In this document: positions 1-64,000 of the stretch, one piece after another
How positions within the stretch are numbered: the first letter of the stretch is position 1
Layout: each line of letters starts with the position of its first letter
Assembly (NCBI GenBank): GCA_023389035.1
Contig: JAEWFC010000004.1
Span: 39,894-103,893 of the forward strand
DNA length: 64,000 nt
From: Acidobacteriota bacterium
GTDB taxonomy: Bacteria > Acidobacteriota > Blastocatellia > Pyrinomonadales > Pyrinomonadaceae
Direction of reading: 5' to 3'
Notes under the pieces: model-generated
The model's database searches: none
The model's input: only the letters and a program-made list of their open reading frames with translations
What the model was told of the DNA's origin: nothing
Position numbers and translations under genes: made by a program

Positions 1-292
1 CAGACCAGTCGTTAAGAATGAAGAGCGATTCGCGGTGGAGATAATCCGCGGTCCAGTCGGGCGCGACATACGAGCCGTGGCCCCAAATGGACCCGACCTG
101 CATTCCGCCCATCGCCTGCCAAACGTTCTGGCCGTTTTCAATGTCACCGGCCGGAATAACGACCGAGCCGTCAGTCGATACTACCTCGACTGGTATGGGC
201 GGGGCTTGCCGAAAGATCTCGCTGCCGACCCAACCGAGTATGGCGAACGAGAATACAAATACCGCAATAAGAATGATCCAGAGATTCCTCAT
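1..292 (-). CDS. norB: Quinol-dependent nitric oxide reductase (qNor/NorB family), N-terminal 97 codons; gene continues beyond the left edge
   Basis: Absent from the ORF track because it is open at the window edge. Reverse translation from the ATG at 292..290 gives MRNLWIILIAVFVFSFAILGWVGSEIFRQAPPIPVEVVSTDGSVVIPAGDIENGQNVWQAMGGMQVGSIWGHGSYVAPDWTADYLHRE. That is an N-terminal TM helix plus the GQxxWQxxGGMxxGSIxGHGxYxAPDWTADxLHRE block I recall from qNor. Confidence 0.6.
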   Translation of the reverse strand, partial: MRNLWIILIAVFVFSFAILGWVGSEIFRQAPPIPVEVVSTDGSVVIPAGDIENGQNVWQAMGGMQVGSIWGHGSYVAPDWTADYLHRESLFILNDWS

Positions 293-654
293 TATGATTC
301 ATGTCTCCTTAGGTGGAAAAAGTTTTGACGGTCGGGAGGACGGCGCGCAGCGATAACGACAATGCGGCTCTGCGGGAAGATCTCCTGCATGCCTTCTTGC
401 GAACAAAGAGTTGACTGGTCGATGCGTCGAAGCTCCTTTTGTCTACATCTGCGGGCAAGTCTATCCTGATCGTGCCGACCGAAAAGATGACCTATGTCAC
501 ACAAAGCGAAAAAGTCGCGCGTGGGCTAACGCTGTTTGTGAATCGACCGGGAGTGAGCCCGTCGAATTCGGTTTAGGTGCACGCATTGTATTAGCCGTTT
601 TATCGCGGTGTCAAGCGGATTACGCCTTTAGAATTTGATAGAATCGAACCAATC

Positions 655-1755
655 ATGCAGTTTTCATTCGATCAGGAATTAATAGACATCGCCTTCAAGG
701 TCGAGGACGGCGAACGCCTCACCTTTGACGAAGGGATGGCTTTGTACAAGACGACGGACCTAAACGCGCTGGGCAAGCTCGCCGATACTGTGCGCCGCCG
801 CAAGCACGGGCTGACGACCTATTACAATGTCAATCGTCATTTCAATCACACAAATATCTGCGTGGCTGACTGCAAGTTTTGCGGTTTCTATCGCCGGGCA
901 CGTCAGGAAGACGCCTACACTCACTCAATAGAAGAAGGCATCGAGATCGCACGCAACGCCGTTGCTGAAGGAGCCACGGAACTGCATATCGTCGGCGGGC
1001 TTAATTCAAAACTGCCTTTCGAGTATTACACCGACCTGTTTTCATCACTTAAGCGAGAATTTCCGTCGCTGCATTTGAAAGCTCTGACGATGGTCGAGCT
1101 GGATTTCTTTGCTCGCTTCTACAAGATGTCGGACGAGGAAGTAATTGAACGTCTGAAGGCTGCAGGAATGGATTCGTGCCCCGGTGGCGGAGCAGAGATC
1201 TTCGCCGAACCGACACGCTCGCGCATTTGCGATCACAAATGCGACGGCGACCGCTGGCTCGAACTAGCAGGAAAAGTTCACAGGGCCGGCCTGAAGACTA
1301 ACGCGACGATGCTCTACGGCCATATTGAAACGATCGAGGATCGGATCGATCATTTCGTGCGGCTACGTGAACAGCAGGACAAGACCGGCGGATTTCAGTG
1401 CTTTATCCCGCTCGCCTTTTATCCGCCCGGCACGGCTCTGTCGTCGCTGCCCGGACCCGACGCGATCGACAATCTTAAGACCATCGCAGTCTCGCGCCTG
1501 ATGCTCGATAACTTTGACCACATCAAGGCCTACTGGGTAATGCTCGGCAAAGCCACCGCCCAGACCGCTCTCCACTTCGGCGCCAACGACCTCGACGGCA
1601 CCATCACCGACGGCGGCGAACTAACCCACGCCTACGCCGCCGAAGGCGAAGTAAAAATGACCAAAGCCGAGATCATAACCATGATCCAAAACGCCGGCTT
1701 CGAGGCTGTGGAAAGGGATACGGTGTATAACCGCGTCGAAAAAGTCGGGGTGTAA
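655..1755 (+). CDS. mqnE: Radical-SAM menaquinone (futalosine pathway) enzyme, MqnE/MqnC/CofH family, most like aminodeoxyfutalosine synthase MqnE
   Basis: 366-aa ORF with CxxxCxxC ([10 protein letters not shown]), [43 protein letters not shown] and [10 protein letters not shown] blocks. The MqnE versus MqnC choice rests on recollection only. Confidence 0.75.
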
Positions 1756-1756
1756 G

Positions 1757-2311
1757 ATGTGGTATTTTTCATCAATTAGTTTTGGCATTCTCATCTTGTT
1801 CGGAAGTTGTTCTGATTTGCCTACCGCAAACAACAGGCAGCGCGACGAATTAGCTATTCGAATGGAGCGAAAAGGCTGTTACGGGGAATGTCCGATTTAC
1901 GTACTGAACATTCAGTCGGACGGAAAAGTTGTCTTTGAAGGAAAAGGTTACACCGACGTAATAGGAACCGCTGAATCTCGAATAACCCAGCTTCAACTTG
2001 ACGAACTCTTGAAGGAACTTCGCAACGCGGATGTTTTCGGCCTGAGAGACTCATACGAAACTGGTGCCGATGGTTGTCCAACGGAAGCTACAGATATGCC
2101 CACTGTGATTCTGGATGTTCGCCTGAACGGTCAAGAGAAGAACATTTCGCATTACCATGGCTGTTTGGAGATTTCTGAACCGGGGCCCGTCGAGCCAGGC
2201 ACCGTTCGGCAGGCCGAACGACTTCGATCGTACCCGATGAAATTGACTCGTTTCGAGGAAAGAATTGACGAGATCGTCGGAACAAAACAATGGATTGGAG
2301 AACGTAAGTGA
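1757..2311 (+). CDS. Putative lipoprotein, DUF6438-like (cassette 1 inserted after the mqn stop codon)
   Basis: 184-aa ORF starting 1 nt after the mqn TAA. It has an N-terminal hydrophobic segment ending LFGSC (lipobox-like). The CYGECPIYVLNIQSDGKVVFEGKGY block resembles DUF6438-type domains (recollection). Confidence 0.6.
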   Translation: MWYFSSISFGILILFGSCSDLPTANNRQRDELAIRMERKGCYGECPIYVLNIQSDGKVVFEGKGYTDVIGTAESRITQLQLDELLKELRNADVFGLRDSYETGADGCPTEATDMPTVILDVRLNGQEKNISHYHGCLEISEPGPVEPGTVRQAERLRSYPMKLTRFEERIDEIVGTKQWIGERK

Positions 2312-2313
2312 AC

Positions 2314-2520
2314 AAAGCCGCCGCCCGGACCGCGCTCCACTTCGGCGCCAACGACGTCGACTTACGCCTCACCGACGGCGGCGAACTAACCCACGCCTAC
2401 GCCGCCGAAGGCGAAGTGAAAATGACGAAGCAAGAGATCATCGAAATGATCCGCCGTGCCGGCTTCGAGACCGTCGAAAGAGATACCGTCTACAACCGCG
2501 TGGAAAAGATCGCCGCATGA
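2314..2520 (+). pseudogene. Displaced copy 2 of the mqnE-like 3' end (last 68 codons plus stop), still an open frame (track ORF 2308..2520)
   Basis: Colinear with 1549..1755 without indels; 54 of 68 residues identical by my count. The conserved GANDLDGT block is degraded to GANDVDLR. A GTG start overlaps the upstream stop (GTGA, 2308-2311), and its TGA overlaps the next ATG (ATGA, 2517-2520). Confidence 0.8.
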
Positions 2521-3368
2521 TTATGAGAAAGGTCGTCATTGCATCATTTTTAATTTGTCTTCTGACGATTTGCGCTTCGGCTCAACACAGACCATTTGAA
2601 GATTTCCGGAAAGCCGTAAACGAAGAACCAGGCGGATTTGCGGGAAACAAAGGAAATCTCTCAAAAGTCTTCAACGATGAAAGGGTGCGGTTAGGGGAGC
2701 GTTTTGAAACTGAGCTATGGCTATACATTGAGGACGACCCTGACAAGCATTTTTGGATAGCCGCCTTCATTGACTCAAAATCGTACTTACACGGTAACTC
2801 CCCGCTGCCCGAACTAGCATTTCGGATACGCGAGAAATCACTCGGACTCCTCGGAAACGACAAAGTAAGTCGAGGACGAAGAGTTTCCATTCTTCGCGAA
2901 TTGGCAATTGCGTCCAAATTGACTGGAAATCAAGAGCAAGCGATCCGATTTCGCGACGAAGCTGAAGAATTAGCCAAAGATCCCGACTTAAGCTCCTATA
3001 TTTCCGGCAGAACCCAATACGATGTGTGTATATATGCGAACCTTACCGGCAGTATTTCATTGTGTAATGAAAAAGAGGCTCCGAAAGAAAGGATCATCTC
3101 TGCCGGTTGGATGAATAGCCGGGCGATCAACTTTCAGAACCCTAGATATCCGTCGGCCATCAAGAAGCCGAGATCAGTGGCTCGAGTTGAGGTTCGGATC
3201 ATGACGGACGTAGAGGGAAATGTTATTTCAGCAGCCGTCTCTCGCGGTCCGGTAGACTTTCATAACGCGGCTCTCGATGCAGCGAGAAAGCTGAAATTTT
3301 CACCCACTTTATTGTCTGGTGTTCCGACAAAGGTTTCCGGGTGGGTCTCATACGACTTTAAACCTTAG
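2517..3368 (+). CDS. Secreted protein with C-terminal TonB_C-like domain (cassette 2)
   Basis: The true start is most likely ATG 2517 (MIMRKVVIASFLICLLTICASAQ signal peptide). The long Arg-rich N-terminal extension of track ORF 2265..3368 reads across the mqn tail copy out of frame. The C-terminus VARVEVRIMTDVEGNVISAAVSRGPVDFHNAALDAARKLKFSP matches the TonB C-terminal domain pattern. Confidence 0.65.
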   Translation: MIMRKVVIASFLICLLTICASAQHRPFEDFRKAVNEEPGGFAGNKGNLSKVFNDERVRLGERFETELWLYIEDDPDKHFWIAAFIDSKSYLHGNSPLPELAFRIREKSLGLLGNDKVSRGRRVSILRELAIASKLTGNQEQAIRFRDEAEELAKDPDLSSYISGRTQYDVCIYANLTGSISLCNEKEAPKERIISAGWMNSRAINFQNPRYPSAIKKPRSVARVEVRIMTDVEGNVISAAVSRGPVDFHNAALDAARKLKFSPTLLSGVPTKVSGWVSYDFKP

Positions 3369-3378
3369 AAGCTATCGT

Positions 3379-3522
3379 GGCCGCGAGTTGACCCGCGCCT
3401 AGGCCGCTGAAGGCGAGGTGAAAAAGACCAAAGCCGAGATCATCACCATAATCCGAAACGCCGGCTTCGAAGCCGTAGAACGCGACACCGTCTACAACCG
3501 CGTGGAAAGGGTCACCGCATAA
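3379..3522 (+). pseudogene. Displaced copy 3 of the mqnE-like 3' end (about 47 codons) with an in-frame TAG
   Basis: Translates [46 protein letters not shown], aligned with [47 protein letters not shown] of the intact gene. TAG at 3400-3402 replaces the Tyr codon. Confidence 0.8.
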
Positions 3523-3635
3523 GCAATGAAGTCTGAATTTCAAGTTCTCAGTTCGCGTCCCCGTCAACAAATGGTTGATTCGAATTCGATTCGGGAATAT
3601 ACTCGTCAAACTTCAAACCAGTAAAGAGGAATAAA

Positions 3636-4271
3636 ATGAGACACTTTTTCGATTGCGTTTCGATCGCTGTACTTTTTTCGGCGGTTGCGTCGACGACGAG
3701 CGCTCAGTCGCTTGAGGACAACCAGAATTTCTATAGTTTTATGTCTCAAGTCAGGTCCATCCGGTCGTCAGTCGAGGACGGCGATAAGATCTTTCCGATG
3801 GAGTTTGTTTACTGTTTGGATAAGTATGAGAAACTCATCGCGAGCGGTGTGTCACCTTCAACCCGAGTTGAGAAGTATGCGGAGTTGGTTTGGAATGGAA
3901 CCTTGGCTGAGATCAAGGAAAAATATTGCGTCGCCCCTGAGAAAAAGGTGAATGACGAATGGGATGCGAAGCAAGCTCCGTACAAAGCCGCTCTAAAAGC
4001 AGACAAGCTTCGCCTAGTAATTAATCAGAATAGCCGTGTAATCTACTCCTATGCACTTGCCGGCGGCAAGTATACCGACGATGCAAAGGCTCTCGCCGCT
4101 GCACGTGTTTGGTTCTTAAATATTGGAACGTCTACCGCTGAGACTCGTGTCTGCCTGAATGGCGGCAAACTAAATTCGGTTCGTCGGTATTCGTTCGACG
4201 TAAATCACAAGCTGATCGGTACTACCGAAAAGGAATTTTGCGGCACTCCGCCGGCATCGGCATACCGATAA
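3636..4271 (+). CDS. Secreted hypothetical protein
   Basis: 211-aa ORF with signal peptide MRHFFDCVSIAVLFSAVASTTSAQS and an AAGAGGA-like RBS upstream. No recognisable domain. Confidence 0.55.
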   Translation: MRHFFDCVSIAVLFSAVASTTSAQSLEDNQNFYSFMSQVRSIRSSVEDGDKIFPMEFVYCLDKYEKLIASGVSPSTRVEKYAELVWNGTLAEIKEKYCVAPEKKVNDEWDAKQAPYKAALKADKLRLVINQNSRVIYSYALAGGKYTDDAKALAAARVWFLNIGTSTAETRVCLNGGKLNSVRRYSFDVNHKLIGTTEKEFCGTPPASAYR

Positions 4272-4338
4272 CGAGCCGCTAATAAAACGTCTCCCGGATC
4301 CACGGTCAATTTCACTTCCCGAAACCGTTCATTTGCGC

Positions 4339-4368
4339 TTGACACATGCAACCGTTTGGTTGCATACT
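4339..4368 (+). promoter_or_regulatory. Sigma-70-like promoter with palindromic ArsR-type operator for the arsR cluster
   Basis: TTGACA (4339-4344), an 18-nt spacer, then CATACT (4363-4368). The spacer holds the palindrome ATGCAACC-gttt-GGTTGCAT (4346-4365). The -10 box lies about 14 nt before ATG 4382, implying a leaderless or very short-leader mRNA. Confidence 0.5.
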
Positions 4369-4381
4369 TGCGCTCGTTGAT

Positions 4382-4702
4382 ATGAAACGAGATGTATTTC
4401 AAGCCATTGCAGATCCGACGCGGCGGGCGATAATCGCGCTAGTCGCGGTTCAGGCGATGACACCAAATGCTATCGCCGAGCATTTCGATACGTCGCGGCA
4501 GGCGGTGTCGAAGCACTTGCGGATACTCGCGGAATGCGAGCTTGTGCAGCAGGAGCAAAAGGGGCGAGAGATCTACTACCGGCTGGAGATCGAGAAAATG
4601 AAAGAGATCGATGAATGGCTGGAGCAGTACAGGCAGATCTGGGAAACGCGGTTCGAGCAGCTCGATGATCTGCTTACCGAACTAAAACTAAATAAGAAAT
4701 AG
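4382..4702 (+). CDS. ArsR/SmtB family transcriptional regulator
   Basis: [21 protein letters not shown]...[26 protein letters not shown] is a winged-HTH ArsR signature. ATG 4346 of the track ORF lies inside the predicted promoter, so 4382 is preferred. Confidence 0.8.
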
Positions 4703-4713
4703 GAGCGAATGAA

Positions 4714-5238
4714 ATGAAACCAGCTGAAGTGAGCACGCCTTCAGATCGAGAAGTATTAATTAAGCGGAGCTTTGATGCAGCGGCCGATCTGGTGTGGCAG
4801 GCATATACCGAACCCGCGTTGATGCGTCGTTGGTTAACGGCTATGCCCGGATGGTCAATGCCGGTATGCGAAATGACCACATCGGTCGGCGGCCATTATC
4901 GCTGGCGATGGCGCGATGACGCAAACGGCGTCGAGTTTGGCTTTACGGGAGAGATGATTGAGGTCGAGCCGCCGTCAAAGATCGTGCATACGCAAGTTTA
5001 TGACCCCGGCACCATGGGCGGTTCGATGGGAGATGGCGCGTCTGTCATCACTGTAACGTTCAATGAGACTGACGGGAAAACCAACGTGGCCACCCTGATC
5101 AAATTTGCATCAAAAGCGGATCGCGACGCGGCGGTATCAACAGGCATGACCGACGGCATGGAGATGAGCTACAAACAGCTCGACGAAGTGCTTAACACGC
5201 TCGACAGTGCTGAAGCCGGCGCGCCGGCAAGTGCGTAA
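4714..5238 (+). CDS. SRPBCC superfamily protein (AHSA1/Aha1-like domain)
   Basis: LIKRSFDAAADLVWQAYTEPALMRRWL start typical of AHSA1-domain proteins; sits in the classic position after arsR. Confidence 0.7.
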   Translation: MKPAEVSTPSDREVLIKRSFDAAADLVWQAYTEPALMRRWLTAMPGWSMPVCEMTTSVGGHYRWRWRDDANGVEFGFTGEMIEVEPPSKIVHTQVYDPGTMGGSMGDGASVITVTFNETDGKTNVATLIKFASKADRDAAVSTGMTDGMEMSYKQLDEVLNTLDSAEAGAPASA

Positions 5239-5274
5239 ACATCAACCCGGCCGAAGGCAGCCACTGATCGAAAT

Positions 5275-5760
5275 ATGGAATTCCACGTCAATAAAGAGAC
5301 GAAGACGGTCTCGATCACCAAGGAATTTGCGGCCGGGATCGACCTTGTTTGGGATGCTTACACCAAGCCGGAACTTCTGGATCAATGGTGGGCACCAAAA
5401 CCTTGGGTATCTAGAACAAAGGTCATGGACTTCAGAGAGGGCGGACGAAGATTTTACGCAATGGTCAGCCCCGAGGGAGTTAAGCGTTGGTCAATTCAGA
5501 ATTACACTTCCATCACCCCGAAGACCAACTTCAAACTCTTCAACGCCTTCGCCGACGAGAACGAAAACCTTGAACTTCCCGGCTCCGACTGGGATCTCAG
5601 TTTCACCGAGCAAGACCGCAAGACAAAGGTCCACATTTCGATCTACAACGAATCGCTCGAACGCCTCGAGAGAATGATCGAATTCGGCTTCCGCGAAGGC
5701 ACGATGGCGCAGCTGCAGAATCTGGAAGAGCTGCTCGCACGACTTTCGCGGCGATCTTAG
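5275..5760 (+). CDS. SRPBCC superfamily protein (AHSA1-like), second copy
   Basis: [31 protein letters not shown] block; paralogue class of the preceding gene. Confidence 0.7.
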
Positions 5761-5849
5761 CGGTGGTGTCTTAGCCTCGTTAGCGAGCCTTATCGACGGG
5801 GCTAATAGCCGAAAAAGATTGCTAAAGGCAGCCTCAGAGACACGTACCA

Positions 5850-6302
5850 ATGAATGTCCAACAACAGATCGATGGATATATCGAGAGCCAGCCCGAACCC
5901 AAGCGCGGTGAACTGCAGGCATTGCACGCGTTGATCCTGTCAGTAAGTCCGGCGGCGAAATTGTGGTTCCTTGATGGTAAAGACGCCGAAGGCAAGGTCG
6001 TTTCCAATCCGAATATCGGCTACGGCTCTCGACCACATGAATACGCCGATGGGGCGATCCGTGATTTTTACCAGATCGGCCTGAGTGCAAACAAAACCGG
6101 GATCTCTGTTTATATCCTCGGTATCGAAGACAAGCTCTTCCTGGCCGAAAGCTACGCCAAAGACCTCGGCAAGGCGACAGTCACCGGCTATTGCATCAGG
6201 TTCAGAACTCCAAAAGATATAAACACCGATGTTCTTGCAGCGGCGATCAGATTTGGGTTTGAGAGTTCGAATGAAAAAGGTAATGGAGGGCAAGAATCGT
6301 GA
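5850..6302 (+). CDS. DUF1801 (YdhG-like) domain protein
   Basis: IDGYIESQPEPKRGELQALHALI ... GYGS ... YQIGLSANKTGISVYI pattern as recalled for DUF1801. Confidence 0.6.
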   Translation: MNVQQQIDGYIESQPEPKRGELQALHALILSVSPAAKLWFLDGKDAEGKVVSNPNIGYGSRPHEYADGAIRDFYQIGLSANKTGISVYILGIEDKLFLAESYAKDLGKATVTGYCIRFRTPKDINTDVLAAAIRFGFESSNEKGNGGQES

Positions 6303-6826
6303 ATTCAGCTTTTTATGACATGCTCGAGGCGATTGGCAATCGCTCGGCAATGTATATCGACCCTTCACAGTCGATTACCGCACTCTACAACTTCCTCAGC
6401 GGATACCAGTCTGGCAGCAACTGGAAGAAGATTGTTAGAAATACCGAGCCATCATACGCCGAATTCAATAATTGGGTCGCGATGAAGTTGAACTTTTACG
6501 AGGCAACGAAAGGTTGGCGCAGAATGCTTCTTGAACGCGAAAATGGCGATGAAGAGAGAGCTTTCAAAGAATTCTTTGTTCTCCTCGATGAGTTCCGAAA
6601 CCGAAAAGAAACGCGATTGTTCCGAGCCGAGCTTCCCAAAAAGCCAGGCCGAAAGACAAAGATCCTTGAGATCGTCAAATATACGGACGACGGTGGTGTT
6701 TTTGTGCGGTCGATCAACTCTAGAAACAAGATCATCGATGAGATGTATTGGCAGACATTAAAGAACGCATTTGAGATCTATGAAATGCAAGTTGGCAAAT
6801 TAAGCTGGGAAGAAATAAAGAATTGA
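6299..6826 (+). CDS. Hypothetical cytoplasmic protein (orphan, immunity-protein-like size and composition)
   Basis: 175-aa ORF. The GTG start overlaps the upstream stop (GTGA); an alternative ATG lies at 6320. No recognisable domain. Confidence 0.5.
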   Translation: MNSAFYDMLEAIGNRSAMYIDPSQSITALYNFLSGYQSGSNWKKIVRNTEPSYAEFNNWVAMKLNFYEATKGWRRMLLERENGDEERAFKEFFVLLDEFRNRKETRLFRAELPKKPGRKTKILEIVKYTDDGGVFVRSINSRNKIIDEMYWQTLKNAFEIYEMQVGKLSWEEIKN

Positions 6827-6857
6827 TGCCGCCGAACGTTAATAAGGGCAGAACAAT

Positions 6858-7457
6858 ATGAGAAAAATAATTGCCTGTGAATTTATAACGCTTGATGGTG
6901 TTATACAGTCGTCTCCGGAGAACGGGTTTAAGTATGAAGGTTGGTTTTTTGGTTATACGGACGAGGAGTGCGGGTCGGTGATACAGGAGCGGTTGGCGAA
7001 GGAGGTCGATCTGCTGCTGGGGCGAAAGACGTTTGATATCTGGGAACCGTACTGGCCGACGCATTCGGACTTTTGGCCGAACGTGATGACGGCGACCAAA
7101 TACGTGGCCTCGAACACTCGCGATTCGAGCGACTGGCAGCCGACGGTATTCTTAGGCGGCGATCTTGCGGAAAAGGTCCGCGAACTTAAACAAACTGACG
7201 GACCGGACCTGCACGTTTTCGGCAGCGCCGATATGCTTCAGACGCTTTTCAAAGCCGATCTCGTCGACCGGCTGGAGCTGATGATATTTCCCATCACGCT
7301 GGGCCAAGGAAAACGCCTGTTCCAGGGCGGCACGATCCCCGCCGCCTTCAAGGTGACAGAGAGCCAGATATCACCAAACGGCGTGATCATCGCAAACTAT
7401 GAACGTGACGGCGCTGTAAAAAGTGGCGGGGCTCCTCAGATAAGTGAGGACGATTAA
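6858..7457 (+). CDS. Dihydrofolate reductase family protein (RibD C-terminal domain, YyaP/YwjB-like)
   Basis: [17 protein letters not shown] ... [11 protein letters not shown] ... [12 protein letters not shown] ... [19 protein letters not shown] is the typical RibD_C pattern. Confidence 0.75.
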
Positions 7458-7460
7458 ACA

Positions 7461-7658
7461 ATGGATCTACTAACGCGATACTGGTTCAAATTCGATGGTG
7501 CGGATAATTTTGTGAAATGGGTCGACGTTACCGCCTACAGCATTGAAGATGCGCGAGGCGTCATGCAGCAACATGTCTTTATAAATGGGCAAATGCCAGA
7601 GCTAGTAACCGTAACCGAGAATATTGACGTTTCGATGCTGGATGAGGGACATATATAG
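7461..7658 (+). CDS. Small hypothetical protein, probably a truncated member of a family whose conserved C-terminus continues after two TAG codons (to 7718)
   Basis: 65-aa ORF starting 3 nt after the DHFR-like stop. The same frame continues ...GHI*PNIGMPTSRGVW*PNLNSY*. A second copy of that tail at 8333-8388 reads [18 protein letters not shown] with no internal stop. Confidence 0.5.
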   Translation: MDLLTRYWFKFDGADNFVKWVDVTAYSIEDARGVMQQHVFINGQMPELVTVTENIDVSMLDEGHI

Positions 7659-7662
7659 CCTA

Positions 7663-7718
7663 ATATCGGGATGCCCACGAGCCGTGGTGTGTGGTAGCCC
7701 AACCTAAACTCTTACTAA
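7663..7718 (+). repeat. 56-bp repeat copy 1 (3' coding tail of the small-protein family)
   Basis: 52 of 56 nt identical to 8333-8388 by my count. Differences are agc/atc, tag/tat, ccc/cca and tac/tat, two of them synonymous third positions. Confidence 0.8.
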
Positions 7719-7794
7719 ACGGCGTGATCATCGAGACTACGACCGCGACGGCGATGTAAAGACCGGCTCACCTCAGATAGATGAGGAATAATAA
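7717..7794 (+). pseudogene. Displaced, frameshifted copy of the DHFR-like gene 3' end
   Basis: aaacggcgtgatcatcgagactacgaccgcgacggcgatgtaaagaccggctcacctcagatagatgaggaataa aligns to 7376-7457 ([26 protein letters not shown]) with a 1-nt and a 3-nt gap. It begins on the TAA of the preceding tail. Confidence 0.8.
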
Positions 7795-7816
7795 GATCTG
7801 ATTGAAACTAAGCACT

Positions 7817-8194
7817 ATGGGAGACGAGCGAGATTTTAACACTATTGAAGAGTTTTTACTGAAAGTTCCTAGTATCACTGGGACGATCGGCAAGGGCAGA
7901 TTCGAAAATGGAAATTGGTGGGTCAAATTTAAGATAGACATCTCGCATCCGCTTGCCTGGAGTGTTGTACAGGAGTTCGGTTGCATCTTCAACTACATTT
8001 CAGCAAATGAGAGGCTGCCGACCGTCTTTATGCCTGTGTCGCCGGCTCCTTACCTAAATGGCGGCCCCTCGGAATTTCTGTCATGGGTTATAGAGTCAAA
8101 AGATCCGAAATTCAAACCGGGTACTGCAAAAAAGTGGCTCGAAGGACGACTTCCGCAACCCGTCGACGATATCTCGATGTGGAACTCAGAATAA
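7817..8194 (+). CDS. Hypothetical cytoplasmic protein (orphan cassette gene)
   Basis: Track ORF 7802..8194 starts at TTG; the first ATG is at 7817 (MGDERDFNTIEEF...). No recognisable domain. Confidence 0.5.
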   Translation: MGDERDFNTIEEFLLKVPSITGTIGKGRFENGNWWVKFKIDISHPLAWSVVQEFGCIFNYISANERLPTVFMPVSPAPYLNGGPSEFLSWVIESKDPKFKPGTAKKWLEGRLPQPVDDISMWNSE

Positions 8195-8332
8195 TCAGAA
8201 TAAAGATGACCAATTGGAATCCAAAAATAGAAACTACAACTCTCGTCGTAACCATAGTAGTGGCGATGTTTGGAGGGAAAGGTTGGCGCAATTGAAGGGG
8301 AGATCATAAATCAACTTCGTGAAACGCCGGTG

Positions 8333-8388
8333 ATATCGGGATGCCCACGATCCGTGGTGTGTGGTATCCAAACCTAAACTCTTATTAA
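8333..8388 (+). repeat. 56-bp repeat copy 2 (orphan 3' tail fragment of the small-protein family)
   Basis: See 7663-7718. Upstream of 8321 the frame is closed (TGA), so only the tail survives. Confidence 0.8.
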
Positions 8389-8458
8389 TGCCTACTCGCC
8401 AAAGGATCACAAAGCCTCTTGTGAGGTTGAGCCTTCCGTGAAAAGACGTATCCGCCAA

Positions 8459-9355
8459 ATGAGAAAGATCATGAATTGGAGAGCAAACATGAGCACAACG
8501 CTACTTGTCCTATCGATGCTCCTGACGATTCTCCTGTCGGGTGTCGCCTTCGCACAGCAAAAACCGACGACCGGCTATGCTCCGGTTAATGGACTCAAGA
8601 TGTATTACGAGATCCACGGCAGCGGCGAGCCTGTTGTGATGCTTCACGGCGCGTTCATGGCGATCTCGGGGGACTGGGAAGAATGGGTTAAAGAGCTTGC
8701 GAAAACTCGGAAAGTGATCGCGGTCGATATGCAGGGGCACGGACGAACGGCCGATATCAAGCGCGATATTACATACGAAAACCTTGCGGACGATGTGGCG
8801 GGGCTGCTCGAACATCTGAAGATACCAAAAGCGGACATCGTCGGCTATAGTCTGGGCGCAGGTGCGGCAATAATGACCGCGATCCGCCATCCGAACAAGG
8901 TGCGAAAGGTCGTCAGTATCTCCCACCCGATACGGCGCGACGGCTGGGTCAAGGAAGCGAACGACTTTTGGCCAAACTTCAAGCTGGAAATGATGAAAGG
9001 CACGCCCGCCGAAACCGAGCGAGAGAAGCTAAATCCGGTCCCGAACAGCTTTCCGGCGTTCTTTGATCACATCAAAGCTGCGGCCATGCGACCGTGGGAC
9101 TTCGGCGCTGATGAGTTCAAAGCGAACAAAGCTCCGATCTTCGTCATCCACGGCGATGCGGACGGAGTCCGGTTGGAGCACATTGCCGAGATGTACCGAC
9201 TGAAAGGCGGGGGCAATATTCACGGGGACATGCAGCCACGTCCAAGTTCTAGACTGGCGATCATCCCAGATGCAACCCACGTCACTCTCATAAACAGAAT
9301 GACAACGATAGTTCCGATGATCAACGACTTTCTTAATGCCGTACCGCCGAATTGA
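8459..9355 (+). CDS. Secreted alpha/beta-fold hydrolase
   Basis: Signal-like N-terminus ([24 protein letters not shown]), HG oxyanion motif (VVMLHGAF), nucleophile elbow GYSLG, and late Asp/His (HGDADG, ATHV). Start is uncertain (GTG 8438, ATG 8459 or ATG 8471). Confidence 0.7.
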
Positions 9356-9383
9356 TAATGCCCGAAGTCTTGTAGTTACGCAC

Positions 9384-10646
9384 CTAAACACGGCGCATCG
9401 CTTCTACGGGATCGAGGCGCGCGGCTTTTAGAGCTGGGTAGAGACCGGAGACGAGCCCGACCATCAACGATGCTCCGAAACCGGCGGCGATCGCCCAAAA
9501 TGGTACGGCCGCCGGGAAGCTAACGATCTGACGAACGGCGAACGCGAGGAGAAGGCCGACGGCGATCCCGATCAGCCCGCCAAGGCCCGTCAGCGTGACC
9601 GCTTCGAGCAGGAACTGCTGAAGAATAGTCTTGCGAGTCGCTCCGACGGCTCGTTTTATTCCGATCTCAACGCTTCGCTCCCTAACCGCCACAAGCATTA
9701 CGTTCATTACGCCGACGCCACCGACGAATAGGCTTGCCAACGCGATCGGCACGACGATAACGCCGAGGCCGCTGATGATATCGTTGACCAGGTCAAACAC
9801 CTGCTCAGCGCGATTCACGCCGAAGTTGTTCGGCTCGGTAGCCGGCACACCTCTGCGTGTCCTCAGTAGATATGTTACGTCGTCTGTCACCTCATCAACA
9901 CTGCCTGGAGGTGCCCGCACTATTATCACGGTCGCTGTGATCTCAGGATAAAGTTTGTCGGCCGTTTCGAACGGGATGTAAACGGTCCTTTCATCCAGTT
10001 CGTCGCTGCCGATCACTCCCTGCGATGACCCTTGTCCGAGCACGCCGATAACGCGAAACAGCTTTCCGTCGATCTTGATGTCCTCGCCGATCGGATCAAG
10101 CTCTTCGAAAACCTGCCTAGCGATCCCGAAACCGATGACTGCGACCGGAGCCCTTGAGCGGCGCTCCTGCTCGGTAAAAAACCGGCCATCCGCGAGTGTC
10201 ACATTCACCACACGCGGGAAGTTGTCCCATACCCCGAGGATAAGGGGATTGATCGCCTCTCTCGAACGCGCTGTCAGCTTTGGAAGGTCGGCGGACGGGC
10301 CGTAACTGCCTCGGATCTTCTGGGGTGAGACCTCAAGCGGCGAACTTAGCTCGGAAACCGCTATAGCGTCTTCGAACGTCAGGTCTTTCCGCTGACGCTC
10401 CTCAGCCGTTAGTTGCTGAAGCGACGGACCGATCCGCGGTTCCTTCGTAAAATAGATCGTGTTCGGGGCGCTTTTTTCCGATACCTCCTGCACACGCTGC
10501 GACAGGCCGGTCAGCACAGCACCGACAAGAGCAACAACGGCCGTTCCGATGATGACGCCGGTTAGCGTCAATCCGGCGCGGAGCTTATTGGCGCGTATCG
10601 AACCCGCTACCGCCTGCCAATTATCCTTAGCTCTCTGAAAGTTCAC
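9384..10646 (-). CDS. ABC transporter permease, MacB-like periplasmic core plus FtsX domain
   Basis: 420 aa with an N-terminal TM, a large periplasmic domain and a C-terminal FtsX-type 3-TM bundle (GVMNVMLVAVRERSVEIGIKRAVGA). Confidence 0.8.
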   Translation of the reverse strand: MNFQRAKDNWQAVAGSIRANKLRAGLTLTGVIIGTAVVALVGAVLTGLSQRVQEVSEKSAPNTIYFTKEPRIGPSLQQLTAEERQRKDLTFEDAIAVSELSSPLEVSPQKIRGSYGPSADLPKLTARSREAINPLILGVWDNFPRVVNVTLADGRFFTEQERRSRAPVAVIGFGIARQVFEELDPIGEDIKIDGKLFRVIGVLGQGSSQGVIGSDELDERTVYIPFETADKLYPEITATVIIVRAPPGSVDEVTDDVTYLLRTRRGVPATEPNNFGVNRAEQVFDLVNDIISGLGVIVVPIALASLFVGGVGVMNVMLVAVRERSVEIGIKRAVGATRKTILQQFLLEAVTLTGLGGLIGIAVGLLLAFAVRQIVSFPAAVPFWAIAAGFGASLMVGLVSGLYPALKAARLDPVEAMRRV

Positions 10647-10656
10647 TTTTATCGAC

Positions 10657-11925
10657 CTACTCCGTCCTCAACGCCTCGATCGGATCCAGACGTGCCGCCT
10701 GCCTCGCGGGTACGACACCGAAAAACATACCGACCGCACAGGAAACGCCCATAGCGGCTAGGACCGCCCAGACTGGCAGCGATAGCGGAAGGTTGGTTGC
10801 CCATGCGAGAAGCCATATTAGTGCCCCGCCGGCAGCCGATCCAAAGATCCCGCCGATCAACGTCAGAGTGATCGACTCGATCAGGAACTGGGTGAGAATG
10901 TCGCTCCGCCGCGCTCCTACAGCCATACGAATGCCGATCTCACGCGTCCTTTCCGTGACCGACGACAGCATCATGTTCATCACCACAATTCCACCGACGA
11001 AAAGCGCTATCGCTGTTAGCGGATAAACTATCGCCCCGACTATGCCGGTTAACGATGCCGAAAAAGCCTGAACGCTCCTGGCCGTAACGAAGCTGAAATT
11101 ATCCTCTTGGTCGGTGCCTACGAGTTTCCGTTTTATGCGTATCGCTACGCGAACGCGCTCTTCGACATCGTCAAGCGTCAGGCCCGAACCGTCCCTCGCT
11201 TTCGCGAGTATGGCAAGCGAACGAGACCTTCCGCCGAACACGCGTGTGAATGTCCCGAGCGGTACCTGGATAAAACCGTCCTGAGACGCTCCGAACGTCG
11301 AACCGCGCGGTTCCGCGACACCGACAACTTGATACGGCACCTGGCCCAGCCTGATCTCCTGGCCGATCGCCCCCGAATTCGGGAAAAGCTCATCCACTAT
11401 GTCCTGACCGATCACGCAGACATTGCGGCGGAACCTGTCGTCAGTCTCCGTCAGGTCGCGGCCGTATGCAACCGAAATGTTTGAGAGGTTGGTAATGTTG
11501 GGAGTGACGCCTTGGATCGATACACCGACGAGGGTTTTGGAAAGACGGCGCGCGGGTAGAACCGCATCGCCCTGGGCCCCGAATTCGATCTCGCCACCCA
11601 GCTGCTCCTCGAGATATTCGAGGTCTTCGACATAGATATCGGGTCGTTTGGCGGTCGCCTCGACAAACGCCTGGCCATCTCCGCCGAAATCCTGGAACGC
11701 CGCTTTTTCGATCCGCAGCACATCCGGAGCGAAACCGGCCGTCGACTGCACGACGAAAGCCTGAGCTCCCTGCAGCAAAGCGGCAACGATGACCACGACC
11801 GCGACTCCTACGACAACTCCTACTACCGTCAGTACCGAACGCGTCGGACTGGCCCGGATCGAGTCCCAAGCAAGGGTTATTAGTTCCCTGAGCAGAGTGA
11901 CTCGTGCTGTCGTTGAATGATTCAC
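10657..11925 (-). CDS. ABC transporter permease, MacB-like periplasmic core plus FtsX domain
   Basis: 422-aa paralogue of the downstream gene (VVMNMMLSSVTERTREIGIRMAVGARRSDI). Confidence 0.8.
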   Translation of the reverse strand: MNHSTTARVTLLRELITLAWDSIRASPTRSVLTVVGVVVGVAVVVIVAALLQGAQAFVVQSTAGFAPDVLRIEKAAFQDFGGDGQAFVEATAKRPDIYVEDLEYLEEQLGGEIEFGAQGDAVLPARRLSKTLVGVSIQGVTPNITNLSNISVAYGRDLTETDDRFRRNVCVIGQDIVDELFPNSGAIGQEIRLGQVPYQVVGVAEPRGSTFGASQDGFIQVPLGTFTRVFGGRSRSLAILAKARDGSGLTLDDVEERVRVAIRIKRKLVGTDQEDNFSFVTARSVQAFSASLTGIVGAIVYPLTAIALFVGGIVVMNMMLSSVTERTREIGIRMAVGARRSDILTQFLIESITLTLIGGIFGSAAGGALIWLLAWATNLPLSLPVWAVLAAMGVSCAVGMFFGVVPARQAARLDPIEALRTE

Positions 11926-12084
11926 GCTTTATCCCACCTTGTATTGCCAGTCCTCGTAATATTGTAAGTCATTGGCCGGCAGAGTGTTGGTTTGATGCGA
12001 CAATTATGGAAACTTAGGAGTGTGGATCCCGACGAACGGCGGTATCATCGGAAAGAGGATCACCGATGATAACCGGATTCATAC

Positions 12085-12113
12085 TTGCACGAAGCAAGTG
12101 AGATGGATATAAT
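12085..12113 (+). promoter_or_regulatory. Sigma-70-like promoter giving a leaderless mRNA for 12122
   Basis: TTGCAC (12085-12090), a 17-nt spacer, then TATAAT (12108-12113). ATG 12122 lies 8 nt after the -10 box. Confidence 0.5.
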
Positions 12114-12121
12114 CGCGTGCT

Positions 12122-12622
12122 ATGAAACAGGCAAGAGCAACTATATGTCTTTGGTACGATGGCGACGCTGAAGACGCGGCGAAATTTTATGCTAAGACGT
12201 TTCGGGATTCATCGGTTGATGCGGTGCACAAGGCTCCGGCGGATTATCCTTCGGGGAAACAAGGCGATGTGATCACAGTCGATTTCACAGTAATGGGAAT
12301 TCCATGCCTGGGTCTGAATGGCGGGCCTGAGTTTAAGCATAGCGAGGCGTTTTCGTTCGTGATTGCGACCAAGGATCAGGAGGAGACCGACCGTTATTGG
12401 AATGCTATCGTCGGAAACGGCGGCGAGGAAAGCATGTGCGGCTGGTGCAAGGATAAATGGGGCGTTTCATGGCAGATAACGCCGATCGCACTTACCGAAG
12501 GCTATACCGATCCCGACCCTGAGGTCGCCAAACGGGTATTTGAAGCAATGATGCCGATGAAAAAGATCGACGTCGCCGCGATCGAGGCGGCCCGCCGCGG
12601 TCAAGCGAAGGAGATCGAATGA
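12122..12622 (+). CDS. VOC/glyoxalase-superfamily protein (PhnB / 3-demethylubiquinone-9 3-methyltransferase-like domain)
   Basis: ICLWYDGDAEDAAKFYAKTF ... CGWCKDKWGVSWQITP blocks typical of that family. Confidence 0.7.
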   Translation: MKQARATICLWYDGDAEDAAKFYAKTFRDSSVDAVHKAPADYPSGKQGDVITVDFTVMGIPCLGLNGGPEFKHSEAFSFVIATKDQEETDRYWNAIVGNGGEESMCGWCKDKWGVSWQITPIALTEGYTDPDPEVAKRVFEAMMPMKKIDVAAIEAARRGQAKEIE

Positions 12623-12960
12623 CTCAAGCGACAAATGAACAGTGGGACGCCGGGGCTGCCGTAAGTGCGGCAGACCTTATCGAGCTGCAGCCCGGAGGTG
12701 TCGTCAGCCGGACTATCGTAAAGAAAAAGACCGGCACCGTGACCGTTTTTGCGTTTGACGCGGACGAGGGCCTGAGCGAACATACGACGCCGTTTGATGC
12801 CCTGCTGATGAGCCTCGAAGGCGAGGCGAACATCACTATTTCGGGGACGGCACACGCGGTCAAAACCGGCGAGATCATTAAACTTCCAGCCGGTGAGCCC
12901 CATGCTGTCAAAGCGACAACTCCTTTCAAAATGCTCCTGATCATGATCCGTGAAGGCTAG
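12619..12960 (+). CDS. Cupin domain protein
   Basis: 113 aa; ATGA overlap with the upstream gene. The GTVTVFAFDADEGLSEHTTPFDALLMSLEGEANITISG ... AGEPHAVKA pattern is a cupin barrel. Confidence 0.65.
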   Translation: MTQATNEQWDAGAAVSAADLIELQPGGVVSRTIVKKKTGTVTVFAFDADEGLSEHTTPFDALLMSLEGEANITISGTAHAVKTGEIIKLPAGEPHAVKATTPFKMLLIMIREG

Positions 12961-13007
12961 GCCGCCCCGGTTATCTAACTGTCGAATGTCTCTACCCGAT
13001 CAAGACC

Positions 13008-13196
13008 TAAACTACTGAACTTCAGAGTTAAAATACTGATTTTAGGACTTAAACTATTTAATTTAAGAGCTAAACTGCTGAATTTAAGAGTTAAAATGCT
13101 CAACTTAAGACTTGAAATACTAAATTTAAGACTTAAATTACTGAACTTAAGGCTTAAATTACTTAATTCAGGGCCTAAGTTGAATAGCTTTGGAGC
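13008..13196. repeat. Tandem array of about nine 21-bp AT-rich units (consensus roughly TAAAnTACTGAAnTTAAGAGT)
   Basis: Units start at 13008, 13029, 13050, 13071, 13092, 13113, 13134, 13155 and 13176 (the last is degenerate). The array is much more AT-rich than its flanks and lies between the cupin gene and the DUF4256 gene. Confidence 0.9.
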
Positions 13197-13263
13197 TTTT
13201 TCAGCTAATTTTTCTCGCTTCATATGATCCTCGGGACGAGCATCCCGACGACCGACTTGTGAT

Positions 13264-13833
13264 ATGACAAAGGCACAAAAGACGACGGCTAAGTTATCGC
13301 CGGCAGATCGCGATGAGCTGGTTGAGACGCTGCGGACGCGTTTCGAAGAGAACATGGCCCGCCATAAAGGCATTAAGTGGGCCGACGTCGAAAAACGTAT
13401 TGATGACGCGAAGCTGCAGGCTCTAGCCGCAATGGAAGGCACCGGCGGCGAGCCTGACGTTGTAGGTCGTGATAAGAAGACGGGCGAGGTCATCTTTTTC
13501 GATTGTTCGGCGGAAAGCCCAAAAGGCCGGCGAAGCGTCTGTTATGACCCTGAAGCTTTAGAATCCCGGAAAGAACATAAGCCGAAACACAGTGCACTTG
13601 GCATGGCGAGGGATATGGGGGTTGAGATCCTGACCGAAGATCAATACCGCGACCTGCAGAAACTAGGTGAATTTGACCTGAAGACCTCAAGCTGGATCGC
13701 GACCCCTGACGATATTCGGAAACTTGGCGGCGCTCTGTTCTGCGATCGCCGCTACGACACGATCTTCACCTACCACAACGGTGCTGAGTCCTATTACGGA
13801 GCACGCGGATTCCGCGGTTCGCTCAGCGTTTAG
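13264..13833 (+). CDS. DUF4256 domain protein
   Basis: MEGTGGEPDVVGRDKKTGEVIFFDCSAESPKGRRSVCYD ... GGALFCDRRYDTIFTYHNGAESYY matches my recollection of DUF4256. Confidence 0.7.
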   Translation: MTKAQKTTAKLSPADRDELVETLRTRFEENMARHKGIKWADVEKRIDDAKLQALAAMEGTGGEPDVVGRDKKTGEVIFFDCSAESPKGRRSVCYDPEALESRKEHKPKHSALGMARDMGVEILTEDQYRDLQKLGEFDLKTSSWIATPDDIRKLGGALFCDRRYDTIFTYHNGAESYYGARGFRGSLSV

Positions 13834-13932
13834 CAAGCCATCGGCTTTTACCGTGCAACTCTAGCCCCGAAGCTATATACTAATATTGTTGAACGGCGTT
13901 TAAGCCGATCGATGAGTTAATAGGCCCCCGCG

Positions 13933-14427
13933 ATGAAGAAGCTGATCCTGGCAATTTTTGCAGTGATGTGTATGCAGTTGGCATTCGTGTATTTCACTGC
14001 CCTACAGTCACATATGGATCTTGCCGTCGCAACTCCGCCTGTTATTCCTTCGCCGCCAATCCGCCCTGCTGCGGTTAATAACAATGTTGCGACCCCGATC
14101 GAGCCGGAAATTGCAGAACAGGCTGCACCGAGCGCTGTTCGAAGTTCTACACGTCGCACCAAGTTAGACGAAAGCTCCGAATCGAAGACCGCTACGCCTG
14201 TTCACGAGCGCCGCGTTCACGTGAAGTTGCGACATACCGATCCGAGGCCTGCCAGGCAGGACGATTTTCAGAGTGTCGTTATCAGCTATAAAGGCGAGGC
14301 TGGCCGAACGAATTGCGATCCCGAGGTTATTGAGAAGCCAAAGAAACGTTCATACCTTGCAAAGGCGTCGCCGGTAGTTAAGGCTCCGTGGAGATTCCTC
14401 AAAGCGGTCGGTTCGAAATTAAATTAA
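13933..14427 (+). CDS. Hypothetical membrane-anchored protein, Pro/Ala-rich
   Basis: 164-aa ORF with N-terminal TM MKKLILAIFAVMCMQLAFVYF. Low-complexity sequence and no domain. Confidence 0.4.
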   Translation: MKKLILAIFAVMCMQLAFVYFTALQSHMDLAVATPPVIPSPPIRPAAVNNNVATPIEPEIAEQAAPSAVRSSTRRTKLDESSESKTATPVHERRVHVKLRHTDPRPARQDDFQSVVISYKGEAGRTNCDPEVIEKPKKRSYLAKASPVVKAPWRFLKAVGSKLN

Positions 14428-14444
14428 TTCGGGCGTGATCATGG

Positions 14445-15419
14445 TTATGCCGCGGCGGAAAGGTTTGCGGCCTTGAACCATTCGACAAATTTGGGAATTC
14501 CCTCTTCTATCTTTGTCTTTGGCGAATAGCCTAGCAGTTCCTTTGCTTTTGAAATGTCTGCAAACGTTATCGGCACATCGCCCGGCTGCAGCGGCTGATG
14601 ATCGATCACGGCCTTGATCCCCAAATTTTCTTCCAGCAACTCGATAAGACTTTTTAGTTCAGTGGTCTCCGATTCGCCGAGGTTGAATACCTCGTGGATC
14701 GAGCCGTCGTACGCAATTGCCGACCTCACCCCCTGAATGATGTCGTCGACATAGGTGTAGTCGCGTCGCGTCGTGCCGTCGCCAAACATCTGTATGGACT
14801 TGCCTGCGGATATCAGCTTGCTGAATTTGTGGATCGCGAGGTCCGGCCTCTGTCTCGCTCCATAGACCGTAAAGAATCTGAGGCACACTGTCCGGATGCC
14901 GTAGAGGTGTGAGTATGTGTGGCAGATAAGCTCGCCGGCCGCCTTGGTTGCTGCGTAAGGCGAGATGGGATTAAAGATAGGATCCGTTTCGGAGAACGGA
15001 ACCTTTGCGTTCACCCCGTAGACCGAGCTCGAAGATCCGAAGACGAACTGGCCGATCCCAAACTCGCGTGCGAGCTCTAGCAGATTAACGGTCCCGTTGA
15101 TGTTTGTCTCGGTGTAAAGCTGCGGCTGAGATAGCGAAGGCCGTACGCCCGCTCTCGCTGCCAGATGAACGACGGTGTCAAAGCCTCCGTTCTCAAACAC
15201 ACGACGCATTGCGGCGGCATCGCGAATGTCTGCCTCAATGAATGCAGCCTTATCATCGCCCGTGATCGCCGCAAGATTTGCACGCTTTACGTCCGGAGAA
15301 TAAAAGTCATTCAGGTCATCAACGACCGTTACCTGCCAGCCGCCCTCATCGAGCAAACGCCCAACCAAATGCGAACCAATAAAACCGGCACCACCGGTTA
15401 TGAGTATGTTTTTATTCAC
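14445..15419 (-). CDS. NAD-dependent epimerase/dehydratase (UDP-sugar 4-epimerase class, UDP-glucuronate 4-epimerase-like)
   Basis: GGAGFIGSH Rossmann motif and catalytic YxxxK (YAATKAAGE); 324 aa. Confidence 0.8.
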   Translation of the reverse strand: MNKNILITGGAGFIGSHLVGRLLDEGGWQVTVVDDLNDFYSPDVKRANLAAITGDDKAAFIEADIRDAAAMRRVFENGGFDTVVHLAARAGVRPSLSQPQLYTETNINGTVNLLELAREFGIGQFVFGSSSSVYGVNAKVPFSETDPIFNPISPYAATKAAGELICHTYSHLYGIRTVCLRFFTVYGARQRPDLAIHKFSKLISAGKSIQMFGDGTTRRDYTYVDDIIQGVRSAIAYDGSIHEVFNLGESETTELKSLIELLEENLGIKAVIDHQPLQPGDVPITFADISKAKELLGYSPKTKIEEGIPKFVEWFKAANLSAAA

Positions 15420-15524
15420 TTTAGTACGTTTATAACGGCCTGGATCGAACAGCAGGGGTCAACTCAAGGAAAAATAACATAAAGCGGTTCAGAGGGTAAA
15501 ACTCGGAGGGCACGATTCTCGCGT

Positions 15525-16385
15525 CTAGTTTCGAAAACGCTTTTGCTGGTAGTACTTGTGTATCAGCTCTTCAAGAAAGCCTTCGTATGTGAAGGTCTCC
15601 CTATCGTACGAGGGCTTTATGCGGTGCATTATCGGAACCGCGATGCGCCAGGCCATCCATTCGCGCTGGCGATCGCTCAGTTCCCACCTTCGCCGGAGCA
15701 GGCTTTCGACAACCTCTATTTCAGAATCCGAAAGCTGCGAAAGGTCGCCATCAAATTCCGTCTGTTTCTGCACGCGGCGCAACGCTGAATCAGCAACCGG
15801 ATTCGCGAATGTCTCGGCAAAGGTCGGCGCCTCGTCGGTTCGCTCGCGGATCACTACGGTTCCGGCAAACAGGTCACCGACACGCTGGTCTCGGCTGTTG
15901 AGAAAAATACTGATCAGGCCGATGGAGTATATCGGGAACACAAAACCCGGGATCGCGTCGAAGATCCGCAAAAGATTGCGTGCGATCGCTTCCCAAAGCG
16001 TGATCGGCCGCCCGTCCTCACGTATCACGCGCAGCTTCATCAGCCGCTTGCCCGGCGTTTGTCCGCTCCAGAGCCACTCAAAGATCGCAAAGTACCCGGC
16101 AAATGCAAGAAAGACGACCACGATCATGACGGCGATCGTTAAATTCGACGCACCGTCAAGCATTCCTTCGCCCGCCGCGTCAGGATCGGTCAGGCTGACA
16201 TTCGATACCAGGGCAAAGATTATAACTATCGCGATGATAGCGGAATACTGTATCGCGTGGTCGATCGCAACGGCGAGAAACCTATTGCCGATCGACGCTA
16301 ACGAAAAGGCCAACGGAACGCGTTCCGGCGTTTCGATAATTAGCGTCTCTTCCGTTTCGATCAAGCCGGCTGCCATCGCTGGCAA
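15525..16385 (-). CDS. RDD family membrane protein
   Basis: NRFLAVAIDHAIQY ... GQTPGKRLMKLRVI ... RDQRVGDLFAGTVV is the RDD-domain pattern, followed by a soluble C-terminal extension. Confidence 0.65.
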   Translation of the reverse strand: MPAMAAGLIETEETLIIETPERVPLAFSLASIGNRFLAVAIDHAIQYSAIIAIVIIFALVSNVSLTDPDAAGEGMLDGASNLTIAVMIVVVFLAFAGYFAIFEWLWSGQTPGKRLMKLRVIREDGRPITLWEAIARNLLRIFDAIPGFVFPIYSIGLISIFLNSRDQRVGDLFAGTVVIRERTDEAPTFAETFANPVADSALRRVQKQTEFDGDLSQLSDSEIEVVESLLRRRWELSDRQREWMAWRIAVPIMHRIKPSYDRETFTYEGFLEELIHKYYQQKRFRN

Positions 16386-16430
16386 CTATTATTCAGTCAT
16401 CGATGCCGCTTTGCAAAACCCGTTTTTGCC

Positions 16431-16460
16431 TTGTCATTTAGAATTGCGGCGACCTATACT
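16431..16460 (+). promoter_or_regulatory. Sigma-70-like promoter of ribH-nusB
   Basis: TTGTCA (16431-16436), an 18-nt spacer, then TATACT (16455-16460). GAGG RBS about 9 nt before GTG 16499. Confidence 0.4.
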
Positions 16461-16498
16461 CTAGGTTACGGCGACATTGCCGAGCGAGGTCTAAACAA

Positions 16499-17017
16499 GT
16501 GCAGCCAAAAACAAATCGTGGTCGACTCAATGCTGAAGGCAGGCGTTTTGCTATCGTCGTCAGCCGGTGGAACGATTTCCTCACATCAAAGCTGACCGAT
16601 GGAGCTCTCGACGCACTTGAGAGTCACGGCTGTGCCGAGGCAGATGTTGAAATATATAAGGTGCCGGGTGCATTTGAACTTCCGTTAACCTCGCAAAAGG
16701 TCGCAGAAAGCGGCAGCTTTGACGCTGTGATCGCCCTTGGCGTAGTCATCCGCGGCGAGACACCGCATTTTGATTTCGTTGCCGGAGAGGCTGCCGGCGG
16801 GATCACGTCCGTCGGACTAAAAACAGGCGTTCCGGTTATGTTTGGCGTAGTCACGGCTGACACACTTGAGCAAGCGATCAACCGTTGCGGCGTCAAGGGC
16901 GGAAACAAAGGTTACGAAGCGGCTGTTTCGGCGATCGAGGTCGTCGACCTGCACGCTCAGATCGGATCGGACTCGCGTGCAAATGTAAAAGAGAAAGCAG
17001 TTCCTCATGTCGTTTGA
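16499..17017 (+). CDS. ribH: 6,7-dimethyl-8-ribityllumazine synthase
   Basis: FAIVVSRWNDFLTSKL ... VPGAFELP ... AVIALGVVIRGETPHFDFV ... KGYEAA are hallmark RibH blocks. Confidence 0.9.
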   Translation: MQPKTNRGRLNAEGRRFAIVVSRWNDFLTSKLTDGALDALESHGCAEADVEIYKVPGAFELPLTSQKVAESGSFDAVIALGVVIRGETPHFDFVAGEAAGGITSVGLKTGVPVMFGVVTADTLEQAINRCGVKGGNKGYEAAVSAIEVVDLHAQIGSDSRANVKEKAVPHVV

Positions 17018-17507
17018 AAAAGAAAAGGGTTCCGGCACTCGGCGAAAAGCGCGTGAAAGCGCCCTTCAGATGCTCTTCGCAGCCGATGTTGCGAAAACCG
17101 ACGCTCCACGCCTTTCTGACGAATACTGGGCACAGCTCGGCGACGAGTCTTTCGACGATAATACCCGCAATTTCGCGAACGAGCTCGTGAGCGGAACTCT
17201 CGAAAATCTGAACACGATTGATGATCGGATACGCACTCGCGCCGAGCATTGGCGGATCGAGCGAATGGCCCTTGTCGATCGAAACGTCCTCCGTTTAGCA
17301 GTATTCGAGTTTCTGTTCAAAGACACGCCTAGGACCGTTGTGATCAATGAAGGCCTCGAGATCGCCCGGCGCTTCTCTTCATACGAGGCAACCCAGTTCA
17401 TTAATGGAATACTCGACAGCATCAAGCTCGATCTTGAAGCTGAAGAAGGCAAAACTACTCCTCCGCAGCCCGGTGAACCCGAAAAGTCACAGGCGTCATC
17501 TAACTAA
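17007..17507 (+). CDS. nusB: Transcription antitermination factor NusB
   Basis: RKARESALQMLF ... RMALVDRNVLRLAVFE ... VVINEGLEIARRF; conserved ribH-nusB synteny. Confidence 0.85.
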   Translation: MSFEKEKGSGTRRKARESALQMLFAADVAKTDAPRLSDEYWAQLGDESFDDNTRNFANELVSGTLENLNTIDDRIRTRAEHWRIERMALVDRNVLRLAVFEFLFKDTPRTVVINEGLEIARRFSSYEATQFINGILDSIKLDLEAEEGKTTPPQPGEPEKSQASSN

Positions 17508-17508
17508 G

Positions 17509-18102
17509 GTGATCCACCATAAAACCGTTTCGCCGTACCTGCTGTTTTTCCTGCTGTTCGGGTCGTTCGTTCACTCAGCCGCACAAGACCGCCTGCCCTC
17601 AAAGATCCGCGGCTACAAGGTTCACAGCGAGATCCTTGAGATAGCATCGGACCGTTCGAGCTTGGCTGACCCGTCTGAACCAGATGTTGCGGCACCGGCG
17701 AACGTTTTCATTTCGGATCCGGAGATCCTCGATCTCTCGTTGACGGGTGTCGGCCTTAGTTTCCCGGTAGAGGTTCTATCGCGGGATCAGAGCGGGAAGG
17801 TCGACTTTTTATCTTTTCACGAAGTCCGAGTTAACGGCATCGCGGTCGAGCTTCCGGATTATACGCACAAATTCAAGTTTGAGAAGGGTGAAACCGTTAA
17901 GCTGCCCGAGCCTGCCGAGGTGTTGATCCCGACATCCGGACTCGTTCGAGCTGCTTGGCAGGAGATACGCGAAACTAAGGATACATGGACGGTGACCGGC
18001 CGTGTTTTTGTCTTCGGGAAGTTCAGGAAATTTGGGTTTCACCACAAACGAGTAGTGCCGGTCGATTTTGAGATCGTCATCGACAACCCGTTCAAACTCT
18101 AG
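17509..18102 (+). CDS. Secreted hypothetical protein
   Basis: In-frame GTG 17509 directly after the nusB stop gives VIHHKTVSPYLLFFLLFGSFVHSAAQ (signal peptide). The upstream part of track ORF 17347.. overlaps nusB. Confidence 0.5.
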   Translation: MIHHKTVSPYLLFFLLFGSFVHSAAQDRLPSKIRGYKVHSEILEIASDRSSLADPSEPDVAAPANVFISDPEILDLSLTGVGLSFPVEVLSRDQSGKVDFLSFHEVRVNGIAVELPDYTHKFKFEKGETVKLPEPAEVLIPTSGLVRAAWQEIRETKDTWTVTGRVFVFGKFRKFGFHHKRVVPVDFEIVIDNPFKL

Positions 18103-18198
18103 CCAAACCAGCCGTAGCTTATCTTTTCTCCCCGATTACGCTAAAATTAACATTTACGGCAAAAATACCTGTAAAGCAGTTTTTTATTGAGGAATATC

Positions 18199-21100
18199 GT
18201 GAGCGAATCAATCACAAACATATCGGAATACATCGAAGAAAGCTTTGGCGCGAACGCGAGTTATGTCGAGGGTCTATTGGCCCGTTACCGGAACGACGCG
18301 AAGTCGGTGGATGAATCATGGCAGGCATTCTTCAGCGAAATGTTAGACGGGCAGGCCGGAAATGAATCAAAGTCCGCACCTAAGGCTGAAGCTGCAGCGG
18401 CACCGAGTGCACCTGTCGAGAAGGCAAAGCCTGCACCCGCCGCGCCTCAGCACGCCGATGGGGCATCGAAACCGCTGATCGGAGCCGCGAAAAAGATCGT
18501 TGAGAACATGGAAACCAGCCTCACGGTCCCGACCGCCACAAGCGTTCGGTCGATGCCCGTGAAGCTGCTGGATGAAAACCGCCGAGTTATAAATAACCAG
18601 TTGGCGATCAGGGGCGGCGGAAAGGTCTCATTCACGCACCTCATCGCATGGGCGATCATCAAGGCAGCGAAGGAATACCCGGCGATGAATAACGGGTATG
18701 GCGTGATAGATGGTGCACCTTCGCGTATCGAAAATCCGAGTATTAACCTCGGAATAGCGATCGATATAGAGAAAAAGGACGGATCTCGAAACCTCTTGGT
18801 ACCCAATATCAAGGGTTGCGAGAAGATGAACTTCTCAGAGTTTTTCAGTGCGTACAATGCGACGGTCCAAAAGGCTCGCGACGGAAAGCTCGAGATCGCA
18901 GATTTCCAGGGTACGACTATCTCGCTCACCAATCCCGGCACGCTCGGAACGGTTTCTTCCAACCCGCGGCTGATGGCGGGCCAAAGCACGATCATAGCCA
19001 CAGGGGCGATCGAGTTTCCGGCCGAATATCAGGCGATGACGCCGGCAGCACTTTCGCTGCTAGGTATCAGCAAGATCATTACGCTTTCGAGCACGTACGA
19101 CCATCGGATCATTCAAGGTGCCGAAAGCGGCCTATTTCTCGGCAAGATCCACGAATATCTGATCGGTCAGCACGATTTCTATGATGAGATATTCGATTCG
19201 CTAGCGCTTTACCTTTCCCCGCTGCGATGGGCTGAGGACTACAACCCTTCTTTATTCGGCGGCGACAACCTTTCGGAACAGGCGGAGAAGCAGGCAAACG
19301 TTCTGCAGCTTATAAACGCGTATCGCATTCGCGGCCACCTGTTAGCGGATATCGATCCGCTCAACATGACGACGCATCGCGAGGCCGAGCTCGAATTAGA
19401 AAATTTCGGCCTTACGATCTGGGATCTCGATCGCACGTTTATCAGCGGCGGGCTCCACGGTGAAAAGACTGCGACGCTGCGTCGGATCCTGGATATTCTG
19501 CGAAAGGCCTACTGCGGAAAGGTCGGGATCGAGTATCAGCACATCAGGAGCAAAGAAGAAAAGGTTTGGATCCGAAACCGTATCCGTGAAGAGTTCGTCG
19601 ATCAGGATCCGCTCGATCCTTCGATCCGCAAAGACCTGCTTCAAAGATTGATCGAAGCCGAACAATTCGAGCAGTTTCTGCACAAGAAGTATCTCGGACA
19701 GAAACGTTTCTCGTTGGAAGGCTGCGAAACTGTGATACCGATGCTAGACCAGCTGGTCGAAGGAGCTGCCGCTCGAGGCGTCGATGAAATGTTCCTTGGC
19801 ATGGCCCACCGCGGCCGGCTCAACGTTCTGTCAAATATTGTGGGTAATGCAGAGACCGGTGATATGGCTGAACGCATATTCACGGTTTTTGAAGGCACTT
19901 CGCACCCGAGCTTCCCTGCCGACGAAGGCGACGTCAAATATCATCAGGGTGCGGTTGGTAAACGGCCGACAAAAGCTGGGAAGGAAGTGCGGATAGAGCT
20001 TGCCTGCAACCCATCGCACCTAGAATTTGTCGATCCCGTTGTAGAGGGAATGACGCGCGCACGACAGGACCAATTGCTCGGCGGTGAAGAAGCAGACGCT
20101 CGTCATCGCGATGCGGTCCATGACCGTATACTTCCGGTCTTGCTCCACGGTGATGCAGCCTTTGCAGGACAAGGTATCGTAATGGAAACGCTGCAGCTTG
20201 CTAACCTTCGCGGCTACCGCACAGGCGGCACGATCCATATCGTGATCAACAATCAGATCGGTTTTACGACATCCCCTGAGTCCGGCAGAAGCTCGATCTA
20301 TTCGACCGATGCAGCCCAGATCACACAGACGCCGATCTTTCATATTAATGGCGACGATCCTGAGGCCGCATTCAGGGTGATACAGATCGCCCTCGACTAT
20401 CGGCAGGCGTTTAACAAGGACGTTGTTTTAGACCTGGTCGGTTTCAGGCGTCTTGGACATAACGAGGGTGATGAACCCAGCTACACACAACCTGTAATGT
20501 ACGCGCGTGTAAAGGCTCATCCCGGAACGCGTCACCTATACGCCCAGCACCTGATCAGAGAGGGCGTGATCACACAGGAAGATCTCGACGCGATGACCGG
20601 CAAGGTCGTCGAAAAATACGAGGGCATACTTGAACGAGCAAAGGAGATCGCAGCTACGAAGCCGAAACGGCTCGAGGTCCCGGCCGCCATTGTAGAGGAA
20701 GACGGTTCCGGCACTTTCGATACCGGTGTTGCGGCTGACGTGATCCGTTCGATCGCAGAAAAGATCACACTGATCCCGGAAGGCTTCGGCATCAATCCTA
20801 AAATGGTCGGTCAACTCGGACGGCGTGCAAAGATGGGCACCGGCGAAGTTCCGATGGATTGGGGATTTGCAGAAGCGATGGCTTTCGGATCATTGGTCAA
20901 GGACGGCACGCGGGTACGCTTAAGCGGCCAAGACTCTGGCCGTGGCACATTCTCGCAACGCCATGCTCTGCTCTACGATACGAACACCGGTGATATGTGG
21001 TCACCGCTTGGGGACATTCGCACAGACGCAGACCCGCTAGCGAGGTTTCAGGTATATGACAGTTCGCTGTCCGAGAACGCGGTACTTGGTTTTGAATACG

Positions 21101-21957
21101 GCTACTCGCTCGTGTCCCCCGATTACCTCGTAATGTGGGAAGCTCAGTTCGGTGATTTTGCGAACGGTGCACAGGTCATAATCGACCAATATATCTCGGC
21201 CTCAGAAGACAAATGGAAGCAGAATTGCCGACTGGTCATGCTGTTGCCGCATGGTTTTGAGGGACAAGGCCCGGAGCACTCTTCCGCCCGTTTGGAGCGA
21301 TTTCTTCAGCTTTGCGGCGAAAACAATATGCAGGTCTGCTACCCGACGACGCCTGCACAGTACTTCCACTTGCTGAGGCGTCAGGTCAAGCAGGAAGCCG
21401 TCAGGCCGCTTATCGTAATGACGCCCAAGAGCCTGCTTCGACTGCCGGCAGCGTCATCAGCACTCGACGAGCTGACAACCGGTGGATTTCAACCCGTGCT
21501 CGACGACTCGCGAATCGGCGACCGCAGCAAGGTGAAACGTATCATTCTCTGTTCCGGAAAGGTGTTTTACGATCTCGACGCCGGGCGCAGCGAGTCACAC
21601 GATGACCGAGTTGCACTTATCAGGCTAGAGCAGTTTTACCCGTTTCCGGCGGTTAGGCTCCAAGAGATCTTTGCCACATTCCCGAACGCGACCCAACTCT
21701 ACTGGACGCAGGAAGAGCCGGAGAATATGGGCGGTTGGAATTTTGTTGAGCGCCGTTTACGGGAGATAAAACCTGAAAATGTCACTCTACGCTACGTCGG
21801 GCGCGTTCCGTCTGCATCGCCGGCTACAGGATCGTACGCGATCCATGAGTTAGAACAAAAGGAGATCGTTGAAACGGCCCTCATCAGCGATTCAGATGAG
21901 ATCTCCGCCGCCAGCGAACCGGAAGTCTCGGAAAAGATCGCACCTGCATCTGCTTGA
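18199..21957 (+). CDS. odhA: Multifunctional 2-oxoglutarate dehydrogenase E1 component fused to an E2-like succinyltransferase domain (Kgd/OdhA type)
   Basis: The N-terminal third carries a 2-oxoacid acyltransferase catalytic domain (STYDHRIIQGAESGLFL). The rest is E1o (GMAHRGRLNVL, LLHGDAAFAGQG, RRLGHNEGDEP, LLPHGFEGQGPEHSSARLERFL). GAGGAA RBS precedes GTG 18199; the track start is TTG 18187. Confidence 0.9.
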   Translation: MSESITNISEYIEESFGANASYVEGLLARYRNDAKSVDESWQAFFSEMLDGQAGNESKSAPKAEAAAAPSAPVEKAKPAPAAPQHADGASKPLIGAAKKIVENMETSLTVPTATSVRSMPVKLLDENRRVINNQLAIRGGGKVSFTHLIAWAIIKAAKEYPAMNNGYGVIDGAPSRIENPSINLGIAIDIEKKDGSRNLLVPNIKGCEKMNFSEFFSAYNATVQKARDGKLEIADFQGTTISLTNPGTLGTVSSNPRLMAGQSTIIATGAIEFPAEYQAMTPAALSLLGISKIITLSSTYDHRIIQGAESGLFLGKIHEYLIGQHDFYDEIFDSLALYLSPLRWAEDYNPSLFGGDNLSEQAEKQANVLQLINAYRIRGHLLADIDPLNMTTHREAELELENFGLTIWDLDRTFISGGLHGEKTATLRRILDILRKAYCGKVGIEYQHIRSKEEKVWIRNRIREEFVDQDPLDPSIRKDLLQRLIEAEQFEQFLHKKYLGQKRFSLEGCETVIPMLDQLVEGAAARGVDEMFLGMAHRGRLNVLSNIVGNAETGDMAERIFTVFEGTSHPSFPADEGDVKYHQGAVGKRPTKAGKEVRIELACNPSHLEFVDPVVEGMTRARQDQLLGGEEADARHRDAVHDRILPVLLHGDAAFAGQGIVMETLQLANLRGYRTGGTIHIVINNQIGFTTSPESGRSSIYSTDAAQITQTPIFHINGDDPEAAFRVIQIALDYRQAFNKDVVLDLVGFRRLGHNEGDEPSYTQPVMYARVKAHPGTRHLYAQHLIREGVITQEDLDAMTGKVVEKYEGILERAKEIAATKPKRLEVPAAIVEEDGSGTFDTGVAADVIRSIAEKITLIPEGFGINPKMVGQLGRRAKMGTGEVPMDWGFAEAMAFGSLVKDGTRVRLSGQDSGRGTFSQRHALLYDTNTGDMWSPLGDIRTDADPLARFQVYDSSLSENAVLGFEYGYSLVSPDYLVMWEAQFGDFANGAQVIIDQYISASEDKWKQNCRLVMLLPHGFEGQGPEHSSARLERFLQLCGENNMQVCYPTTPAQYFHLLRRQVKQEAVRPLIVMTPKSLLRLPAASSALDELTTGGFQPVLDDSRIGDRSKVKRIILCSGKVFYDLDAGRSESHDDRVALIRLEQFYPFPAVRLQEIFATFPNATQLYWTQEEPENMGGWNFVERRLREIKPENVTLRYVGRVPSASPATGSYAIHELEQKEIVETALISDSDEISAASEPEVSEKIAPASA

Positions 21958-21975
21958 TGCGTGATTGAAAAGAGC

Positions 21976-22008
21976 AAGGGTGTAGCCGTCGGCACACCCT
22001 TATTTTTT
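21976..22008 (+). terminator. Intrinsic terminator after odhA (A/T-flanked, possibly bidirectional)
   Basis: AAGGGTGT (21976-21983) pairs with ACACCCTT (21994-22001), with an inner GCC/GGC extension, followed by ATTTTTT. Confidence 0.6.
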
Positions 22009-22794
22009 GGCCTTTTCGGATTGCTTTTTAATTCGGGCGACGATCTGTTCAGCGTGGTTCCGGGCGATCATCGGAATGCGTTCTTCGCTGCTTAATCCTG
22101 TCAGAAACGGCAGCATCTGTTCGGGGTCCGATATCTCGCCGCGGCGAAGGTATCCATCGAGAGCAGTCATTAGACGCGGGGCATCGAGCGGTTGGTTCTC
22201 TCGCGAAAGCCCCATGTCGAACATCCAGATATATTGGTGTCCGATCTTACGATACTCGTCCATCAAGGCTTTAGCGGCTTTGTTATCGGTCCAGTTATAA
22301 CTGACCGTCCGCGAACGTTCGTCGGTGCGAAGTGTGAACGTCATCGTACCGAGATGTGAATAGTCCTTTTCAAATTGATAATGTTCCTTCGAATCAAGAA
22401 AGCGAAGTTCCGATAACGCTGCTTCTATCCTGCCAAGAGTGGTGAAGCTGAGCCGGATCGGATCGGTGATCGCCTCATCGGCACCGCTTTTCGAGAACTC
22501 GATCTCGCCTATCCCGTTGTCGTCATGTCGGATCGCAACGCGGGAGACTATAAAATCAGGCCTTGTGAATTCGTAGATGTGAGTGAAAGATCCGCCGACA
22601 GCTGCCGCGACCGTCGGTTTGGATTCTCCACGTAAGTTCTTTTTAGCGGCAGGTTTCGTATCGGCGGCAGGTTCTTTAACTGTCTGCGAAGGCGGTTCCG
22701 GTGGCTTGGGAGTCTTCCCTCGTCTCTGCCCACTCACCGGGAGAGCGATCAATACGATCAACAGGACCGGGATAAAGATGAATCGCTTCTGCAT
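22000..22794 (-). CDS. Secreted hypothetical protein
   Basis: Start preferred at ATG 22794 (MQKRFIFIPVLLIVLIALPVSGQ signal peptide), followed by a Pro/Lys-rich linker and then a globular part. No domain recognised. Confidence 0.55.
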   Translation of the reverse strand: MQKRFIFIPVLLIVLIALPVSGQRRGKTPKPPEPPSQTVKEPAADTKPAAKKNLRGESKPTVAAAVGGSFTHIYEFTRPDFIVSRVAIRHDDNGIGEIEFSKSGADEAITDPIRLSFTTLGRIEAALSELRFLDSKEHYQFEKDYSHLGTMTFTLRTDERSRTVSYNWTDNKAAKALMDEYRKIGHQYIWMFDMGLSRENQPLDAPRLMTALDGYLRRGEISDPEQMLPFLTGLSSEERIPMIARNHAEQIVARIKKQSEKAKK

Positions 22795-22900
22795 AAAAAA
22801 CAAGCCCGGCAGACTGGCCGGGCAAATTCGAAATAATATCACAACAGGGCCGCAAATGCTTAGATGTCGAGGTGCGGCCTATGGTTCGTCCGTCCGCATC

Positions 22901-25900
22901 TTACTCGAACCGAACAGAGACGACCTTTGAGACACCTGCTTCCTGCATTGTTACACCGTAAAGCGCGCGGGCTGCTTCCATTGTGCGTTTGTTATGCGTG
23001 ATGACGATAAACTGTGTCTTTTCAGACATATCTGCGATCTTAGAGACAAATCGACCGACGTTCGCATCATCAAGCGGGGCGTCAACCTCGTCCAAAAGGC
23101 AGAACGGAGACGGGCGGTACTTAAAGATGGCGAGAACAAGGGCGATCGCGGTCATCGCCTTTTCTCCGCCGGAAAGCAAAAGGATGTTTTGCAGGCGTTT
23201 GCCGGGTGGCTGGGCTACGACCTCAATACCGGCCTCGAGAATATCGTCTGATTCCAGCAGCGACATTTCGCCGTGGCCACCGCCAAATAATTCAGAGAAA
23301 AACTCCTTGAAATTCTCGTTGATCGCATGAAACGCTAGACGGAAACGCTCGCGTGAGCGCTGTTTGATCTCGCGAAGGGCCTCTTCCGCCGACGAGATGC
23401 TATCGACGATATCCTGCCGCTGCGACGTGAGGAAAAGCAGCCGTTCCTCGGCTTCGGCGAGTTCATCGACCGCGAGCATATTTATCGCACCGAAACCTTC
23501 CAAACGTTCCCGAAGATCATCGGTCCGCGTCCTGGCTTCAGCGAGATCGAATCCTTCGGGTATCGCTTCCGATCCGACGAGATCGGTAAGGGAAACCCCG
23601 AGCTCCTGATGGCAGTGTTCCTGGATATTTTTGAGATGCGTGACAGCTTCGGTCTGGCGGACCTCGATCGCGGCACGCTCGTTCATTGCATCGGCCGTAC
23701 GCCGGTTGAGATCGGAAAGCTCTTCTGCCGTCACGTCAGCCTTTTGGCGTGCTATCGCGACCGCCGAGATGGCGGACTCAAGTTCTTCCCTTTCAGCAGT
23801 TACGGCCGAGTCTACGCTTCCGATCAGGTTCGATATTTCGCTGACAGAGTTGCGAAGTGCTTCGATCCGCGTTTCGGTTTCTGCAGTCTCAGCCTTCAGT
23901 GACTGGATCCGAAGTCCGAGCTCTTTGATCTCGTTTCCGACCCGGTCCAATGCCGCCTGGACCGAACGCCGCCGCTCTCCTGACGTAGCCGCGAGGGTGC
24001 GTTTTTGATTAAGATTTGTGTTCTCGGCGTCAGCCTGCTCGCGGGCATCGGTGAGCCTAAGTCCAATCCGTGTAAGGTTTTCCTGCGCAGATTCCTTAGA
24101 GGATTCAGCTCGTGTGCGGCTTTCGCGGGCCTCGACGATGCGGCCTTCGATCTCGCTGATCTCTGCCTTGATCTGGGCGGATTCTTCGCTTACGACACGG
24201 CGGTGACGCTCTGCACGATCGATCTCCTGCTTTAGATTTGTCTCGCGGATCTCAAGGCTCAACAGATGGCGCTCGACCTTGATGATCACAGACTGCAGGT
24301 CTACGGTCCGTTCCTCGATCTCCGTAAGTTTTGTCCTTTCGGAAGTTACGAATTGCTCAGCCGTAGCCGCAGCAGCCGAAAGCTTCTCGGATTCGCGGGC
24401 GAGAACTGATAGCTCGCGTTTGAAAGCGAGCAGCGATTCATTCTTTCCGGCGGACGCCGCATTGCCGCTAACCATCAGGCTGCCGCCCACAAGCATATCG
24501 CCAATTAGGTCCACCACAACGGATCCGGCGGCTGCGGGCGAACCATTGAGGCTATCGACCAAACGGGCAGATAATTCACGCGGAAATGCCTCACGGAGAA
24601 CTGTCAAAACAGCATCTGACGTGCCGAGTGCCTGGGCCACTGTGGACGCGGCCCCTATTGACCGCTTGCCCGATTCAGCCGACGATATGCCGGGTGCGAT
24701 CAGAATGGGAACGCGGCCTGTTCCGCTCGAATGAAGCCATTCTGAAAGCCGTTTTGCGTCTGCGTATTCTTCGACTAAAACAGCCTGCAGATAAACGCCG
24801 AAGAGGTTCTCCACGGCACGCTCTGCACGCTCCTCTACATTGAGGTAATCTGCAAGAACGCCCCGGATATTCACGCCGATCGATTCCTGTGCGGCGAAAA
24901 GCTTTTGTACTTGCGGAGCGTAAACGGCACGTTTTTCCTCGAGCTCTTGAAGTGTTTCAAGGCGATTTCGCGTTCGAGAGAGCTCGGCTTGGCTATCTTT
25001 CAGGGCAGCTTCGGCTTTTGCGAGCGAATCGCGGGCTGACGAAGCCTCTGCGTTCAACCCCGATTTCTCCGAATGAAGGTCCTCAAGCTTTTTACGTTCC
25101 GTGGCGAGTTCTTGAGTTACCGACTGCGACTCGCTTACGTGGCTTTCGTAGGACTCATCAGCGCGAGCGGATTCGCTTGCGAGGCCCGCAGAACGCTCGT
25201 GCAGACGTTCCAGATTTAAGGAAAGCTGGCGAGCGATCTCATCAAAGCGTTCGACCGCAGCGGTGTGTTTTAACAGCTCACCGCGAGCCTCTTCCATTTC
25301 TTTTTCGATCTTGCGAACATCACCTATCTTTTCGCCATATTGCTTTTCAGCCTCGATCAAAATGAGCCTTGAAGCGTCGGCCTCGGCCCCTTCTTTTTGC
25401 TCCTCGATCTCGAGCCGCGAACGTTCGGATTCCGCAAGCGTCTGGCGTTCCGTAGCCGCAACTATCTCATTCTGAAGAGTTTCGAGGCGCTGGTTTAAGG
25501 AAATGATCTGTTCCGTCTGGTAACGATGCTCCCGTTCCGTACGATCGCGTTCCAGCGCATTTTGTGAATGCTGCCTGCGGACCTCGGCCAGAGCTTCTTC
25601 GGCAAGACGGGCTTCCTGCGTCGCGGTGCGGACGGAATTTTCCTGATCGGCTACCTTTTGGATGAACTCTTTCTCGACGGACGCGGCCTTTGTGAGCTCT
25701 GTCTCGAGTTCCCTGATCAGGGTCGAGAAATGCTTGCCCTCTGCTGCGAAGAGCTGCCGCAAAAGCACGCGAAATTCTTCCTGCAAAATGACATAGCGGC
25801 GTGTTTTGGATGCCTGCCTGCGGAGCGAATTGGCCTGCTTCTCGATCTCCGAAACGATATCCGAGATGCGGCCGAGGTTGGTCTTTGCGGATTCCAGACG

Positions 25901-26728
25901 TGATTCGGCAGCACGCTGACGTGTGCGGAATTTCGAGATGCCCGCGGCTTCTTCGATAAGATTGCGGCGATCGCCGGGCTTTGCGGAAAGGATCTGACCG
26001 ATACGGCCCTGCTCGACGATAGCGTAGTGCGAGCCTGAAAGGCCCGTCCCCGCGAAAAGGTCTTGAATGTCACGAAGCCGGCATGTCTTTCCGTTGAGCA
26101 GATACTCGCTTTCGCCCGATAAATAGAGCCTTCTGGTAACTGAAACCGCTTCGCCTGGAGCGAAATCCAAAGCGAATGAACGCGGCCTCCAATGCCTTTT
26201 TGTTTTGACCGTCCGCTCGACTATTTGTGCCGAACCGACCTGTGCGGCCTGGACCTTTTCGACCGAAACGTCGTCGTGGAACCCATTTGGCTCCGACGCT
26301 TGCTCGGTCGCGATAACTTCAATATTCTCAGTAGTTTCCGCAGGCTCAGCCCCGGCCTGTTCAGCCTCAATCGCGTCGACGTCGACGGCGAGCTCATCGA
26401 TGGAGCTCAAGGTTTCATCAATGTCCTCAAGTTCCGCATCCTCAAAATCCACAGCGTCCTCATCACGGACCATGTGGAGAACGACCTCGGCCATTCCTGA
26501 GGGTTTGCGATTTTTTGTGCCCTGGAAAACGACGTCCTTCATCTCGCCGCCGCGAAGCGATTTTGCACGCTGTTCGCCAAGGACCCACGAGATCGAATCG
26601 GAGACATTTGACTTGCCGCAGCCATTCGGGCCGACGACGGCAGTTATCCCGTTACCGGTAAAAACGATCTCAGTGTAATCGGCAAATGACTTGAAGCCGG
26701 TGATTTCCAGACGTTGAAGCTTAAACAT
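22901..26728 (-). CDS. smc: Chromosome segregation protein SMC
   Basis: 1275 aa with Walker A GPNGCGKSN at the N-terminus, long coiled coils, a hinge, the C-terminal signature LSGGEK and Walker B FCLLDEVDAPLD. Confidence 0.95.
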   Translation of the reverse strand: MFKLQRLEITGFKSFADYTEIVFTGNGITAVVGPNGCGKSNVSDSISWVLGEQRAKSLRGGEMKDVVFQGTKNRKPSGMAEVVLHMVRDEDAVDFEDAELEDIDETLSSIDELAVDVDAIEAEQAGAEPAETTENIEVIATEQASEPNGFHDDVSVEKVQAAQVGSAQIVERTVKTKRHWRPRSFALDFAPGEAVSVTRRLYLSGESEYLLNGKTCRLRDIQDLFAGTGLSGSHYAIVEQGRIGQILSAKPGDRRNLIEEAAGISKFRTRQRAAESRLESAKTNLGRISDIVSEIEKQANSLRRQASKTRRYVILQEEFRVLLRQLFAAEGKHFSTLIRELETELTKAASVEKEFIQKVADQENSVRTATQEARLAEEALAEVRRQHSQNALERDRTEREHRYQTEQIISLNQRLETLQNEIVAATERQTLAESERSRLEIEEQKEGAEADASRLILIEAEKQYGEKIGDVRKIEKEMEEARGELLKHTAAVERFDEIARQLSLNLERLHERSAGLASESARADESYESHVSESQSVTQELATERKKLEDLHSEKSGLNAEASSARDSLAKAEAALKDSQAELSRTRNRLETLQELEEKRAVYAPQVQKLFAAQESIGVNIRGVLADYLNVEERAERAVENLFGVYLQAVLVEEYADAKRLSEWLHSSGTGRVPILIAPGISSAESGKRSIGAASTVAQALGTSDAVLTVLREAFPRELSARLVDSLNGSPAAAGSVVVDLIGDMLVGGSLMVSGNAASAGKNESLLAFKRELSVLARESEKLSAAAATAEQFVTSERTKLTEIEERTVDLQSVIIKVERHLLSLEIRETNLKQEIDRAERHRRVVSEESAQIKAEISEIEGRIVEARESRTRAESSKESAQENLTRIGLRLTDAREQADAENTNLNQKRTLAATSGERRRSVQAALDRVGNEIKELGLRIQSLKAETAETETRIEALRNSVSEISNLIGSVDSAVTAEREELESAISAVAIARQKADVTAEELSDLNRRTADAMNERAAIEVRQTEAVTHLKNIQEHCHQELGVSLTDLVGSEAIPEGFDLAEARTRTDDLRERLEGFGAINMLAVDELAEAEERLLFLTSQRQDIVDSISSAEEALREIKQRSRERFRLAFHAINENFKEFFSELFGGGHGEMSLLESDDILEAGIEVVAQPPGKRLQNILLLSGGEKAMTAIALVLAIFKYRPSPFCLLDEVDAPLDDANVGRFVSKIADMSEKTQFIVITHNKRTMEAARALYGVTMQEAGVSKVVSVRFE

Positions 26729-26824
26729 TCTATAGTGCCTGCAGTTTGGGGTGGCACTATATTTTGGGGTATTTGCCTCTCGAAGTCAAACAAAATATCT
26801 CCCAGCCGGGCCGATAAAGCGCGC

Positions 26825-26864
26825 AAAAAAGCCGCCGGTTGCGATTAGGCTGCGGGGCTTTTTT
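26825..26864 (-). terminator. A6/T6-flanked imperfect hairpin downstream of the DUF4388 gene
   Basis: aaaaaaGCCgCCG...CGGGGCtttttt. The stem has a bulge, so this is a moderate prediction. Confidence 0.35.
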
Positions 26865-26906
26865 ATCTTCGCAAAGAGTCAACACGAAGACGCAATTAAG
26901 TTGTTG

Positions 26907-27644
26907 TTATTTCAGGCCTTGCTGTTCTGCTCGCTCATTATCGAGCTCCGTGAGAACGTCAAGAAGGAAATTGGTATTGCTGCTGACAGCGATAACGACC
27001 GGGAATTCCTGGGCGGCTGTAGTGAATTCGAATGTACCGCTGTTAAGTTCAATGATGTCACGAAATGCGGTCACGCCGTTGCGGCCATTGCACTCGGCAT
27101 CGACGATCTTGCCTTCGTTAAAAGAGACGCTGGCAAGGTACATATCGGATTTCAGTACCAGTAAGCCCGTCATTTTGGCGTTCTCAATGACCTGAACGGC
27201 GTCGAAAATGCTTACGTAGCCAATATTTCCGGCGAAAGTGACGTCCGTGCGGACCTTTTGCGGCGAGCGGTCGCGGCTGGTCGCGTAATCAGGACGGCGG
27301 GCACGGCGAATTGCCTCAAGTCCCGGAGCTACCGAGATCCGCGGGTCCAAAAGCTTGGCTTCCTGCAGGCGATCATAGGCCAGGTCAAATTCTTCGCGGC
27401 CGATGTAAAGTGTTACAAGTGCTAGACATTGCCGTGCGGCCTCGGTCAGATCCTTTTGCTTGATGCAGAGATCCCGCATCTTTTCGCGGAGCGGGATCGA
27501 CCGCGGACTGCGCTCGAGAGATTCGCGTAAAAGACTGAAGGCTTTCTCGGGCGAAGCGTATTTTACAAAGAGATCGGCATCAAGCAGGACGCTTTCGATA
27601 GAGACCTCGGAGATCGGAATGGTGGGCTCAACTACTTGATTCAT
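26907..27644 (-). CDS. DUF4388 (PATAN-like) domain protein with N-terminal helical/TPR-like region
   Basis: C-terminal FAGNIGYVSIFDAVQVIENAKMTGLLVLKSD...VSFNEGKIVDAE...GTFEF matches the DUF4388 pattern. Confidence 0.6.
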   Translation of the reverse strand: MNQVVEPTIPISEVSIESVLLDADLFVKYASPEKAFSLLRESLERSPRSIPLREKMRDLCIKQKDLTEAARQCLALVTLYIGREEFDLAYDRLQEAKLLDPRISVAPGLEAIRRARRPDYATSRDRSPQKVRTDVTFAGNIGYVSIFDAVQVIENAKMTGLLVLKSDMYLASVSFNEGKIVDAECNGRNGVTAFRDIIELNSGTFEFTTAAQEFPVVIAVSSNTNFLLDVLTELDNERAEQQGLK

Positions 27645-27942
27645 AGGCGGGGCCGAACAACGATGTTCAACATTTCAAATTTACCATAAACTGCCGGGTA
27701 ACTTCCACCATTTTTTCGTCTTTCAATTCGGCTGCTATCTCGTCGTCTCTCCAGACTCTCCGCGATAGCCCGCAGTATGTGCGGCGGCTCGTTCGTTCAC
27801 CGCTGACGTCCCCAATGACGGCGCCAAAGCGTGCATATCGGACATGCCGAGTCGGCACCACGCGAAAATCTGCGGTCACCAACAGCATTTTGGTGACGCA
27901 TTTTGATCGGACCTTGCATATCGCGCAGTTTAGCCTTTTTCG

Positions 27943-27978
27943 TGCAAATCGTGCATATCACGCATATCGCGCGATCTG
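27943..27978 (+). promoter_or_regulatory. Four tandem 9-bp direct repeats (GTGCAAATC GTGCATATC ACGCATATC GCGCGATCT) upstream of 28077
   Basis: Read directly from the sequence. Further dispersed copies: GTGCATATC at 27832-27840 and TTGCATATC at 27915-27923. Confidence 0.5.
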
Positions 27979-28076
27979 CCCATCGAAAGCGTGCTAACCG
28001 GTGCTAAAACAGTGAGCATACCGAACGGCGAGTGTGCCGGCACGGAAGGAAAACAAAGAATAGGAGAACCATATAA

Positions 28077-28559
28077 ATGATCAATCACTGGGAAGAATTC
28101 AATGTAACGCCAGACGCACGTGAGCCGATGGGTATGCGTGTTTCGCTGACGACGAGCGGCTTTATCTGTATAAACATGCGGGCCCTAAAGAACCTCGGCG
28201 AGCCGTCGCATGCCGTGCTCTATTTTGACCGGGCAAACAGCCTGATCGGGATAAAGCCCGGAAACGCTGCGCTCGCCAATGCTTATGCGCTTCACGCATG
28301 GGGCGATTCGCCGAGCAGGATAATTCGGGCGAAAAAATTCTGCACGTATCACGGCATTAAGATCGAACGGACGATCATCTTCAACGAACCGCGGGTCAAT
28401 ACCGACGGATTTCTTGTGCTTGACCTGAACCACACGCACATCAAGCTCAAATGGGCAGAGGTCGAGGAACAGGAACGGCTCGAGCTCGAAGCCCGTCGAC
28501 GCCTGATCGAAAAGCAGGGTTTTTGGTACGGAAAGCGCATGTTCCCGCTGCCGCGATAA
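28077..28559 (+). CDS. Uncharacterised protein, paralogue of 36289..36675 (family P)
   Basis: 160 aa with a GGAG RBS. Shares blocks with 36289..36675: IG(I/L)KP, FCT(Y/H)(H/N)GIK(I/V)(E/D)RT, DGFL(V/E)LDL. Confidence 0.65.
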   Translation: MINHWEEFNVTPDAREPMGMRVSLTTSGFICINMRALKNLGEPSHAVLYFDRANSLIGIKPGNAALANAYALHAWGDSPSRIIRAKKFCTYHGIKIERTIIFNEPRVNTDGFLVLDLNHTHIKLKWAEVEEQERLELEARRRLIEKQGFWYGKRMFPLPR

Positions 28560-28562
28560 GAC

Positions 28563-28593
28563 AAAAAAGGCCCTGCCTGGAGGCAGGCAGGGC
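28563..28593 (-). terminator. Intrinsic terminator of the TonB-dependent receptor gene
   Basis: A 10-bp stem GCCCTGCCTG/CAGGCAGGGC (28570-28593) with loop gagg, followed on the minus strand by a T6 run (A6 at 28563-28568 on plus). Confidence 0.7.
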
Positions 28594-28625
28594 TAGCGGA
28601 GATAACGATGAACCGTATCGCTACC

Positions 28626-31600
28626 TTAGAAATCGAATCTGACGCCGAGACGCACTTGCCGCTGACGGTAGGTGCGTGTCGGCACAAGGAAATTGTTACG
28701 GGCATTGATCTGTGCCTGCGTCGGCGTGCCGCCGGGAGCGGTGTTGACGAGCGCCGTGAAATCTATGAACTCCGCTCCAAAACTAAAGACCGCGGCGTTC
28801 AGGATGTTGTTGAATTCGACGACCGGCCGCAGACGCATTCGTTCGCCAAACCGCCACTCGCGGGTAACGTTCAGGTCAAAGGTGTAGAACGCAGGCCCGC
28901 GGCCGGCGTTACGCGGCAGGTTGCCGCTACGCGAACCGATCGGCTGCAGCGAAAAGCGGGCGGCGATGGCGTCGGGAAATGCCGAGCCAGGCTCACGCCA
29001 GACTATCTCGCTCGGGTCGCCGTTGTAATTGACGCGGTCCGTGCCGAGATCGTCCAGATTTCGGTCGCTGCCGCCGATGCCGAGATTGAACGGAGCCGAG
29101 CTGCCGTAACGGAACAGCGGCGAAAGCCGAACCTTTCCGAGCCACGCGGGCATATCAAACAGCCCGGAGATGGCGATGCGGTGGCGGCGGTCCTGCAGGC
29201 TGCGTGCCCACTCGCGGCCAAAGTCGCCATTGATCTCGGCATTGGAAGTATTGTTCAGCCCGTCATCCATCGTTTTGGAAAGTGTGTAAACCCCGCGGAG
29301 CGACATTCCGAATCCGTGGCCCAGCTTACGGTAGCGGCGACGCATCTCAACGACCAGCCCCTGATAGAAAGCGTTCCCATTCGAACCGATCCGCGAGGTC
29401 TCCTCGACCGACTGATCGGGACGGAACTGAGCGATGGCCGCCAGAGCGATGCCGATCGGCGCACCGGTCGCATTGTTGTTCTGCCCAATGACGGAAGCAG
29501 CCGGAGCGACGGACGAAGAATTGGTGGTGTTCAGATTGATCACGCACGAACTGTTTGCCGTGAACGAACAGCCGCCACCCACGCCGTTAGTGTCAGTGGT
29601 GGAACCCAGCGCGAAGTTATAAGTACGGGTCGTGCCGTTCGCATTGGTGAACACGAAGGGATTTGCAAGCAGATACTCGGTCCAGTCGGCATAACCGGCG
29701 GGCAGACGCGGAGCGTTAGGGTTGTAATCACGCCACAGGTGGACCGTCTTATTCCACGTGTAGTTAGTTTCGAAAACAAAGTCGCGGCCGATCTCGCGTT
29801 CGAAACCGACGTTGAACTGATAGCTTTCAGGGATCTTCAAATCCGGTTCGACGGAACGGAGCGGATTTCCGGCCGACGAGACATTCCGAACGAAACCGGT
29901 GTCTGCGCTGCAAGGGAGCGTCGTCGTGATCGTCTGACAGGTGGCAGCGACGAGAGCACGAAGCTCTTCGACAGACGCGTAGCTGTTAGGGAACGTGTTG
30001 GCGATCGCTGCGAGGATAGGTACGCGGCGAATGTCGGTCGCACCGGTGCCGATCGTCTGCGAGTCGAACGAGATCAAGTTGCCGCCCGTATTCTGAATGG
30101 AATCGGCCACCGTGCGAAGCAGCACGCGATTGTAAAAGATACCAGTGCCGAAACGAACAACGGTCTTTCCGTTCTTATACGGGTCCCAGGCGATGCCCAG
30201 CCGCGGGCCGAAGTTGTTGTTGTCGGAAACGGCGGTTTCCCGCTCATAGCGAACACCGAAACCTACAGTGAGGTTCGGCATTGGCTTGTACTCGTCGTTC
30301 AGATAAACGCCGAAATAAGTGTTAGTGACATCCGACCGGGTGCCGAAATTTTGCCGGAAACGGGAAAGAACATTGTTATTGAAATTCAGCACGCTGCTGA
30401 AATTGAACGTCCCAGTCGCATCGCCGAGCCCGAGCGTTTCGGACCTGACGTTCTGCAGATCGAAGCCGGTTTTCAGCGTGTGTCGACCGGCAAGATACGT
30501 GAAAGAATCCTGGATCTGCCAACGCGTCTCGTTACGCGAATCGGCGAAGTTGATCGACGTGCTCGTCGTCGAGTTTCCGGCGACGAGGGTTCTAACACCG
30601 TTCGCGACGGGATCGCGATAGGAAACGAGCACAACAGGCACGTCCGGGTTCGCGGTCTGAAAACTCGGCTGGTAACGAGACCACTGCATCCTGAACTGGT
30701 TAACGGCGCGTGCACCGAAAACATGGTTATCGGTGAAGTTGATCGCGTCGGTGTTGATGTTTTTGGCACGGAACGCTTCCTCAAGCTGGGTAACAGCGTT
30801 GCCGTTGGTGCGGCGGTTCTCGCGACGTCCGAACTGATAGCCGATGGTGATGTCGTTGTTGCGGAAGAGCTTATGGTCGATGCGTGCGACCGCGATGTGG
30901 GCCTGATTAGGCGTCGCGTAACTGCGGGTGTACGGCACAACGAAAGCGGCGGTCGGCGGATTAGCCGTGCACGCGTCGGGGTTTGAATTGTCACACGTCG
31001 GCGAACCCCCCGTCGATGCGGGAAGAGGAAAGCGCGGATTTCCGATCTCCGGCAGATAGGCATCGATCAGCGTCGTGTCCTGAACATTGAGATATTCATA
31101 CGCAACCGAAAAGAACGTCTTATTGAGGCCGTTGTAAAAAGGAACACGTACGGGGCCGCTCAGTGTGAAGCCGGGATTGTATTCCGTCAGCGGCAGACGC
31201 GGAATGTCGCGGCTGTTGTTGTACCAAGTGTTGGAATTGAGCCTCGCGTCGCGAAAGAACATAAATGCCCGGCCGCGAAGGCGATTCGTTCCGGCACGCG
31301 TTCTTAGGTTTATGCGTCCGCCGGAAGCTCGACCGTATTCGGCCGAAAACTGGTTCGAGATCACCTGCACCTCGGCGATGGCCTCTATCGGCGGCTGGAA
31401 CCGGTCGCGAGATGAGCGGTCGTCGTTGTTGTCGAGTCCGTCGATCGTGATGTTATTTGAATAAGCCGTGCCGCCGGAAAGCGAGAAGTTCCCCTGTTCC
31501 AGAGGCGTGCCGCTGGGATTTGACCGGCTGTCCTCGGCGAGTCCGCTAGTGGAAAGCGATTCTTCAGAAGTGCCGCCCAGCGTTAGGACGAGGTCGAGCG

Positions 31601-32075
31601 GATTGCGTGTAGCGTTCGGGATCTCTTCGATCTCTTGTCCCGTGATCGTTCCGCCAACGACGGTCCGCGAGGTGTCCACAGCAGGAGCATCGTCCTCGCC
31701 GACCGTTATCACCTCGGCCTGCACGCCGCCGACATCAAGCCCAAGATCGAGCTGAACATTTTGTCCCGAGACTGTGACGAGATCGATCCGTTCCTTTGTC
31801 CCGAAACCGCTTGCTTCGGCTCGAACGGTGTATGTTCCGGGCGTCAGCTCGATGATGCGGTAGCGGCCCTCGTCGTTCGTTGTGACGGAGCGGGACTGGC
31901 CGGTCTCGATCCGGGTAGCGGTGACGGTCGCACCGGCGATCGCCTGGCCATTGGGATCGACAATGCGGCCGGAGATAGTGACGTCGTCAAGGTCTTGAGC
32001 AAATGCCGCCGTGGAACATGCGAGTAAAAACGCAAACGCGGCCGCGAGGAACGCACGCCTCTGCAAGAAGAACAT
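28626..32075 (-). CDS. TonB-dependent receptor with N-terminal carboxypeptidase-regulatory-like domain
   Basis: 1149 aa with a signal peptide. GRIVDPNGQAIAGATVTATRIETGQSRSVTTNDEGRYRIIELTPGTYTV (CarboxypepD_reg), a plug region, a long beta-barrel and the terminal LGVRFDF. Confidence 0.85.
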   Translation of the reverse strand: MFFLQRRAFLAAAFAFLLACSTAAFAQDLDDVTISGRIVDPNGQAIAGATVTATRIETGQSRSVTTNDEGRYRIIELTPGTYTVRAEASGFGTKERIDLVTVSGQNVQLDLGLDVGGVQAEVITVGEDDAPAVDTSRTVVGGTITGQEIEEIPNATRNPLDLVLTLGGTSEESLSTSGLAEDSRSNPSGTPLEQGNFSLSGGTAYSNNITIDGLDNNDDRSSRDRFQPPIEAIAEVQVISNQFSAEYGRASGGRINLRTRAGTNRLRGRAFMFFRDARLNSNTWYNNSRDIPRLPLTEYNPGFTLSGPVRVPFYNGLNKTFFSVAYEYLNVQDTTLIDAYLPEIGNPRFPLPASTGGSPTCDNSNPDACTANPPTAAFVVPYTRSYATPNQAHIAVARIDHKLFRNNDITIGYQFGRRENRRTNGNAVTQLEEAFRAKNINTDAINFTDNHVFGARAVNQFRMQWSRYQPSFQTANPDVPVVLVSYRDPVANGVRTLVAGNSTTSTSINFADSRNETRWQIQDSFTYLAGRHTLKTGFDLQNVRSETLGLGDATGTFNFSSVLNFNNNVLSRFRQNFGTRSDVTNTYFGVYLNDEYKPMPNLTVGFGVRYERETAVSDNNNFGPRLGIAWDPYKNGKTVVRFGTGIFYNRVLLRTVADSIQNTGGNLISFDSQTIGTGATDIRRVPILAAIANTFPNSYASVEELRALVAATCQTITTTLPCSADTGFVRNVSSAGNPLRSVEPDLKIPESYQFNVGFEREIGRDFVFETNYTWNKTVHLWRDYNPNAPRLPAGYADWTEYLLANPFVFTNANGTTRTYNFALGSTTDTNGVGGGCSFTANSSCVINLNTTNSSSVAPAASVIGQNNNATGAPIGIALAAIAQFRPDQSVEETSRIGSNGNAFYQGLVVEMRRRYRKLGHGFGMSLRGVYTLSKTMDDGLNNTSNAEINGDFGREWARSLQDRRHRIAISGLFDMPAWLGKVRLSPLFRYGSSAPFNLGIGGSDRNLDDLGTDRVNYNGDPSEIVWREPGSAFPDAIAARFSLQPIGSRSGNLPRNAGRGPAFYTFDLNVTREWRFGERMRLRPVVEFNNILNAAVFSFGAEFIDFTALVNTAPGGTPTQAQINARNNFLVPTRTYRQRQVRLGVRFDF

Positions 32076-32174
32076 GAATTTTAACGCTCCGAAGAAATAG
32101 GGATTCGGGAATACGACGTATTCTCAGATGAAACTCTCTGAAAGTAAAGCTGAGACGCGGTAACGGGAAAAAAG

Positions 32175-32576
32175 TTACTCGTCGTCGATCGAGACTTCGG
32201 TGTAGAGGGTTCGGCGGAGGCGTGAGACGGGGACGAGAGCGTCGCCGGAGCGGGTATCGCCGGGAGTGCGTGAAAGCTCGCTGGCGTGATTGCGGAGGTA
32301 TTCGAAAAAGCGTTCGAATTCGCGCTGCATCGCGTCCATCTTTTCACGCATATTGAGAATGATCTCGACACCGGCGAGATTTACCCCGAGATCGCGGGTG
32401 AGCGAAAGTATGATCTCAAGCCGCTCGATATCGCTGTCTTCGTAAAGCCGCGTGTTGCCCTCAGACCGCGACGGCTTGAGCAGCCCCTCGCGTTCATACA
32501 TCCTGAGCGTCTGCGGATGTATCTCAAACATCTCCGCGACGGCACTGATCGTGTATGTCTTAACGCGTTTTTTCAT
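32175..32576 (-). CDS. hspR: MerR-family heat-shock repressor HspR
   Basis: YTISAVAEMFEIHPQTLRMYEREGLLKPSRSEGNTRLYEDSDIERLEIILSLTRDLGVNLAGVEIIL; located at the end of the dnaK operon as in actinobacterial dnaK-grpE-dnaJ-hspR. Confidence 0.8.
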   Translation of the reverse strand: MKKRVKTYTISAVAEMFEIHPQTLRMYEREGLLKPSRSEGNTRLYEDSDIERLEIILSLTRDLGVNLAGVEIILNMREKMDAMQREFERFFEYLRNHASELSRTPGDTRSGDALVPVSRLRRTLYTEVSIDDE

Positions 32577-32586
32577 TGCGGCTAGT

Positions 32587-33753
32587 CTATTCCAAACCCA
32601 TCGCCTTTCGCGGGTTGTCAGCGTTTACCTTTTCAAACTGGCGGAGCAGTTCCTTAGTTTCCTCAGAGATCACACGGGGCAGCGAGATCTTGACCTCGAT
32701 AAACTCGTCGCCGCGAAGCTTGGGATTCCTGAGGCTCGGGAAACCGCGTTCGCGAAGACGGAACTTTTGTCCAGATTCCGTGCCCGGCGGTATCTTTAGC
32801 TGGGCCTTGCCCTCGACCGTCGGCACCTCGATCTTTGCACCAAGTGCCGCCTCGGGAACCGAGATCGGGACGGTCACGTAGACGTTGTCGCCCTTACGCG
32901 TAAGGAAGGGATGCTTGCCGACATTGGTCAAAATGAAAAGATCGCCCGGCTCGGCACCGAGCCTGCCGCCGTGGCCTTTTTTCGGAATGCGGACGCGCGA
33001 GCCGGTATCAACGCCGGCAGGTATTCGGATCTTGACCTGCTCGGTCTTAGGCGTGGTGCCCTTACCGTAGCAAAGCGAACAAGGCGACCGACGCCGGCCG
33101 GTTCCAGAACAATCGGAACATTCCTGTGAGAACTGTAAGCGGCCGCCGGTACGCATAACCTGACCGGTTCCCTTGCAGGTCGAGCACGTAACGACCGGGC
33201 CGCCGGTGTCGCCTGCACCGTTGCAGCGTGAACACTGCTCGGAGCGATTGACCGTTATGTTTGTAGTGAGGCCCGCGAATGCCTCTTCAAAACTCAGAGC
33301 CAGCGGTATCTCGATATCACGTCCGCGCTTCGGCATTGCACGTGGCGGCTCGGGAGTGACCCGTTGACCGCCGCCGGCACCGCCGAAAAGATCGGAAAAG
33401 ATGTCACGAAAACTGGAAGAGCCGCCGCCCGTTGAACCCGAACCGCCGGAGAAATCAAAACCGGAAAAATCAAAACCCGCAGCACCGCCGCCCGAGGCTC
33501 CTGCGGCAAATGGCGAATCGGCATCGAGGTTTTCGTTGTAATAGCCGAAGCGGTCAAAGACCTTGCGTTTTTTCTCATCTGAAAGAACGTCGTAGGCTTC
33601 CTGGACCTCTTTGAACTTTTCCTCGGCGGACTTGTCGTTCGGGTTTACATCAGGGTGAAATTTACGCGCGAGCCGACGGTAAGACTTCTTGATCTCATCG
33701 GCTTTCGCGTCCTTTTTGACGCCGAGTGTCTGGTAGTAATCTTTTTTCGCCAT
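32587..33753 (-). CDS. dnaJ: Molecular chaperone DnaJ
   Basis: J domain with HPD (KFHPDVNP), a G/F-rich linker and four CxxCxGxG zinc-finger repeats. Confidence 0.95.
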
Positions 33754-33808
33754 CGAATTTGCGGGCTGTGAGAGATCTCCCGGTTATAACAAAAAAGGCC
33801 GCGTATGC

Positions 33809-33849
33809 ATAAAACGGTAAGCAGTGAACGGCCGGCCCACTGCTTACCG
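33809..33849 (-). terminator. Terminator/attenuator hairpin in the dnaK-dnaJ intergenic region
   Basis: On the minus strand, CGGTAAGCAGTG / CACTGCTTACCG forms a 12-bp stem followed by TTTTAT. An alternative 11-bp pairing, GCAGTGAACGG/CCGTTCACTGC, uses overlapping bases. Confidence 0.5.
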
Positions 33850-33864
33850 TTCACTGCCCTTCGG

Positions 33865-35808
<1,944 letters not shown>

Positions 35809-35881
35809 TCTTTATATCTCCAAATATTAAAATAGCTGGAATTGTCCGCCGTTTGCCTTCAATTCACTTGAGCCTTGAAAA

Positions 35882-35910
35882 AGTATAAAGGTTGAGTGTG
35901 TCACTGTCAA
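35882..35910 (-). promoter_or_regulatory. Sigma-70-like promoter of the dnaK operon with an overlapping imperfect palindrome
   Basis: Minus strand: TTGACA (35910-35905), a 17-nt spacer, then TATACT (35887-35882). TTGAcaGTGaCACacTCAA overlaps the -35 box. GGAG RBS precedes ATG 35808. Confidence 0.55.
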
Positions 35911-36235
35911 CTTTTAATTTTGGGTAATCGGATTGGATCGTTTCCCGGTGCTGAGAAAGGGCGATCTATGCCGACAGCCACGCGATCGCGTGCTCCAGCG
36001 ACGCGAAATTAGCAGCCAGCCCCGCGAATTTTCGCGACCTGCACCGCGGTTTAGGGCCGGATTCTCACGCTTGTGTCGTTCGTAGCGCTTCCGCTTCGGT
36101 TTCCTATGGCCAACCCGTCAACGAGGCCGCACGAACGTCGAGCCTGTCCATCGTTTACTGCTTCGGACGCTGCTGCGCATTCTTCACCGTAACCCGTTCC
36201 ATTTTGATCGACCGGGAAAAACGCAAAAATAGTTG

Positions 36236-36265
36236 TTGCATTCCGCATTCCGTCTGTGCTACATT
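36236..36265 (+). promoter_or_regulatory. Candidate promoter of 36289 flanked by direct and inverted repeats
   Basis: TTGCAT (36236-36241), an 18-nt spacer, then TACATT (36260-36265). Direct repeat TTGTTGCA at 36233-36240 and 36264-36271, tandem GCATTCC GCATTCC at 36238-36251, and inverted repeat AGTTGTT (36231-36237) / AACAACT (36279-36285). Confidence 0.4.
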
Positions 36266-36288
36266 GTTGCACGGATGGAACAACTATT

Positions 36289-36675
36289 ATGATCAAACGA
36301 TGGAAAAAATTCGAAGGGTCGCCAAACGGTTCGCGACGAGGCGAACCGCGGGTGACGATCCACAAGTCTAAAACTATTCTGCTTAATAAGGTGGTCTGGG
36401 AAAGGTTCGGTTCACCGAAGGCGGTCGAGATGTTTTTCGACGAAGGGCGGAACGTGATCGGGCTGAAACCGACGGATCCCGCCAAGTTCAACGCGTTCCC
36501 GGTCAAACCGCGAAAGAATGGCACCCACAAAATAATCAGCGCCGGCGCCTTCTGCACGCACAACGGCATCAAGGTCGACCGCACCGAGCTCTTCGCAAAC
36601 CCGCTCATCGACCGCGACGGCTTCCTGGAACTAGACCTAACCAAAACCATCACCGTCGGCCGCGGCTCTCGGTAA
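36289..36675 (+). CDS. Uncharacterised protein, paralogue of 28077..28559 (family P)
   Basis: Start preferred at ATG 36289 (MIKRWKKFEG...), parallel to MINHWEEFNV... of the paralogue. Confidence 0.6.
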   Translation: MIKRWKKFEGSPNGSRRGEPRVTIHKSKTILLNKVVWERFGSPKAVEMFFDEGRNVIGLKPTDPAKFNAFPVKPRKNGTHKIISAGAFCTHNGIKVDRTELFANPLIDRDGFLELDLTKTITVGRGSR

Positions 36676-36798
36676 GTTTCAATTTCTGCCCGGTATGAAC
36701 TAGGTCGCGGTTTGAGAGATTGTTCAGAGGGCTTATTTACCGCTGCCTTTAGGCAACGGACCAGTTAGCAAGTGAACTGGGCTTTAGCCCAACATCTG

Positions 36799-36863
36799 GT
36801 TTGGGCTAAAACCCCGTGTGTTGCCTAACGGTGACCGTTGGCTGAAGCCAACGGCAATATTGG
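36799..36863. repeat. Intergenic hairpin repeat type A, copy 1
   Basis: gtttgggctaaaaccccgtgtgttgcctaacggtgaccgttggctgaagccaacggcaatattgg contains the hairpin CCGTTGGCT-ga-AGCCAACGG. Matches 37549-37610. Confidence 0.8.
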
Positions 36864-36899
36864 TATGTTAGACCGTCTAGGTCAGACGGTCTTTAGGGT

Positions 36900-37478
36900 T
36901 TATTTAAGAGCGTCAACACCGCGTTTATCGTCGAGCCGACGGCTTTTGATGAAGACCAAAACAACGTTTCCTTCGAGCTTCCCGATGCGTCCCTCATGAC
37001 CTAGGTTTCCGAACAGGCCACGCGTTACGCTGCCCGAGACGTTTCCTACTCCAGCGGTGATCGTGGATTTCGGGGTTACGGCTTCTAATTCATAGAAGGC
37101 CGCACTATTTGCCCCGCGTCCGACCGCAAACTCTGCTTCTGGATACGCCTCAACAAATACCTTTGCCGGAATTTTATCCTTTGGTTTCTCTAGCTGGATG
37201 ATCGCCAGAGTACCGTCAACAAAATACAGCTTTACATCCTCAAACCCTTCGAGCTTTTCCCAATGAAGCACGCGAAGGTCATTCGGTTTGTCGATACCTT
37301 TCGCTATGTACTTGAGTGATCTGCTTGAGTCCTTATCCGACTTAGCCTTACCGAGCACTTCGATGGCCATTTGGGGAGTCGCTTCGTCAAGAACCAACCC
37401 ACGCCAGCGATCAGCAGATTGTCCAAATGAGAACGACGGTAAAAGTACCGTCAAAATAATCACGTGTATTAGCTTCAT
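36900..37478 (-). CDS. Secreted hypothetical protein
   Basis: ATG 37478 gives MKLIHVIILTVLLPSFSFGQ (signal peptide). No domain recognised. Confidence 0.55.
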   Translation of the reverse strand: MKLIHVIILTVLLPSFSFGQSADRWRGLVLDEATPQMAIEVLGKAKSDKDSSRSLKYIAKGIDKPNDLRVLHWEKLEGFEDVKLYFVDGTLAIIQLEKPKDKIPAKVFVEAYPEAEFAVGRGANSAAFYELEAVTPKSTITAGVGNVSGSVTRGLFGNLGHEGRIGKLEGNVVLVFIKSRRLDDKRGVDALK

Positions 37479-37548
37479 GGTTTGCCGTGGAATATATAGG
37501 AGACCGCCTACGGTCGTCAAGATTTTCGATTTGGTTTGACTGACGTCG

Positions 37549-37610
37549 TTTGGCTAAAGCCCGGTGTTTGTTAACCGGTAGCCGTTGGCTGAAGCCAACG
37601 GCAATATTGG
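37549..37610. repeat. Intergenic hairpin repeat type A, copy 2
   Basis: gtttggctaaagcccggtgtttgttaaccggtagccgttggctgaagccaacggcaatattgg. A partial third copy (ggcaaggccccggtgtgttag) lies at about 39118-39140. Confidence 0.8.
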
Positions 37611-37655
37611 AGCGGATCGATCTTTGGACGATTTTGATCAAGACGTTCAAGGCTG

Positions 37656-38075
37656 CTAGTCGCCTGAGAGTTCTATACCTAGTCCGTGCTTGCTTGCTTC
37701 GTAGCAGGCATAGAGCAGCTTATTTATAGCCGACGGAACTTTGGCCGGCGGGAAGCGGGCCTTGATAGTCTCGCACTCATCCAACAGACCTTGAACTTCC
37801 TCGGGCGTGTAGCGCGCGTCGCCATAGATGTCGTGGAAACGGCCCAAGAGCGGAAAGCCTAAGTTAGTAAGAGTTTCCAAAAACTTCTTTTGTATTCGTT
37901 CGGCCGCAACGAAGTAAGGTTCTCCTCGCTCCACATCTTGCGACTCAACAGGCACACCTAGAGCATCTACGAATAATTCCCCCCAATCATTATCTCCGAG
38001 CGTTAGACCGGAGAAACGGTTGTCCGGATGCAGATCCTCAGGTCTTCCGTTTAACAAAACAATATTCATACCCAC
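37656..38075 (-). CDS. Hypothetical cytoplasmic protein (orphan)
   Basis: 139-aa ORF with no signal peptide, acidic composition and no domain recognised. Confidence 0.5.
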   Translation of the reverse strand: MGMNIVLLNGRPEDLHPDNRFSGLTLGDNDWGELFVDALGVPVESQDVERGEPYFVAAERIQKKFLETLTNLGFPLLGRFHDIYGDARYTPEEVQGLLDECETIKARFPPAKVPSAINKLLYACYEASKHGLGIELSGD

Positions 38076-38114
38076 AGATCAGATCAATAACAGCGTCTAA
38101 CGTCGGTCATCATA

Positions 38115-38184
38115 TCGCCCCTACGGGGCTCGGGTTCGGTTTTACGCTACGTTCTACAAACATTTGGCTCCTGCGGTGCCGCGG
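38115..38184. repeat. Intergenic twin-hairpin repeat type B, copy 1
   Basis: tcGCCCCtacGGGGCtcgggttcggttttacgctacgttctacaaacatttGGCTCCtgcGGTGCCgcgg; matches 38898-38966. Confidence 0.85.
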
Positions 38185-38214
38185 GCACGGGATTCGTTTC
38201 CGGGGTCGAACCTC

Positions 38215-38790
38215 TTACGTTTTCGGTAACCGTTCACTATGAAAACGCACAATATGCTCCGGCTCGTTTTGGTACACTGCCTCCCATTCGTAGAGGTATG
38301 ATAGGCGAACAGATAACCCCGTCGCTAGATGCTCCGCAGGGAGACTGAAGATCAACGCTTTCCCCGATTCAAGAGGTAAGAGAAAGCAAGAGCCGGAATT
38401 GTAACCGAAGGGAACACCGGAGTCCGATTCGCGCCTAGCCTGCCTCACGGTGCGCTCTATATCGTACATTACGCCAACTTCGGTTTCGTTGTCCGCAGCT
38501 ATGAGCAGTTCTCCAGTCTTAGAAACTCCGAAGGAACAGAAGCGAATCTGAAACTTGGAATTATTAACTAGACGCAACCAGATCCCTTGATCGCTCTCGG
38601 TCGATCGAATAGGCGGCCGCTTGCCGTATCGAACGAATTCGATGTATACACCCGGTCGCGCCGTGTCAACCCGGAATTGGTCAACCTTCTTATTCTTGAG
38701 TTCATTCGGTACGTTCTGTGCAATGCCATGTGAAGCACAAAACACGTAAGAGAGAACTAAGAAACAGATCAGCGATCGTCGAAATTTCAT
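38215..38790 (-). CDS. Secreted hypothetical protein
   Basis: MKFRRSLICFLVLSYVFCASHGIAQ signal peptide; 191 aa; no domain recognised. Confidence 0.55.
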   Translation of the reverse strand: MKFRRSLICFLVLSYVFCASHGIAQNVPNELKNKKVDQFRVDTARPGVYIEFVRYGKRPPIRSTESDQGIWLRLVNNSKFQIRFCSFGVSKTGELLIAADNETEVGVMYDIERTVRQARRESDSGVPFGYNSGSCFLLPLESGKALIFSLPAEHLATGLSVRLSYLYEWEAVYQNEPEHIVRFHSERLPKT

Positions 38791-38897
38791 AATTATGGCA
38801 TTAATGCACTTTTATTCTATACGTCCAGGGCGAATGCTATTTGAGGAATGCTCGGATCGTTCTGTTTGGACGGCCGGAGCGGGGTCCGCTAATGGTG

Positions 38898-38966
38898 TCG
38901 CCCCTACGGGGCTCGGTTCGGTTTTACACTACGTTCTACAAACATTTGGCTCCTACGGAGCCGCGG
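38898..38966. repeat. Intergenic twin-hairpin repeat type B, copy 2
   Basis: tcGCCCCtacGGGGCtcggttcggttttacactacgttctacaaacatttGGCTCCtacGGAGCCgcgg. The track ORFs 38795..39004 and 38841..39140 across it are judged spurious. Confidence 0.85.
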
Positions 38967-39136
38967 CCTTTCGTTGCAGAAGCCCGCACGTTAGTAGGTC
39001 TTAGAAACGCCTGCTGGTTTCGTCGATGTAAAAGATCGCTTCGTAAATTGCTGCCGTCGCGTTCGGTCTGGAATATCAGAGGGTTGTCCGTTCCAAGTGG
39101 TTGCTTGAGCGTTCGCTTGGGCAAGGCCCCGGTGTG

Positions 39137-39433
39137 TTAGTTACTGTCGGACCGTGTCGAAATTTCACGACACCGGATGATCTCTTCGACAGCTTGACCT
39201 ATTTCTTCTTTCAGGCGCTCATCCGAGTAGAAGGTGTGCGATTCCCTACGCAATATCTCGTTCGGTTCGTAATAATCCAGGTCAAGAGCAAGATCGAGTA
39301 GAACATTCTGGACGCACTCGCATTCGTGATCGTACCTGTCACTGCTCCAAACTTGCTGCTGAAACTTCAAAATTAGTAATGGCTTATCGCCCTCCGTCAA
39401 AATCTTCTGCAGCTGTTCAATTATATCTGTCAT
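39137..39433 (-). CDS. Small acidic hypothetical protein (immunity-protein-like, speculative)
   Basis: 98 aa, cytoplasmic. The LDLALDLDYYEPNEILRRESHTFYSDERLKEEI segment is reminiscent of small self-protection or immunity proteins (weak recollection only). Confidence 0.45.
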   Translation of the reverse strand: MTDIIEQLQKILTEGDKPLLILKFQQQVWSSDRYDHECECVQNVLLDLALDLDYYEPNEILRRESHTFYSDERLKEEIGQAVEEIIRCREISTRSDSN

Positions 39434-39490
39434 TCCGACGTTCCCGGTGCTCTTAACTTATCAGAAAATCCTCGGTGAATCGAGAAGAGT

Positions 39491-41887
39491 TTATTGCAGA
39501 CCTCTTTGGTTTCCGAGCGGTAGGGTGAATTCGGCGGGGGCGTTGGGGTTTGTGTTGGCGGGGAGCAGGCCGGGGCCGAGCTCGAGGGCGGACCAGGGGA
39601 GCGGGCCGTGGACGCCGTGGGGGATGAAGCGGACGCGGTTTTGGGTGCGTTCGACGCGGACCTCGATGAAGCTTTGGAAGAAGGGCGAGCTGTTGAAATC
39701 GAATGCGCCGGAGACCATCTCCTGATCGAACGGCCATCCGCGCAGGGTCTTGAGCCAGAAATAAAAGGGCCAGCGAAAGATGGATGTCTCGCTGATCTTT
39801 GCCTCGACGGCCTCGGTGCTCGGGTAGAAAGCGTATTCCTCAGTGACGGGCGTTTTCGGAAAACCGACGGCGGTCCCGATGCTCAGGTACGCACCGCCGC
39901 CGCCATTAACAAAGTGTGCCATCTCGTGCTCGCCTTCGGGCGTAGGGTAGCGGCGACGGTAATACTCAAGGTCGTGCGTGTCGCCTGCCATGATGGCATT
40001 CACGCGGTACTGTTTCAAGAGTTCGTGGATCGCGGCAAATTCGGCATCGCCATCGGCAGCGTAGTTTCCCGATACATAAAAGGGATGGCCGAGTACGACG
40101 AGCTTGAAATTCTCTCCGGCACGCTGCAGCGCTCGCTCCAGCCATTCGCGCTGTGCGGGATCGATCCGGCGCAGAATGCCTGTGTCGACGGCGATCAGCG
40201 AAAAGCCCTCGGTGTGCATTTCGAAATAGGGCGCACGCTGGCGGCCGTTCGCGATGCCGTAGTAGTTGCGCAGACGCGCGGCCTCGCCGATGATCTCGCC
40301 AAAGCGGTCGTCCGCGGAGATCAGGGACGTGTCGATGTCAGCCGATTCGCGTGCTCGCATCGCGGCGCGTGCGGAATCGGGATAGAGGAAGTTAGCGTTA
40401 AAGCCCTCATTCGCGTCGAACCAATCGTGATTGCCCGGGATGGCGTAGATCGGTTTGCGGAAGCCTTTGAACGGCAGGTAGAAATTGCGTTCGTAATCTT
40501 TCATCTTGCCGTCGGGGTAGATGACGTCGGAGGAGAGCAGCAGAAATTTCACCTCGGGCCGCGAGCCGGCCTCGATGATGCGGTCGCGAAGCACGTGCTG
40601 CGACGGGTCGCCCTCGCCGGTGTCGCCGATCACGACGAACGAGAAATCAGGCGAATCGCTGACGCCTTCGGGAGCGATCGCAAAGACGCTCTCGGGCGGC
40701 ACGCCATTTTCGATCGCGACGCGCGCGGCGTCAGCCGTCATGCGTTCGCGCCACAGATCGACGCGGCCCTTGGTGATCTCCTGATACACGCCCGATGCCC
40801 AGTTCTCAGAATTGAAGTACCAGCTGAATCCCCAGATCGAGTTCACCGCGACCAGCACGGCGGTCGCCGGCAGCCCGAAACGCAGGACACGCCAAAACGC
40901 GAAGTTTAAGGAATATCGCATGTGCGAGAGCTCGATGGTGAACCGCATCCGGGCCTCAAGCCAGAACTGGAGAAAGCGTTCGAGCGCGGTGGCCGAGCCC
41001 TCGCTGCTTTTAAGCCGGATCAGGCGATACCAGAGCAGGCGTTCAAGCGGGCGCGTCAGCTTTCGCCAGATCATTCGGATGGGCAGCACGACCATTATAG
41101 AGATCAGCAGCGCGACGACCGCGTCGCCGATCAGCGCCGTTACCGGGGAGATCAGTTCGAGATACGACCAGCGTGCGTCGGTCCGCAGGAAGTGCACGAG
41201 GAAGAATATCCCGAGCATCGTCAGCGACCACACGACGTTCGGCCCGCTGCGCGTAGGATTGCTGTTGAGTATGGCTTCCTGCACCTCTTGCACGGCGGAA
41301 TTTGGTTCCAGCCCGAGGCGGTGATCTGGATGCGCACGCGTGTCGTAAACGAGCTCGGGCACACGGAAGCGGTCTTCGGGCGTGAAGAACATCGCCCAGC
41401 CTTCGACCATCGAACGCACGCCGAGGACGACGATCACCACGGCCTGGCTCACGCTTTCGTTGAACAGGAAAAGCAGGACGAGCAGGCCAAGCAGCAGCGT
41501 CACGACGCCATTCACCAGGCTCCACCAGCGGTCGGAACCCGAGAGCGTGTATGCGGTGTAGAGCTTGGTGCCGGCGTCGAGCAGAAAAAGCACGGCGACG
41601 ATCGCGACCATCCCGGAAAGAGCGGTCTTCGGGCTGAACAGCAGCATCACGCCGAGCAGTACCGAGACGACGCCGGCGGCATGCGCCATATACGACGTGG
41701 TATCGTCGGCCGTCAGCAGCGTTTCAACGAAATGGATCAGGCCCGCGGCGATGAGCGCGATACCGAGCAGTGCAGCGATCCATTCACCAAGAAAGATCGG
41801 TGCGACCAATACCAGCGCTCCCAACGCCATCAGCAATACGCCAAGAACTCGCCGCCACGTAAATGTCTCTGGAAGATATTTCCGCAT
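39491..41887 (-). CDS. Polytopic membrane protein with C-terminal calcineurin-like metallophosphoesterase domain
   Basis: The N-terminal ~330 aa have multiple TM helices (HdeD/DUF308-like start). These are followed by VIGDTGEGD, SSDVIYPDG, GNHDWFD, VLGHPFY and AGDTHDLEYY metallophosphoesterase motifs. Confidence 0.75.
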   Translation of the reverse strand: MRKYLPETFTWRRVLGVLLMALGALVLVAPIFLGEWIAALLGIALIAAGLIHFVETLLTADDTTSYMAHAAGVVSVLLGVMLLFSPKTALSGMVAIVAVLFLLDAGTKLYTAYTLSGSDRWWSLVNGVVTLLLGLLVLLFLFNESVSQAVVIVVLGVRSMVEGWAMFFTPEDRFRVPELVYDTRAHPDHRLGLEPNSAVQEVQEAILNSNPTRSGPNVVWSLTMLGIFFLVHFLRTDARWSYLELISPVTALIGDAVVALLISIMVVLPIRMIWRKLTRPLERLLWYRLIRLKSSEGSATALERFLQFWLEARMRFTIELSHMRYSLNFAFWRVLRFGLPATAVLVAVNSIWGFSWYFNSENWASGVYQEITKGRVDLWRERMTADAARVAIENGVPPESVFAIAPEGVSDSPDFSFVVIGDTGEGDPSQHVLRDRIIEAGSRPEVKFLLLSSDVIYPDGKMKDYERNFYLPFKGFRKPIYAIPGNHDWFDANEGFNANFLYPDSARAAMRARESADIDTSLISADDRFGEIIGEAARLRNYYGIANGRQRAPYFEMHTEGFSLIAVDTGILRRIDPAQREWLERALQRAGENFKLVVLGHPFYVSGNYAADGDAEFAAIHELLKQYRVNAIMAGDTHDLEYYRRRYPTPEGEHEMAHFVNGGGGAYLSIGTAVGFPKTPVTEEYAFYPSTEAVEAKISETSIFRWPFYFWLKTLRGWPFDQEMVSGAFDFNSSPFFQSFIEVRVERTQNRVRFIPHGVHGPLPWSALELGPGLLPANTNPNAPAEFTLPLGNQRGLQ

Positions 41888-41964
41888 ACAAAGCTCTTAA
41901 AGAAGCTATAACGCGACGGCGTTTACCGCAAAACGCGGCGGCCGGAGTACGGCAGGTGTAATTG

Positions 41965-41999
41965 AAAAAAGCCGACCGGTTTCCCGATCGGCTTTTTTT
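41965..41999 (-). terminator. Intrinsic terminator (A6/T7-flanked, bidirectional-looking) after the beta-helix/FG-GAP gene
   Basis: aaaaaaGCCGAcCGGtttcCCGaTCGGCttttttt, with 9 of 10 stem positions paired. Confidence 0.6.
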
Positions 42000-42018
42000 G
42001 GTGGCCTCGTGTTGTTTA

Positions 42019-44598
42019 TTACCTGACGAATGCATTCGGAACGGGCTGATCACCCGCGGTGCCGAATCCGACGATCTGCACGCCCGCCAGCGTACTCGCG
42101 ATGTACCATGTCCCACTGCGGAAGACGGCCGCGTCGGTCTTTCCGTCGCCGTCGTAATCGCCGGGTGCGGGAACGTCGCCGTTCTGGCCGAACGTAAAGG
42201 CATAGAAACTGAGATCCTCGCTTCGCAGCACGTACCATTCACCGGTGCTCGGCCGCCAGAAAGCGATATCGGTCTTTCCATCCCCGGTGTAGTCCGCGGG
42301 AACGGTCTTGTCAGCCGGCCCGCCAAACTGCGTTGCGAGTAGTCCCGCCGAACTTCTGCTGATCCACCATTCACCGCCGTTCGCTCCGTTAGGCCGATAG
42401 ATGGCGATATCGTCGGTACCGTCGCCGTCATAATCGGCAGTTACGGGAACGTCGCCGACAGCACCGAAGGAGGTGATCGTCGTTCCGCCGTCGCTCGAAC
42501 GCGAGATGAACCATCCGCTGGTCGTCGGCCTGAAGACAGCTACGTCATCCTTCCCGTCGCCGTCATAATCGCCGGTCACGGGCACATCGCCGTTGGCTCC
42601 GAATGGAAATGCGTAGTAGGTAAAGTCTTCGCTGCGAAGGACATTCCAGAACCCGTCAGACGGCCTGAAGAAAGCGATGTCCATCTTGCCGTCGCCGGTA
42701 TAATCGCCCGGGGCGATAATGTCGTTCGGAGCGCCAAACTGCAGAGCGGGAACCTGGCCATCGCTGCTGCGGCTCCACCACCATTCACCCGCGCCGGGCC
42801 GGTAGATCGCAATGTCTGTCTTTCCGTCCCCTTCGAAATCGAACGACGTACCTCCGACACCGTCTGTCGGCCGGCGTTCGAATGCACCGATGTCAGAGAT
42901 CGCTCCGCCAGTTCCGTCGCCGTCCTGCGGGCGTGCGATGCCACGCTGGTCGGTCGGAGGAAAAGTTGTCGGGTCGCCTGCGTCGATCGCGGGACTGCCG
43001 ACGCGAAGAGCATGAGTGCGTGTTGGTCCGCCATTGAAAGCTAGGGTCCCAAGTTCAGGATCCTGACCGTAAACATTTCCCGTGGTCGGACCGCTGATGG
43101 TCGCGCCGGACGTGCTTCGGACGAGATTATACCCTTGGGAAATAATCGGGTTGAACAGGTCCGGCCCGGTGTTGCCGGCGGTATTATTGGCAACAATTGT
43201 GTTTTTTATGCTCGACGGAGTATCGCCGGTCCGATTTGCATAATGAATGCCGCCGCCGTGGCCGGTGGTAGGGCTGCCTATGCCCGACGTTCTATTGCCG
43301 ACGATCGTTGAATTTGTGATGACGACCTCGCTGTTAGCCCCGCCGGGATAGTTGTCGAAAATGCCGCCGCCGTTTACCTCGGCGAAATTGCCGCTGACGG
43401 TACTGTTATCCAAATTCAATTTCCGTTCGGCCCAGATACCGCCGCCATTGCCTTTGCGGTCGGGGAATCCTGACCCTGGGACATACCGGGTTGAGTTGCC
43501 GCTGATGGTCGAGCCGGTAATGTTCGTCAGCATCGTCGTCCCGATGCCGCCGCCATTACCCAGCCCGCCTGTGGCGTTTCCCGTGCTGGCCGCGTTGTTC
43601 GAAATCGTCGAGTTGGTGATCGTCACGAATTCAGTGTCAGTGCCTGCTCCGCTCGCGTAGATCCCGCCTCCGCCGGCGGTCGCAGTATTGCCCGACACAT
43701 TTGAGTTGTTTACCGTTAATTTGAAGGTGTTTCTGATTCCGCCGCCCTGAGTGTCGCCGCCCGCCGTATTGCCCGTGATCGTAGAACTGTTCACGGTTAT
43801 CTCGCCGCTGTTAAATATGCCGCCGCCGCCGTTAGAATTGCCTGCGCCGCCCGAAACGTTGTTCGTTATCGTCGATCCCGTTATTGTCATTATCCCACTA
43901 TTGCGAACCGCTCCGCCGCCACCGAGCGTTGTGCCGCCGGTCATCGTCGAATTCGTGATCGTCACCGTTCCGGAATTACTATGGATCGCACTGCCGCCAT
44001 TGCCATTGATGTTCGTGCCGGTTGTGAGATTGTTGATAAACTGACAATTGTTGATGTTCAGAATCCCGCTGGATGCATTGGGGGCGGAATTGAAGATCGC
44101 GCCGCCTGTGTTGGAACTATTCTGTGTAAAGACGATATCGGTCAGCGTCATAATGCCGCCATTCGAGATCGAGCCGCCCCCATTGGTGGTGCCGTTGGCA
44201 AGTGTCAATCCGCTTATCGAGACCGTGTCGATCCCGGGAAAATTGTTAAGGCCCTGAAGAAGAAAGTGCCTGGTTACGTTATTGCCGCTAATGGTCAAAA
44301 GATTTGCGCCTGGTCCGGTGATCGTCAAAGTATCAACGATATTAGCGTTAGGACTGATACTGATCGCCGTTGCTAGCGTGATCGTGCGCGGAACGCTGAA
44401 GAACGCCGAATCAAAAACAATTGTGTCGGCTGTGGAAGCCTCGTTCGCATCGAGTACCGCCTGCCGCAGGCTGCCGGGGCCGGAGTTGTCGGCATTTGTC
44501 ACGGTAAACGTCGCAGCGGACACGGTCTGAGCCGCAATGAAGAACACCGCGGCGAACGCGATCGAAAGAGTGAAGTTGAGTGTAGGCTTAGTTCGCAT
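42019..44598 (-). CDS. Secreted protein: N-terminal parallel beta-helix repeats plus C-terminal FG-GAP/VCBS repeats
   Basis: Start at ATG 44598 (AGGAAGGA RBS; [28 protein letters not shown]). [13 protein letters not shown] followed by many GGGI/GGAI...N...T..N.S.N repeats. The C-terminus has repeated DYDGDGK(T/D)D.A.(F/Y)RP..G.W modules. Confidence 0.8.
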
Positions 44599-44724
44599 GA
44601 GTTTTTCCTTCCTAGATTTTGTTGTTCGGTGATGTATGCGGTAAACGGAGATAAAGTAAGACAAATTTTTCGGGCGTTGTCTCGCTGACGATCTGAAGTA
44701 TTCCCTTTCGACCGCACGGACATC

Positions 44725-44757
44725 AAAAAAAAACGGCCCTTCTCAACGTAAGGGCCG
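44725..44757 (-). terminator. Strong orphan intrinsic terminator upstream of the beta-helix gene
   Basis: Minus strand: CGGCCCTT-acgttgag-AAGGGCCG followed by T9 (plus-strand A9 at 44725-44733). No annotated minus-strand gene ends here. Confidence 0.7.
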
Positions 44758-44999
44758 AGCCGGACCGTGACAGAGCCGGTCAATTTCGGAGGGTATTCGT
44801 GATCAACGCCGCGAGATCAGCCGATATTTCCCAGGTATCGGCTCGCTTCGGAGTGTGTGAGACAACTCACGGTTACCGTTGACAGATGCGAATAAAAGTC
44901 CGCAGAAGTGACAATTTTGTTGAAACTGGCGGCCGAAAAGCTTGGTTTGGCGTAAACATTGGGTTAAAATCGCATCGCTCAAACTCACAACTCACCTTT

Positions 45000-45569
45000 A
45001 TGCAGAATAATAAGAGTGCGGAGATCACCCAGATCTTGCAGGACTGGAACTCGGGGAACGAAGAAGCCAAGGAACGACTGCTTCCCTTCGTTTACGAAGA
45101 GCTTCGGCGGCACGCGGGGTTTTATATGTCGCGCGAGCGTCGGGACCATACACTGCAGCCAACCGCGCTTGTTCATGAAGCATTCCTGAAGCTTGCCGAC
45201 CAATCCGGGATCGAATGGAAGAACCGCAGCCACTTTTTCGGCATCGCGGCGCGACTGATGCGGCAAATACTGATCGATCACGCACGAGTTCATACCGCCG
45301 AGAAACGAGGCAACGGGGCGATCCATTTTTCAGTGGACGACCTGCAGATACCGGTCGAGGAGCGGGCCGAGTCAATATTGATCATTAACGACGTGCTCGA
45401 ACGCCTTGCGGCGATCGACCCGCAGCAGGCTGCGATCGTTGAGATGCGCTTCTTCGGCGGTTTCAGCAATGCGGAGATCGCAGACGCTATGGGCATATCG
45501 GAGCGAACCGTGATCCGTGAGTGGGGTTCGGCCCGGCTCTGGCTGTATCGGGAATTGAATCGGGAATAA
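45000..45569 (+). CDS. ECF-type RNA polymerase sigma factor (TIGR02999-like, kinase-associated class)
   Basis: ITQILQDWNSGNEEAKERLLPFVYEELRRHAGFYMSRERRDHTLQPTALVHEAFLKL is the hallmark N-terminus of this subfamily. The region 4 HTH is FSNAEIADAMGISERTVIREW. Confidence 0.85.
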   Translation: MQNNKSAEITQILQDWNSGNEEAKERLLPFVYEELRRHAGFYMSRERRDHTLQPTALVHEAFLKLADQSGIEWKNRSHFFGIAARLMRQILIDHARVHTAEKRGNGAIHFSVDDLQIPVEERAESILIINDVLERLAAIDPQQAAIVEMRFFGGFSNAEIADAMGISERTVIREWGSARLWLYRELNRE

Positions 45570-45627
45570 GTTGGCAGGTTTCCGCGACCGTTTCCGCATT
45601 ACACCTCGACGAACCCTATTTAACGAA

Positions 45628-48342
45628 ATGAACCCCGAAATCTGGTCTGAAGTTAAACGATTGCTCGACGACGCTCTCTCGCTGGAGCCGTCCGAACGAA
45701 GGGCTTTCCTTGACAACCGCGATACCGGCCCCGAAGTGCGGGCCGAGGTCGAATCTCTTCTCGCTTTTGAGTCCGAAGCCACCGGGCTGATGGACATACC
45801 TGCGTTCGAATTCTCAAAAGGTTTCTTCGACGGTGACGCACGTTCGCTCGATGGGCAGATGATCGGGGCATATCGTGTTACGGAAGAGATCCAGCACGGC
45901 GGAATGGGTGCCGTTTACAAAGCGGAAAGGGCGGACGATAAATTCGAGCAAACGGTTGCTCTTAAGCTGCTCAAACGCGAGCTGAACACCGCCTCGCTTC
46001 GCCGTAGATTTCAGCATGAGCGGGAGATACTTGCGAGCCTTGAGCATCCGAATATCGCTCGGCTGCTAGACGCGGGCACGACCGATGACGGAATACCGTT
46101 CATCGCGATGGAATACGTTGACGGCCTGCCGATCACGCAGTTTTGCGACCAGAACGGCCTGGCTCTGAACGAGCGGCTTGATCTGTTTCGCACGGTCTGT
46201 ACTGCGGTCGAGTTTGCTCACCGCAATCTGGTGATACATCGCGATCTTAAACCGTCGAACATCCTTGTCACTGCCGACGGCACGCCGAAGCTGCTGGACT
46301 TCGGCATCGCAAAGATCATCTCGGCGGAGCAGGAATCCGCGGACACAGCGACAGTCACGCGAATGGGCGTGATGACGCCGTCGTACGCTTCGCCGGAGCA
46401 ATTGCAGCGCAGCAGCGTGACGACGCAGTCGGATGTTTACAGTCTCGGTGTAATACTTTACGAACTGCTGAGCGGGCACCGGCCGTTCGAATCGAAAGAG
46501 TCGGACATTCGAGACATTTATCAAGCCGTGATCGAGAGCGAACCGCAGCCGCCTTCGGTCGTTGTCACGACGAGCAGAGAGGAAAGAGAGCAGGCTGCTG
46601 CGGACGGCGAGCCGTCATCGCGAACTCAAGCAAATGATCCACGCCCGACGGTCGAGACCACGACAAAGCTCTCGCCTCAGGCTCTTCGCGGCGACCTCGA
46701 CAACATTGTTCTCAAAGCTCTCAGAAAAGAACCCGAGCGGCGATATTCGTCGGTCGAGCAGCTGTCCGACGATGTACGGCGGCATCAGGAAGGGTTGACC
46801 GTAACCGCCCGGCCAAATACGTTTTCGTATCGGGCAGGAAAATTTATCTCTCGAAACCGGCTCGGAGTTTTCGGCACGGCGGTAATTGCGTTGGCGCTGC
46901 TCTCGGGGCTTGGGGCGACGCTGTGGCAGGCACGCGTCGCACAGGCCGAACGGGCGAAAGCCGAAAAGCGGTTTGGCGACGTTCGCAAACTGGCGAATTC
47001 ATATCTATTCGATGTGTATCCCGAGATCGAGAATCTCGAGGGTTCGCTTAAGGCACGCGAAAAGATCCTTGTGAGTGCGTTGGAATACCTCGACAGTTTG
47101 TCTGGCGAGGCCGAGGGCGATCTGGAGCTGCAGAGTGAATTGGCGACCGCATATGAAAAGGTCGGCGACGTTCAGGGAGCGTTGACGAATTCGAGCCTCG
47201 GGAATATTCAGGCGGGTCTCGACAGTTATGCAAAAGCGGCGAAACTGCGCGAGGCGGTTTACCTTGCGCGGCCGAACGATCTCGAAGCAAAGGACAAGCT
47301 GGCCGGCAATTATTACACGACGGCACGGACCCTGTGGAACAACAGCCAGACGAAGGAAGCGTCGGAGGCCTTTGAAAAGAGCCTCAAATTGCGGCGAGAG
47401 CTGGTCGCAGCCGATCCTACGTCGACCCAGTTTCAGAACAGGCTCGCCGTCCTGCTGATCGATTACGGAGCGATACCGGTATTTAATTCGCAGCCCGACA
47501 AGGCTTTGGTGTTGTTTGACGAAGCGCTGGGAATTGTGGAGAGGCTTCGCGGAAAGGAGCCGGAGAATTCCGACGTCAAGAAAACGCAGACTCGTCTGCT
47601 GCGGCTGCTGATAAAGACGAAAGGCTCGGTCGGTGATTATGAGGGCGCGGTCGCCGCCTACGCCAAGGCGATGGAGATCAACGATCAGCTCGCGAAAGAA
47701 TTCCCGCAGGACTTCCGCGTGCAGCGAAGCGTGTGGCTGACGAACACTATAATGTGTGAGGCATACATCGATAAGCAGGATGCACAAAAGGTCGTGAATT
47801 CATGCGTGCCGACCATCGAGTTCCCGAAAGCCGCACTCGAAAAAGAACCCGAGAACGGCGTCGTCGCCTATGATCTTGCGATATCACATTTCAATACGGC
47901 AAGAGCGTACCGCATCGCGGGTGACTTAAAGAACACGATCGCTCAGGCAGAGCTGGCTCGGTCAGTGATGGGAAAACTTAGCAGCAAGACGCCCGAGAAT
48001 ATGGAGTACAAGCGGAACCTGGCCGTATATGACACCGAGCGTGCCCGCGCCCAAATAACGCTCGGCCGTCATGCCGAGGCCGGGACAGTGCTGCAAACCG
48101 TTATCGAAACGATGATCCCAATAGCTGAGGCCGACCGCGAGACGACAACGTATCAGTACGATCTGGCGATCGCCTACCGGCTCACCGCTCAGACCTTGAG
48201 TGCGCGCGGCGACAAGACAAAGGCTAACGAATATATCGATAAGGCAATAGCGATCATTCAGAAGCTAAAAGACATTAATTCGCTACGGGATGCGGATAAG
48301 GATCTGCTGGCGGAACTCCAGACTGAAAAGGCGGGCTACTGA
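45628..48342 (+). CDS. Serine/threonine protein kinase with one TM segment and a long TPR-like C-terminal domain
   Basis: GGMGAVYKA, VALK, HRDLKPSNILV, DFGIAK and SPEQ motifs. TM segment LGVFGTAVIALALLSGLGATLW, then helical repeats. Start ATG 45628 preferred. Confidence 0.85.
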   Translation: MNPEIWSEVKRLLDDALSLEPSERRAFLDNRDTGPEVRAEVESLLAFESEATGLMDIPAFEFSKGFFDGDARSLDGQMIGAYRVTEEIQHGGMGAVYKAERADDKFEQTVALKLLKRELNTASLRRRFQHEREILASLEHPNIARLLDAGTTDDGIPFIAMEYVDGLPITQFCDQNGLALNERLDLFRTVCTAVEFAHRNLVIHRDLKPSNILVTADGTPKLLDFGIAKIISAEQESADTATVTRMGVMTPSYASPEQLQRSSVTTQSDVYSLGVILYELLSGHRPFESKESDIRDIYQAVIESEPQPPSVVVTTSREEREQAAADGEPSSRTQANDPRPTVETTTKLSPQALRGDLDNIVLKALRKEPERRYSSVEQLSDDVRRHQEGLTVTARPNTFSYRAGKFISRNRLGVFGTAVIALALLSGLGATLWQARVAQAERAKAEKRFGDVRKLANSYLFDVYPEIENLEGSLKAREKILVSALEYLDSLSGEAEGDLELQSELATAYEKVGDVQGALTNSSLGNIQAGLDSYAKAAKLREAVYLARPNDLEAKDKLAGNYYTTARTLWNNSQTKEASEAFEKSLKLRRELVAADPTSTQFQNRLAVLLIDYGAIPVFNSQPDKALVLFDEALGIVERLRGKEPENSDVKKTQTRLLRLLIKTKGSVGDYEGAVAAYAKAMEINDQLAKEFPQDFRVQRSVWLTNTIMCEAYIDKQDAQKVVNSCVPTIEFPKAALEKEPENGVVAYDLAISHFNTARAYRIAGDLKNTIAQAELARSVMGKLSSKTPENMEYKRNLAVYDTERARAQITLGRHAEAGTVLQTVIETMIPIAEADRETTTYQYDLAIAYRLTAQTLSARGDKTKANEYIDKAIAIIQKLKDINSLRDADKDLLAELQTEKAGY

Positions 48343-48938
48343 TCTTCGTTCCGGTGGGCCCGACGGTTCGCTTCATCCTCTTTCATCAGCGATGCGACCT
48401 GAAAGATGTAGTGGACGCCGGAGATGACGGCGAGCAGGACGACAAAGAAATATACCGTCGGCAGATAAAAAGAATATCCCGTGACGGCGGCAGCGAGTAT
48501 CAGCGTCACCGCGATGACCTGAACGAACGTGCTCGCCTTTCCAAGCCATGAGGGCTTGAACCCGCGAAAGCCGGTGATGATGTTGATCGCCGCGGCGACC
48601 GTTATGATCAGCACGTCGCGTCCGATGACAGCGGCGGTTACCCAGAAAGGTATCGGCAGATGTCGGACCGGTTCGAGGACGTGAGGCAGCGAGAGAACTA
48701 TAAAGGCGGTCGTCATCAGCAGCTTGTCGGCGATGGGATCGATGATCGTACCTAGTTCAGATTCCTGTTTGAAACGGCGGGCGAGAAACCCGTCAACCCC
48801 ATCCGAAATTCCGGCGATCAAAAACACGACCAGTGCCCACATGCTGTTGCCGTAAAACAACAAGCTGGCAAAGACCGGTATCAAGCCCATCCGGAGAAAC
48901 GTCAAAAGATTGGGGATCGTGATGATGTTTGCAGACAT
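48336..48938 (-). CDS. pgsA: CDP-diacylglycerol--glycerol-3-phosphate 3-phosphatidyltransferase (CDP-alcohol phosphatidyltransferase family)
   Basis: DGVDGFLARRFKQESELGTIIDPIADKL contains the D-G-x2-A-R-x8-G-x3-D-x3-D motif; 200 aa, polytopic. Confidence 0.8.
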   Translation of the reverse strand: MSANIITIPNLLTFLRMGLIPVFASLLFYGNSMWALVVFLIAGISDGVDGFLARRFKQESELGTIIDPIADKLLMTTAFIVLSLPHVLEPVRHLPIPFWVTAAVIGRDVLIITVAAAINIITGFRGFKPSWLGKASTFVQVIAVTLILAAAVTGYSFYLPTVYFFVVLLAVISGVHYIFQVASLMKEDEANRRAHRNEDQ

Positions 48939-48951
48939 CAGGGAAAAGGCC

Positions 48952-49821
48952 TCAGGCGGCGTCCTCGCAATATAGCTCGAGCAGTGAGATCTCGGGCGGG
49001 CATTGGTAGCGGATGGGAAGCACGACGGTGCCGATACCGCGGGTGATATAGATCTGCGAGCCGCGGCGTTTGTGCAACCCGGCCGTCCGTCGTCGGCGGA
49101 TCATGCGGCGGCTGGAATCGCGAACCCTGACCTGGCCGCCGTGCGTGTGGCCGCTGAGCGTCAGGTCGACCTCGTTGCGGACCGAGTGCCGAAAGATGAT
49201 CGGATTATGGGCTAGCAGCAATTTGAACTCGTCCGGATACGAACCCTTAAGTGCGGCCGGAAGATCCGTCTTCCCGACCATGTGATCATCGACGCCGCCG
49301 ACCCAAAACGCGGCACCGCGAGCCTCGAGACGAAAGCCTTCGTTAACCAGCATATTCACGCCGGCGTCACGAAAGGTTTCGGTCACAAGGTCCGCATTGG
49401 TCCAGTGGTCGTGATTGCCGAGGCAAGCGTGCACGCCGAATTCGGCCTGAAGCCTGCCGAGAGAGTTTGCGACCGGCTCGATAAATTCCGTTTCGTGTGA
49501 TACGTAATCACCCGTCAGAACGATCATATCCGGCCGAAGGCGATTCACGATCTTTACCGTTCGGTCGATGTGGTCGATACCGGTGAGCGGGCTGTGATGA
49601 ATATCCGAAAGATGGATGACCTTCAGCCCATCGAGGCGTTTTGGAAGCCGCGGTAGCGCGATCGGAACGCGTTCGAGCGTGAGGCTGTTCGCCTCGTCGA
49701 TGGCATACTTCGCAAGCTTCGAAACGTTGCCGGCAAGCTCACGCAGGGGACGCTCAGCCCCCATCAGCGTATTGATGCGGTCAGCGATCTTTGCCCGTGA
49801 AGCTCGTATCGGTTTAGCCAT
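48952..49821 (-). CDS. Metallophosphoesterase (YkuE-like)
   Basis: HLSDIHH, TGDYV, GNHDHW, LLAHNP and GHTHGGQ motifs. Confidence 0.75.
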   Translation of the reverse strand: MAKPIRASRAKIADRINTLMGAERPLRELAGNVSKLAKYAIDEANSLTLERVPIALPRLPKRLDGLKVIHLSDIHHSPLTGIDHIDRTVKIVNRLRPDMIVLTGDYVSHETEFIEPVANSLGRLQAEFGVHACLGNHDHWTNADLVTETFRDAGVNMLVNEGFRLEARGAAFWVGGVDDHMVGKTDLPAALKGSYPDEFKLLLAHNPIIFRHSVRNEVDLTLSGHTHGGQVRVRDSSRRMIRRRRTAGLHKRRGSQIYITRGIGTVVLPIRYQCPPEISLLELYCEDAA

Positions 49822-49875
49822 TATCGAGAGTTCGAATTATATCCGTTCGCTGTTCGTTCCCAAAAGGGATCCGCG

Positions 49876-51081
49876 TCATGCGGACGACACCTTGAGAAAT
49901 TTACGCTTCCCGACCTGGAGCAAAGTCTCCTCTTTTGACACGTCCAGATCAGCGTTGGGATTGGATGCTTTTTCGCCGTTGATACGTACGCCGCCTTGTT
50001 CGATCAGGCGTTTCGCCTCACCCTTTGAGGCTGCAAGCCCGGTCTCGAGCAATAGCTCGGGAAGCTTGTAAGTGCCTGACGTTATTTGCTTTAAGTCTAT
50101 TTCGTCAGGCACTTCCTTTTGCACGAAACGGCGCACAAACTCTTCCTCCGCAGCGTCGGCATCGGCCGCAGAATGGAAATCCTTAATGATGAGTTTGGCG
50201 AGCGATACCTTAAGATCACGTGGATTTTTTCCGTGCTCAGTTTCGGTTTTCAGCTGTAAGATCTCTGCCGTGCTGAGGTCCGTGAGGAGTTCGTAATACC
50301 GCCACATCAGGTCATCTGAGATCGACATCACCTTGCCGAACATTTCTCCAGCCGGTTCATCGATGCCGATGTAGTTGTTCAGCGATTTCGACATTTTCTG
50401 CACGCCGTCGAGCCCTTCGAGAAGCGGCGTGGTGATGACGATCTGCGGTTCCTGGCAATATTCACGCTGCAGATCGCGGCCGACCATAAGGTTAAATTTC
50501 TGATCGGTGCCTCCGAGTTCGACGTCAGATTCGAGGGCGACGCTGTCGTAGCCCTGCGTCAGCGGATAGAGCAGCTCATGGAGCGAGATAGGCGTCTGTT
50601 CCGTAAGGCGTTTATCAAAATCGTCGCGTTCGAGGATCTGTTTCACCGTTACGCGAGAGCAAAGCCGGACGAAATCGGCGGCTGTGAATTTGTCCATCCA
50701 TTCGCCGTTAAAGCGAAGCTCGGTCTTGTCAGCATCGAGCAGCTTAAACATCTGTCGTTTGTAGGTCTCGGCGTTGGCGTTGACCTCCTCACGTGAGAGC
50801 GGCGGACGCGTGACATTCTTTCCCGACGGATCGCCGATCATTCCGGTAAAGTCACCGATCAAAAAGATGACCGTGTGGCCGAGTTCCTGAAACGCCTTAA
50901 GCTTGCGGATGACGACCGTGTGGCCGAGATGAATATCAGGCGCCGTCGGGTCCAGCCCCAACTTGATCCGCAGCGGCTTGCCAGTCTTTGCCGACCGCTC
51001 AAGCTTGGCCTTTAGGTCCTGCTCACGGATAAGGTCAACCGTGCCTTTTTTGAGCAGCTCTATTTGTTCGTCAATGGTCAT
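49876..51081 (-). CDS. tyrS: Tyrosine--tRNA ligase
   Basis: HIGH-type motif PDIHLGH, KMSKS motif, C-terminal S4-like domain; 401 aa. Confidence 0.9.
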
Positions 51082-51147
51082 TGAGAAACGATTGTAAATT
51101 AGTTGATGGGATTACTGCTATCGCATGGAGCGTAAACCACAGGGTCG

Positions 51148-51654
51148 CTAAAGGGATCTATACATTATGTACGCGTCGGTCAGGCCGTTCTGTTTGTGGC
51201 GGAATGCGTCTGGGATAGTGCCGATGATCTCCATTCCTATCGACTGCCAGAGCCGGACGGCGGCGGTGTTTGTGGCAACGACAAAGTTGAACTGCATCGC
51301 TTTGAATCCGAGCCGGCGGGCTTCGTCGAGCGAGAATTCGCCCATTAGCCTGCCAACGCCTTTGCCGTGGATATCGGGCGAGACCATATAAGCGGCGTTG
51401 CACACATGGTCGCCCAAGCCCGGGTGATTTGGTTTTAGCCAGAACGTACCGATAACCGTTTCGGTAGCGTCAGCTGATTCAGACGGTTCAAATACTGCTA
51501 CGTAAACATGCTTCTCGGGCGAGAACCAGTAACCGAGCATCTCCTGCTCCGGCGTTTCCGGATCGAAGACGTACGTATCGCCGCCGGCGATCACCTCTCT
51601 AATGATCTGCCAAACCGCTGGCTTGTCTTGCTCGTTGGCCTTTCGTATTTTCAT
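51148..51654 (-). CDS. GNAT family N-acetyltransferase
   Basis: Start at ATG 51654 (MKIRKANEQDKPAVWQII). Acetyl-CoA binding block HGKGVGRLMGEFSLDEARRLGFKAMQFN. Confidence 0.75.
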   Translation of the reverse strand: MKIRKANEQDKPAVWQIIREVIAGGDTYVFDPETPEQEMLGYWFSPEKHVYVAVFEPSESADATETVIGTFWLKPNHPGLGDHVCNAAYMVSPDIHGKGVGRLMGEFSLDEARRLGFKAMQFNFVVATNTAAVRLWQSIGMEIIGTIPDAFRHKQNGLTDAYIMYRSL

Positions 51655-52120
51655 TTCCCGTATATACGCGAGTGTCACTAAGAAGCGGACGGTGCATTCG
51701 TTCTGAAATCTCGAGCCGGGGCTCATCGACAACGCGTTTGAGGGTAAATTTCCACACCATTCTTTCACGAGCGTCGTCGTGGACGTAAGCGGCGTCGGTC
51801 ACGCACCAGTGGCCGAGATATTGCCAGCGATTAACCCCTAGTTTGTTGAATAGCGGAACGGGGTGGCCCGTTTGAATTGCTTGGTGCAGAGCTCGGTTGG
51901 CGGCGTCCAGCTTTTGATCGCCGCGGCGGCCGGAGCCGGTGTAATGGATCACGTCGGCCGAGGTGCCGTGGAAGTCGGGATAGCACGGATTGATGCGTCC
52001 GAAATCGGTGAGCAGCGAGATCAGCCGGCCGTTACGCTGGTAGATGCCGTTCCGCGTGCGGTGAAATTTGCTGATCTCTGCCCACGAAATTACTTCCCCG
52101 GTTGAGAGTAGATCCAACAT
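51599..52120 (-). CDS. Standalone SRA/YDG-like (PUA-fold) domain protein, putative modified-DNA binding
   Basis: GIYQRNGRLISLL...YPDFHG..ADVIHYTGSGRRGDQKLDAANRALHQAIQTGHPVPLF resembles the SRA-YDG pattern (GI...S..., YTG.GG, DQ.L..N.AL, PV.V). Its 3' end overlaps the GNAT start by about 56 nt. Confidence 0.4.
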   Translation of the reverse strand: MLDLLSTGEVISWAEISKFHRTRNGIYQRNGRLISLLTDFGRINPCYPDFHGTSADVIHYTGSGRRGDQKLDAANRALHQAIQTGHPVPLFNKLGVNRWQYLGHWCVTDAAYVHDDARERMVWKFTLKRVVDEPRLEISERMHRPLLSDTRVYTGNENTKGQRARQASGLADH

Positions 52121-52201
52121 ATCCGCATTTTAGCAGTATTGCACTCAAGAAAAAGGGCGGCCCGCTGACCGCCCTATTCTCATTGCTAATTGAATCCGCG
52201 A

Positions 52202-54193
52202 TTATTGCAGCGGAAGCGCCTGCAAGGGTGCGTCACCGTCCAAGCCGAACTGCATGGCGTGAAACGCACCGTTCGAGCTGTTCAGGCGATACCAGACGCC
52301 GGTCGAGGGCCTGAACACGGTCATATCGGAACGGCCATCACCATCGAAATCGGCCGCGGCCGGAATATCGCCGAGCATACCGAACGCGGTCGCACGGAAG
52401 CCGCCGTCGCTGCTTCGCAGCCAGTACCAAACGCCGTTCGACGGACGCCATACCGCTACGTCTTTACGGCCGTCACCATCCAGATCTGCCGCGACAGGAA
52501 CGTCACCTGTCAGGCCGAACTGCACTGCACCAAACGAGCCATTCGAACTGTTCAGCCTGTACCACACCGACGAGGACGGCCGAAAAACGCTGAGTTCGCC
52601 CTTGCCATCGCCGTCAAAATCTCCGGGAACAGGTATGTCACCCGCCAGGCCGAAAGCGGTCGCGTGGAATGCACCGTTCGAGCTGTGCAGTCGATACCAG
52701 ACGCCGTTCGACGGGCGAAATACCGCTACATCGGCCTTGCCGTCGGCGTCGAAATCGGCCGGAACAGGTATATCACCCGCGAGCCCGAAACCGACCACGT
52801 CGACGGTGTTCGTGGCCGACTTTATCCGCCACCACGATCCCGCCCGGAAGATCGCAGGGTCGGATTTCCCGTCGCCATCGAAATCCGCGGCTGCCGGAAT
52901 ATCTCCCACTTGGCCGAATTGGAAAGCGTTAAAACCGCTCGCGCTCCGGTTCAGATACCACGCACCGTTCGACGGCCTGAAGACGCTGATGTCTGATCTG
53001 CCGTCACCGTCGAAATCATACGGTGCCCTCACGGTGCTTATCGGTGTCATGCAGCTGCTGTTACCGGTCAAGAAACTTCCGATCTCGCCCCGGGAAAAAT
53101 TGCAGAACGTAAGCGGCGTAGTGCCGGTAAGCTGCGTGTTCATCAATGTGTTCGAACAAGCCTGGGGCGCATCCGCATGGTTTCCGCCGAGGTTGTGGCC
53201 GAGTTCGTGTGCCGTCACCAAATATTTGCCCGGCGCCCAGCCGACGTGTCCGCTGAGGCCGTATGCAAACGCGGGATTCGCACATATCACGCCGACGAAC
53301 GCAAAGCCTTGTGATTGGGCGAAAGACTTGCCTGTGAACAGATGGGCCGCGTTTCGCGAGACTCCGCCGTGATTCGTGTTCCAATAGGCCTGAAAGCTTC
53401 GGAGCAGGCCGTCCATATTGCTGCCTGTGAAAGGGTCGGCTGTGGACCATGAATGTTGATAAACCACACGAATGGTCACGTTGATCTCGGACGAGAACGT
53501 GCCCTCCGCCATGTTCAGTATCGAAAGGATCTCGGCATTTGCTGCCGCCGGACCGCCGTTCATCGAGACGAACTGGTTGTCAGCCTCGGTCGCGATGTCC
53601 ATTCGCCGAAGGGCTTGCGTTGCTTCAGGTGAGCCATTAGCTGCCATTTCCCTGCCGGTTTCGATCTTTACAGGCATTTCGGCCTCACACCAGAAATCTT
53701 CGCGGTGCAAGACGTCTTCAGCTCTATAAACTACGGAATCATTCTCGCTGGCAGTCGATGAATAGCGGCTCGCGGGTTCGATATACAGCCGCTCGCTGCC
53801 GATGTCGAAATAGCCTTCGACGCGGCCGCCGTCGATCGTAAGACGCGCGGCGGAGCCAATAACGCCATCGATGCGGCCTCGGAATGTGGTGACCGGCAGT
53901 TCGGGCAGCGTTCTAAGGCCGGCAGGGCCGCGGTCTTCAGCCCGGTAAAATGGAGAACGAAGGTCGTTTGGCTCAACACTTAAGTTAAACTGACGGCCGC
54001 GGGCCGCGAACGAGAGCGTGCGTGAATGGCCAGCCGCAGCCTCAGGCGCTGCGATGCGAACGACGTCAAACGCCGAAAAATGATCGGAATATTTGCGGTC
54101 GCCGCCGGGTTGCTGAGCGCTCAGAGAGCCCGTGTAAACGAGCGTAAGAAGACACACTGCGAGCGTCCGCGCGACAAAGGGGACAACTTTCAT
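52202..54193 (-). CDS. Secreted zinc metalloprotease (metzincin, reprolysin-like) with C-terminal FG-GAP/VCBS repeats
   Basis: Start ATG 54193 (MKVVPFVARTLAVCLLTLVYTGSLSAQ). HELGHNLGGNH zinc site. The C-terminus has six or more DFDGDG(K/R)SD..VFRPS.G.WY modules. Confidence 0.8.
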   Translation of the reverse strand: MKVVPFVARTLAVCLLTLVYTGSLSAQQPGGDRKYSDHFSAFDVVRIAAPEAAAGHSRTLSFAARGRQFNLSVEPNDLRSPFYRAEDRGPAGLRTLPELPVTTFRGRIDGVIGSAARLTIDGGRVEGYFDIGSERLYIEPASRYSSTASENDSVVYRAEDVLHREDFWCEAEMPVKIETGREMAANGSPEATQALRRMDIATEADNQFVSMNGGPAAANAEILSILNMAEGTFSSEINVTIRVVYQHSWSTADPFTGSNMDGLLRSFQAYWNTNHGGVSRNAAHLFTGKSFAQSQGFAFVGVICANPAFAYGLSGHVGWAPGKYLVTAHELGHNLGGNHADAPQACSNTLMNTQLTGTTPLTFCNFSRGEIGSFLTGNSSCMTPISTVRAPYDFDGDGRSDISVFRPSNGAWYLNRSASGFNAFQFGQVGDIPAAADFDGDGKSDPAIFRAGSWWRIKSATNTVDVVGFGLAGDIPVPADFDADGKADVAVFRPSNGVWYRLHSSNGAFHATAFGLAGDIPVPGDFDGDGKGELSVFRPSSSVWYRLNSSNGSFGAVQFGLTGDVPVAADLDGDGRKDVAVWRPSNGVWYWLRSSDGGFRATAFGMLGDIPAAADFDGDGRSDMTVFRPSTGVWYRLNSSNGAFHAMQFGLDGDAPLQALPLQ

Positions 54194-54411
54194 GGTGGGA
54201 AACCTCAATTTCTGGAATGCGTACGTGGGATAAGGTGTGGGAGACTCTATCTCAAGAGGAGAGCCTCTATACCTTTTAAACAAGTTTAATAGATGAGACT
54301 TTCCAGCGAAAGGCGCACCGGAAAAAACTTGTTTTACACGCCACCGGCGTAAAACTAAGCAGGACTTGAAGTTAATCGTAAAAAAAAATTTGGGGTCTGA
54401 TACCGGGTTCG

Positions 54412-54816
54412 TTGCGGCTTCGCGTTGTCAGGTCCTGGCAGGACAGATTTACCGTGTCTGCAGCGGCGTTTGTATTGAATAGTGAAGGAAAGGTACTGCT
54501 GCTGAACCACGTCTTCCGGCCATTCTCCGGCTGGGGTTTGCCCGGCGGTTTTTTGGATCATGGTGAATCAGCGGAAGAAGCGATCAGACGCGAACTTGCG
54601 GAGGAAGCGGGTATTGGACTGGATGACCTGCAGATGTATCGGGTTCGCGTAGTGAACCGGCATGTGGAGATCCTCTTTATAGCAAAGGCCGTCGGCGAAG
54701 CGGTGGTGAGCAGCCGCGAGATCGTGGGGCTCGGCTGGTTTTCGTCAGATGATCTGCCGAAAGATCTAAGCAAAGGCCAGGCCAGGCTGATCAGGTCGGT
54801 TCTTGAGACGGTTTGA
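54412..54816 (+). CDS. NUDIX hydrolase
   Basis: Nudix box GGFLDHGESAEEAIRRELAEEAGI. Start uncertain (TTG 54412 or GTG 54454). Confidence 0.75.
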   Translation: MRLRVVRSWQDRFTVSAAAFVLNSEGKVLLLNHVFRPFSGWGLPGGFLDHGESAEEAIRRELAEEAGIGLDDLQMYRVRVVNRHVEILFIAKAVGEAVVSSREIVGLGWFSSDDLPKDLSKGQARLIRSVLETV

Positions 54817-54883
54817 AAAAGGCTCGGGTGCTGTTTAAGATAGGTGTTTCGTTCATATCGCATTTATCAACAGGAGACAATGA

Positions 54884-55498
54884 ATGGTTGACCTTATACC
54901 CTCGGCGGAATCGGTGATGCAAATATTGCAGGAGACCGGAGCATACCGCCGCGGACATTTTATTTACCCGAACGGAAAGCACGCGTCGCACTATTTCCAG
55001 ATGCCGCTGGCCTTTCGCTATTACGATAATGCCCGTATTCTGTCGGTCGGCCTCAGCCGCCATTTCCGTATGGAGAAGTCGATCGCGAAACGGCTGCCCA
55101 AGGTATCGATCATCAGCCCGAGTCCCGGCGGTATAATGGTCGCATTCGGCGTTCGCGAGGCTCTCAGTGCAGACCAGATCTACTGGGCTGAAATGGAGGA
55201 CGGCAAGCGGCAGTTTCGTCAATACATGTCGGACACGAACGTTCATCCCGCGATCATTGTCGATGACATTCTTCGGTCGGGACGTGCGATCCAGGAGACG
55301 ATCGACCTGTGTAAAGAGATCGGCACCGAAGTGATCGGCATCGGCACCATTGCAAGATTTGAGGATGGGCGGTCGGAATTCGATGGCATACCCGTGAAAT
55401 CGCTTCTGACCTTTGACGTGAATTTCTACGAGACAGAAGAAGAATGGAAAAAGTCACGAAGTGCGTCAGACGTGGCTGAAGAAAAGGTCAGGTTCTAG
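54884..55498 (+). CDS. Phosphoribosyltransferase family protein (orotate phosphoribosyltransferase-like)
   Basis: GAYRRGHFIYPNGKHASHYF start and PRPP-binding loop AIIVDDILRSGRA. Confidence 0.65.
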   Translation: MVDLIPSAESVMQILQETGAYRRGHFIYPNGKHASHYFQMPLAFRYYDNARILSVGLSRHFRMEKSIAKRLPKVSIISPSPGGIMVAFGVREALSADQIYWAEMEDGKRQFRQYMSDTNVHPAIIVDDILRSGRAIQETIDLCKEIGTEVIGIGTIARFEDGRSEFDGIPVKSLLTFDVNFYETEEEWKKSRSASDVAEEKVRF

Positions 55499-55524
55499 CA
55501 AACCTAAAAGTAACTAAAGACAAG

Positions 55525-55558
55525 GCCCGATATCGTCAACGTGCGATATCGGGCTTTT
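55525..55558 (+). terminator. Intrinsic terminator after the phosphoribosyltransferase gene
   Basis: An 11-bp stem GCCCGATATCG/CGATATCGGGC with loop tcaacgtg, followed by TTTT. Confidence 0.7.
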
Positions 55559-56982
55559 CAGCGTTCTAACTGGGCGAGCTTCTGTTGCATATCGCGTCTC
55601 TCGACAAAAAGCCGCAGAAACGTCTCGCGTTTCGTGAGAAAAAGGCTGACCGCGTTCGCCCATCCACGTAGGTCCTCAAAACGTTCGAGCGTGTACAGTG
55701 CGACGTATCCAAGCAAAGCCGATATCGGGATCGCAGCGAGTGCAAGTTCCCACCCGAAAAAAAACCAAGTAACGGCAGCAGTGATCAGCCACGTGGCGGG
55801 CATAAAGAGCATTCCGGCGAGAACCTTTGCGGTCGATGCGACGTCATCGGCACCGTGCTGGGCGTACCACATCGCGAACAGCCGGCTCAGCTGATATGCA
55901 GGGAAATGCAGTATCGCGCCCACGGCACCCATTGGCAGCAGCATAAACAGCCACCACGTACGGGCGAGTGCCTGGCGAATGACGAACCCTCGAGAATACT
56001 GTGCGAGCGAAAGATGTTCAGGGCCGATGCCATACCGGTCGAGGGTTTGGTCGAACTCGTGCATTTTCTGCCGCAAGGGGCTTTCCTGATATACGCCGGT
56101 CTCCTGCTGAGCAATGTAAGCCTGCAGAAAATCCATTTTCTCACCCAATGCCTCGCTCCCGGCGGCAGCAGAAAAGATCTCTTCGGCGATGCGTGCGGTG
56201 TGGAGATCCGATTCGTTCTCGGCATTGACGGTAACTTCGCGAAGTGCAGATTCGATCCGATCTGTCAGAGCTCGCGACGCCTCCCGCGGCGGCTGGCCAT
56301 CGATGTCGAGTTCGACCGGTTCGACGGTAAACGGCTCGCCAAAGTAGAGCAGAGCTTCACTTCTGAAGGTTGTTTTGCTGGTGTAGAAAAGCCCGACAGG
56401 AACTATTTTTAGATCGATCGGTTTCTCGCTTGAAACAGAGACCGCACCGAGAGCAATGCGTGCCGCACCGGTCTTTGCCGGCAGCAATTTTGTTGAGTTG
56501 TGCGAAATGCCCTCGGGAAACAGGGCGATCGAACCGCCTTGCTGCAGGCGTTCACGAGCAAGCTCAAAAGTCCGCAGATTTTTTGAAACGTCCGCACCGG
56601 CATCCATCTTGCGGTACACGGGCAAAGCTTCGACGGTCTTAAGCAAGAACGACAGGACCGGCATGTGAAAAAGCGTGGATTTCGCAAGAAATGAGATCTT
56701 GCGAGGCAGAGCGACGAAGACCAGTGCCGGATCGATCAGGCCGTTCGGATGATTCATCACGAAGATCACGCCTGTTCCGTCCGGCACACGATCGGCATTG
56801 ACTGTTTCGATACGGCGAAAGAATAGCTGCAATGCTACGCCGAAAATGAAGAGGAGAATTCGAAAGACCAGCGTCCCGCGGCGGTTGACGATCAGATCGA
56901 TCAGGCGAAGTTTCTTGACGCTCTTGGCCACGGCCTTAGATCTCGTGGCGGTTCGTGAGGGCCTTATCCATCGTGACCTCAT
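55558..56982 (-). CDS. Lysophospholipid (1-acyl-sn-glycerol-3-phosphate) acyltransferase family protein with C-terminal membrane domain
   Basis: H(x)4D motif in VMNHPNGLIDP and FPEGISHN block; 474 aa. Confidence 0.7.
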   Translation of the reverse strand: MRSRWIRPSRTATRSKAVAKSVKKLRLIDLIVNRRGTLVFRILLFIFGVALQLFFRRIETVNADRVPDGTGVIFVMNHPNGLIDPALVFVALPRKISFLAKSTLFHMPVLSFLLKTVEALPVYRKMDAGADVSKNLRTFELARERLQQGGSIALFPEGISHNSTKLLPAKTGAARIALGAVSVSSEKPIDLKIVPVGLFYTSKTTFRSEALLYFGEPFTVEPVELDIDGQPPREASRALTDRIESALREVTVNAENESDLHTARIAEEIFSAAAGSEALGEKMDFLQAYIAQQETGVYQESPLRQKMHEFDQTLDRYGIGPEHLSLAQYSRGFVIRQALARTWWLFMLLPMGAVGAILHFPAYQLSRLFAMWYAQHGADDVASTAKVLAGMLFMPATWLITAAVTWFFFGWELALAAIPISALLGYVALYTLERFEDLRGWANAVSLFLTKRETFLRLFVERRDMQQKLAQLER

Positions 56983-57550
56983 CGACGTACTCGAGATCGC
57001 TTCCGACGGGCATTCCCATCGCGATGCGCGTGACCAGAACGCCGAGCGGTTTCAGCAGGCGTGCGATGTAATTGGCAGTAGCCTCGCCCTCGGTGGTCGG
57101 GTTGGTCGCAACTATTATTTCCTTGACTTCGACGCCCTCGTTGTTTTCGGGCAAAAGACGCGGCAGGAGATTAGAAAGCATCAGCTCATCAGGCCCAATG
57201 CCGCGTATCGGCGAAAGCGAGCCGTGTATGACGTGATACATGCCGCGGAAAGAACGGGTCTTTTCGACCGCGACAAGATTGTAAGGCTCCTCGACGATAC
57301 AGATGATAGACCGGTCACGTTTGGGATTCGAGCAATAAAGGCAGGGATTTATGTCCGTAAGATTATTACAGACGGTGCAGAAGACGATCTTTTCCTTCAC
57401 CTCGCGCAAAGCCTCGACAAAGCTGTCGACCTCGGCCTGCGGGCGTCGCAAAATATAGAACGCCAGCCGCTGGGCGGACTTCCCGCCGATCCCCGGCAGA
57501 CGTTTGAACTCATCGATCAGCTTCGCGACCGGTTCTGAGTAATCTAACAT
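56936..57550 (-). CDS. recR: Recombination protein RecR
   Basis: LIDEFKRLPGIGGKSAQRLAFY, C4 zinc finger CTVCNNLTDINPCLYC, Toprim region. Confidence 0.95.
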   Translation of the reverse strand: MLDYSEPVAKLIDEFKRLPGIGGKSAQRLAFYILRRPQAEVDSFVEALREVKEKIVFCTVCNNLTDINPCLYCSNPKRDRSIICIVEEPYNLVAVEKTRSFRGMYHVIHGSLSPIRGIGPDELMLSNLLPRLLPENNEGVEVKEIIVATNPTTEGEATANYIARLLKPLGVLVTRIAMGMPVGSDLEYVDEVTMDKALTNRHEI

Positions 57551-57649
57551 TTCAAGATCTTGTTAACACAAAGCCGCCAAGCTGTACTGTACCAGTCGCG
57601 ACCAACTTTACGTCGTGACAACCTGGTGACTTAGCGTTTTGATGTCAGG

Positions 57650-57955
57650 TTACATCAGGCCTGGAGGCAGCATTCCGCCGAGCTTGCCTTTGAGAGATTC
57701 TTCGACCTTTCGATGCGCTTCGTTGAGAGCAGCAACGGTCAGGTCCTGGATCATTTCGACGTCGCCGTCTTTGATGATGTCGGGTGAGATCTTTAGCTCT
57801 ACGACCTCAAAATCGCCCCGCATCTTGACGTTGACGGCACCGCCGCCGGCGGTCGCCTCAACGACCGTCTCCTTCATTTCCTTGCCCATTTTCTCCTGCA
57901 TTTGCTGGGCCTGCTGCATCATTGAGTTCAGATCGAATCCGCCCGGTAATTTCAT
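57650..57955 (-). CDS. ybaB: YbaB/EbfC family nucleoid-associated protein
   Basis: MMQQAQQMQEKMGKEMKE...EATAGGGAVNVKMRGD...I.PD...D.EMIQDLTVAALNEA; 101 aa, directly upstream of recR. Confidence 0.9.
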   Translation of the reverse strand: MKLPGGFDLNSMMQQAQQMQEKMGKEMKETVVEATAGGGAVNVKMRGDFEVVELKISPDIIKDGDVEMIQDLTVAALNEAHRKVEESLKGKLGGMLPPGLM

Positions 57956-58065
57956 AATTGCTTCAGATGACCTCGTTTATCGAATTTTCCCGATTATATC
58001 ACTCAGGGTATGAAATTGTCGCCGGATTGGCATTATCAGGAAAGTCGGAGTAGATTACACGACAA

Positions 58066-58749
58066 ATGTGGGAGCTAAACCTGAAAAGACTATTTCTTAA
58101 GATATTGATCGCGTCGGTCGCGGTAAGTGCATTGTTCGGGATCGCGGTCGTGCTGCTCGGCAATTTCGGCGAGTTCGAGGTCAGAGTTCTGATGACGACG
58201 CTAACGGTCACGGTAACGAGCATATTGGGCCTGGCGTGCGGAGCGTCGATCGAATCCGGCCGCAGTCGGACGGTCCCGATGGCGGGGATCGCGTTCTCGA
58301 TCGCATCGGCTCTGGCACTGTTCCTGATCATCTGGAACGTGCTCGATGACAGTGAACCTTTTATAAAGTCGACGCTTACGCTCGTCACCGTTGCGGTCGT
58401 GCTTTCACATATCTCGCTGATCTCGCTTGCCCGGCTAGATCGAAGATTTGCTTGGTCGCTGACGCTGCTGGCTATCTGCGACATCCTACTTGCCGGGATA
58501 CTTCTTTACCTTATGTGGTTCGAACCGGAAAGTTCCGGTGATGTCGTTTATCGCGTGATCGCCGTGCTGTCGATACTGATCGCTGCTTTTACGGTGATGA
58601 CGCCAGTCTTTCACAAGATCAGCAGTTCGGAGGAAGACGACATCGCCGGACTGGACGCCGAGATCGAAGCACTCGAGGGCAAACTTGAATCACTGCGGAA
58701 ACGTCGGTCAGAGGCAGCCAAGGATCTCAAGCCGGGGCATACGGAATAG
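58066..58749 (+). CDS. Hypothetical polytopic membrane protein with C-terminal coiled-coil tail
   Basis: About six hydrophobic segments, followed by LDAEIEALEGKLESLRKRRSEAA. Confidence 0.55.
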   Translation: MWELNLKRLFLKILIASVAVSALFGIAVVLLGNFGEFEVRVLMTTLTVTVTSILGLACGASIESGRSRTVPMAGIAFSIASALALFLIIWNVLDDSEPFIKSTLTLVTVAVVLSHISLISLARLDRRFAWSLTLLAICDILLAGILLYLMWFEPESSGDVVYRVIAVLSILIAAFTVMTPVFHKISSSEEDDIAGLDAEIEALEGKLESLRKRRSEAAKDLKPGHTE

Positions 58750-59395
58750 GGTCGACCGCTCCCGCGTTGGCGAATCCTCGCAGCCGGAGAGCACAAGAGT
58801 CGCAGGTGCCGCACGCAAGGTCTTCGCTGCGGTAGCACGACCAGGTCAGATGGAGCGGAGCGTTCAATTCAAGACCTTTATTTACGATCTCGGCTTTGGT
58901 GAGATGAATGATGGGCGTGCGAATCTCGATGTGCGTGTCAGGCTTTGTGCCGGTGTTGATCGTCTGCTGAAAAGCTCTGTAGAATTCGGGGCGGCAGTCA
59001 GGATAGCCGCTTGAATCTTCAGCAACGGCACCGATGTAGATACTGGTTGCCCCGATAACTTCTGCCCAACTCGTTGCGATCGCGAGCATGTTCGCGTTGC
59101 GAAACGGCACGTAGCTTGTCGGGATCTCGGTCGAGCCTAGATCAGCATCCGTGACCTCGATCGTGTCATCAGTCAGTGAGGATCCACCGATCTTTGCCAA
59201 GTATTCGACCGAAACCTCCAGCCGCTTATCGATCGCATAGTGGTCGGCGATATCGTTGAATGCTTTCCGTTCACGTGCCTCGGTTCGCTGACCGTAGGAG
59301 ATGTGAAGAAATGCCAGTTGGTCGTTCTCGGCCGAGGCGATCGCGGCGGTGACACACGAATCCATCCCGCCGGAAACAAGAACGATCGCCGTCAC
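58727..59395 (-). CDS. queC: 7-cyano-7-deazaguanine synthase QueC
   Basis: VLVSGGMDS PP-loop, a C-terminal zinc-binding cysteine cluster (SCYR...ACGTCDSCALR) and a GTG start. Confidence 0.9.
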   Translation of the reverse strand: MTAIVLVSGGMDSCVTAAIASAENDQLAFLHISYGQRTEARERKAFNDIADHYAIDKRLEVSVEYLAKIGGSSLTDDTIEVTDADLGSTEIPTSYVPFRNANMLAIATSWAEVIGATSIYIGAVAEDSSGYPDCRPEFYRAFQQTINTGTKPDTHIEIRTPIIHLTKAEIVNKGLELNAPLHLTWSCYRSEDLACGTCDSCALRLRGFANAGAVDPIPYAPA

Positions 59396-60291
59396 TGCGT
59401 GAGCCCCTCTTGAAGTATCTGCGACAGCTTCCAGATCATGGCAAGGCCCGGGTTTTCCTGGTTATAGCCGGTTGCCGGCATATCGTCGACGTAGATCGCG
59501 ATTGCGATGCGGCCCTTTCGGGTATAAACGATGCCGACGTCAGCACGCAGGCGGTCTAGCGAGCCGGATTTTGAGGCCACCTGCATCGTGTCGGAGAGGC
59601 CGCGGCCGATGCCGTCCTTATACTGCTGACGCTTGAGGATCGAGATCATTTCGGCAGATGCTTCCTTTGAAACGACCTCGCCTTTTTCGAGCATTTCCAG
59701 CAGCCTGACCATATCGCGAGGCGAAGTGCGGCCAAGTCCGAAAAGACGATTACGCTGGTCGTTTATCCACGCTTTTGCATCGCCGCCGCCTCCGATCTTT
59801 CGCATCGATAGCGTGTCCTTTAGCCCGAGCTTGTCCATATAGTCGTTGACGGCGTCGGCGGTGATCTTGTCGAGGACGAGATTAGTGGCTGTATTGTCGG
59901 ATAGAACGATCATCAGGTGAACGGCGGTCCGAAGATCGATCTTGGAGCCGTCAGTGAATTCGCCCAGAATACCGGAGCCGCCCACCTTTTTATCTTTGGA
60001 CACGATCAACTCGTCGGCCCACGCGGCCTTGCCCTCGGCTACCTGTCGAAATGCTTCCGCCATGATCGGCATCTTTATGGTGCTTGCTGTTCGCACCTGC
60101 TCGTCGCCGTGGAGAGAGTAGTCCTTTCCGGAATCCAGATTCTTCGCATAGATCGAGATACTGCCCTTAAAGTCGGCGATCGCAGAGGTAACTTTCGCAT
60201 CTAGTGACGCTGCAGACGAAGGCCTCGATGTTTGACCGGATGCGACCGCGGTTAGGAGAAAAAAGAGTGTCAGGATCTGAAGATTGCTCAT
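59392..60291 (-). CDS. Class A beta-lactamase-like serine hydrolase (secreted)
   Basis: Signal peptide, SxxK (STIK), SDN (LSDNTATN) and KSG (SKSGSL) motifs in canonical order. Its stop overlaps the queC start (GTGA). Confidence 0.7.
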   Translation of the reverse strand: MSNLQILTLFFLLTAVASGQTSRPSSAASLDAKVTSAIADFKGSISIYAKNLDSGKDYSLHGDEQVRTASTIKMPIMAEAFRQVAEGKAAWADELIVSKDKKVGGSGILGEFTDGSKIDLRTAVHLMIVLSDNTATNLVLDKITADAVNDYMDKLGLKDTLSMRKIGGGGDAKAWINDQRNRLFGLGRTSPRDMVRLLEMLEKGEVVSKEASAEMISILKRQQYKDGIGRGLSDTMQVASKSGSLDRLRADVGIVYTRKGRIAIAIYVDDMPATGYNQENPGLAMIWKLSQILQEGLTQ

Positions 60292-60301
60292 AAGTGTTTG
60301 A

Positions 60302-60949
60302 TCAAACGCCGCGGACGTCGGCTCCCCAAATGTATTTGTGCAGCTGCAGATTTAATCGAACTTGCAGACCGCTAGCAGCTATAGCCTCTGCCATTCCTGC
60401 CAGATCGGGAATGCCGTGGACAGGCGATATCAGGACCTCTTTCGTTCGGCTGATCAGATCGTAGCGCCCGATGATCTCCTTGGCGAATTCCCAATCACTC
60501 GGCCCGGCCACGACAAATTTTACCTCATCTTTTTCGCGACGGAGTCGTCCAAGATTCGGCCAATGGTTTCGCTCGGCCTCGCCGGAACCGGGACATTTTA
60601 CGTCAAGGATTATCGCCGCCCGAGAATCAACTTCCTCCGTCGAGACGAAGCCGCCCGTTTCGATCAACACCTCGTAGTTTCGGTTGCAAAGCGTGTTTAT
60701 GAACGCGAACACGTTCTTTTGGGCGAGCGGTTCACCGCCGGTGATCTCAACGAGGTTGCAACCGAATTCCTCGAGCCTTGTCAGCAATGCCTCGAACGAC
60801 AACTTCTCGCCGCCTGTGAACGTGTATTCGCTATCGCACCAAACGCATCGCATTGGGCAGCCGGTCAGGCGCACGAACGAGCACGGGCGGCCGGCGTGAG
60901 ACGACTCGCCCTGGATCGAGAGAAAAAGCTCGGTAATGCGAAGATCCAT
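60302..60949 (-). CDS. queE: 7-carboxy-7-deazaguanine synthase QueE (radical SAM)
   Basis: ELFLSIQGESSHAGRPCSFVRLTGCPMRCVWCDS and ITGGEPL blocks. Confidence 0.9.
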   Translation of the reverse strand: MDLRITELFLSIQGESSHAGRPCSFVRLTGCPMRCVWCDSEYTFTGGEKLSFEALLTRLEEFGCNLVEITGGEPLAQKNVFAFINTLCNRNYEVLIETGGFVSTEEVDSRAAIILDVKCPGSGEAERNHWPNLGRLRREKDEVKFVVAGPSDWEFAKEIIGRYDLISRTKEVLISPVHGIPDLAGMAEAIAASGLQVRLNLQLHKYIWGADVRGV

Positions 60950-60998
60950 CTATTTGAACTAAGAATATCAGGTAGTTCAGGATAAACGGGCAGCCGGA

Positions 60999-62384
60999 GT
61001 GATGTCTAACACCCCAGCGTCGCTTCCCTCTTTGATGGAAGCCGGCTTTAGCGTTAAACTTCCGAGTAATATGCGACAGCAGCTAAAGCGATTCATCGAC
61101 CAGATGGAAGACAATTCCATCGCTATCATCCCCGCGGCCCGCGAGAAAACACGAAGCTACGATACTGAGTATAAGTTTCGACAGGATTCTGACTTTTGGT
61201 ACCTGACCGGATTCCCTGAGCCGGACGCGGTCGCCGTCATCGATCCGCAGAATAGAAAGTCGCCGTTCACGCTCTATGTCAGGTCGCGAGATCCGCTGAT
61301 GGAGACCTGGTACGGCAGGCGTCAAGGCGTCGAAGGTGCGGTGAAGAACTTCGGTGCGAGCACCGCTTATTCGGTCGAGAAGTTCGACAAAGATCTGCCG
61401 AAGCTGCTCGATGGAAAGGACCGGCTCTATTACAGATTCTCGGTAGATCAGCAGTTGGACCAGCAAGTGCTCGCGTATCTCTCTGGCCAGCGTGTTCGGC
61501 GCCTCAAGACCGCGTACCCGCCGCACACGATCATCGATCCGACCGTGATCACCGGCGAAATGCGGCTGCACAAAAACCCTGAAGAGGTCGAGATGATGCA
61601 GACCGCGGCGACGATCGCTGCTGAGGCTCACATCCTCGCGATGAAAAAGGTCAAGCCCGGAATGAATGAGGGGCAGGTCGAGTCGCTGATGGAAGCCTAC
61701 ATGAAAGACAAGGGTGCAAGCGGCGTTGCTTACAATTCAATAATCGGCGGCGGTGCGAATGCAACGATCCTGCATTACGTTGAAAACAATATGCCGCTCA
61801 AAGACGGCGACCTGATCTTGATCGATGCCGGAGCGGAATATCAGGGATATGCCTCGGACATCACCCGCACGTTTCCAGTTAACGGTAGATACACCGACGC
61901 ACAGCGAGAGGTCTATGACGTGGTGCTCGACGTGCAGGAAAAATGTATCGACTACACTAAGACCGGCAATACGGTAAAGGGCCGCCAGGACTACTCGATC
62001 GAACTTTTAACGGAAGGTATGGTAAAGCTCGGGCTGCTGAAGGGCAAAACCTCAGACCTGATCAAGAAGAAGGCATATCTAAAATATTACATGCACGGCG
62101 TTGGTCACTTTCTCGGAATGGATGTGCACGATGCGGGGCGGTATTTCACCGACCAGGCTGCCAAGAATTCGAAGCCGTTCGCACCGGGAATGGTGTTGAC
62201 GGTCGAGCCGGGCATCTACGTTCCCGAAGACGACAAATCAGCTCCGGCAAAGTATCGCGGGATCGGGATCCGCATCGAGGACGATGTATTGGTGACCGAG
62301 GAAGGAAACCGCAATCTCACGTCTAAAGTTCCGAAGGACGCTGATGAGATCGAGGCGATAATGCGCGGCGGGAAGAAGAAATAG
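60999..62384 (+). CDS. pepP: Xaa-Pro aminopeptidase (M24B, PepP-like)
   Basis: N-terminal AMP_N region (FRQDSDFWYLTGF). Metal ligands in DGDLILIDAGAEYQGYASDITRT, HGVGHFLGMDVHD, VLTVEPGIY and GIRIEDDVLVT. Confidence 0.9.
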   Translation: MMSNTPASLPSLMEAGFSVKLPSNMRQQLKRFIDQMEDNSIAIIPAAREKTRSYDTEYKFRQDSDFWYLTGFPEPDAVAVIDPQNRKSPFTLYVRSRDPLMETWYGRRQGVEGAVKNFGASTAYSVEKFDKDLPKLLDGKDRLYYRFSVDQQLDQQVLAYLSGQRVRRLKTAYPPHTIIDPTVITGEMRLHKNPEEVEMMQTAATIAAEAHILAMKKVKPGMNEGQVESLMEAYMKDKGASGVAYNSIIGGGANATILHYVENNMPLKDGDLILIDAGAEYQGYASDITRTFPVNGRYTDAQREVYDVVLDVQEKCIDYTKTGNTVKGRQDYSIELLTEGMVKLGLLKGKTSDLIKKKAYLKYYMHGVGHFLGMDVHDAGRYFTDQAAKNSKPFAPGMVLTVEPGIYVPEDDKSAPAKYRGIGIRIEDDVLVTEEGNRNLTSKVPKDADEIEAIMRGGKKK

Positions 62385-62389
62385 TTAAT

Positions 62390-62818
62390 ATGCCCGGATT
62401 AGATCAGATCCTTCGAGACCTGCCGATGCTGCTTGCGGCGACAATGGTAGCGATACTATTTCTGCAATCGGGCCTAGACAAAGTAACCGATTGGAGCGGT
62501 AACCTCGAATGGCTCACCGGCCATTTTTCGAAGACATTTCTAGCAGGAATGGTGCCGATGATGTTAGGCACCGTCACGATAACGGAGATCGCGACCGGAC
62601 TACTATCAGCCGTCGGGATCGTTTACTATCTCGTTAGCGGGTCTACGGTATTTATATTTTGGGGCGGCGTGATCGGAGCGGTTTCGATCCTCTCGTTGTT
62701 TTTCGGACAGCGGGTCGCAAAAGATTATCCCGGAGCCGCTGTCCTTGTTCCCTACTTCCTGCTGCTTCTGGTTCTGATCATTTTAGGCCAACCGAACCGG
62801 CCGGCTGTTACATTCTAA
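62390..62818 (+). CDS. DoxX family membrane protein
   Basis: 142 aa with four hydrophobic segments and a FLQSGLDKV start typical of DoxX. Confidence 0.5.
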   Translation: MPGLDQILRDLPMLLAATMVAILFLQSGLDKVTDWSGNLEWLTGHFSKTFLAGMVPMMLGTVTITEIATGLLSAVGIVYYLVSGSTVFIFWGGVIGAVSILSLFFGQRVAKDYPGAAVLVPYFLLLLVLIILGQPNRPAVTF

Positions 62819-63753
62819 CGCCGTGCTTCAATCGCACGGGCCGGGGCATTCAGTTCAGCAATGCGTTTCTTGACCGCACGCGTCAGGATCTTAACCTCTG
62901 AAGACGAATAATTAGCCGCGCGGAACGCATCTGATATCTGCTTGTTACTTAGCCGCCGAAGCAGATTCCCGAGCCAACGAGCATCTTCGACCGTGAACTC
63001 CTTCATTAGGTGATCTTGCTTGCCGTCGTACGCCATATCGAGGTACCCCTTAGAGGTCATTCCGACGATAAATGAAGCCTCCGAGTAATGTTCCGGGTTG
63101 CTGACACTTCGCCCAAATTTGGTCAGGACAGGGATACTGGTCGCTGCCGTGCGGCCGAACGACGAACCGAGATCACTGACGATGTAGTGGCGTTTATTTC
63201 CCTGCTGCAGAATAGCGGTATTTTCGTCCTTCAGGTCCCAGTTGTTGATCAAGGCCATCATTAGCTTTAGGCCATTGAATTCTCGCGTGCCGACGAAGGG
63301 GTTCTCCTTCCATTCCCAGCGCCCGTCGCGTTCAACGTTTGCCGGGCGAGCTTCTAGTCGAACGTTGTTATAAGTTTTCGTGGTCGGAATGGTTAGCTTC
63401 GGGATCAGATAGTCAATCTCTGTCTTGTAGCCGATCGCCCAAAGTAGACGAGTGGCGGCAACTTCGGCCTGTGATTCGTCAGCGATCTTCGCGACCCATT
63501 CACGACCCGAACCGTCCTTGATACGATACTTCAGATTATTACCGCCTTTCTCGTCCTCAATGAATGTGATCCTGCGTGTGTTAGGCCGCATCGCGGTGCC
63601 GCCAGGCCCCAATAGCAGGTTCCTCTGAGAAATATTCACCGGCTCCCAGAGCACCGCAGTAAGCCTTTGTGCGTGAGCGTTGAACGAACTCGCGAAAATC
63701 ATTACGGCAATGGAGAGAATTACTAGTACGGCTTTTCTATCTAGTCCAAACAT
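62815..63753 (-). CDS. Secreted protein with protein-kinase-like motif pattern
   Basis: Signal peptide MFGLDRKAVLVILSIAVMIFASSFNAHAQ. WVAKI (beta3 Lys-like), AEVAATRLLW, NNWDLKDENTAIL (catalytic-loop-like D-L-K-x-x-N) and IVSDLGSSFG (DFG-like). Confidence 0.55.
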   Translation of the reverse strand: MFGLDRKAVLVILSIAVMIFASSFNAHAQRLTAVLWEPVNISQRNLLLGPGGTAMRPNTRRITFIEDEKGGNNLKYRIKDGSGREWVAKIADESQAEVAATRLLWAIGYKTEIDYLIPKLTIPTTKTYNNVRLEARPANVERDGRWEWKENPFVGTREFNGLKLMMALINNWDLKDENTAILQQGNKRHYIVSDLGSSFGRTAATSIPVLTKFGRSVSNPEHYSEASFIVGMTSKGYLDMAYDGKQDHLMKEFTVEDARWLGNLLRRLSNKQISDAFRAANYSSSEVKILTRAVKKRIAELNAPARAIEARR

Positions 63754-63774
63754 CTTCGTCGTCCCCCTGAAAAA

Positions 63775-64000
63775 TTATGGCTGAGTTGCCAGACGGCCGG
63801 CCGCTGCCGCCGTTGCAAAAACCTCTTCGCAAAGACTTATCTTTGTCACTGACACAGCGGCCGGATCTTCCGCGTTAGGTTTCGGCTCGCTTTCACCTAC
63901 ACGGTTCGGGATCACGCCTTTGTCCACGGTCGCCCCTGTGCGGGAAATAGATTGGAAATGCATCTCGTCGCCGACTATTTCGACTATCATGAACGAAAGA
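63775..64000 (-). CDS. C-terminal end of a protein whose gene extends past the right edge (possibly a metallophosphoesterase-type C-terminus)
   Basis: The reading frame stays open upstream of the listed Met to the window edge. The tail is ...EIVGDEMHFQSISRTGATVDKGVI. The functional guess is weak. Confidence 0.4.
   Translation of the reverse strand, partial: LSFMIVEIVGDEMHFQSISRTGATVDKGVIPNRVGESEPKPNAEDPAAVSVTKISLCEEVFATAAAAGRLATQP

Follow-up and report, generated by a model that had tools for sequence, protein, structure and literature searches.

Serially displaced ends of the housekeeping gene mqnE in Pyrinomonadaceae genomes

In the window (the whole stretch of 64,000 nucleotides that was analyzed), the 3′ end of mqnE, the aminofutalosine synthase gene of vitamin K2 biosynthesis, occurs three times, once as the end of the intact gene and twice as detached copies downstream, with one gene between each pair of copies. 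How did the end of a biosynthetic gene come to separate unrelated genes? The first-pass annotation proposed two successive insertions into the gene tail, by analogy with elements that use an integrase. Comparison with related genomes supports the view that the tails are relics of successive displacements of the mqnE 3′ end; the analogy with integrases is not supported, and no integrase or transposase was found in the arrays or beside mqnE in the close-clade loci examined. The features of the mqnE region are the following.

655..1755, + strand: mqnE, intact aminofutalosine synthase gene, 366 aa (TIGR03700; Radical_SAM and CofH_C)
1548..1755, + strand: tail 1, the functional mqnE 3′ end and repeat copy 1, 68 codons and TAA
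1757..2311, + strand: DUF6438 lipoprotein-like gene (PF20033, 1.7e-27)
2313..2520, + strand: displaced tail 2, within an open 70-aa ORF (2308-2520) matching the MqnE C-terminus
2517..3368, + strand: secreted TonB_C-domain gene, start at 2517 or 2523 (PF03544, 3.3e-8)
3379..3522, + strand: displaced tail 3, 47 codons and stop, in-frame TAG at 3400-3402
3636..4271, + strand: secreted protein gene downstream of tail 3, function unassigned

The mqnE tails of the window and their neighbors

The product of the intact gene scores 488 bits against TIGR03700 (cut-off, 434.55) and shares 85-95% amino acid identity with Pyrinomonadaceae orthologues. According to self-BLASTN, tails 1 and 2 (1548-1742 vs 2313-2507) are 83% identical with zero indels (E=2.7e-52), tails 1 and 3 (1612-1741 vs 3379-3508) 82% identical (E=1.4e-30), and tails 2 and 3 (2377-2518 vs 3379-3520) 78% identical (E=3e-26); a repeat search placed all three in a single family. 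Everything that the first-pass annotation had described for these tails was found again at the same positions, including 54 identities in 68 residues between tails 1 and 2 (167 of 207 nt), the change of the GANDLDGT block to GANDVDLR in tail 2, and the shortened tail 3 with its TAG. The junctions likewise coincide with stop codons (TAAgATG, GTGA, and ATGA): the ATG of the DUF6438 gene lies 1 nt past the mqnE stop, the GTG of the tail 2 ORF overlaps the preceding stop, and its TGA overlaps the following ATG.

The three tails differ in type. Tail 2 has the KQEIIEMI type, found also in the intact tails of L001, L002, and L004 (L numbers denote individual loci), and is closest to the intact tail of L002 (89%); it also shares the TTACGCCTC variant with the tails following hicB in L156 and L001. 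Tails 1 and 3 have the KAEIITMI type, present also in L003, whose intact tail is the closest match of tail 3 (88%). The differences between tails are mostly synonymous (pN/pS 0.17-0.36). Since the window's tails carry different functional-type alleles, more than one lineage contributed DNA, as had been suggested from the sequence of the window alone.

The intervening genes had been regarded as exotic cassettes, a view that relatives contradict. DUF6438 homologues are located directly 3′ of mqnE in L162-164, L039, L021, L019, L096, and L097, and homologues of the TonB_C gene (44%–46% amino acid identity) lie 8 nt past the mqnE stop in L010 and L078; both are native immediate neighbors of mqnE in array-free relatives. 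Homologues of the 3636 gene product (47% amino acid identity) were found in L002 and L093; in L002 the homologue is closely preceded by a 28-nt remnant (10468-10495) of the tail block. Tail 3 is most likely the oldest tail of the window, and the 3636 gene its downstream gene.

Arrays in related genomes and a second affected gene

Displaced tails, one to four per locus and with varied cargo, were found in 18 of 42 close Pyrinomonadaceae loci, each with at least 1.5 kb of downstream sequence, and were missing in the other 24. None of 74 loci from the clade with <80% identity carried them (Fisher p=6e-10 vs the close clade). The genomes considered here represent uncultured MAG lineages. The order of units in the arrays varies from genome to genome. 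Both empty sites (L002, L006, L026, L093, and others) and alternative contents at the same position were identified, a check proposed in the first-pass annotation. Around one and the same Uma2-like gene, the site is empty in L026 and filled in L012. The repeats flanking inserted units are 57-245 nt long and single-copy at empty sites. Within one genome, intact and displaced copies are 76-91% identical and belong to different allele classes; the highest value, 91%, was found in L005. No recent event was caught, and the process was not seen in action.

The array cargo includes toxin-antitoxin genes (DUF4258, HicAB, PIN, and Gp49/HTH modules), as well as Uma2, HNH, Vsr with a Dcm fragment, a UvrD-like helicase, and TPR and ankyrin proteins. 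Annotation covered about 30 of the 67 array ORFs. Among these, and beside mqnE in the close-clade loci examined, no gene for an integrase, transposase, or resolvase was found, except for a weak Y1_Tnp-like match in L005; nor was a recombinase found among the first downstream genes of array-free relatives. Translation and Pfam searches of positions 1-9.5 kb of the window revealed neither an integrase nor intI, no attC-type imperfect palindromes were found between cassettes, and no tRNA gene is present within the 64 kb. A diversity-generating retroelement was considered and rejected: the substitutions between the repeats of the window are of all types, not confined to adenines, and no reverse transcriptase was seen.

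Displaced ends are a property of a second gene of the window, encoding a RibD_C-family protein.

6858..7457, + strand: RibD_C-family gene (PF01872, 3.3e-21), functional tail copy at 7373-7457
7461..7658, + strand: 65-aa ORF between the RibD_C gene and its displaced tail, no match in Pfam and PHROG searches
7714..7794, + strand: displaced RibD_C tail with a 1-nt frameshift

The repeat (7373-7450 and 7714-7787) is 78% identical. The displaced RibD_C tail matches the window's own tail at 61 of 74 positions and those of L156, L023, and L093 at 53/61 to 58/70. In L156 it is the head of the RibD_C gene that was displaced, and this head is separated from the intact gene by a DUF433-like ORF and a 107-aa partner ORF. 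Displaced mqnE heads were found in L010, L012, and L143. The process is thus not confined to 3′ ends or to mqnE, and the targeting of tails only, and of mqnE only, implied by the initial interpretation is not supported.

Origin of the arrays

The arrays are best explained by homology-anchored displacement of gene ends, apparently without a dedicated recombinase, a reading to which we assign a probability of about 0.6. Its most likely agent is ordinary homologous recombination, not a dedicated integrase. In one Pyrinomonadaceae clade, mqnE borders a highly variable stretch of small accessory genes, and its last ~250 nt could act as a portable homology region. DNA of a related lineage containing an mqnE 3′ end and one or more different downstream genes would enter the cell, by whatever route, and undergo one crossover, presumably RecA-dependent, within conserved sequence toward the 3′ end of the resident mqnE. 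The other end may be joined to an internal site of the resident tail by homology-facilitated illegitimate recombination (HFIR) or, if an array is already present, may recombine homologously with another tail copy, possibly via a circle produced by tail-tail excision. The incoming tail would complete mqnE, and the resident tail with its own gene would be shunted downstream as a 5′-truncated pseudogene. Repeated events would stack tail-then-gene units, which tail-tail crossovers could shuffle, delete, and spread. The likeliest order in the window begins with mqnE, tail 3, and the 3636 gene, followed by the arrival of tail 2 with the TonB_C gene and then of tail 1 with the DUF6438 gene.

The 5′ ends of 39 displaced tails are spread over nt 1511-1699 (~190 nt) with no common boundary, and the 3′ ends all reach the stop codon. 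Such scattered 5′ and constant 3′ ends agree with a join that varies at one end and a break in synteny at the other; they do not fit the fixed crossover of integrase-type insertion. Linkage was observed at both sides of the junctions. In front of a DUF4258 pair, the tail end EKAAV* is found in an intact tail (L001) as well as in a displaced one (L166), hicA overlaps the stop of the preceding tail in at least six loci, and the tail following hicB starts near codons 299-317 in at least eight loci. Against displacement, the stop of the upstream cassette is often only 1-30 nt before the next tail. Illegitimate joins made at random would not be expected to leave such neat boundaries, so that displacement has to assume that they were trimmed afterwards, through deletion or through selection for translational coupling.

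The tails, intact ones included, are mosaics of alternative functional alleles, and many displaced tails are closer to the intact tail of another genome than to their own. The displaced tail of L004 and the intact tail of L093 are 99.4% identical over 161 nt, vs 70-85% for the rest of these two loci. In intact genes, the distance of the distal tail correlates with that of the gene body (rho 0.41) about as well as in size-matched body windows (0.34), and therefore a general foreign origin of intact tails is not demonstrated.

The place where displaced tails begin coincides with an unusual block of mqnE that is homogenised between genomes, which also counts in favor of homology-anchored displacement.

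1456..1690, + strand: block inside mqnE homogenised at synonymous sites, C-rich and T-poor

In the 20 genomes of group A, mean pairwise nucleotide identity at codons 280-320 is 95-96%, vs 75-88% in the gene body. Third-position identity in the block is 87-89%, with values up to 0.98, C3 is 63-90%, GC skew is -0.26, and AT skew is +0.34. The 95-96% identity and 90% C3 are not quantitatively predicted by simple recombination, and the block of ~200 nt could mark a recognition site instead. Site-specific capture would make it the attachment site of a tyrosine or serine recombinase, each insertion bringing a replacement tail; the enzyme could have been carried by larger elements now decayed to cargo, or act in trans from elsewhere, as in integrons. 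The hyper-conservation of the block in group A exactly where displaced tails start, and the higher frequency of arrays in this group (11/16 vs 5/21 in group B, p=0.009), agree with such capture. So do a cargo typical of mobile DNA (toxin-antitoxin systems, nucleases, restriction-modification fragments) and a discrete unit of ~160-180 nt, comprising the tail and the 3′ UTR, that is near-identical across otherwise diverged genomes. Nevertheless, apart from the L005 match no candidate enzyme was found in the arrays or beside mqnE in the close-clade loci examined, and the tails lack a common 5′ boundary. A conserved hairpin or dyad was not found in the tails, which fold only marginally better than shuffled sequence (z-scores only to -2.7) and have no Rfam match. 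In addition, arrays occur in genomes without the block (L012, L016, and L024), and displaced heads and the second gene share the same anatomy. We therefore consider site-specific capture unlikely. Still less probable is the version in which a block of ~135-230 nt (~1456-1690) is a dedicated recombination site kept across species, capturing or exchanging tail-plus-gene cassettes through a trans-acting recombinase or selfish gene conversion. If it were true, mqnE, an essential gene, would conceal in this block a platform resembling an integron, whose array the toxin-antitoxin modules would stabilise.

As unlikely as site-specific capture is the duplication or import of a whole locus, for example hicAB-mqnE-X, beside the resident one, with the redundant mqnE then deleted down to a tail that survives through its translation-coupling signals for the next gene. 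The hicAB genes are indeed located directly upstream of full-length mqnE in L094, L095, and L023, and in arrays they precede a displaced tail by a few to ~50 nt in at least eight loci. The cassette genes of the window are mqnE neighbors elsewhere, every tail retains its stop and a tight or overlapping junction with the next gene, and the stops of upstream ORFs lie right next to the tails, a pattern that could result from stepwise deletion within limits set by selection. Against this reading, none of at least 39 displaced tails starts before nt 1511 (codon ~286), neither a second full-length mqnE nor an internal mqnE fragment was found in 160 loci, and head fragments comprise at most ~30 codons. 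Moreover, the copies differ in allele class and did not arise by decay of duplicates of the resident tail.

It is very unlikely that displaced tails are silent cassettes serving as gene-conversion donors for the expressed mqnE, as pilS does for pilE, or that the 70-aa ORF encodes a functional small protein. The mosaic structure of intact tails, the open frame of tail 2 with its coupled start and stop codons, and the better conservation of some displaced tails than of neighboring genes (93% vs 66% for L012 and L026) could be read in this way. However, T-poor composition alone keeps every frame open, many tails contain stops, frameshifts, or truncations (tail 3 of the window, L005, L083, L081, and more), tail 2 has only a degraded form of the conserved motif of the catalytic region, and there is no plausible gain from varying the C-terminus of a radical-SAM biosynthetic enzyme. 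An artefact of assembly or binning that joined the mqnE ends of co-occurring strains has a negligible probability: although the data are mostly metagenome-assembled and a block common to co-occurring species could tangle assembly graphs, the arrangement is present on six contigs and in an independent ENA assembly (L167, 100% identical over 6,311 nt), arrays occur in long-read or chromosome-scale assemblies such as L025 (4.5-Mb contig) and L083, the copies diverge by 9-25% and are each bordered by unique sequence at both ends, and those of the window differ by ~17%, so an assembler could neither collapse nor invent them.

Known systems and significance of the mqnE arrays

The first-pass annotation found no matching described system, but the same anatomy is known from three (PMC2935791, PMC5361080, and PMC2853133), and the displacement process itself is thus already described for rhs tips, type VI secretion (T6SS) effector arrays, and insertion with long target duplication. 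In rhs genes, incoming C-terminal tips displace the attached tip, which is left downstream (Jackson et al. 2009; PMC2935791); the proposed model is homologous recombination, possibly with circular intermediates, limited by sequence identity (PMC2935791). Orphan CdiA-CT/Rhs-CT modules are also known (PMC3150448). Both rhs and mqnE have a conserved region followed by a variable 3′ end with a linked downstream gene, displaced ends that keep conserved-region fragments of varying length, and long arrays, apparently without an integrase. Unlike rhs, mqnE is not a polymorphic toxin gene but encodes a housekeeping biosynthetic enzyme, its alternative tails are homologous and functionally equivalent MqnE C-termini rather than different toxin domains, and unrelated cargo (lipoprotein, TonB_C, toxin-antitoxin, nucleases) is linked to them in place of cognate immunity genes. 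With equivalent tails and unrelated cargo, there is no obvious selective reason for the swapping itself.

Vibrio cholerae T6SS effectors are displaced serially by HFIR (Kirchberger et al. 2017; PMC5361080), a process for which that study cites two reports on transformable bacteria (PMC122324, PMC122325). T6SS and mqnE arrays share a one-sided homology anchor in conserved upstream sequence, a proposed illegitimate join at the other end, the downstream shift of older modules (including effector 3′ ends in T6SS) into serial arrays, and the absence of a detected integrase. At mqnE, in contrast, heads and tails of ordinary genes are hit and a homogenised block marks the anchor zone; experimental proof of HFIR comes from only a few competent species. 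Insertion with long target duplication (Nobusato et al. 2000; Furuta et al. 2010, PMC2853133), mostly found in naturally competent species, produces direct repeats of 46-423 bp that are single at the empty site and in some cases overlap gene 3′ ends (PMC2853133). Small gene units are inserted there without mobility genes, and none were found among the annotated ORFs of the mqnE arrays. The repeats there are ~90-100% identical and the cargo is restriction-modification, whereas mqnE copies are 75-91% identical, represent different alleles, and are serial, up to four deep, with varied cargo.

Integrase-dependent elements resemble the mqnE arrays in that a replacement end keeps the target intact and displaced partial copies accumulate next to it. 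Insertions of this kind occur at the ends of tRNA, tmRNA, or protein genes, elements targeting dusA and guaA among them. Tycheposon islands are another example (10.1101/2020.12.28.424599). Such elements have their own integrase and a fixed crossover core, neither of which was found in the mqnE loci examined. Integrons resemble mqnE in their arrays of small genes that lack promoters, face one way, and include many toxin-antitoxin systems, as well as in a repeated element between cassettes and the newest cassette nearest the fixed end, but the repeated element at mqnE is a fragment of the adjacent gene, and intI and attC were not found in the region examined. Of the original interpretation, serial displacement of the 3′ end is supported and integrase-style insertion is not.

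The novelty lies in the affected gene, which in these Acidobacteria is a housekeeping gene, and in the unexplained homogenised block of ~200 nt at the junction zone. The latter is a candidate for a biased-conversion recombination hotspot, a homology anchor kept by selfish maintenance, or a genuine recognition site. Gene-end displacement, mainly known from polymorphic-toxin and restriction-modification loci, would be extended to a housekeeping gene of soil bacteria that are dominant but have received little study. The mqnE arrays suggest that conserved genes bordering variable regions can be portable homology arms, which may let diverged lineages trade neighboring genes without mobile-element machinery. 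Leftover heads and tails would then be a readable fossil record, and mining them genome-wide could measure integrase-free gene flow.

Displaced copies of the mqnE 3' end

The intact mqnE gene (TIGR03700, 488 bits, above the equivalog cut-off) is followed in the window by two displaced copies of its own 3' end, with genes between them:

655-1755: intact mqnE, ending in tail 1
1757-2311: DUF6438 lipoprotein-like gene, between tails 1 and 2
2313-2520: tail 2, a copy of the last 68 mqnE codons
2517/2523-3368: gene for a secreted TonB_C protein, between tails 2 and 3
3379-3522: tail 3, a shorter copy of the mqnE tail

Tail 2 matched the mqnE 3' end with 83% nucleotide identity and no indels (E = 2.7e-52), while tail 3 matched the other two tails with 82% and 78% identity (E = 1.4e-30 and 3e-26). 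The first-pass annotation had described these features accurately: on recount, tails 1 and 2 share exactly 54 of 68 residues, GANDLDGT is changed to GANDVDLR in tail 2, tail 3 consists of 47 codons and a stop and is interrupted in frame by a TAG at 3400-3402, a single gene separates each pair of copies, and the junctions read TAAgATG, GTGA, and ATGA. An assembly artefact is an unlikely source of the copies, since an independent ENA assembly reproduces the arrangement base for base, it was found on six contigs, and the copies are about 17% different.

The tail DNA is very poor in T and keeps all reading frames open (window 2265-3368; similarly in the related mqnE loci L081, L093, and L002), resulting in spurious long ORFs that cross gene-tail-gene borders, such as a 367-aa ORF at 2265-3368; these could mislead automatic annotation. 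The region of about 7.6 kb located 3' of mqnE (window 1757-9355) is tightly packed with co-oriented small accessory genes (ArsR, two AHSA1/SRPBCC, DUF1801, RibD_C, alpha/beta hydrolase-like, and several unknowns) and looks like a cassette array, albeit one in which recombination sites are not recognisable.

When genomes, one for each species, and a collection of metagenomes were scanned for MqnE, 160 loci were recovered, none of them outside Pyrinomonadaceae or Blastocatellia. In the subset whose downstream sequence was 1.5 kb or longer, displaced tails were present in 18 of the 42 belonging to the close clade (MqnE at least 84% identical; eight loci with one tail, nine with two, and one with four) and in none of the 74 belonging to the distant clade (<80%; Fisher's exact p = 6e-10). 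Two sets of close-clade genomes differed in this respect, arrays being more frequent in group A (11/16, versus 5/21 in group B; p = 0.009). Because only some close-clade loci carry displaced tails, the empty sites and alternative contents that the first-pass annotation had looked to relatives for do exist at this position. For example, L026 has the order mqnE-Uma2, versus mqnE-two genes-tail-Uma2 in L012; this pair is uninformative as a guide to the native tail, both L012 tails being about 91% identical to that of L026.

Array cargo, neighbours, and other displaced gene ends

Of the 67 ORFs within arrays, 30 were annotated, as were 10 ORFs located directly 3' of mqnE in array-free relatives. 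The cargo varies between genomes and includes toxin-antitoxin systems (a DUF4258 pair, hicAB, a PIN pair, and Gp49/HigB with an HTH partner), nucleases (Uma2-family, HNH, a weak GIY-YIG match, and Vsr with a Dcm fragment), a UvrD-like helicase, TPR and ankyrin proteins, a PIG-L deacetylase, and small secreted proteins. The toxin-like ORF of L081 (ParE/RelE-like by eye) reads into the displaced tail of this locus.

The two "cassettes" of the window are ordinary mqnE neighbours. The gene order in array-free relatives is mqnE, DUF6438 or TonB_C, and Uma2 onward: TonB_C homologues are located 8 nt past the mqnE stop in array-free L010 and L078, and DUF6438 homologues immediately 3' of mqnE in L039, L021, L019, L096, L097, and L162-164. 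Therefore, a displaced tail together with the next gene looks like a former mqnE-neighbour junction.

Displacement of gene ends is confined neither to 3' ends nor to mqnE. Upstream of mqnE in L010, L012, and L143 lie copies of its first 57-91 nt, and in L012 a foreign gene lies between the head copy and the real start. A second gene of the window, encoding a RibD_C-family protein, is also affected:

6858-7457: RibD_C-family gene
7714-7794: frameshifted copy of its tail, with a 65-aa ORF in between

In L156, a copy of the initial ~39 codons of the orthologous RibD_C gene lies about 600 nt upstream, and a DUF433-like ORF and its 107-aa partner ORF occupy the space between the head copy and the intact gene.

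A 56-nt non-coding repeat, 93-94% identical (ATATCGGGATGCCCACGAGCCGTGGTGTGTGGTAGCC...CTAAACTCTTA), occurs at window 7663-7718, where it fills the space separating the displaced RibD_C tail from the 65-aa ORF, and at 8333-8388, following ORF 7802-8194; it was absent from all 160 related loci searched. In L012, a single gene family (F39) is present on both sides of mqnE, with one copy between the displaced head and mqnE and two between mqnE and the displaced tail (6995-7636, minus strand; 8816-9472 and 9522-10169, plus strand). F39 had no Pfam or PHROG match and, hence, no sign of being a nuclease or recombinase. In L094 (4216-4419) and L095, only a strongly palindromic MITE-like element of 205 nt (CCATAACTTTAGCTACA...TGTAGCTAAAGTTATGG, inner hairpin GTGTAACACGCG...CGCGTGTTACAC, folding z-score -6.0) separates the mqnE stop from the displaced tail, so that the tail is duplicated without protein-coding cargo. 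The L081 region 4371-8183, considered as a third gene with a displaced tail, actually comprises three adjoining complete genes (4377-8168, minus strand) that differ in their N-terminal parts (beta-helix-like in one gene, TolB/WD40-like repeats in the other two) but have a common C-terminal domain of about 286 nt (~95 aa; 89-90% nucleotide identity), which suggests gene conversion or domain swapping among neighbours.

Elsewhere in the window, structured repeat units at 36730-36870 and 37530-37625 (DNA folding z-scores -5.0 and -3.0) bracket a lone secreted-protein ORF (36900-37520, minus strand); they are 84% identical over 36801-36863 and 37549-37610, contain nested hairpins including CCGTTGGCT-GA-AGCCAACGG, and resemble REP or MITE elements. 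A 70-nt direct repeat, 94% identical (GCCCCTACGGGGCTCGG...TACAAACATTTGGCTCC, 38115-38184 and 38898-38966), brackets a lone minus-strand signal-peptide ORF (38215-38790) and folds no better than shuffled sequence. Two large secreted proteins encoded on the minus strand (42022-44742 and 52205-54427) have a common repeated C-terminal region of about 270 aa (45% amino acid identity) with internal repeats of ~135 nt period, which by eye look like the FG-GAP/VCBS type. Small plus-strand ORFs at 28077-28559 and 36256-36675, about 8 kb apart, are paralogous (35% amino acid identity over 120 aa).

Tail mosaics and the homogenised block

The tails are mosaics of alternative functional-type segments. Differences between the window tails are mostly synonymous (pN/pS 0.17-0.36); Nei-Gojobori values for the L004 and L005 tails were excluded, since a 2-codon indel shifts the ungapped alignment. 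Tail 2 carries the allele KQEIIEMI, the type typical of intact tails in other genomes, and KAEIITMI is common to tails 1 and 3 of the window and L003. Such differing alleles with mostly synonymous changes therefore argue that the copies did not arise by duplication in place and subsequent decay. Template/variable repeats of the DGR type were ruled out because the substitutions are not adenine-specific.

Many displaced tails are closer to the intact tail of another genome than to their own. When 36 nt of 3' UTR are included, the displaced tail of L004 and the intact tail of L093 are 99.4% identical, versus 70-85% for the remainder of these loci. The DUF4258 pair follows the ending EKAAV* in L001, where this tail is intact, and in L166, where it is displaced. 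The hicA start codon overlaps the stop of the preceding tail, whichever tail it is, in at least six loci, at least eight loci have a tail 3' of hicB that begins near codons 299-317, and an odd TTACGCCTC variant is common to tail 2 of the window and the tails following hicB in L156 and L001. Although the junctions are linked on both sides, unit order differs between genomes, and crossovers inside tails give exactly this pattern. Thus, the tails recombine. Serial displacement events involving different lineages had been correctly proposed in the first reading of the region. In intact genes, the phylogenies of tail and body were no more decoupled than in size-matched controls.

A sharply bounded segment of mqnE is homogenised in group A. 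Mean pairwise nucleotide identity among 20 genomes is 75-88% over the gene body, climbs to 95-96% in codons 280-320, and drops to 78% in the last ~25 codons. Third-position identity in codons 280-320 is 87-89% (C3 63-90%), and its running mean peaks at 0.96-0.98 around nt 1590-1615. The homogenised zone (about 1456-1690) coincides with that where displaced tails start. Displaced copies of this segment are diverged, tails 1 and 2 of the window being ~89% identical over the shared block, and arrays also occur in loci without the block (L012, L016, and L024). In our reading, the block reflects frequent exchange within the anchor zone, perhaps accompanied by biased conversion; alternatively, it could be a recognition site.

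Proposed homology-anchored displacement and its alternatives

The best-supported reading of the mqnE arrays is homology-anchored displacement of gene ends. Incoming DNA carrying an mqnE 3' end and a different neighbour would recombine with the resident gene via the conserved 3' region, while its other end would join inside the resident tail, by illegitimate recombination at first and later by tail-tail homology, possibly via excised circles. The resident tail and its neighbour would thereby shift downstream. We infer the DNA entry route and RecA dependence. The model has further weak points: no fresh displacement event was caught among the loci surveyed, intact genes gave no signal of decoupling between tail and body, and the stop codons of upstream ORFs border the next tail more neatly than would be predicted for random joins.

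The first-pass annotation knew of no matching system, but precedents exist. Jackson et al. proposed the same displacement model, with variable-length core fragments and circular intermediates, for rhs "C-terminal displacement" (PMC2935791), and Kirchberger et al. proposed it for T6SS effector arrays, by homology-facilitated illegitimate recombination (PMC5361080). The integrase-free "insertion with long target duplication" reported by Furuta et al. (PMC2853133) likewise agrees with the model.

The integrase-like insertion into gene tails originally proposed is disfavoured by scattered 5' ends, displaced heads, the involvement of a second gene, and the lack of a recombinase among the ORFs annotated. 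Searches of Pfam and PHROGs found no integrase, transposase, or resolvase among the 30 array ORFs and 10 array-free downstream ORFs, the sole recombinase-type exception being a marginal Y1_Tnp-like match (23 bits, L005). The 39 displaced tails always reach the stop codon, and their 5' ends are spread over nt 1511-1699 (window coordinates) with no common boundary. A 5' junction shared by L004 and L007 with unlike cargo was rejected as a sign of site specificity, since chance coincidences are expected for 39 boundaries over ~190 nt. The tails contained no conserved hairpin or dyad; an attC-like or cruciform site was dismissed given weak folding z-scores (+1.25 to -2.7) and a best hairpin not conserved across allele types. 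No Rfam family matched 1-9500 at E<=1, and none reached the gathering score anywhere in the window, where no tRNA or tmRNA that might serve as a target was found. A site-specific system that acts in trans or has decayed is improbable, retained mainly on account of the homogenised block.

Duplication of the whole locus followed by decay appears equally improbable. It is suggested by hicAB, which in L094, L095, and L023 is found next to full-length mqnE on its upstream side, yet in arrays directly precedes displaced tails; however, no displaced fragment reaches upstream of codon ~286, and a second full-length mqnE copy was found in none of the 160 loci. A function of the displaced tails as silent cassettes is unlikely. 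No internal promoters or terminators were predicted in the tails, counts being no higher than in shuffled sequence.

Gene-end displacement is a process of a known kind; its setting here, a housekeeping gene in Acidobacteria, is new. At least two genes are affected, at heads as well as tails, and the cargo is varied and often selfish.

Follow-up and report, generated by a model that had tools for sequence, protein, structure and literature searches.

A Putative Allelic Patchwork of Displaced Gene Ends and Small Genes Behind a RibD_C Gene in Pyrinomonadaceae

Introduction

Among the closest described systems are the rhs 'C-terminal displacement' arrays and the orphan cdiA-CT/cdiI modules, and a model of looping-out and circle re-entry has been proposed for the rhs tips (Jackson et al., 2009, BMC Genomics 10:584, PMC2935791). 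In rhs arrays, as in the locus described here, an intact gene is followed by silent downstream fragments that each open with a conserved piece of variable length; small genes lie between the fragments, the pieces are laterally acquired, no recombinase is present and the old ends have been shunted downstream. Unlike rhs arrays, the anchor genes here encode ordinary enzymes (MqnE, a RibD_C reductase, POR and KatG) and not polymorphic toxins, the repeat is the extreme 3' end of the gene and not a core upstream of a variable tip, and the protein product is left unchanged, the cargo being a gene behind the stop codon.

A second precedent is the 'insertion with long target duplication' of genes for restriction-modification (RM) systems (Nobusato et al., 2000, Gene 259:99; Furuta, Abe & Kobayashi, 2010, PMC2853133). 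It shares with the present locus the lack of mobility genes, the flanking direct repeats (30–420 bp in RM insertions), the single copy in empty-site genomes (here for the a/a' pair described below), repeats that often span a stop or a start and leave the target intact, and a cargo of addictive or selfish modules. However, the repeats at RM insertions copy the target almost exactly, whereas those here are 78–92% alike with differences at third codon positions and are thus two alleles; the a/a' pair, at 78%, is allelic and not near-identical. The cargo also differs (toxin-antitoxin pairs, immunity-like and other small genes), and the displaced ends, here called relics, stand in arrays of two or three.

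Integrons and islands at the 3' ends of genes or tRNAs likewise hold same-strand promoterless small genes, often toxin-antitoxin, with 3'-end direct repeats flanking the insert; unlike them, the present locus has no integrase, no attC and no fixed crossover, and its units are single genes of 0.3–1 kb. Another point of comparison is homology-facilitated illegitimate recombination (HFIR) in natural transformation, which combines one homologous anchor with an illegitimate junction at 3–10 nt of microhomology in a transformable host and has reportedly been shown in Acinetobacter, Pseudomonas and Streptococcus. As in the origin proposed below for the present locus, foreign DNA is added beside a conserved gene and the position of the junction decides whether resident DNA is deleted or kept. 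To our knowledge, HFIR is not documented in Acidobacteriota, and reports of it do not typically describe products that keep a second copy of the anchor end. No direct precedent for toxin-antitoxin cassettes with 3'-end duplications was found in the literature.

Organization of the Locus

The locus lies in a stretch of 64,000 nt from a member of the Pyrinomonadaceae (the window). Its features are as follows:

6858–7457, + strand: RibD_C (DHFR-like) anchor gene (Pfam PF01872, E=3.3e-21)
7374–7457, + strand: tail a, the last 84 nt of the RibD_C (DHFR-like) gene
7461–7658, + strand: X, a 65-aa truncated member of a family of small proteins of 80–95 aa, with an in-frame TAG at 7656–7658
7659–7718, + strand: b, former C-terminal coding part of X (PNIGMPTSRGVW, stop, PNLNSY, stop); the repeat copy is 7663–7718
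7717–7794, + strand: a', the 3' end of a DHFR-like gene, displaced and of another allele, starting on the TAA of X
7795–8194, + strand: DHFR-Y spacer and gene Y (Y at 7817–8194, 125 aa), the spacer and Y start codon being colinear with the metagenome contig L089
8195–8332, + strand: remnant of a Y-hydrolase junction (8195–8224 solid; 8225–8332 probable decayed 5' end of a hydrolase gene, h')
8333–8388, + strand: b', orphan 3' end of an X-family gene, whose frame opens only past a TGA at 8320–8322
8459–9355, + strand: alpha/beta-hydrolase gene, the conserved right-hand neighbour (Pfam Abhydrolase_1, E=9.5e-22)

The five pieces named in the first-pass annotation were all found where it had placed them and in the order that it gave, namely a, X with b (7461–7718), a', Y and b', and its tail copies are better than chance: a and a' match in blastn with E=2e-11, and the 32-nt core of the b/b' repeat has two matching places only and none in any of 100 shuffles. 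The empty site is defined by no fewer than 12 related loci that have the alpha/beta-hydrolase gene immediately behind the DHFR-like gene; this comparison serves for a/a', but no empty site was found for b/b'. An assembly artefact was ruled out because the identical arrangement recurs in 7–8 contigs from independent assemblies (ENA, JGI, NCBI and Logan). The locus sits in an array of same-strand small genes (ArsR-type HTH, AHSA1, DUF1801, RibD_C, hydrolase and others), the order of which varies among Pyrinomonadaceae genomes.

No integrase, transposase or recombinase gene was found within ±10 kb in the precomputed Pfam list, promoters and terminators in 6200–8600 were not above chance expectation, and Rfam gave no match across the window. 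An integron was rejected (no IntI within ±10 kb, no shared junction motif, no relevant inverted repeats); b, b' and a' fold no better than shuffled sequences do (z-scores of +1.1, -0.1 and -0.9, respectively), which leaves no sign of an RNA element in them either. A site-specific island at a gene 3' end was likewise discarded, with the integrase absent within ±10 kb and relic edges variable (46–245 nt), and so was a diversity-generating retroelement (DGR), since the Pfam list for ±10 kb contains no reverse transcriptase (RT) and the a/a' mismatches are of several kinds, gaps included, and not adenine-specific.

Two Probable Alleles in One Locus

The small gene X directly behind the DHFR-like gene is truncated and probably dead. 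Its homologs of 81–88 aa continue through b without a break (...LDEGHIRPNMGPPSFRGVWYP...), so that b, initially taken for a conserved tail behind the ORF, is the C-terminal coding part of the X family, severed by the in-frame TAG. A profile search of the family retrieved 822 clusters at E<=1e-3; full-length members among the matches listed extend through a C-terminal RGVW(Y/F)P motif, whereas X of the window ends at profile position 62. Inside b there is a second in-frame TAG at 7695–7697, where b' has TAT, before the natural TAA at 7716–7718. Over the repeat (7663–7718 and 8333–8388), b and b' are identical at 52 of 56 positions (93%). A structure model of X from three sequences was unusable (pLDDT 60.8), and the X-family alignment of 13 sequences was too diverse for use in the locus scan.

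The a' piece (7717–7794) is about 78% identical to a (7374–7457), with one gap of 1 nt and one of 3 nt, and the longest identical run between them is 17 nt. It is nearer to the working tails of other species (85.7% in L024 and 87% in L051) than to a itself (78.7%). Both gaps, which had been read together as frameshifting the copy, are present; however, the 3-nt shorter form also occurs in the working tail of L089, and this gap is therefore an allelic codon difference, with damage in a' limited to the 1-nt gap (a deletion of 1 nt). L089, a contig from a farmland metagenome, carries a RibD_C gene followed directly by Y, with spacer and Y start codon colinear with the window, and the blastn match of the window to this DHFR-Y region begins exactly at 7717. 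As judged from these alignments, a' and Y form one colinear block from an allele with Y directly behind the DHFR-like gene. At the junction between b and a', the two sides share AA exactly, or ACTAA/ACCAA with one mismatch. Although first described as an orphan gene, Y belongs to a conserved family with 1,425 homologs at 64–90% identity across phyla; its AF2 model (pLDDT 83.6) had no match below E=0.1 in the PDB.

Additionally, 7790–8224 is colinear with the Y region of contigs L084–L088 at 85–86% in blastn, reaching 30 nt beyond the Y stop into the spacer between Y and the hydrolase gene. At least these 30 nt behind Y are a remnant of a Y-hydrolase junction, and the whole stretch of about 138 nt probably is. 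A 29-codon ORF within it (8207–8296) encodes a peptide, MTNWNPKIETTTLVV..., that resembles the hydrolase N-terminus in the signal-peptide region (p=0.0002 by shuffling); on the DNA level the likeness to the hydrolase head has p=0.03 for 8207–8335 and is not significant for 8225–8335 alone.

The suggestion that the cargo is of immunity or antitoxin type has indirect support. In related loci the cargo consists mostly of toxin-antitoxin pairs, X-family genes stand where an immunity gene would, immediately downstream of RHS-repeat or Rhs-core-end genes, in 3 distinct contexts (6/41 loci), and an Imm53 gene is present in the homologous array of L136. On the other hand, most other X-family genes, and the window copy with them, follow unrelated genes, and X matches no described immunity family in Pfam, NCBIfam or PADLOC; the HMM searches that the first-pass annotation had proposed for the cargo ORFs came back empty in these three libraries for X, Y and the ORF at 6320–6826 alike.

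Displaced Tails in Related Genomes

A sister locus in the same window (655–3520) has mqnE as its anchor:

655–1755, + strand: mqnE (MqnE, TIGR03700, 488 bits), with tail a1 at 1548–1755
1757–2311, + strand: DUF6438 gene
2313–2520, + strand: displaced mqnE tail a2, frame intact
2523–3368, + strand: TonB_C gene
3379–3520, + strand: displaced mqnE tail a3

The last 92 nt of a2 are 89% identical to L017 compared to 70% to a1, and in this part a2 is of a different allele type from a1; a3 is 90% identical to L015. The gene behind a relic is also the gene behind a full-length anchor elsewhere: a3 is followed by p211 as in L009, and a2 by TonB_C as in L016. Neither the DUF6438 gene nor p211 has a match in NCBIfam or PADLOC. 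As regards annotation, the 70-aa ORF at 2308–2520 and short ORFs like it are gene relics and not genes.

A scan for relics at the nucleotide level was too noisy (spurious ORFs and paralogs). A protein-level scan covered 80 related Pyrinomonadaceae loci and the window. In it, 35 tail copies lay downstream of the gene they derive from, against 9, 5 and 7 in control configurations, behind RibD_C, MqnE, POR, a peroxidase-domain (KatG-type) protein, glyoxalase and DoxX. Of 21 loci with the mqnE 3' end, 11 carry displaced mqnE tails, one to three each, and L036 provides a second case of a displaced DHFR tail, in which the cargo is different. The recurrent addition of small genes behind resident stop codons, proposed from the window alone, is therefore borne out by these counts, and further examples do exist in relatives.

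Of the 261 differences between relic and working tail for mqnE, 170 (65%) lie at third codon positions, as do 88 of 147 (60%) for the other anchors; working tails of different genomes set against each other give 63%. Because they favor third positions as working tails do, the relics must have diverged inside functional genes of other lineages; the displaced tails come from these and not from local duplication. Silent fragments of the rhs type are thus seen in a/a', in mqnE a1/a2/a3 and in the 35 scan cases, and the third-position bias, the closest relic matches in other genomes and the colinearity with L089 point to a lateral or allelic origin as in rhs arrays. The left edges of the relics lie at differing codons, their lengths range from 46 to 245 nt and no junction motif is shared among them. 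In most of about 27 cases the cargo stop lies 0–22 nt from the relic start; the cargo starts a few nucleotides behind the anchor stop, and all units are on the same strand.

Origin of the Locus

The locus is a recombination scar and not a device, and it is very probably a patchwork of alleles that arose by additive recombination without site specificity. It appears to mix a DHFR-X-hydrolase allele with a DHFR-Y-hydrolase allele through illegitimate joins at 2–5 nt of microhomology. In such a process, DNA of related lineages would be added and would not replace resident DNA: at one end it would recombine inside the conserved gene, as a one-sided homologous anchor, and at the other it would join illegitimately, through microhomology of a few bases, within the resident gene copy, the 3' end of which would stay as a silent relic. 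A native allele with the order DHFR-X'-hydrolase would have been entered by a foreign segment DHFR(a')-Y-hydrolase-head, anchored upstream and joined within the tail of X', with deletion of the X body and b' left behind. Next, a strain of the native arrangement would have supplied a DHFR(a)-X(b) segment, again anchored upstream and joined exactly behind the X stop to the start of a', shifting a'-Y downstream, and X would later have gained at least one nonsense mutation.

This particular four-step path is put forward tentatively, at somewhat under even chances. We infer the order of events, the one-sided homologous anchoring (HFIR-type or a circular Campbell variant) and the uptake of DNA. Exact-protein look-ups with X, Y, DHFR and hydrolase, and with the closest DHFR homologs (87–89% identity), found neither of the intermediate alleles, DHFR-X-hydrolase and DHFR(a')-Y-b'-hydrolase, in public assemblies; all matches had either the arrangement of the window or an unrelated context. 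Two events are required by this path where its main rival needs one, the microhomology at its junctions is just 2–5 nt and the hydrolase-head remnant past 8224 is tentative. Random breakpoints do not predict that most cargo stops lie within 0–22 nt of the relic, for which later deletional trimming is the only explanation offered.

That main rival is a single insertion, in which a DHFR(a)-X(b)-hydrolase locus captured, exactly at the X stop, one ragged a'-Y-h' piece of some 610 bp (from 7719 to about 8332) of a DHFR-Y-hydrolase allele, and the last ~56 bp of X were doubled into b and b', e.g., through template switching or staggered-break fill-in. Besides its economy, it would account for the fact that b and b' (93%) are far more alike than a and a' (78%), for flanks that are of the same allele type and for a middle block truncated within both of its former neighbours; the repeat would span the target stop and leave the gene intact, as in RM-system insertions (PMC2853133), and mobility genes are absent nearby here too. 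However, the repeats are allelic across the family and not fresh duplications, and three of the four positions at which b and b' differ are third codon positions, a hint of two alleles (p only ~0.11). Moreover, a/a' would have to be a by-product of the ragged end of the cargo and yet looks like more than 35 standard relics, and no empty-site genome for X was found. A single insertion is unlikely. Its polarity is opposite to that of the first-pass annotation, and entry of the Y block at the X stop with a 56-bp duplication is as possible as the arrival of X with tail a at a locus that already held Y and an X remnant.

In its topology, the latter reading is one of two that the locus allows; as first worded, it had circular DNA with tail a and X integrate by a single crossover. 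In full, a circle formed in the donor by recombination between flanking tail repeats would have entered the resident DHFR tail by a single RecA crossover (Campbell type). The resulting topology equals the last step of the preferred path, and a cassette between direct tail copies could loop out and re-enter any genome that bears the anchor (PMC2935791). Such an origin is nevertheless quite improbable: the 17-nt identical run between a and a' is short for a RecA crossover, b' and the hydrolase-junction remnant are left unaccounted for, the first junction between cargo and tail would still require an illegitimate event and no circles were observed. The mqnE tails a1 and a2 do share a 46-nt identical stretch (the 49-nt middle segment of their alignment is 95.9% identical), but this stretch is conserved in all genomes and is therefore no mark of a crossover.

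The tight packing and the uniform strand of the units could also speak for a dedicated system that inserts cassettes at stop codons (integron-like, by reverse transcriptase acting on transcripts, or by a trans-acting enzyme). It is most improbable, given that integrase and RT genes are absent within ±10 kb, that neither a shared junction motif nor an attC-like hairpin is present, that relics are allelic with variable boundaries and that the Y block has ragged ends reaching into both neighbouring genes. There is a small chance that the tight packing reflects an unrecognised active mechanism that would cut or copy gene-sized units at gene ends, e.g., via transcripts, and paste them behind the stops of expressed genes, in place of random breakpoints and deletional trimming. 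A local tandem duplication of a-X-b, in which the units later diverged and Y took the place of the second X body, would resemble the interleaved order a, b, a', b' but can scarcely be credited, given the unequal identity of a/a' (78%) and b/b' (93%), which is inconsistent with one duplicated unit, the third-position bias of relic divergence and the colinearity of a'-Y with the DHFR-Y adjacency in L089.

Perspectives

How toxin-antitoxin pairs, orphan immunity genes and other small accessory genes enter chromosomes without mobile-element genes is poorly understood. With no visible mobile-element machinery, the Pyrinomonadaceae recurrently add small genes just past the stop codons of ordinary ones, and these entries leave datable, allele-typed footprints, in which silent 3' ends of a housekeeping gene lie one after another downstream of its working copy. 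Such footprints can be used to count and order the process and to test the sources of the alleles, and circles against one-sided recombination. Additionally, a partial tail downstream of its parent gene, differing from it mainly at third codon positions, offers a genome-wide signature for recently gained genes in uncultured soil bacteria.

Structure of the DHFR-X-Y-hydrolase locus

The locus is a merger of two alleles, DHFR-X-hydrolase and DHFR-Y-hydrolase. Its layout was confirmed by reading 6000-9000, by ORF listing and by a repeat search, and comprises the following elements:

6299/6320-6826, ORF of 168-175 aa between DUF1801 and the DHFR-like gene
6858-7457, RibD_C (DHFR-like) gene (Pfam PF01872, E=3.3e-21), with its 3′ end, a, at 7374-7457
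7461-7658, X, ORF of 65 aa
7663-7718 and 8333-8388, 56-nt repeat (b and b′), 52/56 identical
7717-7794, a′, copy of the terminal ~26 codons of the DHFR-like gene (78% identity to a; one gap of 1 nt and one of 3 nt; blastn E=2e-11)
7817-8194, Y, ORF

The order of tail a, X with tail b, a′, Y and b′ proposed in the first-pass annotation was thus borne out by ORFs, repeats and alignments, with a remnant of the hydrolase junction after Y and the hydrolase gene itself after b′. The tail copies also exceed chance, judged by the blastn value of a′ and by the 32-nt core of the 56-nt repeat, which matches at b and b′ only and gave two matches in 0 of 100 shuffles. The identical arrangement is found in 7-8 contigs of independent public assemblies, and it is therefore a real genome structure. 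In at least 12 related genomes the hydrolase gene is located immediately 3′ of the DHFR-like gene, and this direct adjacency is the empty state.

In the databases, X has close relatives of 81 and 88 aa only, and these read through b (...LDEGHIRPNMGPPSFRGVWYP...). A profile search of 1.84 billion representatives returned 822 X-family clusters, typically of 80-95 aa, and the full-length members among the matches listed cover the C-terminal motif, while X of the window ends at profile position 62. Tail b belongs to the coding sequence of the X family rather than being non-coding. The window frame reads ...EGHI-TAG-PNIGMPTSRGVW-TAG-PNLNSY-TAA; because TAG interrupts a frame that relatives read through, X is a truncated family member and is probably dead. 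b′ has TAT at the position of the second TAG of b, and its frame opens only at 8323.

Y had been considered an orphan gene but is not one; it has 1,425 homologs of ~126 aa (64-90% identity in the best 120) across Pyrinomonadaceae, Xanthomonadales and Verrucomicrobia. Its AF2 model is confident (pLDDT 83.6) and has no match in the PDB. In a farmland metagenome contig (L089), a Y homolog (87% protein identity) lies directly 3′ of a RibD_C gene, and colinearity of the window with this contig starts at 7717, where a′ begins, and extends across the spacer into Y; a′-Y is a single block. The working tail of L089 shares the 3-nt gap, which is therefore allelic, so that of the two gaps said to frameshift a′ the 1-nt gap alone represents damage. 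In contigs L084-L088, Y (90% protein identity) is followed by 52 nt and then by an alpha/beta-hydrolase gene; window 7790-8224 matches them at 85-86%, reaching 30 nt past the Y stop codon. The next ~100 nt hold an ORF of 29 codons, and its peptide is similar to the hydrolase signal peptide (shuffling p=0.0002); DNA similarity to the hydrolase in this region is weak (p=0.03), and 8225-8335 alone is not significant.

Displaced tails among relatives

Eighty loci were retrieved with the DHFR-like protein, nearly all from Pyrinomonadaceae or Blastocatellia MAGs. From mqnE to the hydrolase gene, small genes of the window form an array on a single strand, and their order is permuted among genomes. 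The recurrence anticipated in the first-pass annotation was found in these relatives: scanning at the protein level for partial gene copies close to the parent gene gave 35 tails downstream versus 9 tails upstream, 5 heads downstream and 7 heads upstream. Of the 21 loci in which the mqnE 3′ end is present, 11 have one to three displaced mqnE tails, and the window itself carries such a sister locus:

655-3520, mqnE, DUF6438 gene, mqnE tail 2313-2520 (a2, frame intact), TonB_C gene, second tail 3379-3520 (a3)

The 70-aa ORF reported there by gene callers (2308-2520) is a gene relic. Other anchor genes are a 2-oxoacid:ferredoxin oxidoreductase, a peroxidase-domain (KatG-type) protein, a flavoprotein-ferredoxin, a glyoxalase, DoxX and a TonB_C gene. 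The cargo between anchor and relic consists mostly of toxin-antitoxin pairs and related modules (BrnT/BrnA, DUF433/DUF5615, PIN, HicA, ParE, HTH antitoxins and Uma2 nucleases). A second displaced DHFR tail is present in L036 (10600-12230; tail at ~12075-12175), where the cargo is an IS200/RAYT-like gene (11060-11425) with several 80-nt REP-like repeats; a similar RAYT-like gene (2079-2579) occurs in the mqnE cargo of L020.

Copies of the DHFR 5′ end (first 31-45 codons) were also observed. Those of L004 (166-264) and L006 (2767-2874) lie ~850 nt upstream of the full gene as mirror-image head relics, which suggests insertions before start codons. That of L027 (14288-14428) lies ~3.7 kb downstream, and that of L076 (1030-1128) abuts the remainder of the gene and resembles a frameshift.

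Elsewhere in the window, a ~70-nt hairpin-rich direct repeat, 94% identical and present in two copies only (38115-38184 and ~38841-38962), lies on either side of a secreted-protein gene (38215-38790, minus strand) and could mark a further insertion with flanking repeats or be a REP-like element. Nine tandem 21-nt units (13002-13190) fall within an ORF (12975-13493, minus strand) and would encode a 7-residue protein repeat. The last ~90 residues of an 881-aa protein (42019-44664, minus strand) partially match 52751-53023, 8 kb apart on the same strand, at 55% identity; this is probably a paralog, not a relic.

Allelic origin of the relics and proposed mechanism

When each relic is compared with the working tail of its own genome, the third codon position accounts for 170 of 261 mqnE differences (chi-square p=6e-27) and for 88 of 147 at the remaining anchors (p=6e-11); between working tails of different genomes its share is 63%. 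Relics therefore diverged inside functional genes of other lineages, and their silencing is recent. Working tails from other species resemble a′ more closely than a does, and the last 92 nt of mqnE a2 (89% identical to L017 versus 70% to the working tail a1, 1548-1755) are of an allele type other than a1. The sequence 3′ of each relic is that found 3′ of the full-length gene elsewhere: a3-p211 matches L009 and a2-TonB_C matches L016, in which mqnE abuts a TonB_C gene.

The preferred path consists of two events of host recombination, each with one illegitimate junction. In the first, a foreign segment of DHFR(a′), Y and the hydrolase head would have taken the place of native DHFR and of the X body, with b′ left behind; in the second, a native-type DHFR(a)-X(b) segment would have been added in front, displacing a′-Y. 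This path fits the more than 35 standard relics. The main rival is a one-step scenario in which a ragged a′-Y-h′ fragment (h′ being the probable decayed hydrolase 5′ end) would have been captured at the X stop codon while 56 bp were duplicated. It needs fewer events and accounts for the closer similarity of b and b′ (93%) than of a and a′ (78%). Against it stand the allelic nature of relics across the family and the differences between b and b′, of which 3 of 4 affect third codon positions. The interpretation given in the first-pass annotation is supported in part. Its polarity is that of the two-event path; the circular DNA it envisages, a putative Campbell-type circle as modeled by Jackson et al. 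2009 (PMC2935791), would be a mechanistic variant not separable from linear one-sided recombination. Site-specific systems are excluded, since relic left edges vary in codon (relics are 46-245 nt long, with right edges at the stop codon or close to it), relic junctions have no common motif, the surrounding ±10 kb contain no integrase, transposase or RT gene, and repeat search and folds found no attC-like structure; the same observations argue for host recombination among divergent alleles, each event leaving a single illegitimate junction. No Rfam family was found in the window.

The overlap at the b/a′ junction is AA, or ACTAA versus ACCAA with one mismatch. In most cases the cargo stop codon is 0-22 nt from the relic, for which deletional trimming of dead DNA is the default explanation and an active mechanism has low probability.

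Possible immunity-type cargo

The cargo genes had been suggested to be of immunity or antitoxin type, and for X the genomic contexts make an orphan-immunity family plausible, although X falls into no described family and is truncated in the window. X-family genes lie directly 3′ of RHS-repeat proteins in L098-L100 (stop/start overlap; PF05593, E=1.7e-17), 3′ of an ORF with YD-repeat motifs in L101 and 3′ of a protein with an Rhs core-end motif in L124/L125, that is, in three distinct contexts and 6 of 41 loci. Most other X-family genes are located a few bases 3′ of unrelated genes. One (P0002; L094 1550-1795, also L095) lies between nuoF and nuoG of a NADH dehydrogenase operon and overlaps the nuoG start. 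No comparable hint exists for Y or the 6320-6826 ORF. The proposed HMM check of the three ORFs returned no match in Pfam, NCBIfam or PADLOC for X or for the 6299/6320-6826 ORF, and no Pfam domain in Y. The 6299/6320-6826 ORF has a homolog at the same position in L055 only (77% aa identity) and no flanking relic; in L049, L057 and L063 DUF1801 abuts the DHFR-like gene.

In the homologous small-gene arrays of the closest DHFR relatives, a bona fide Imm53 immunity-family gene whose start overlaps the preceding stop codon (L136 1598-1906) and a CAP12/PCTIR TIR-domain gene (L133 6472-7392) were found; defence/immunity cassettes therefore populate such small-gene arrays.

Relation to known systems

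Literature searches yielded no account of arrays of housekeeping-gene tail relics that carry toxin-antitoxin or immunity-like cargo, for Acidobacteriota or elsewhere. The closest known systems are two. Displacement of rhs C-termini (PMC2935791) shares topology and lateral origin; the present arrays are instead anchored on ordinary enzymes, and what is repeated is the 3′ end of the gene itself. Insertion of RM genes with long target duplication (PMC2853133) also yields repeat-flanked inserts without mobility genes and repeats spanning stop codons, but its repeats are fresh copies, whereas a and a′ and the relics across the family are different alleles. The structure is a recombination scar, not a device.
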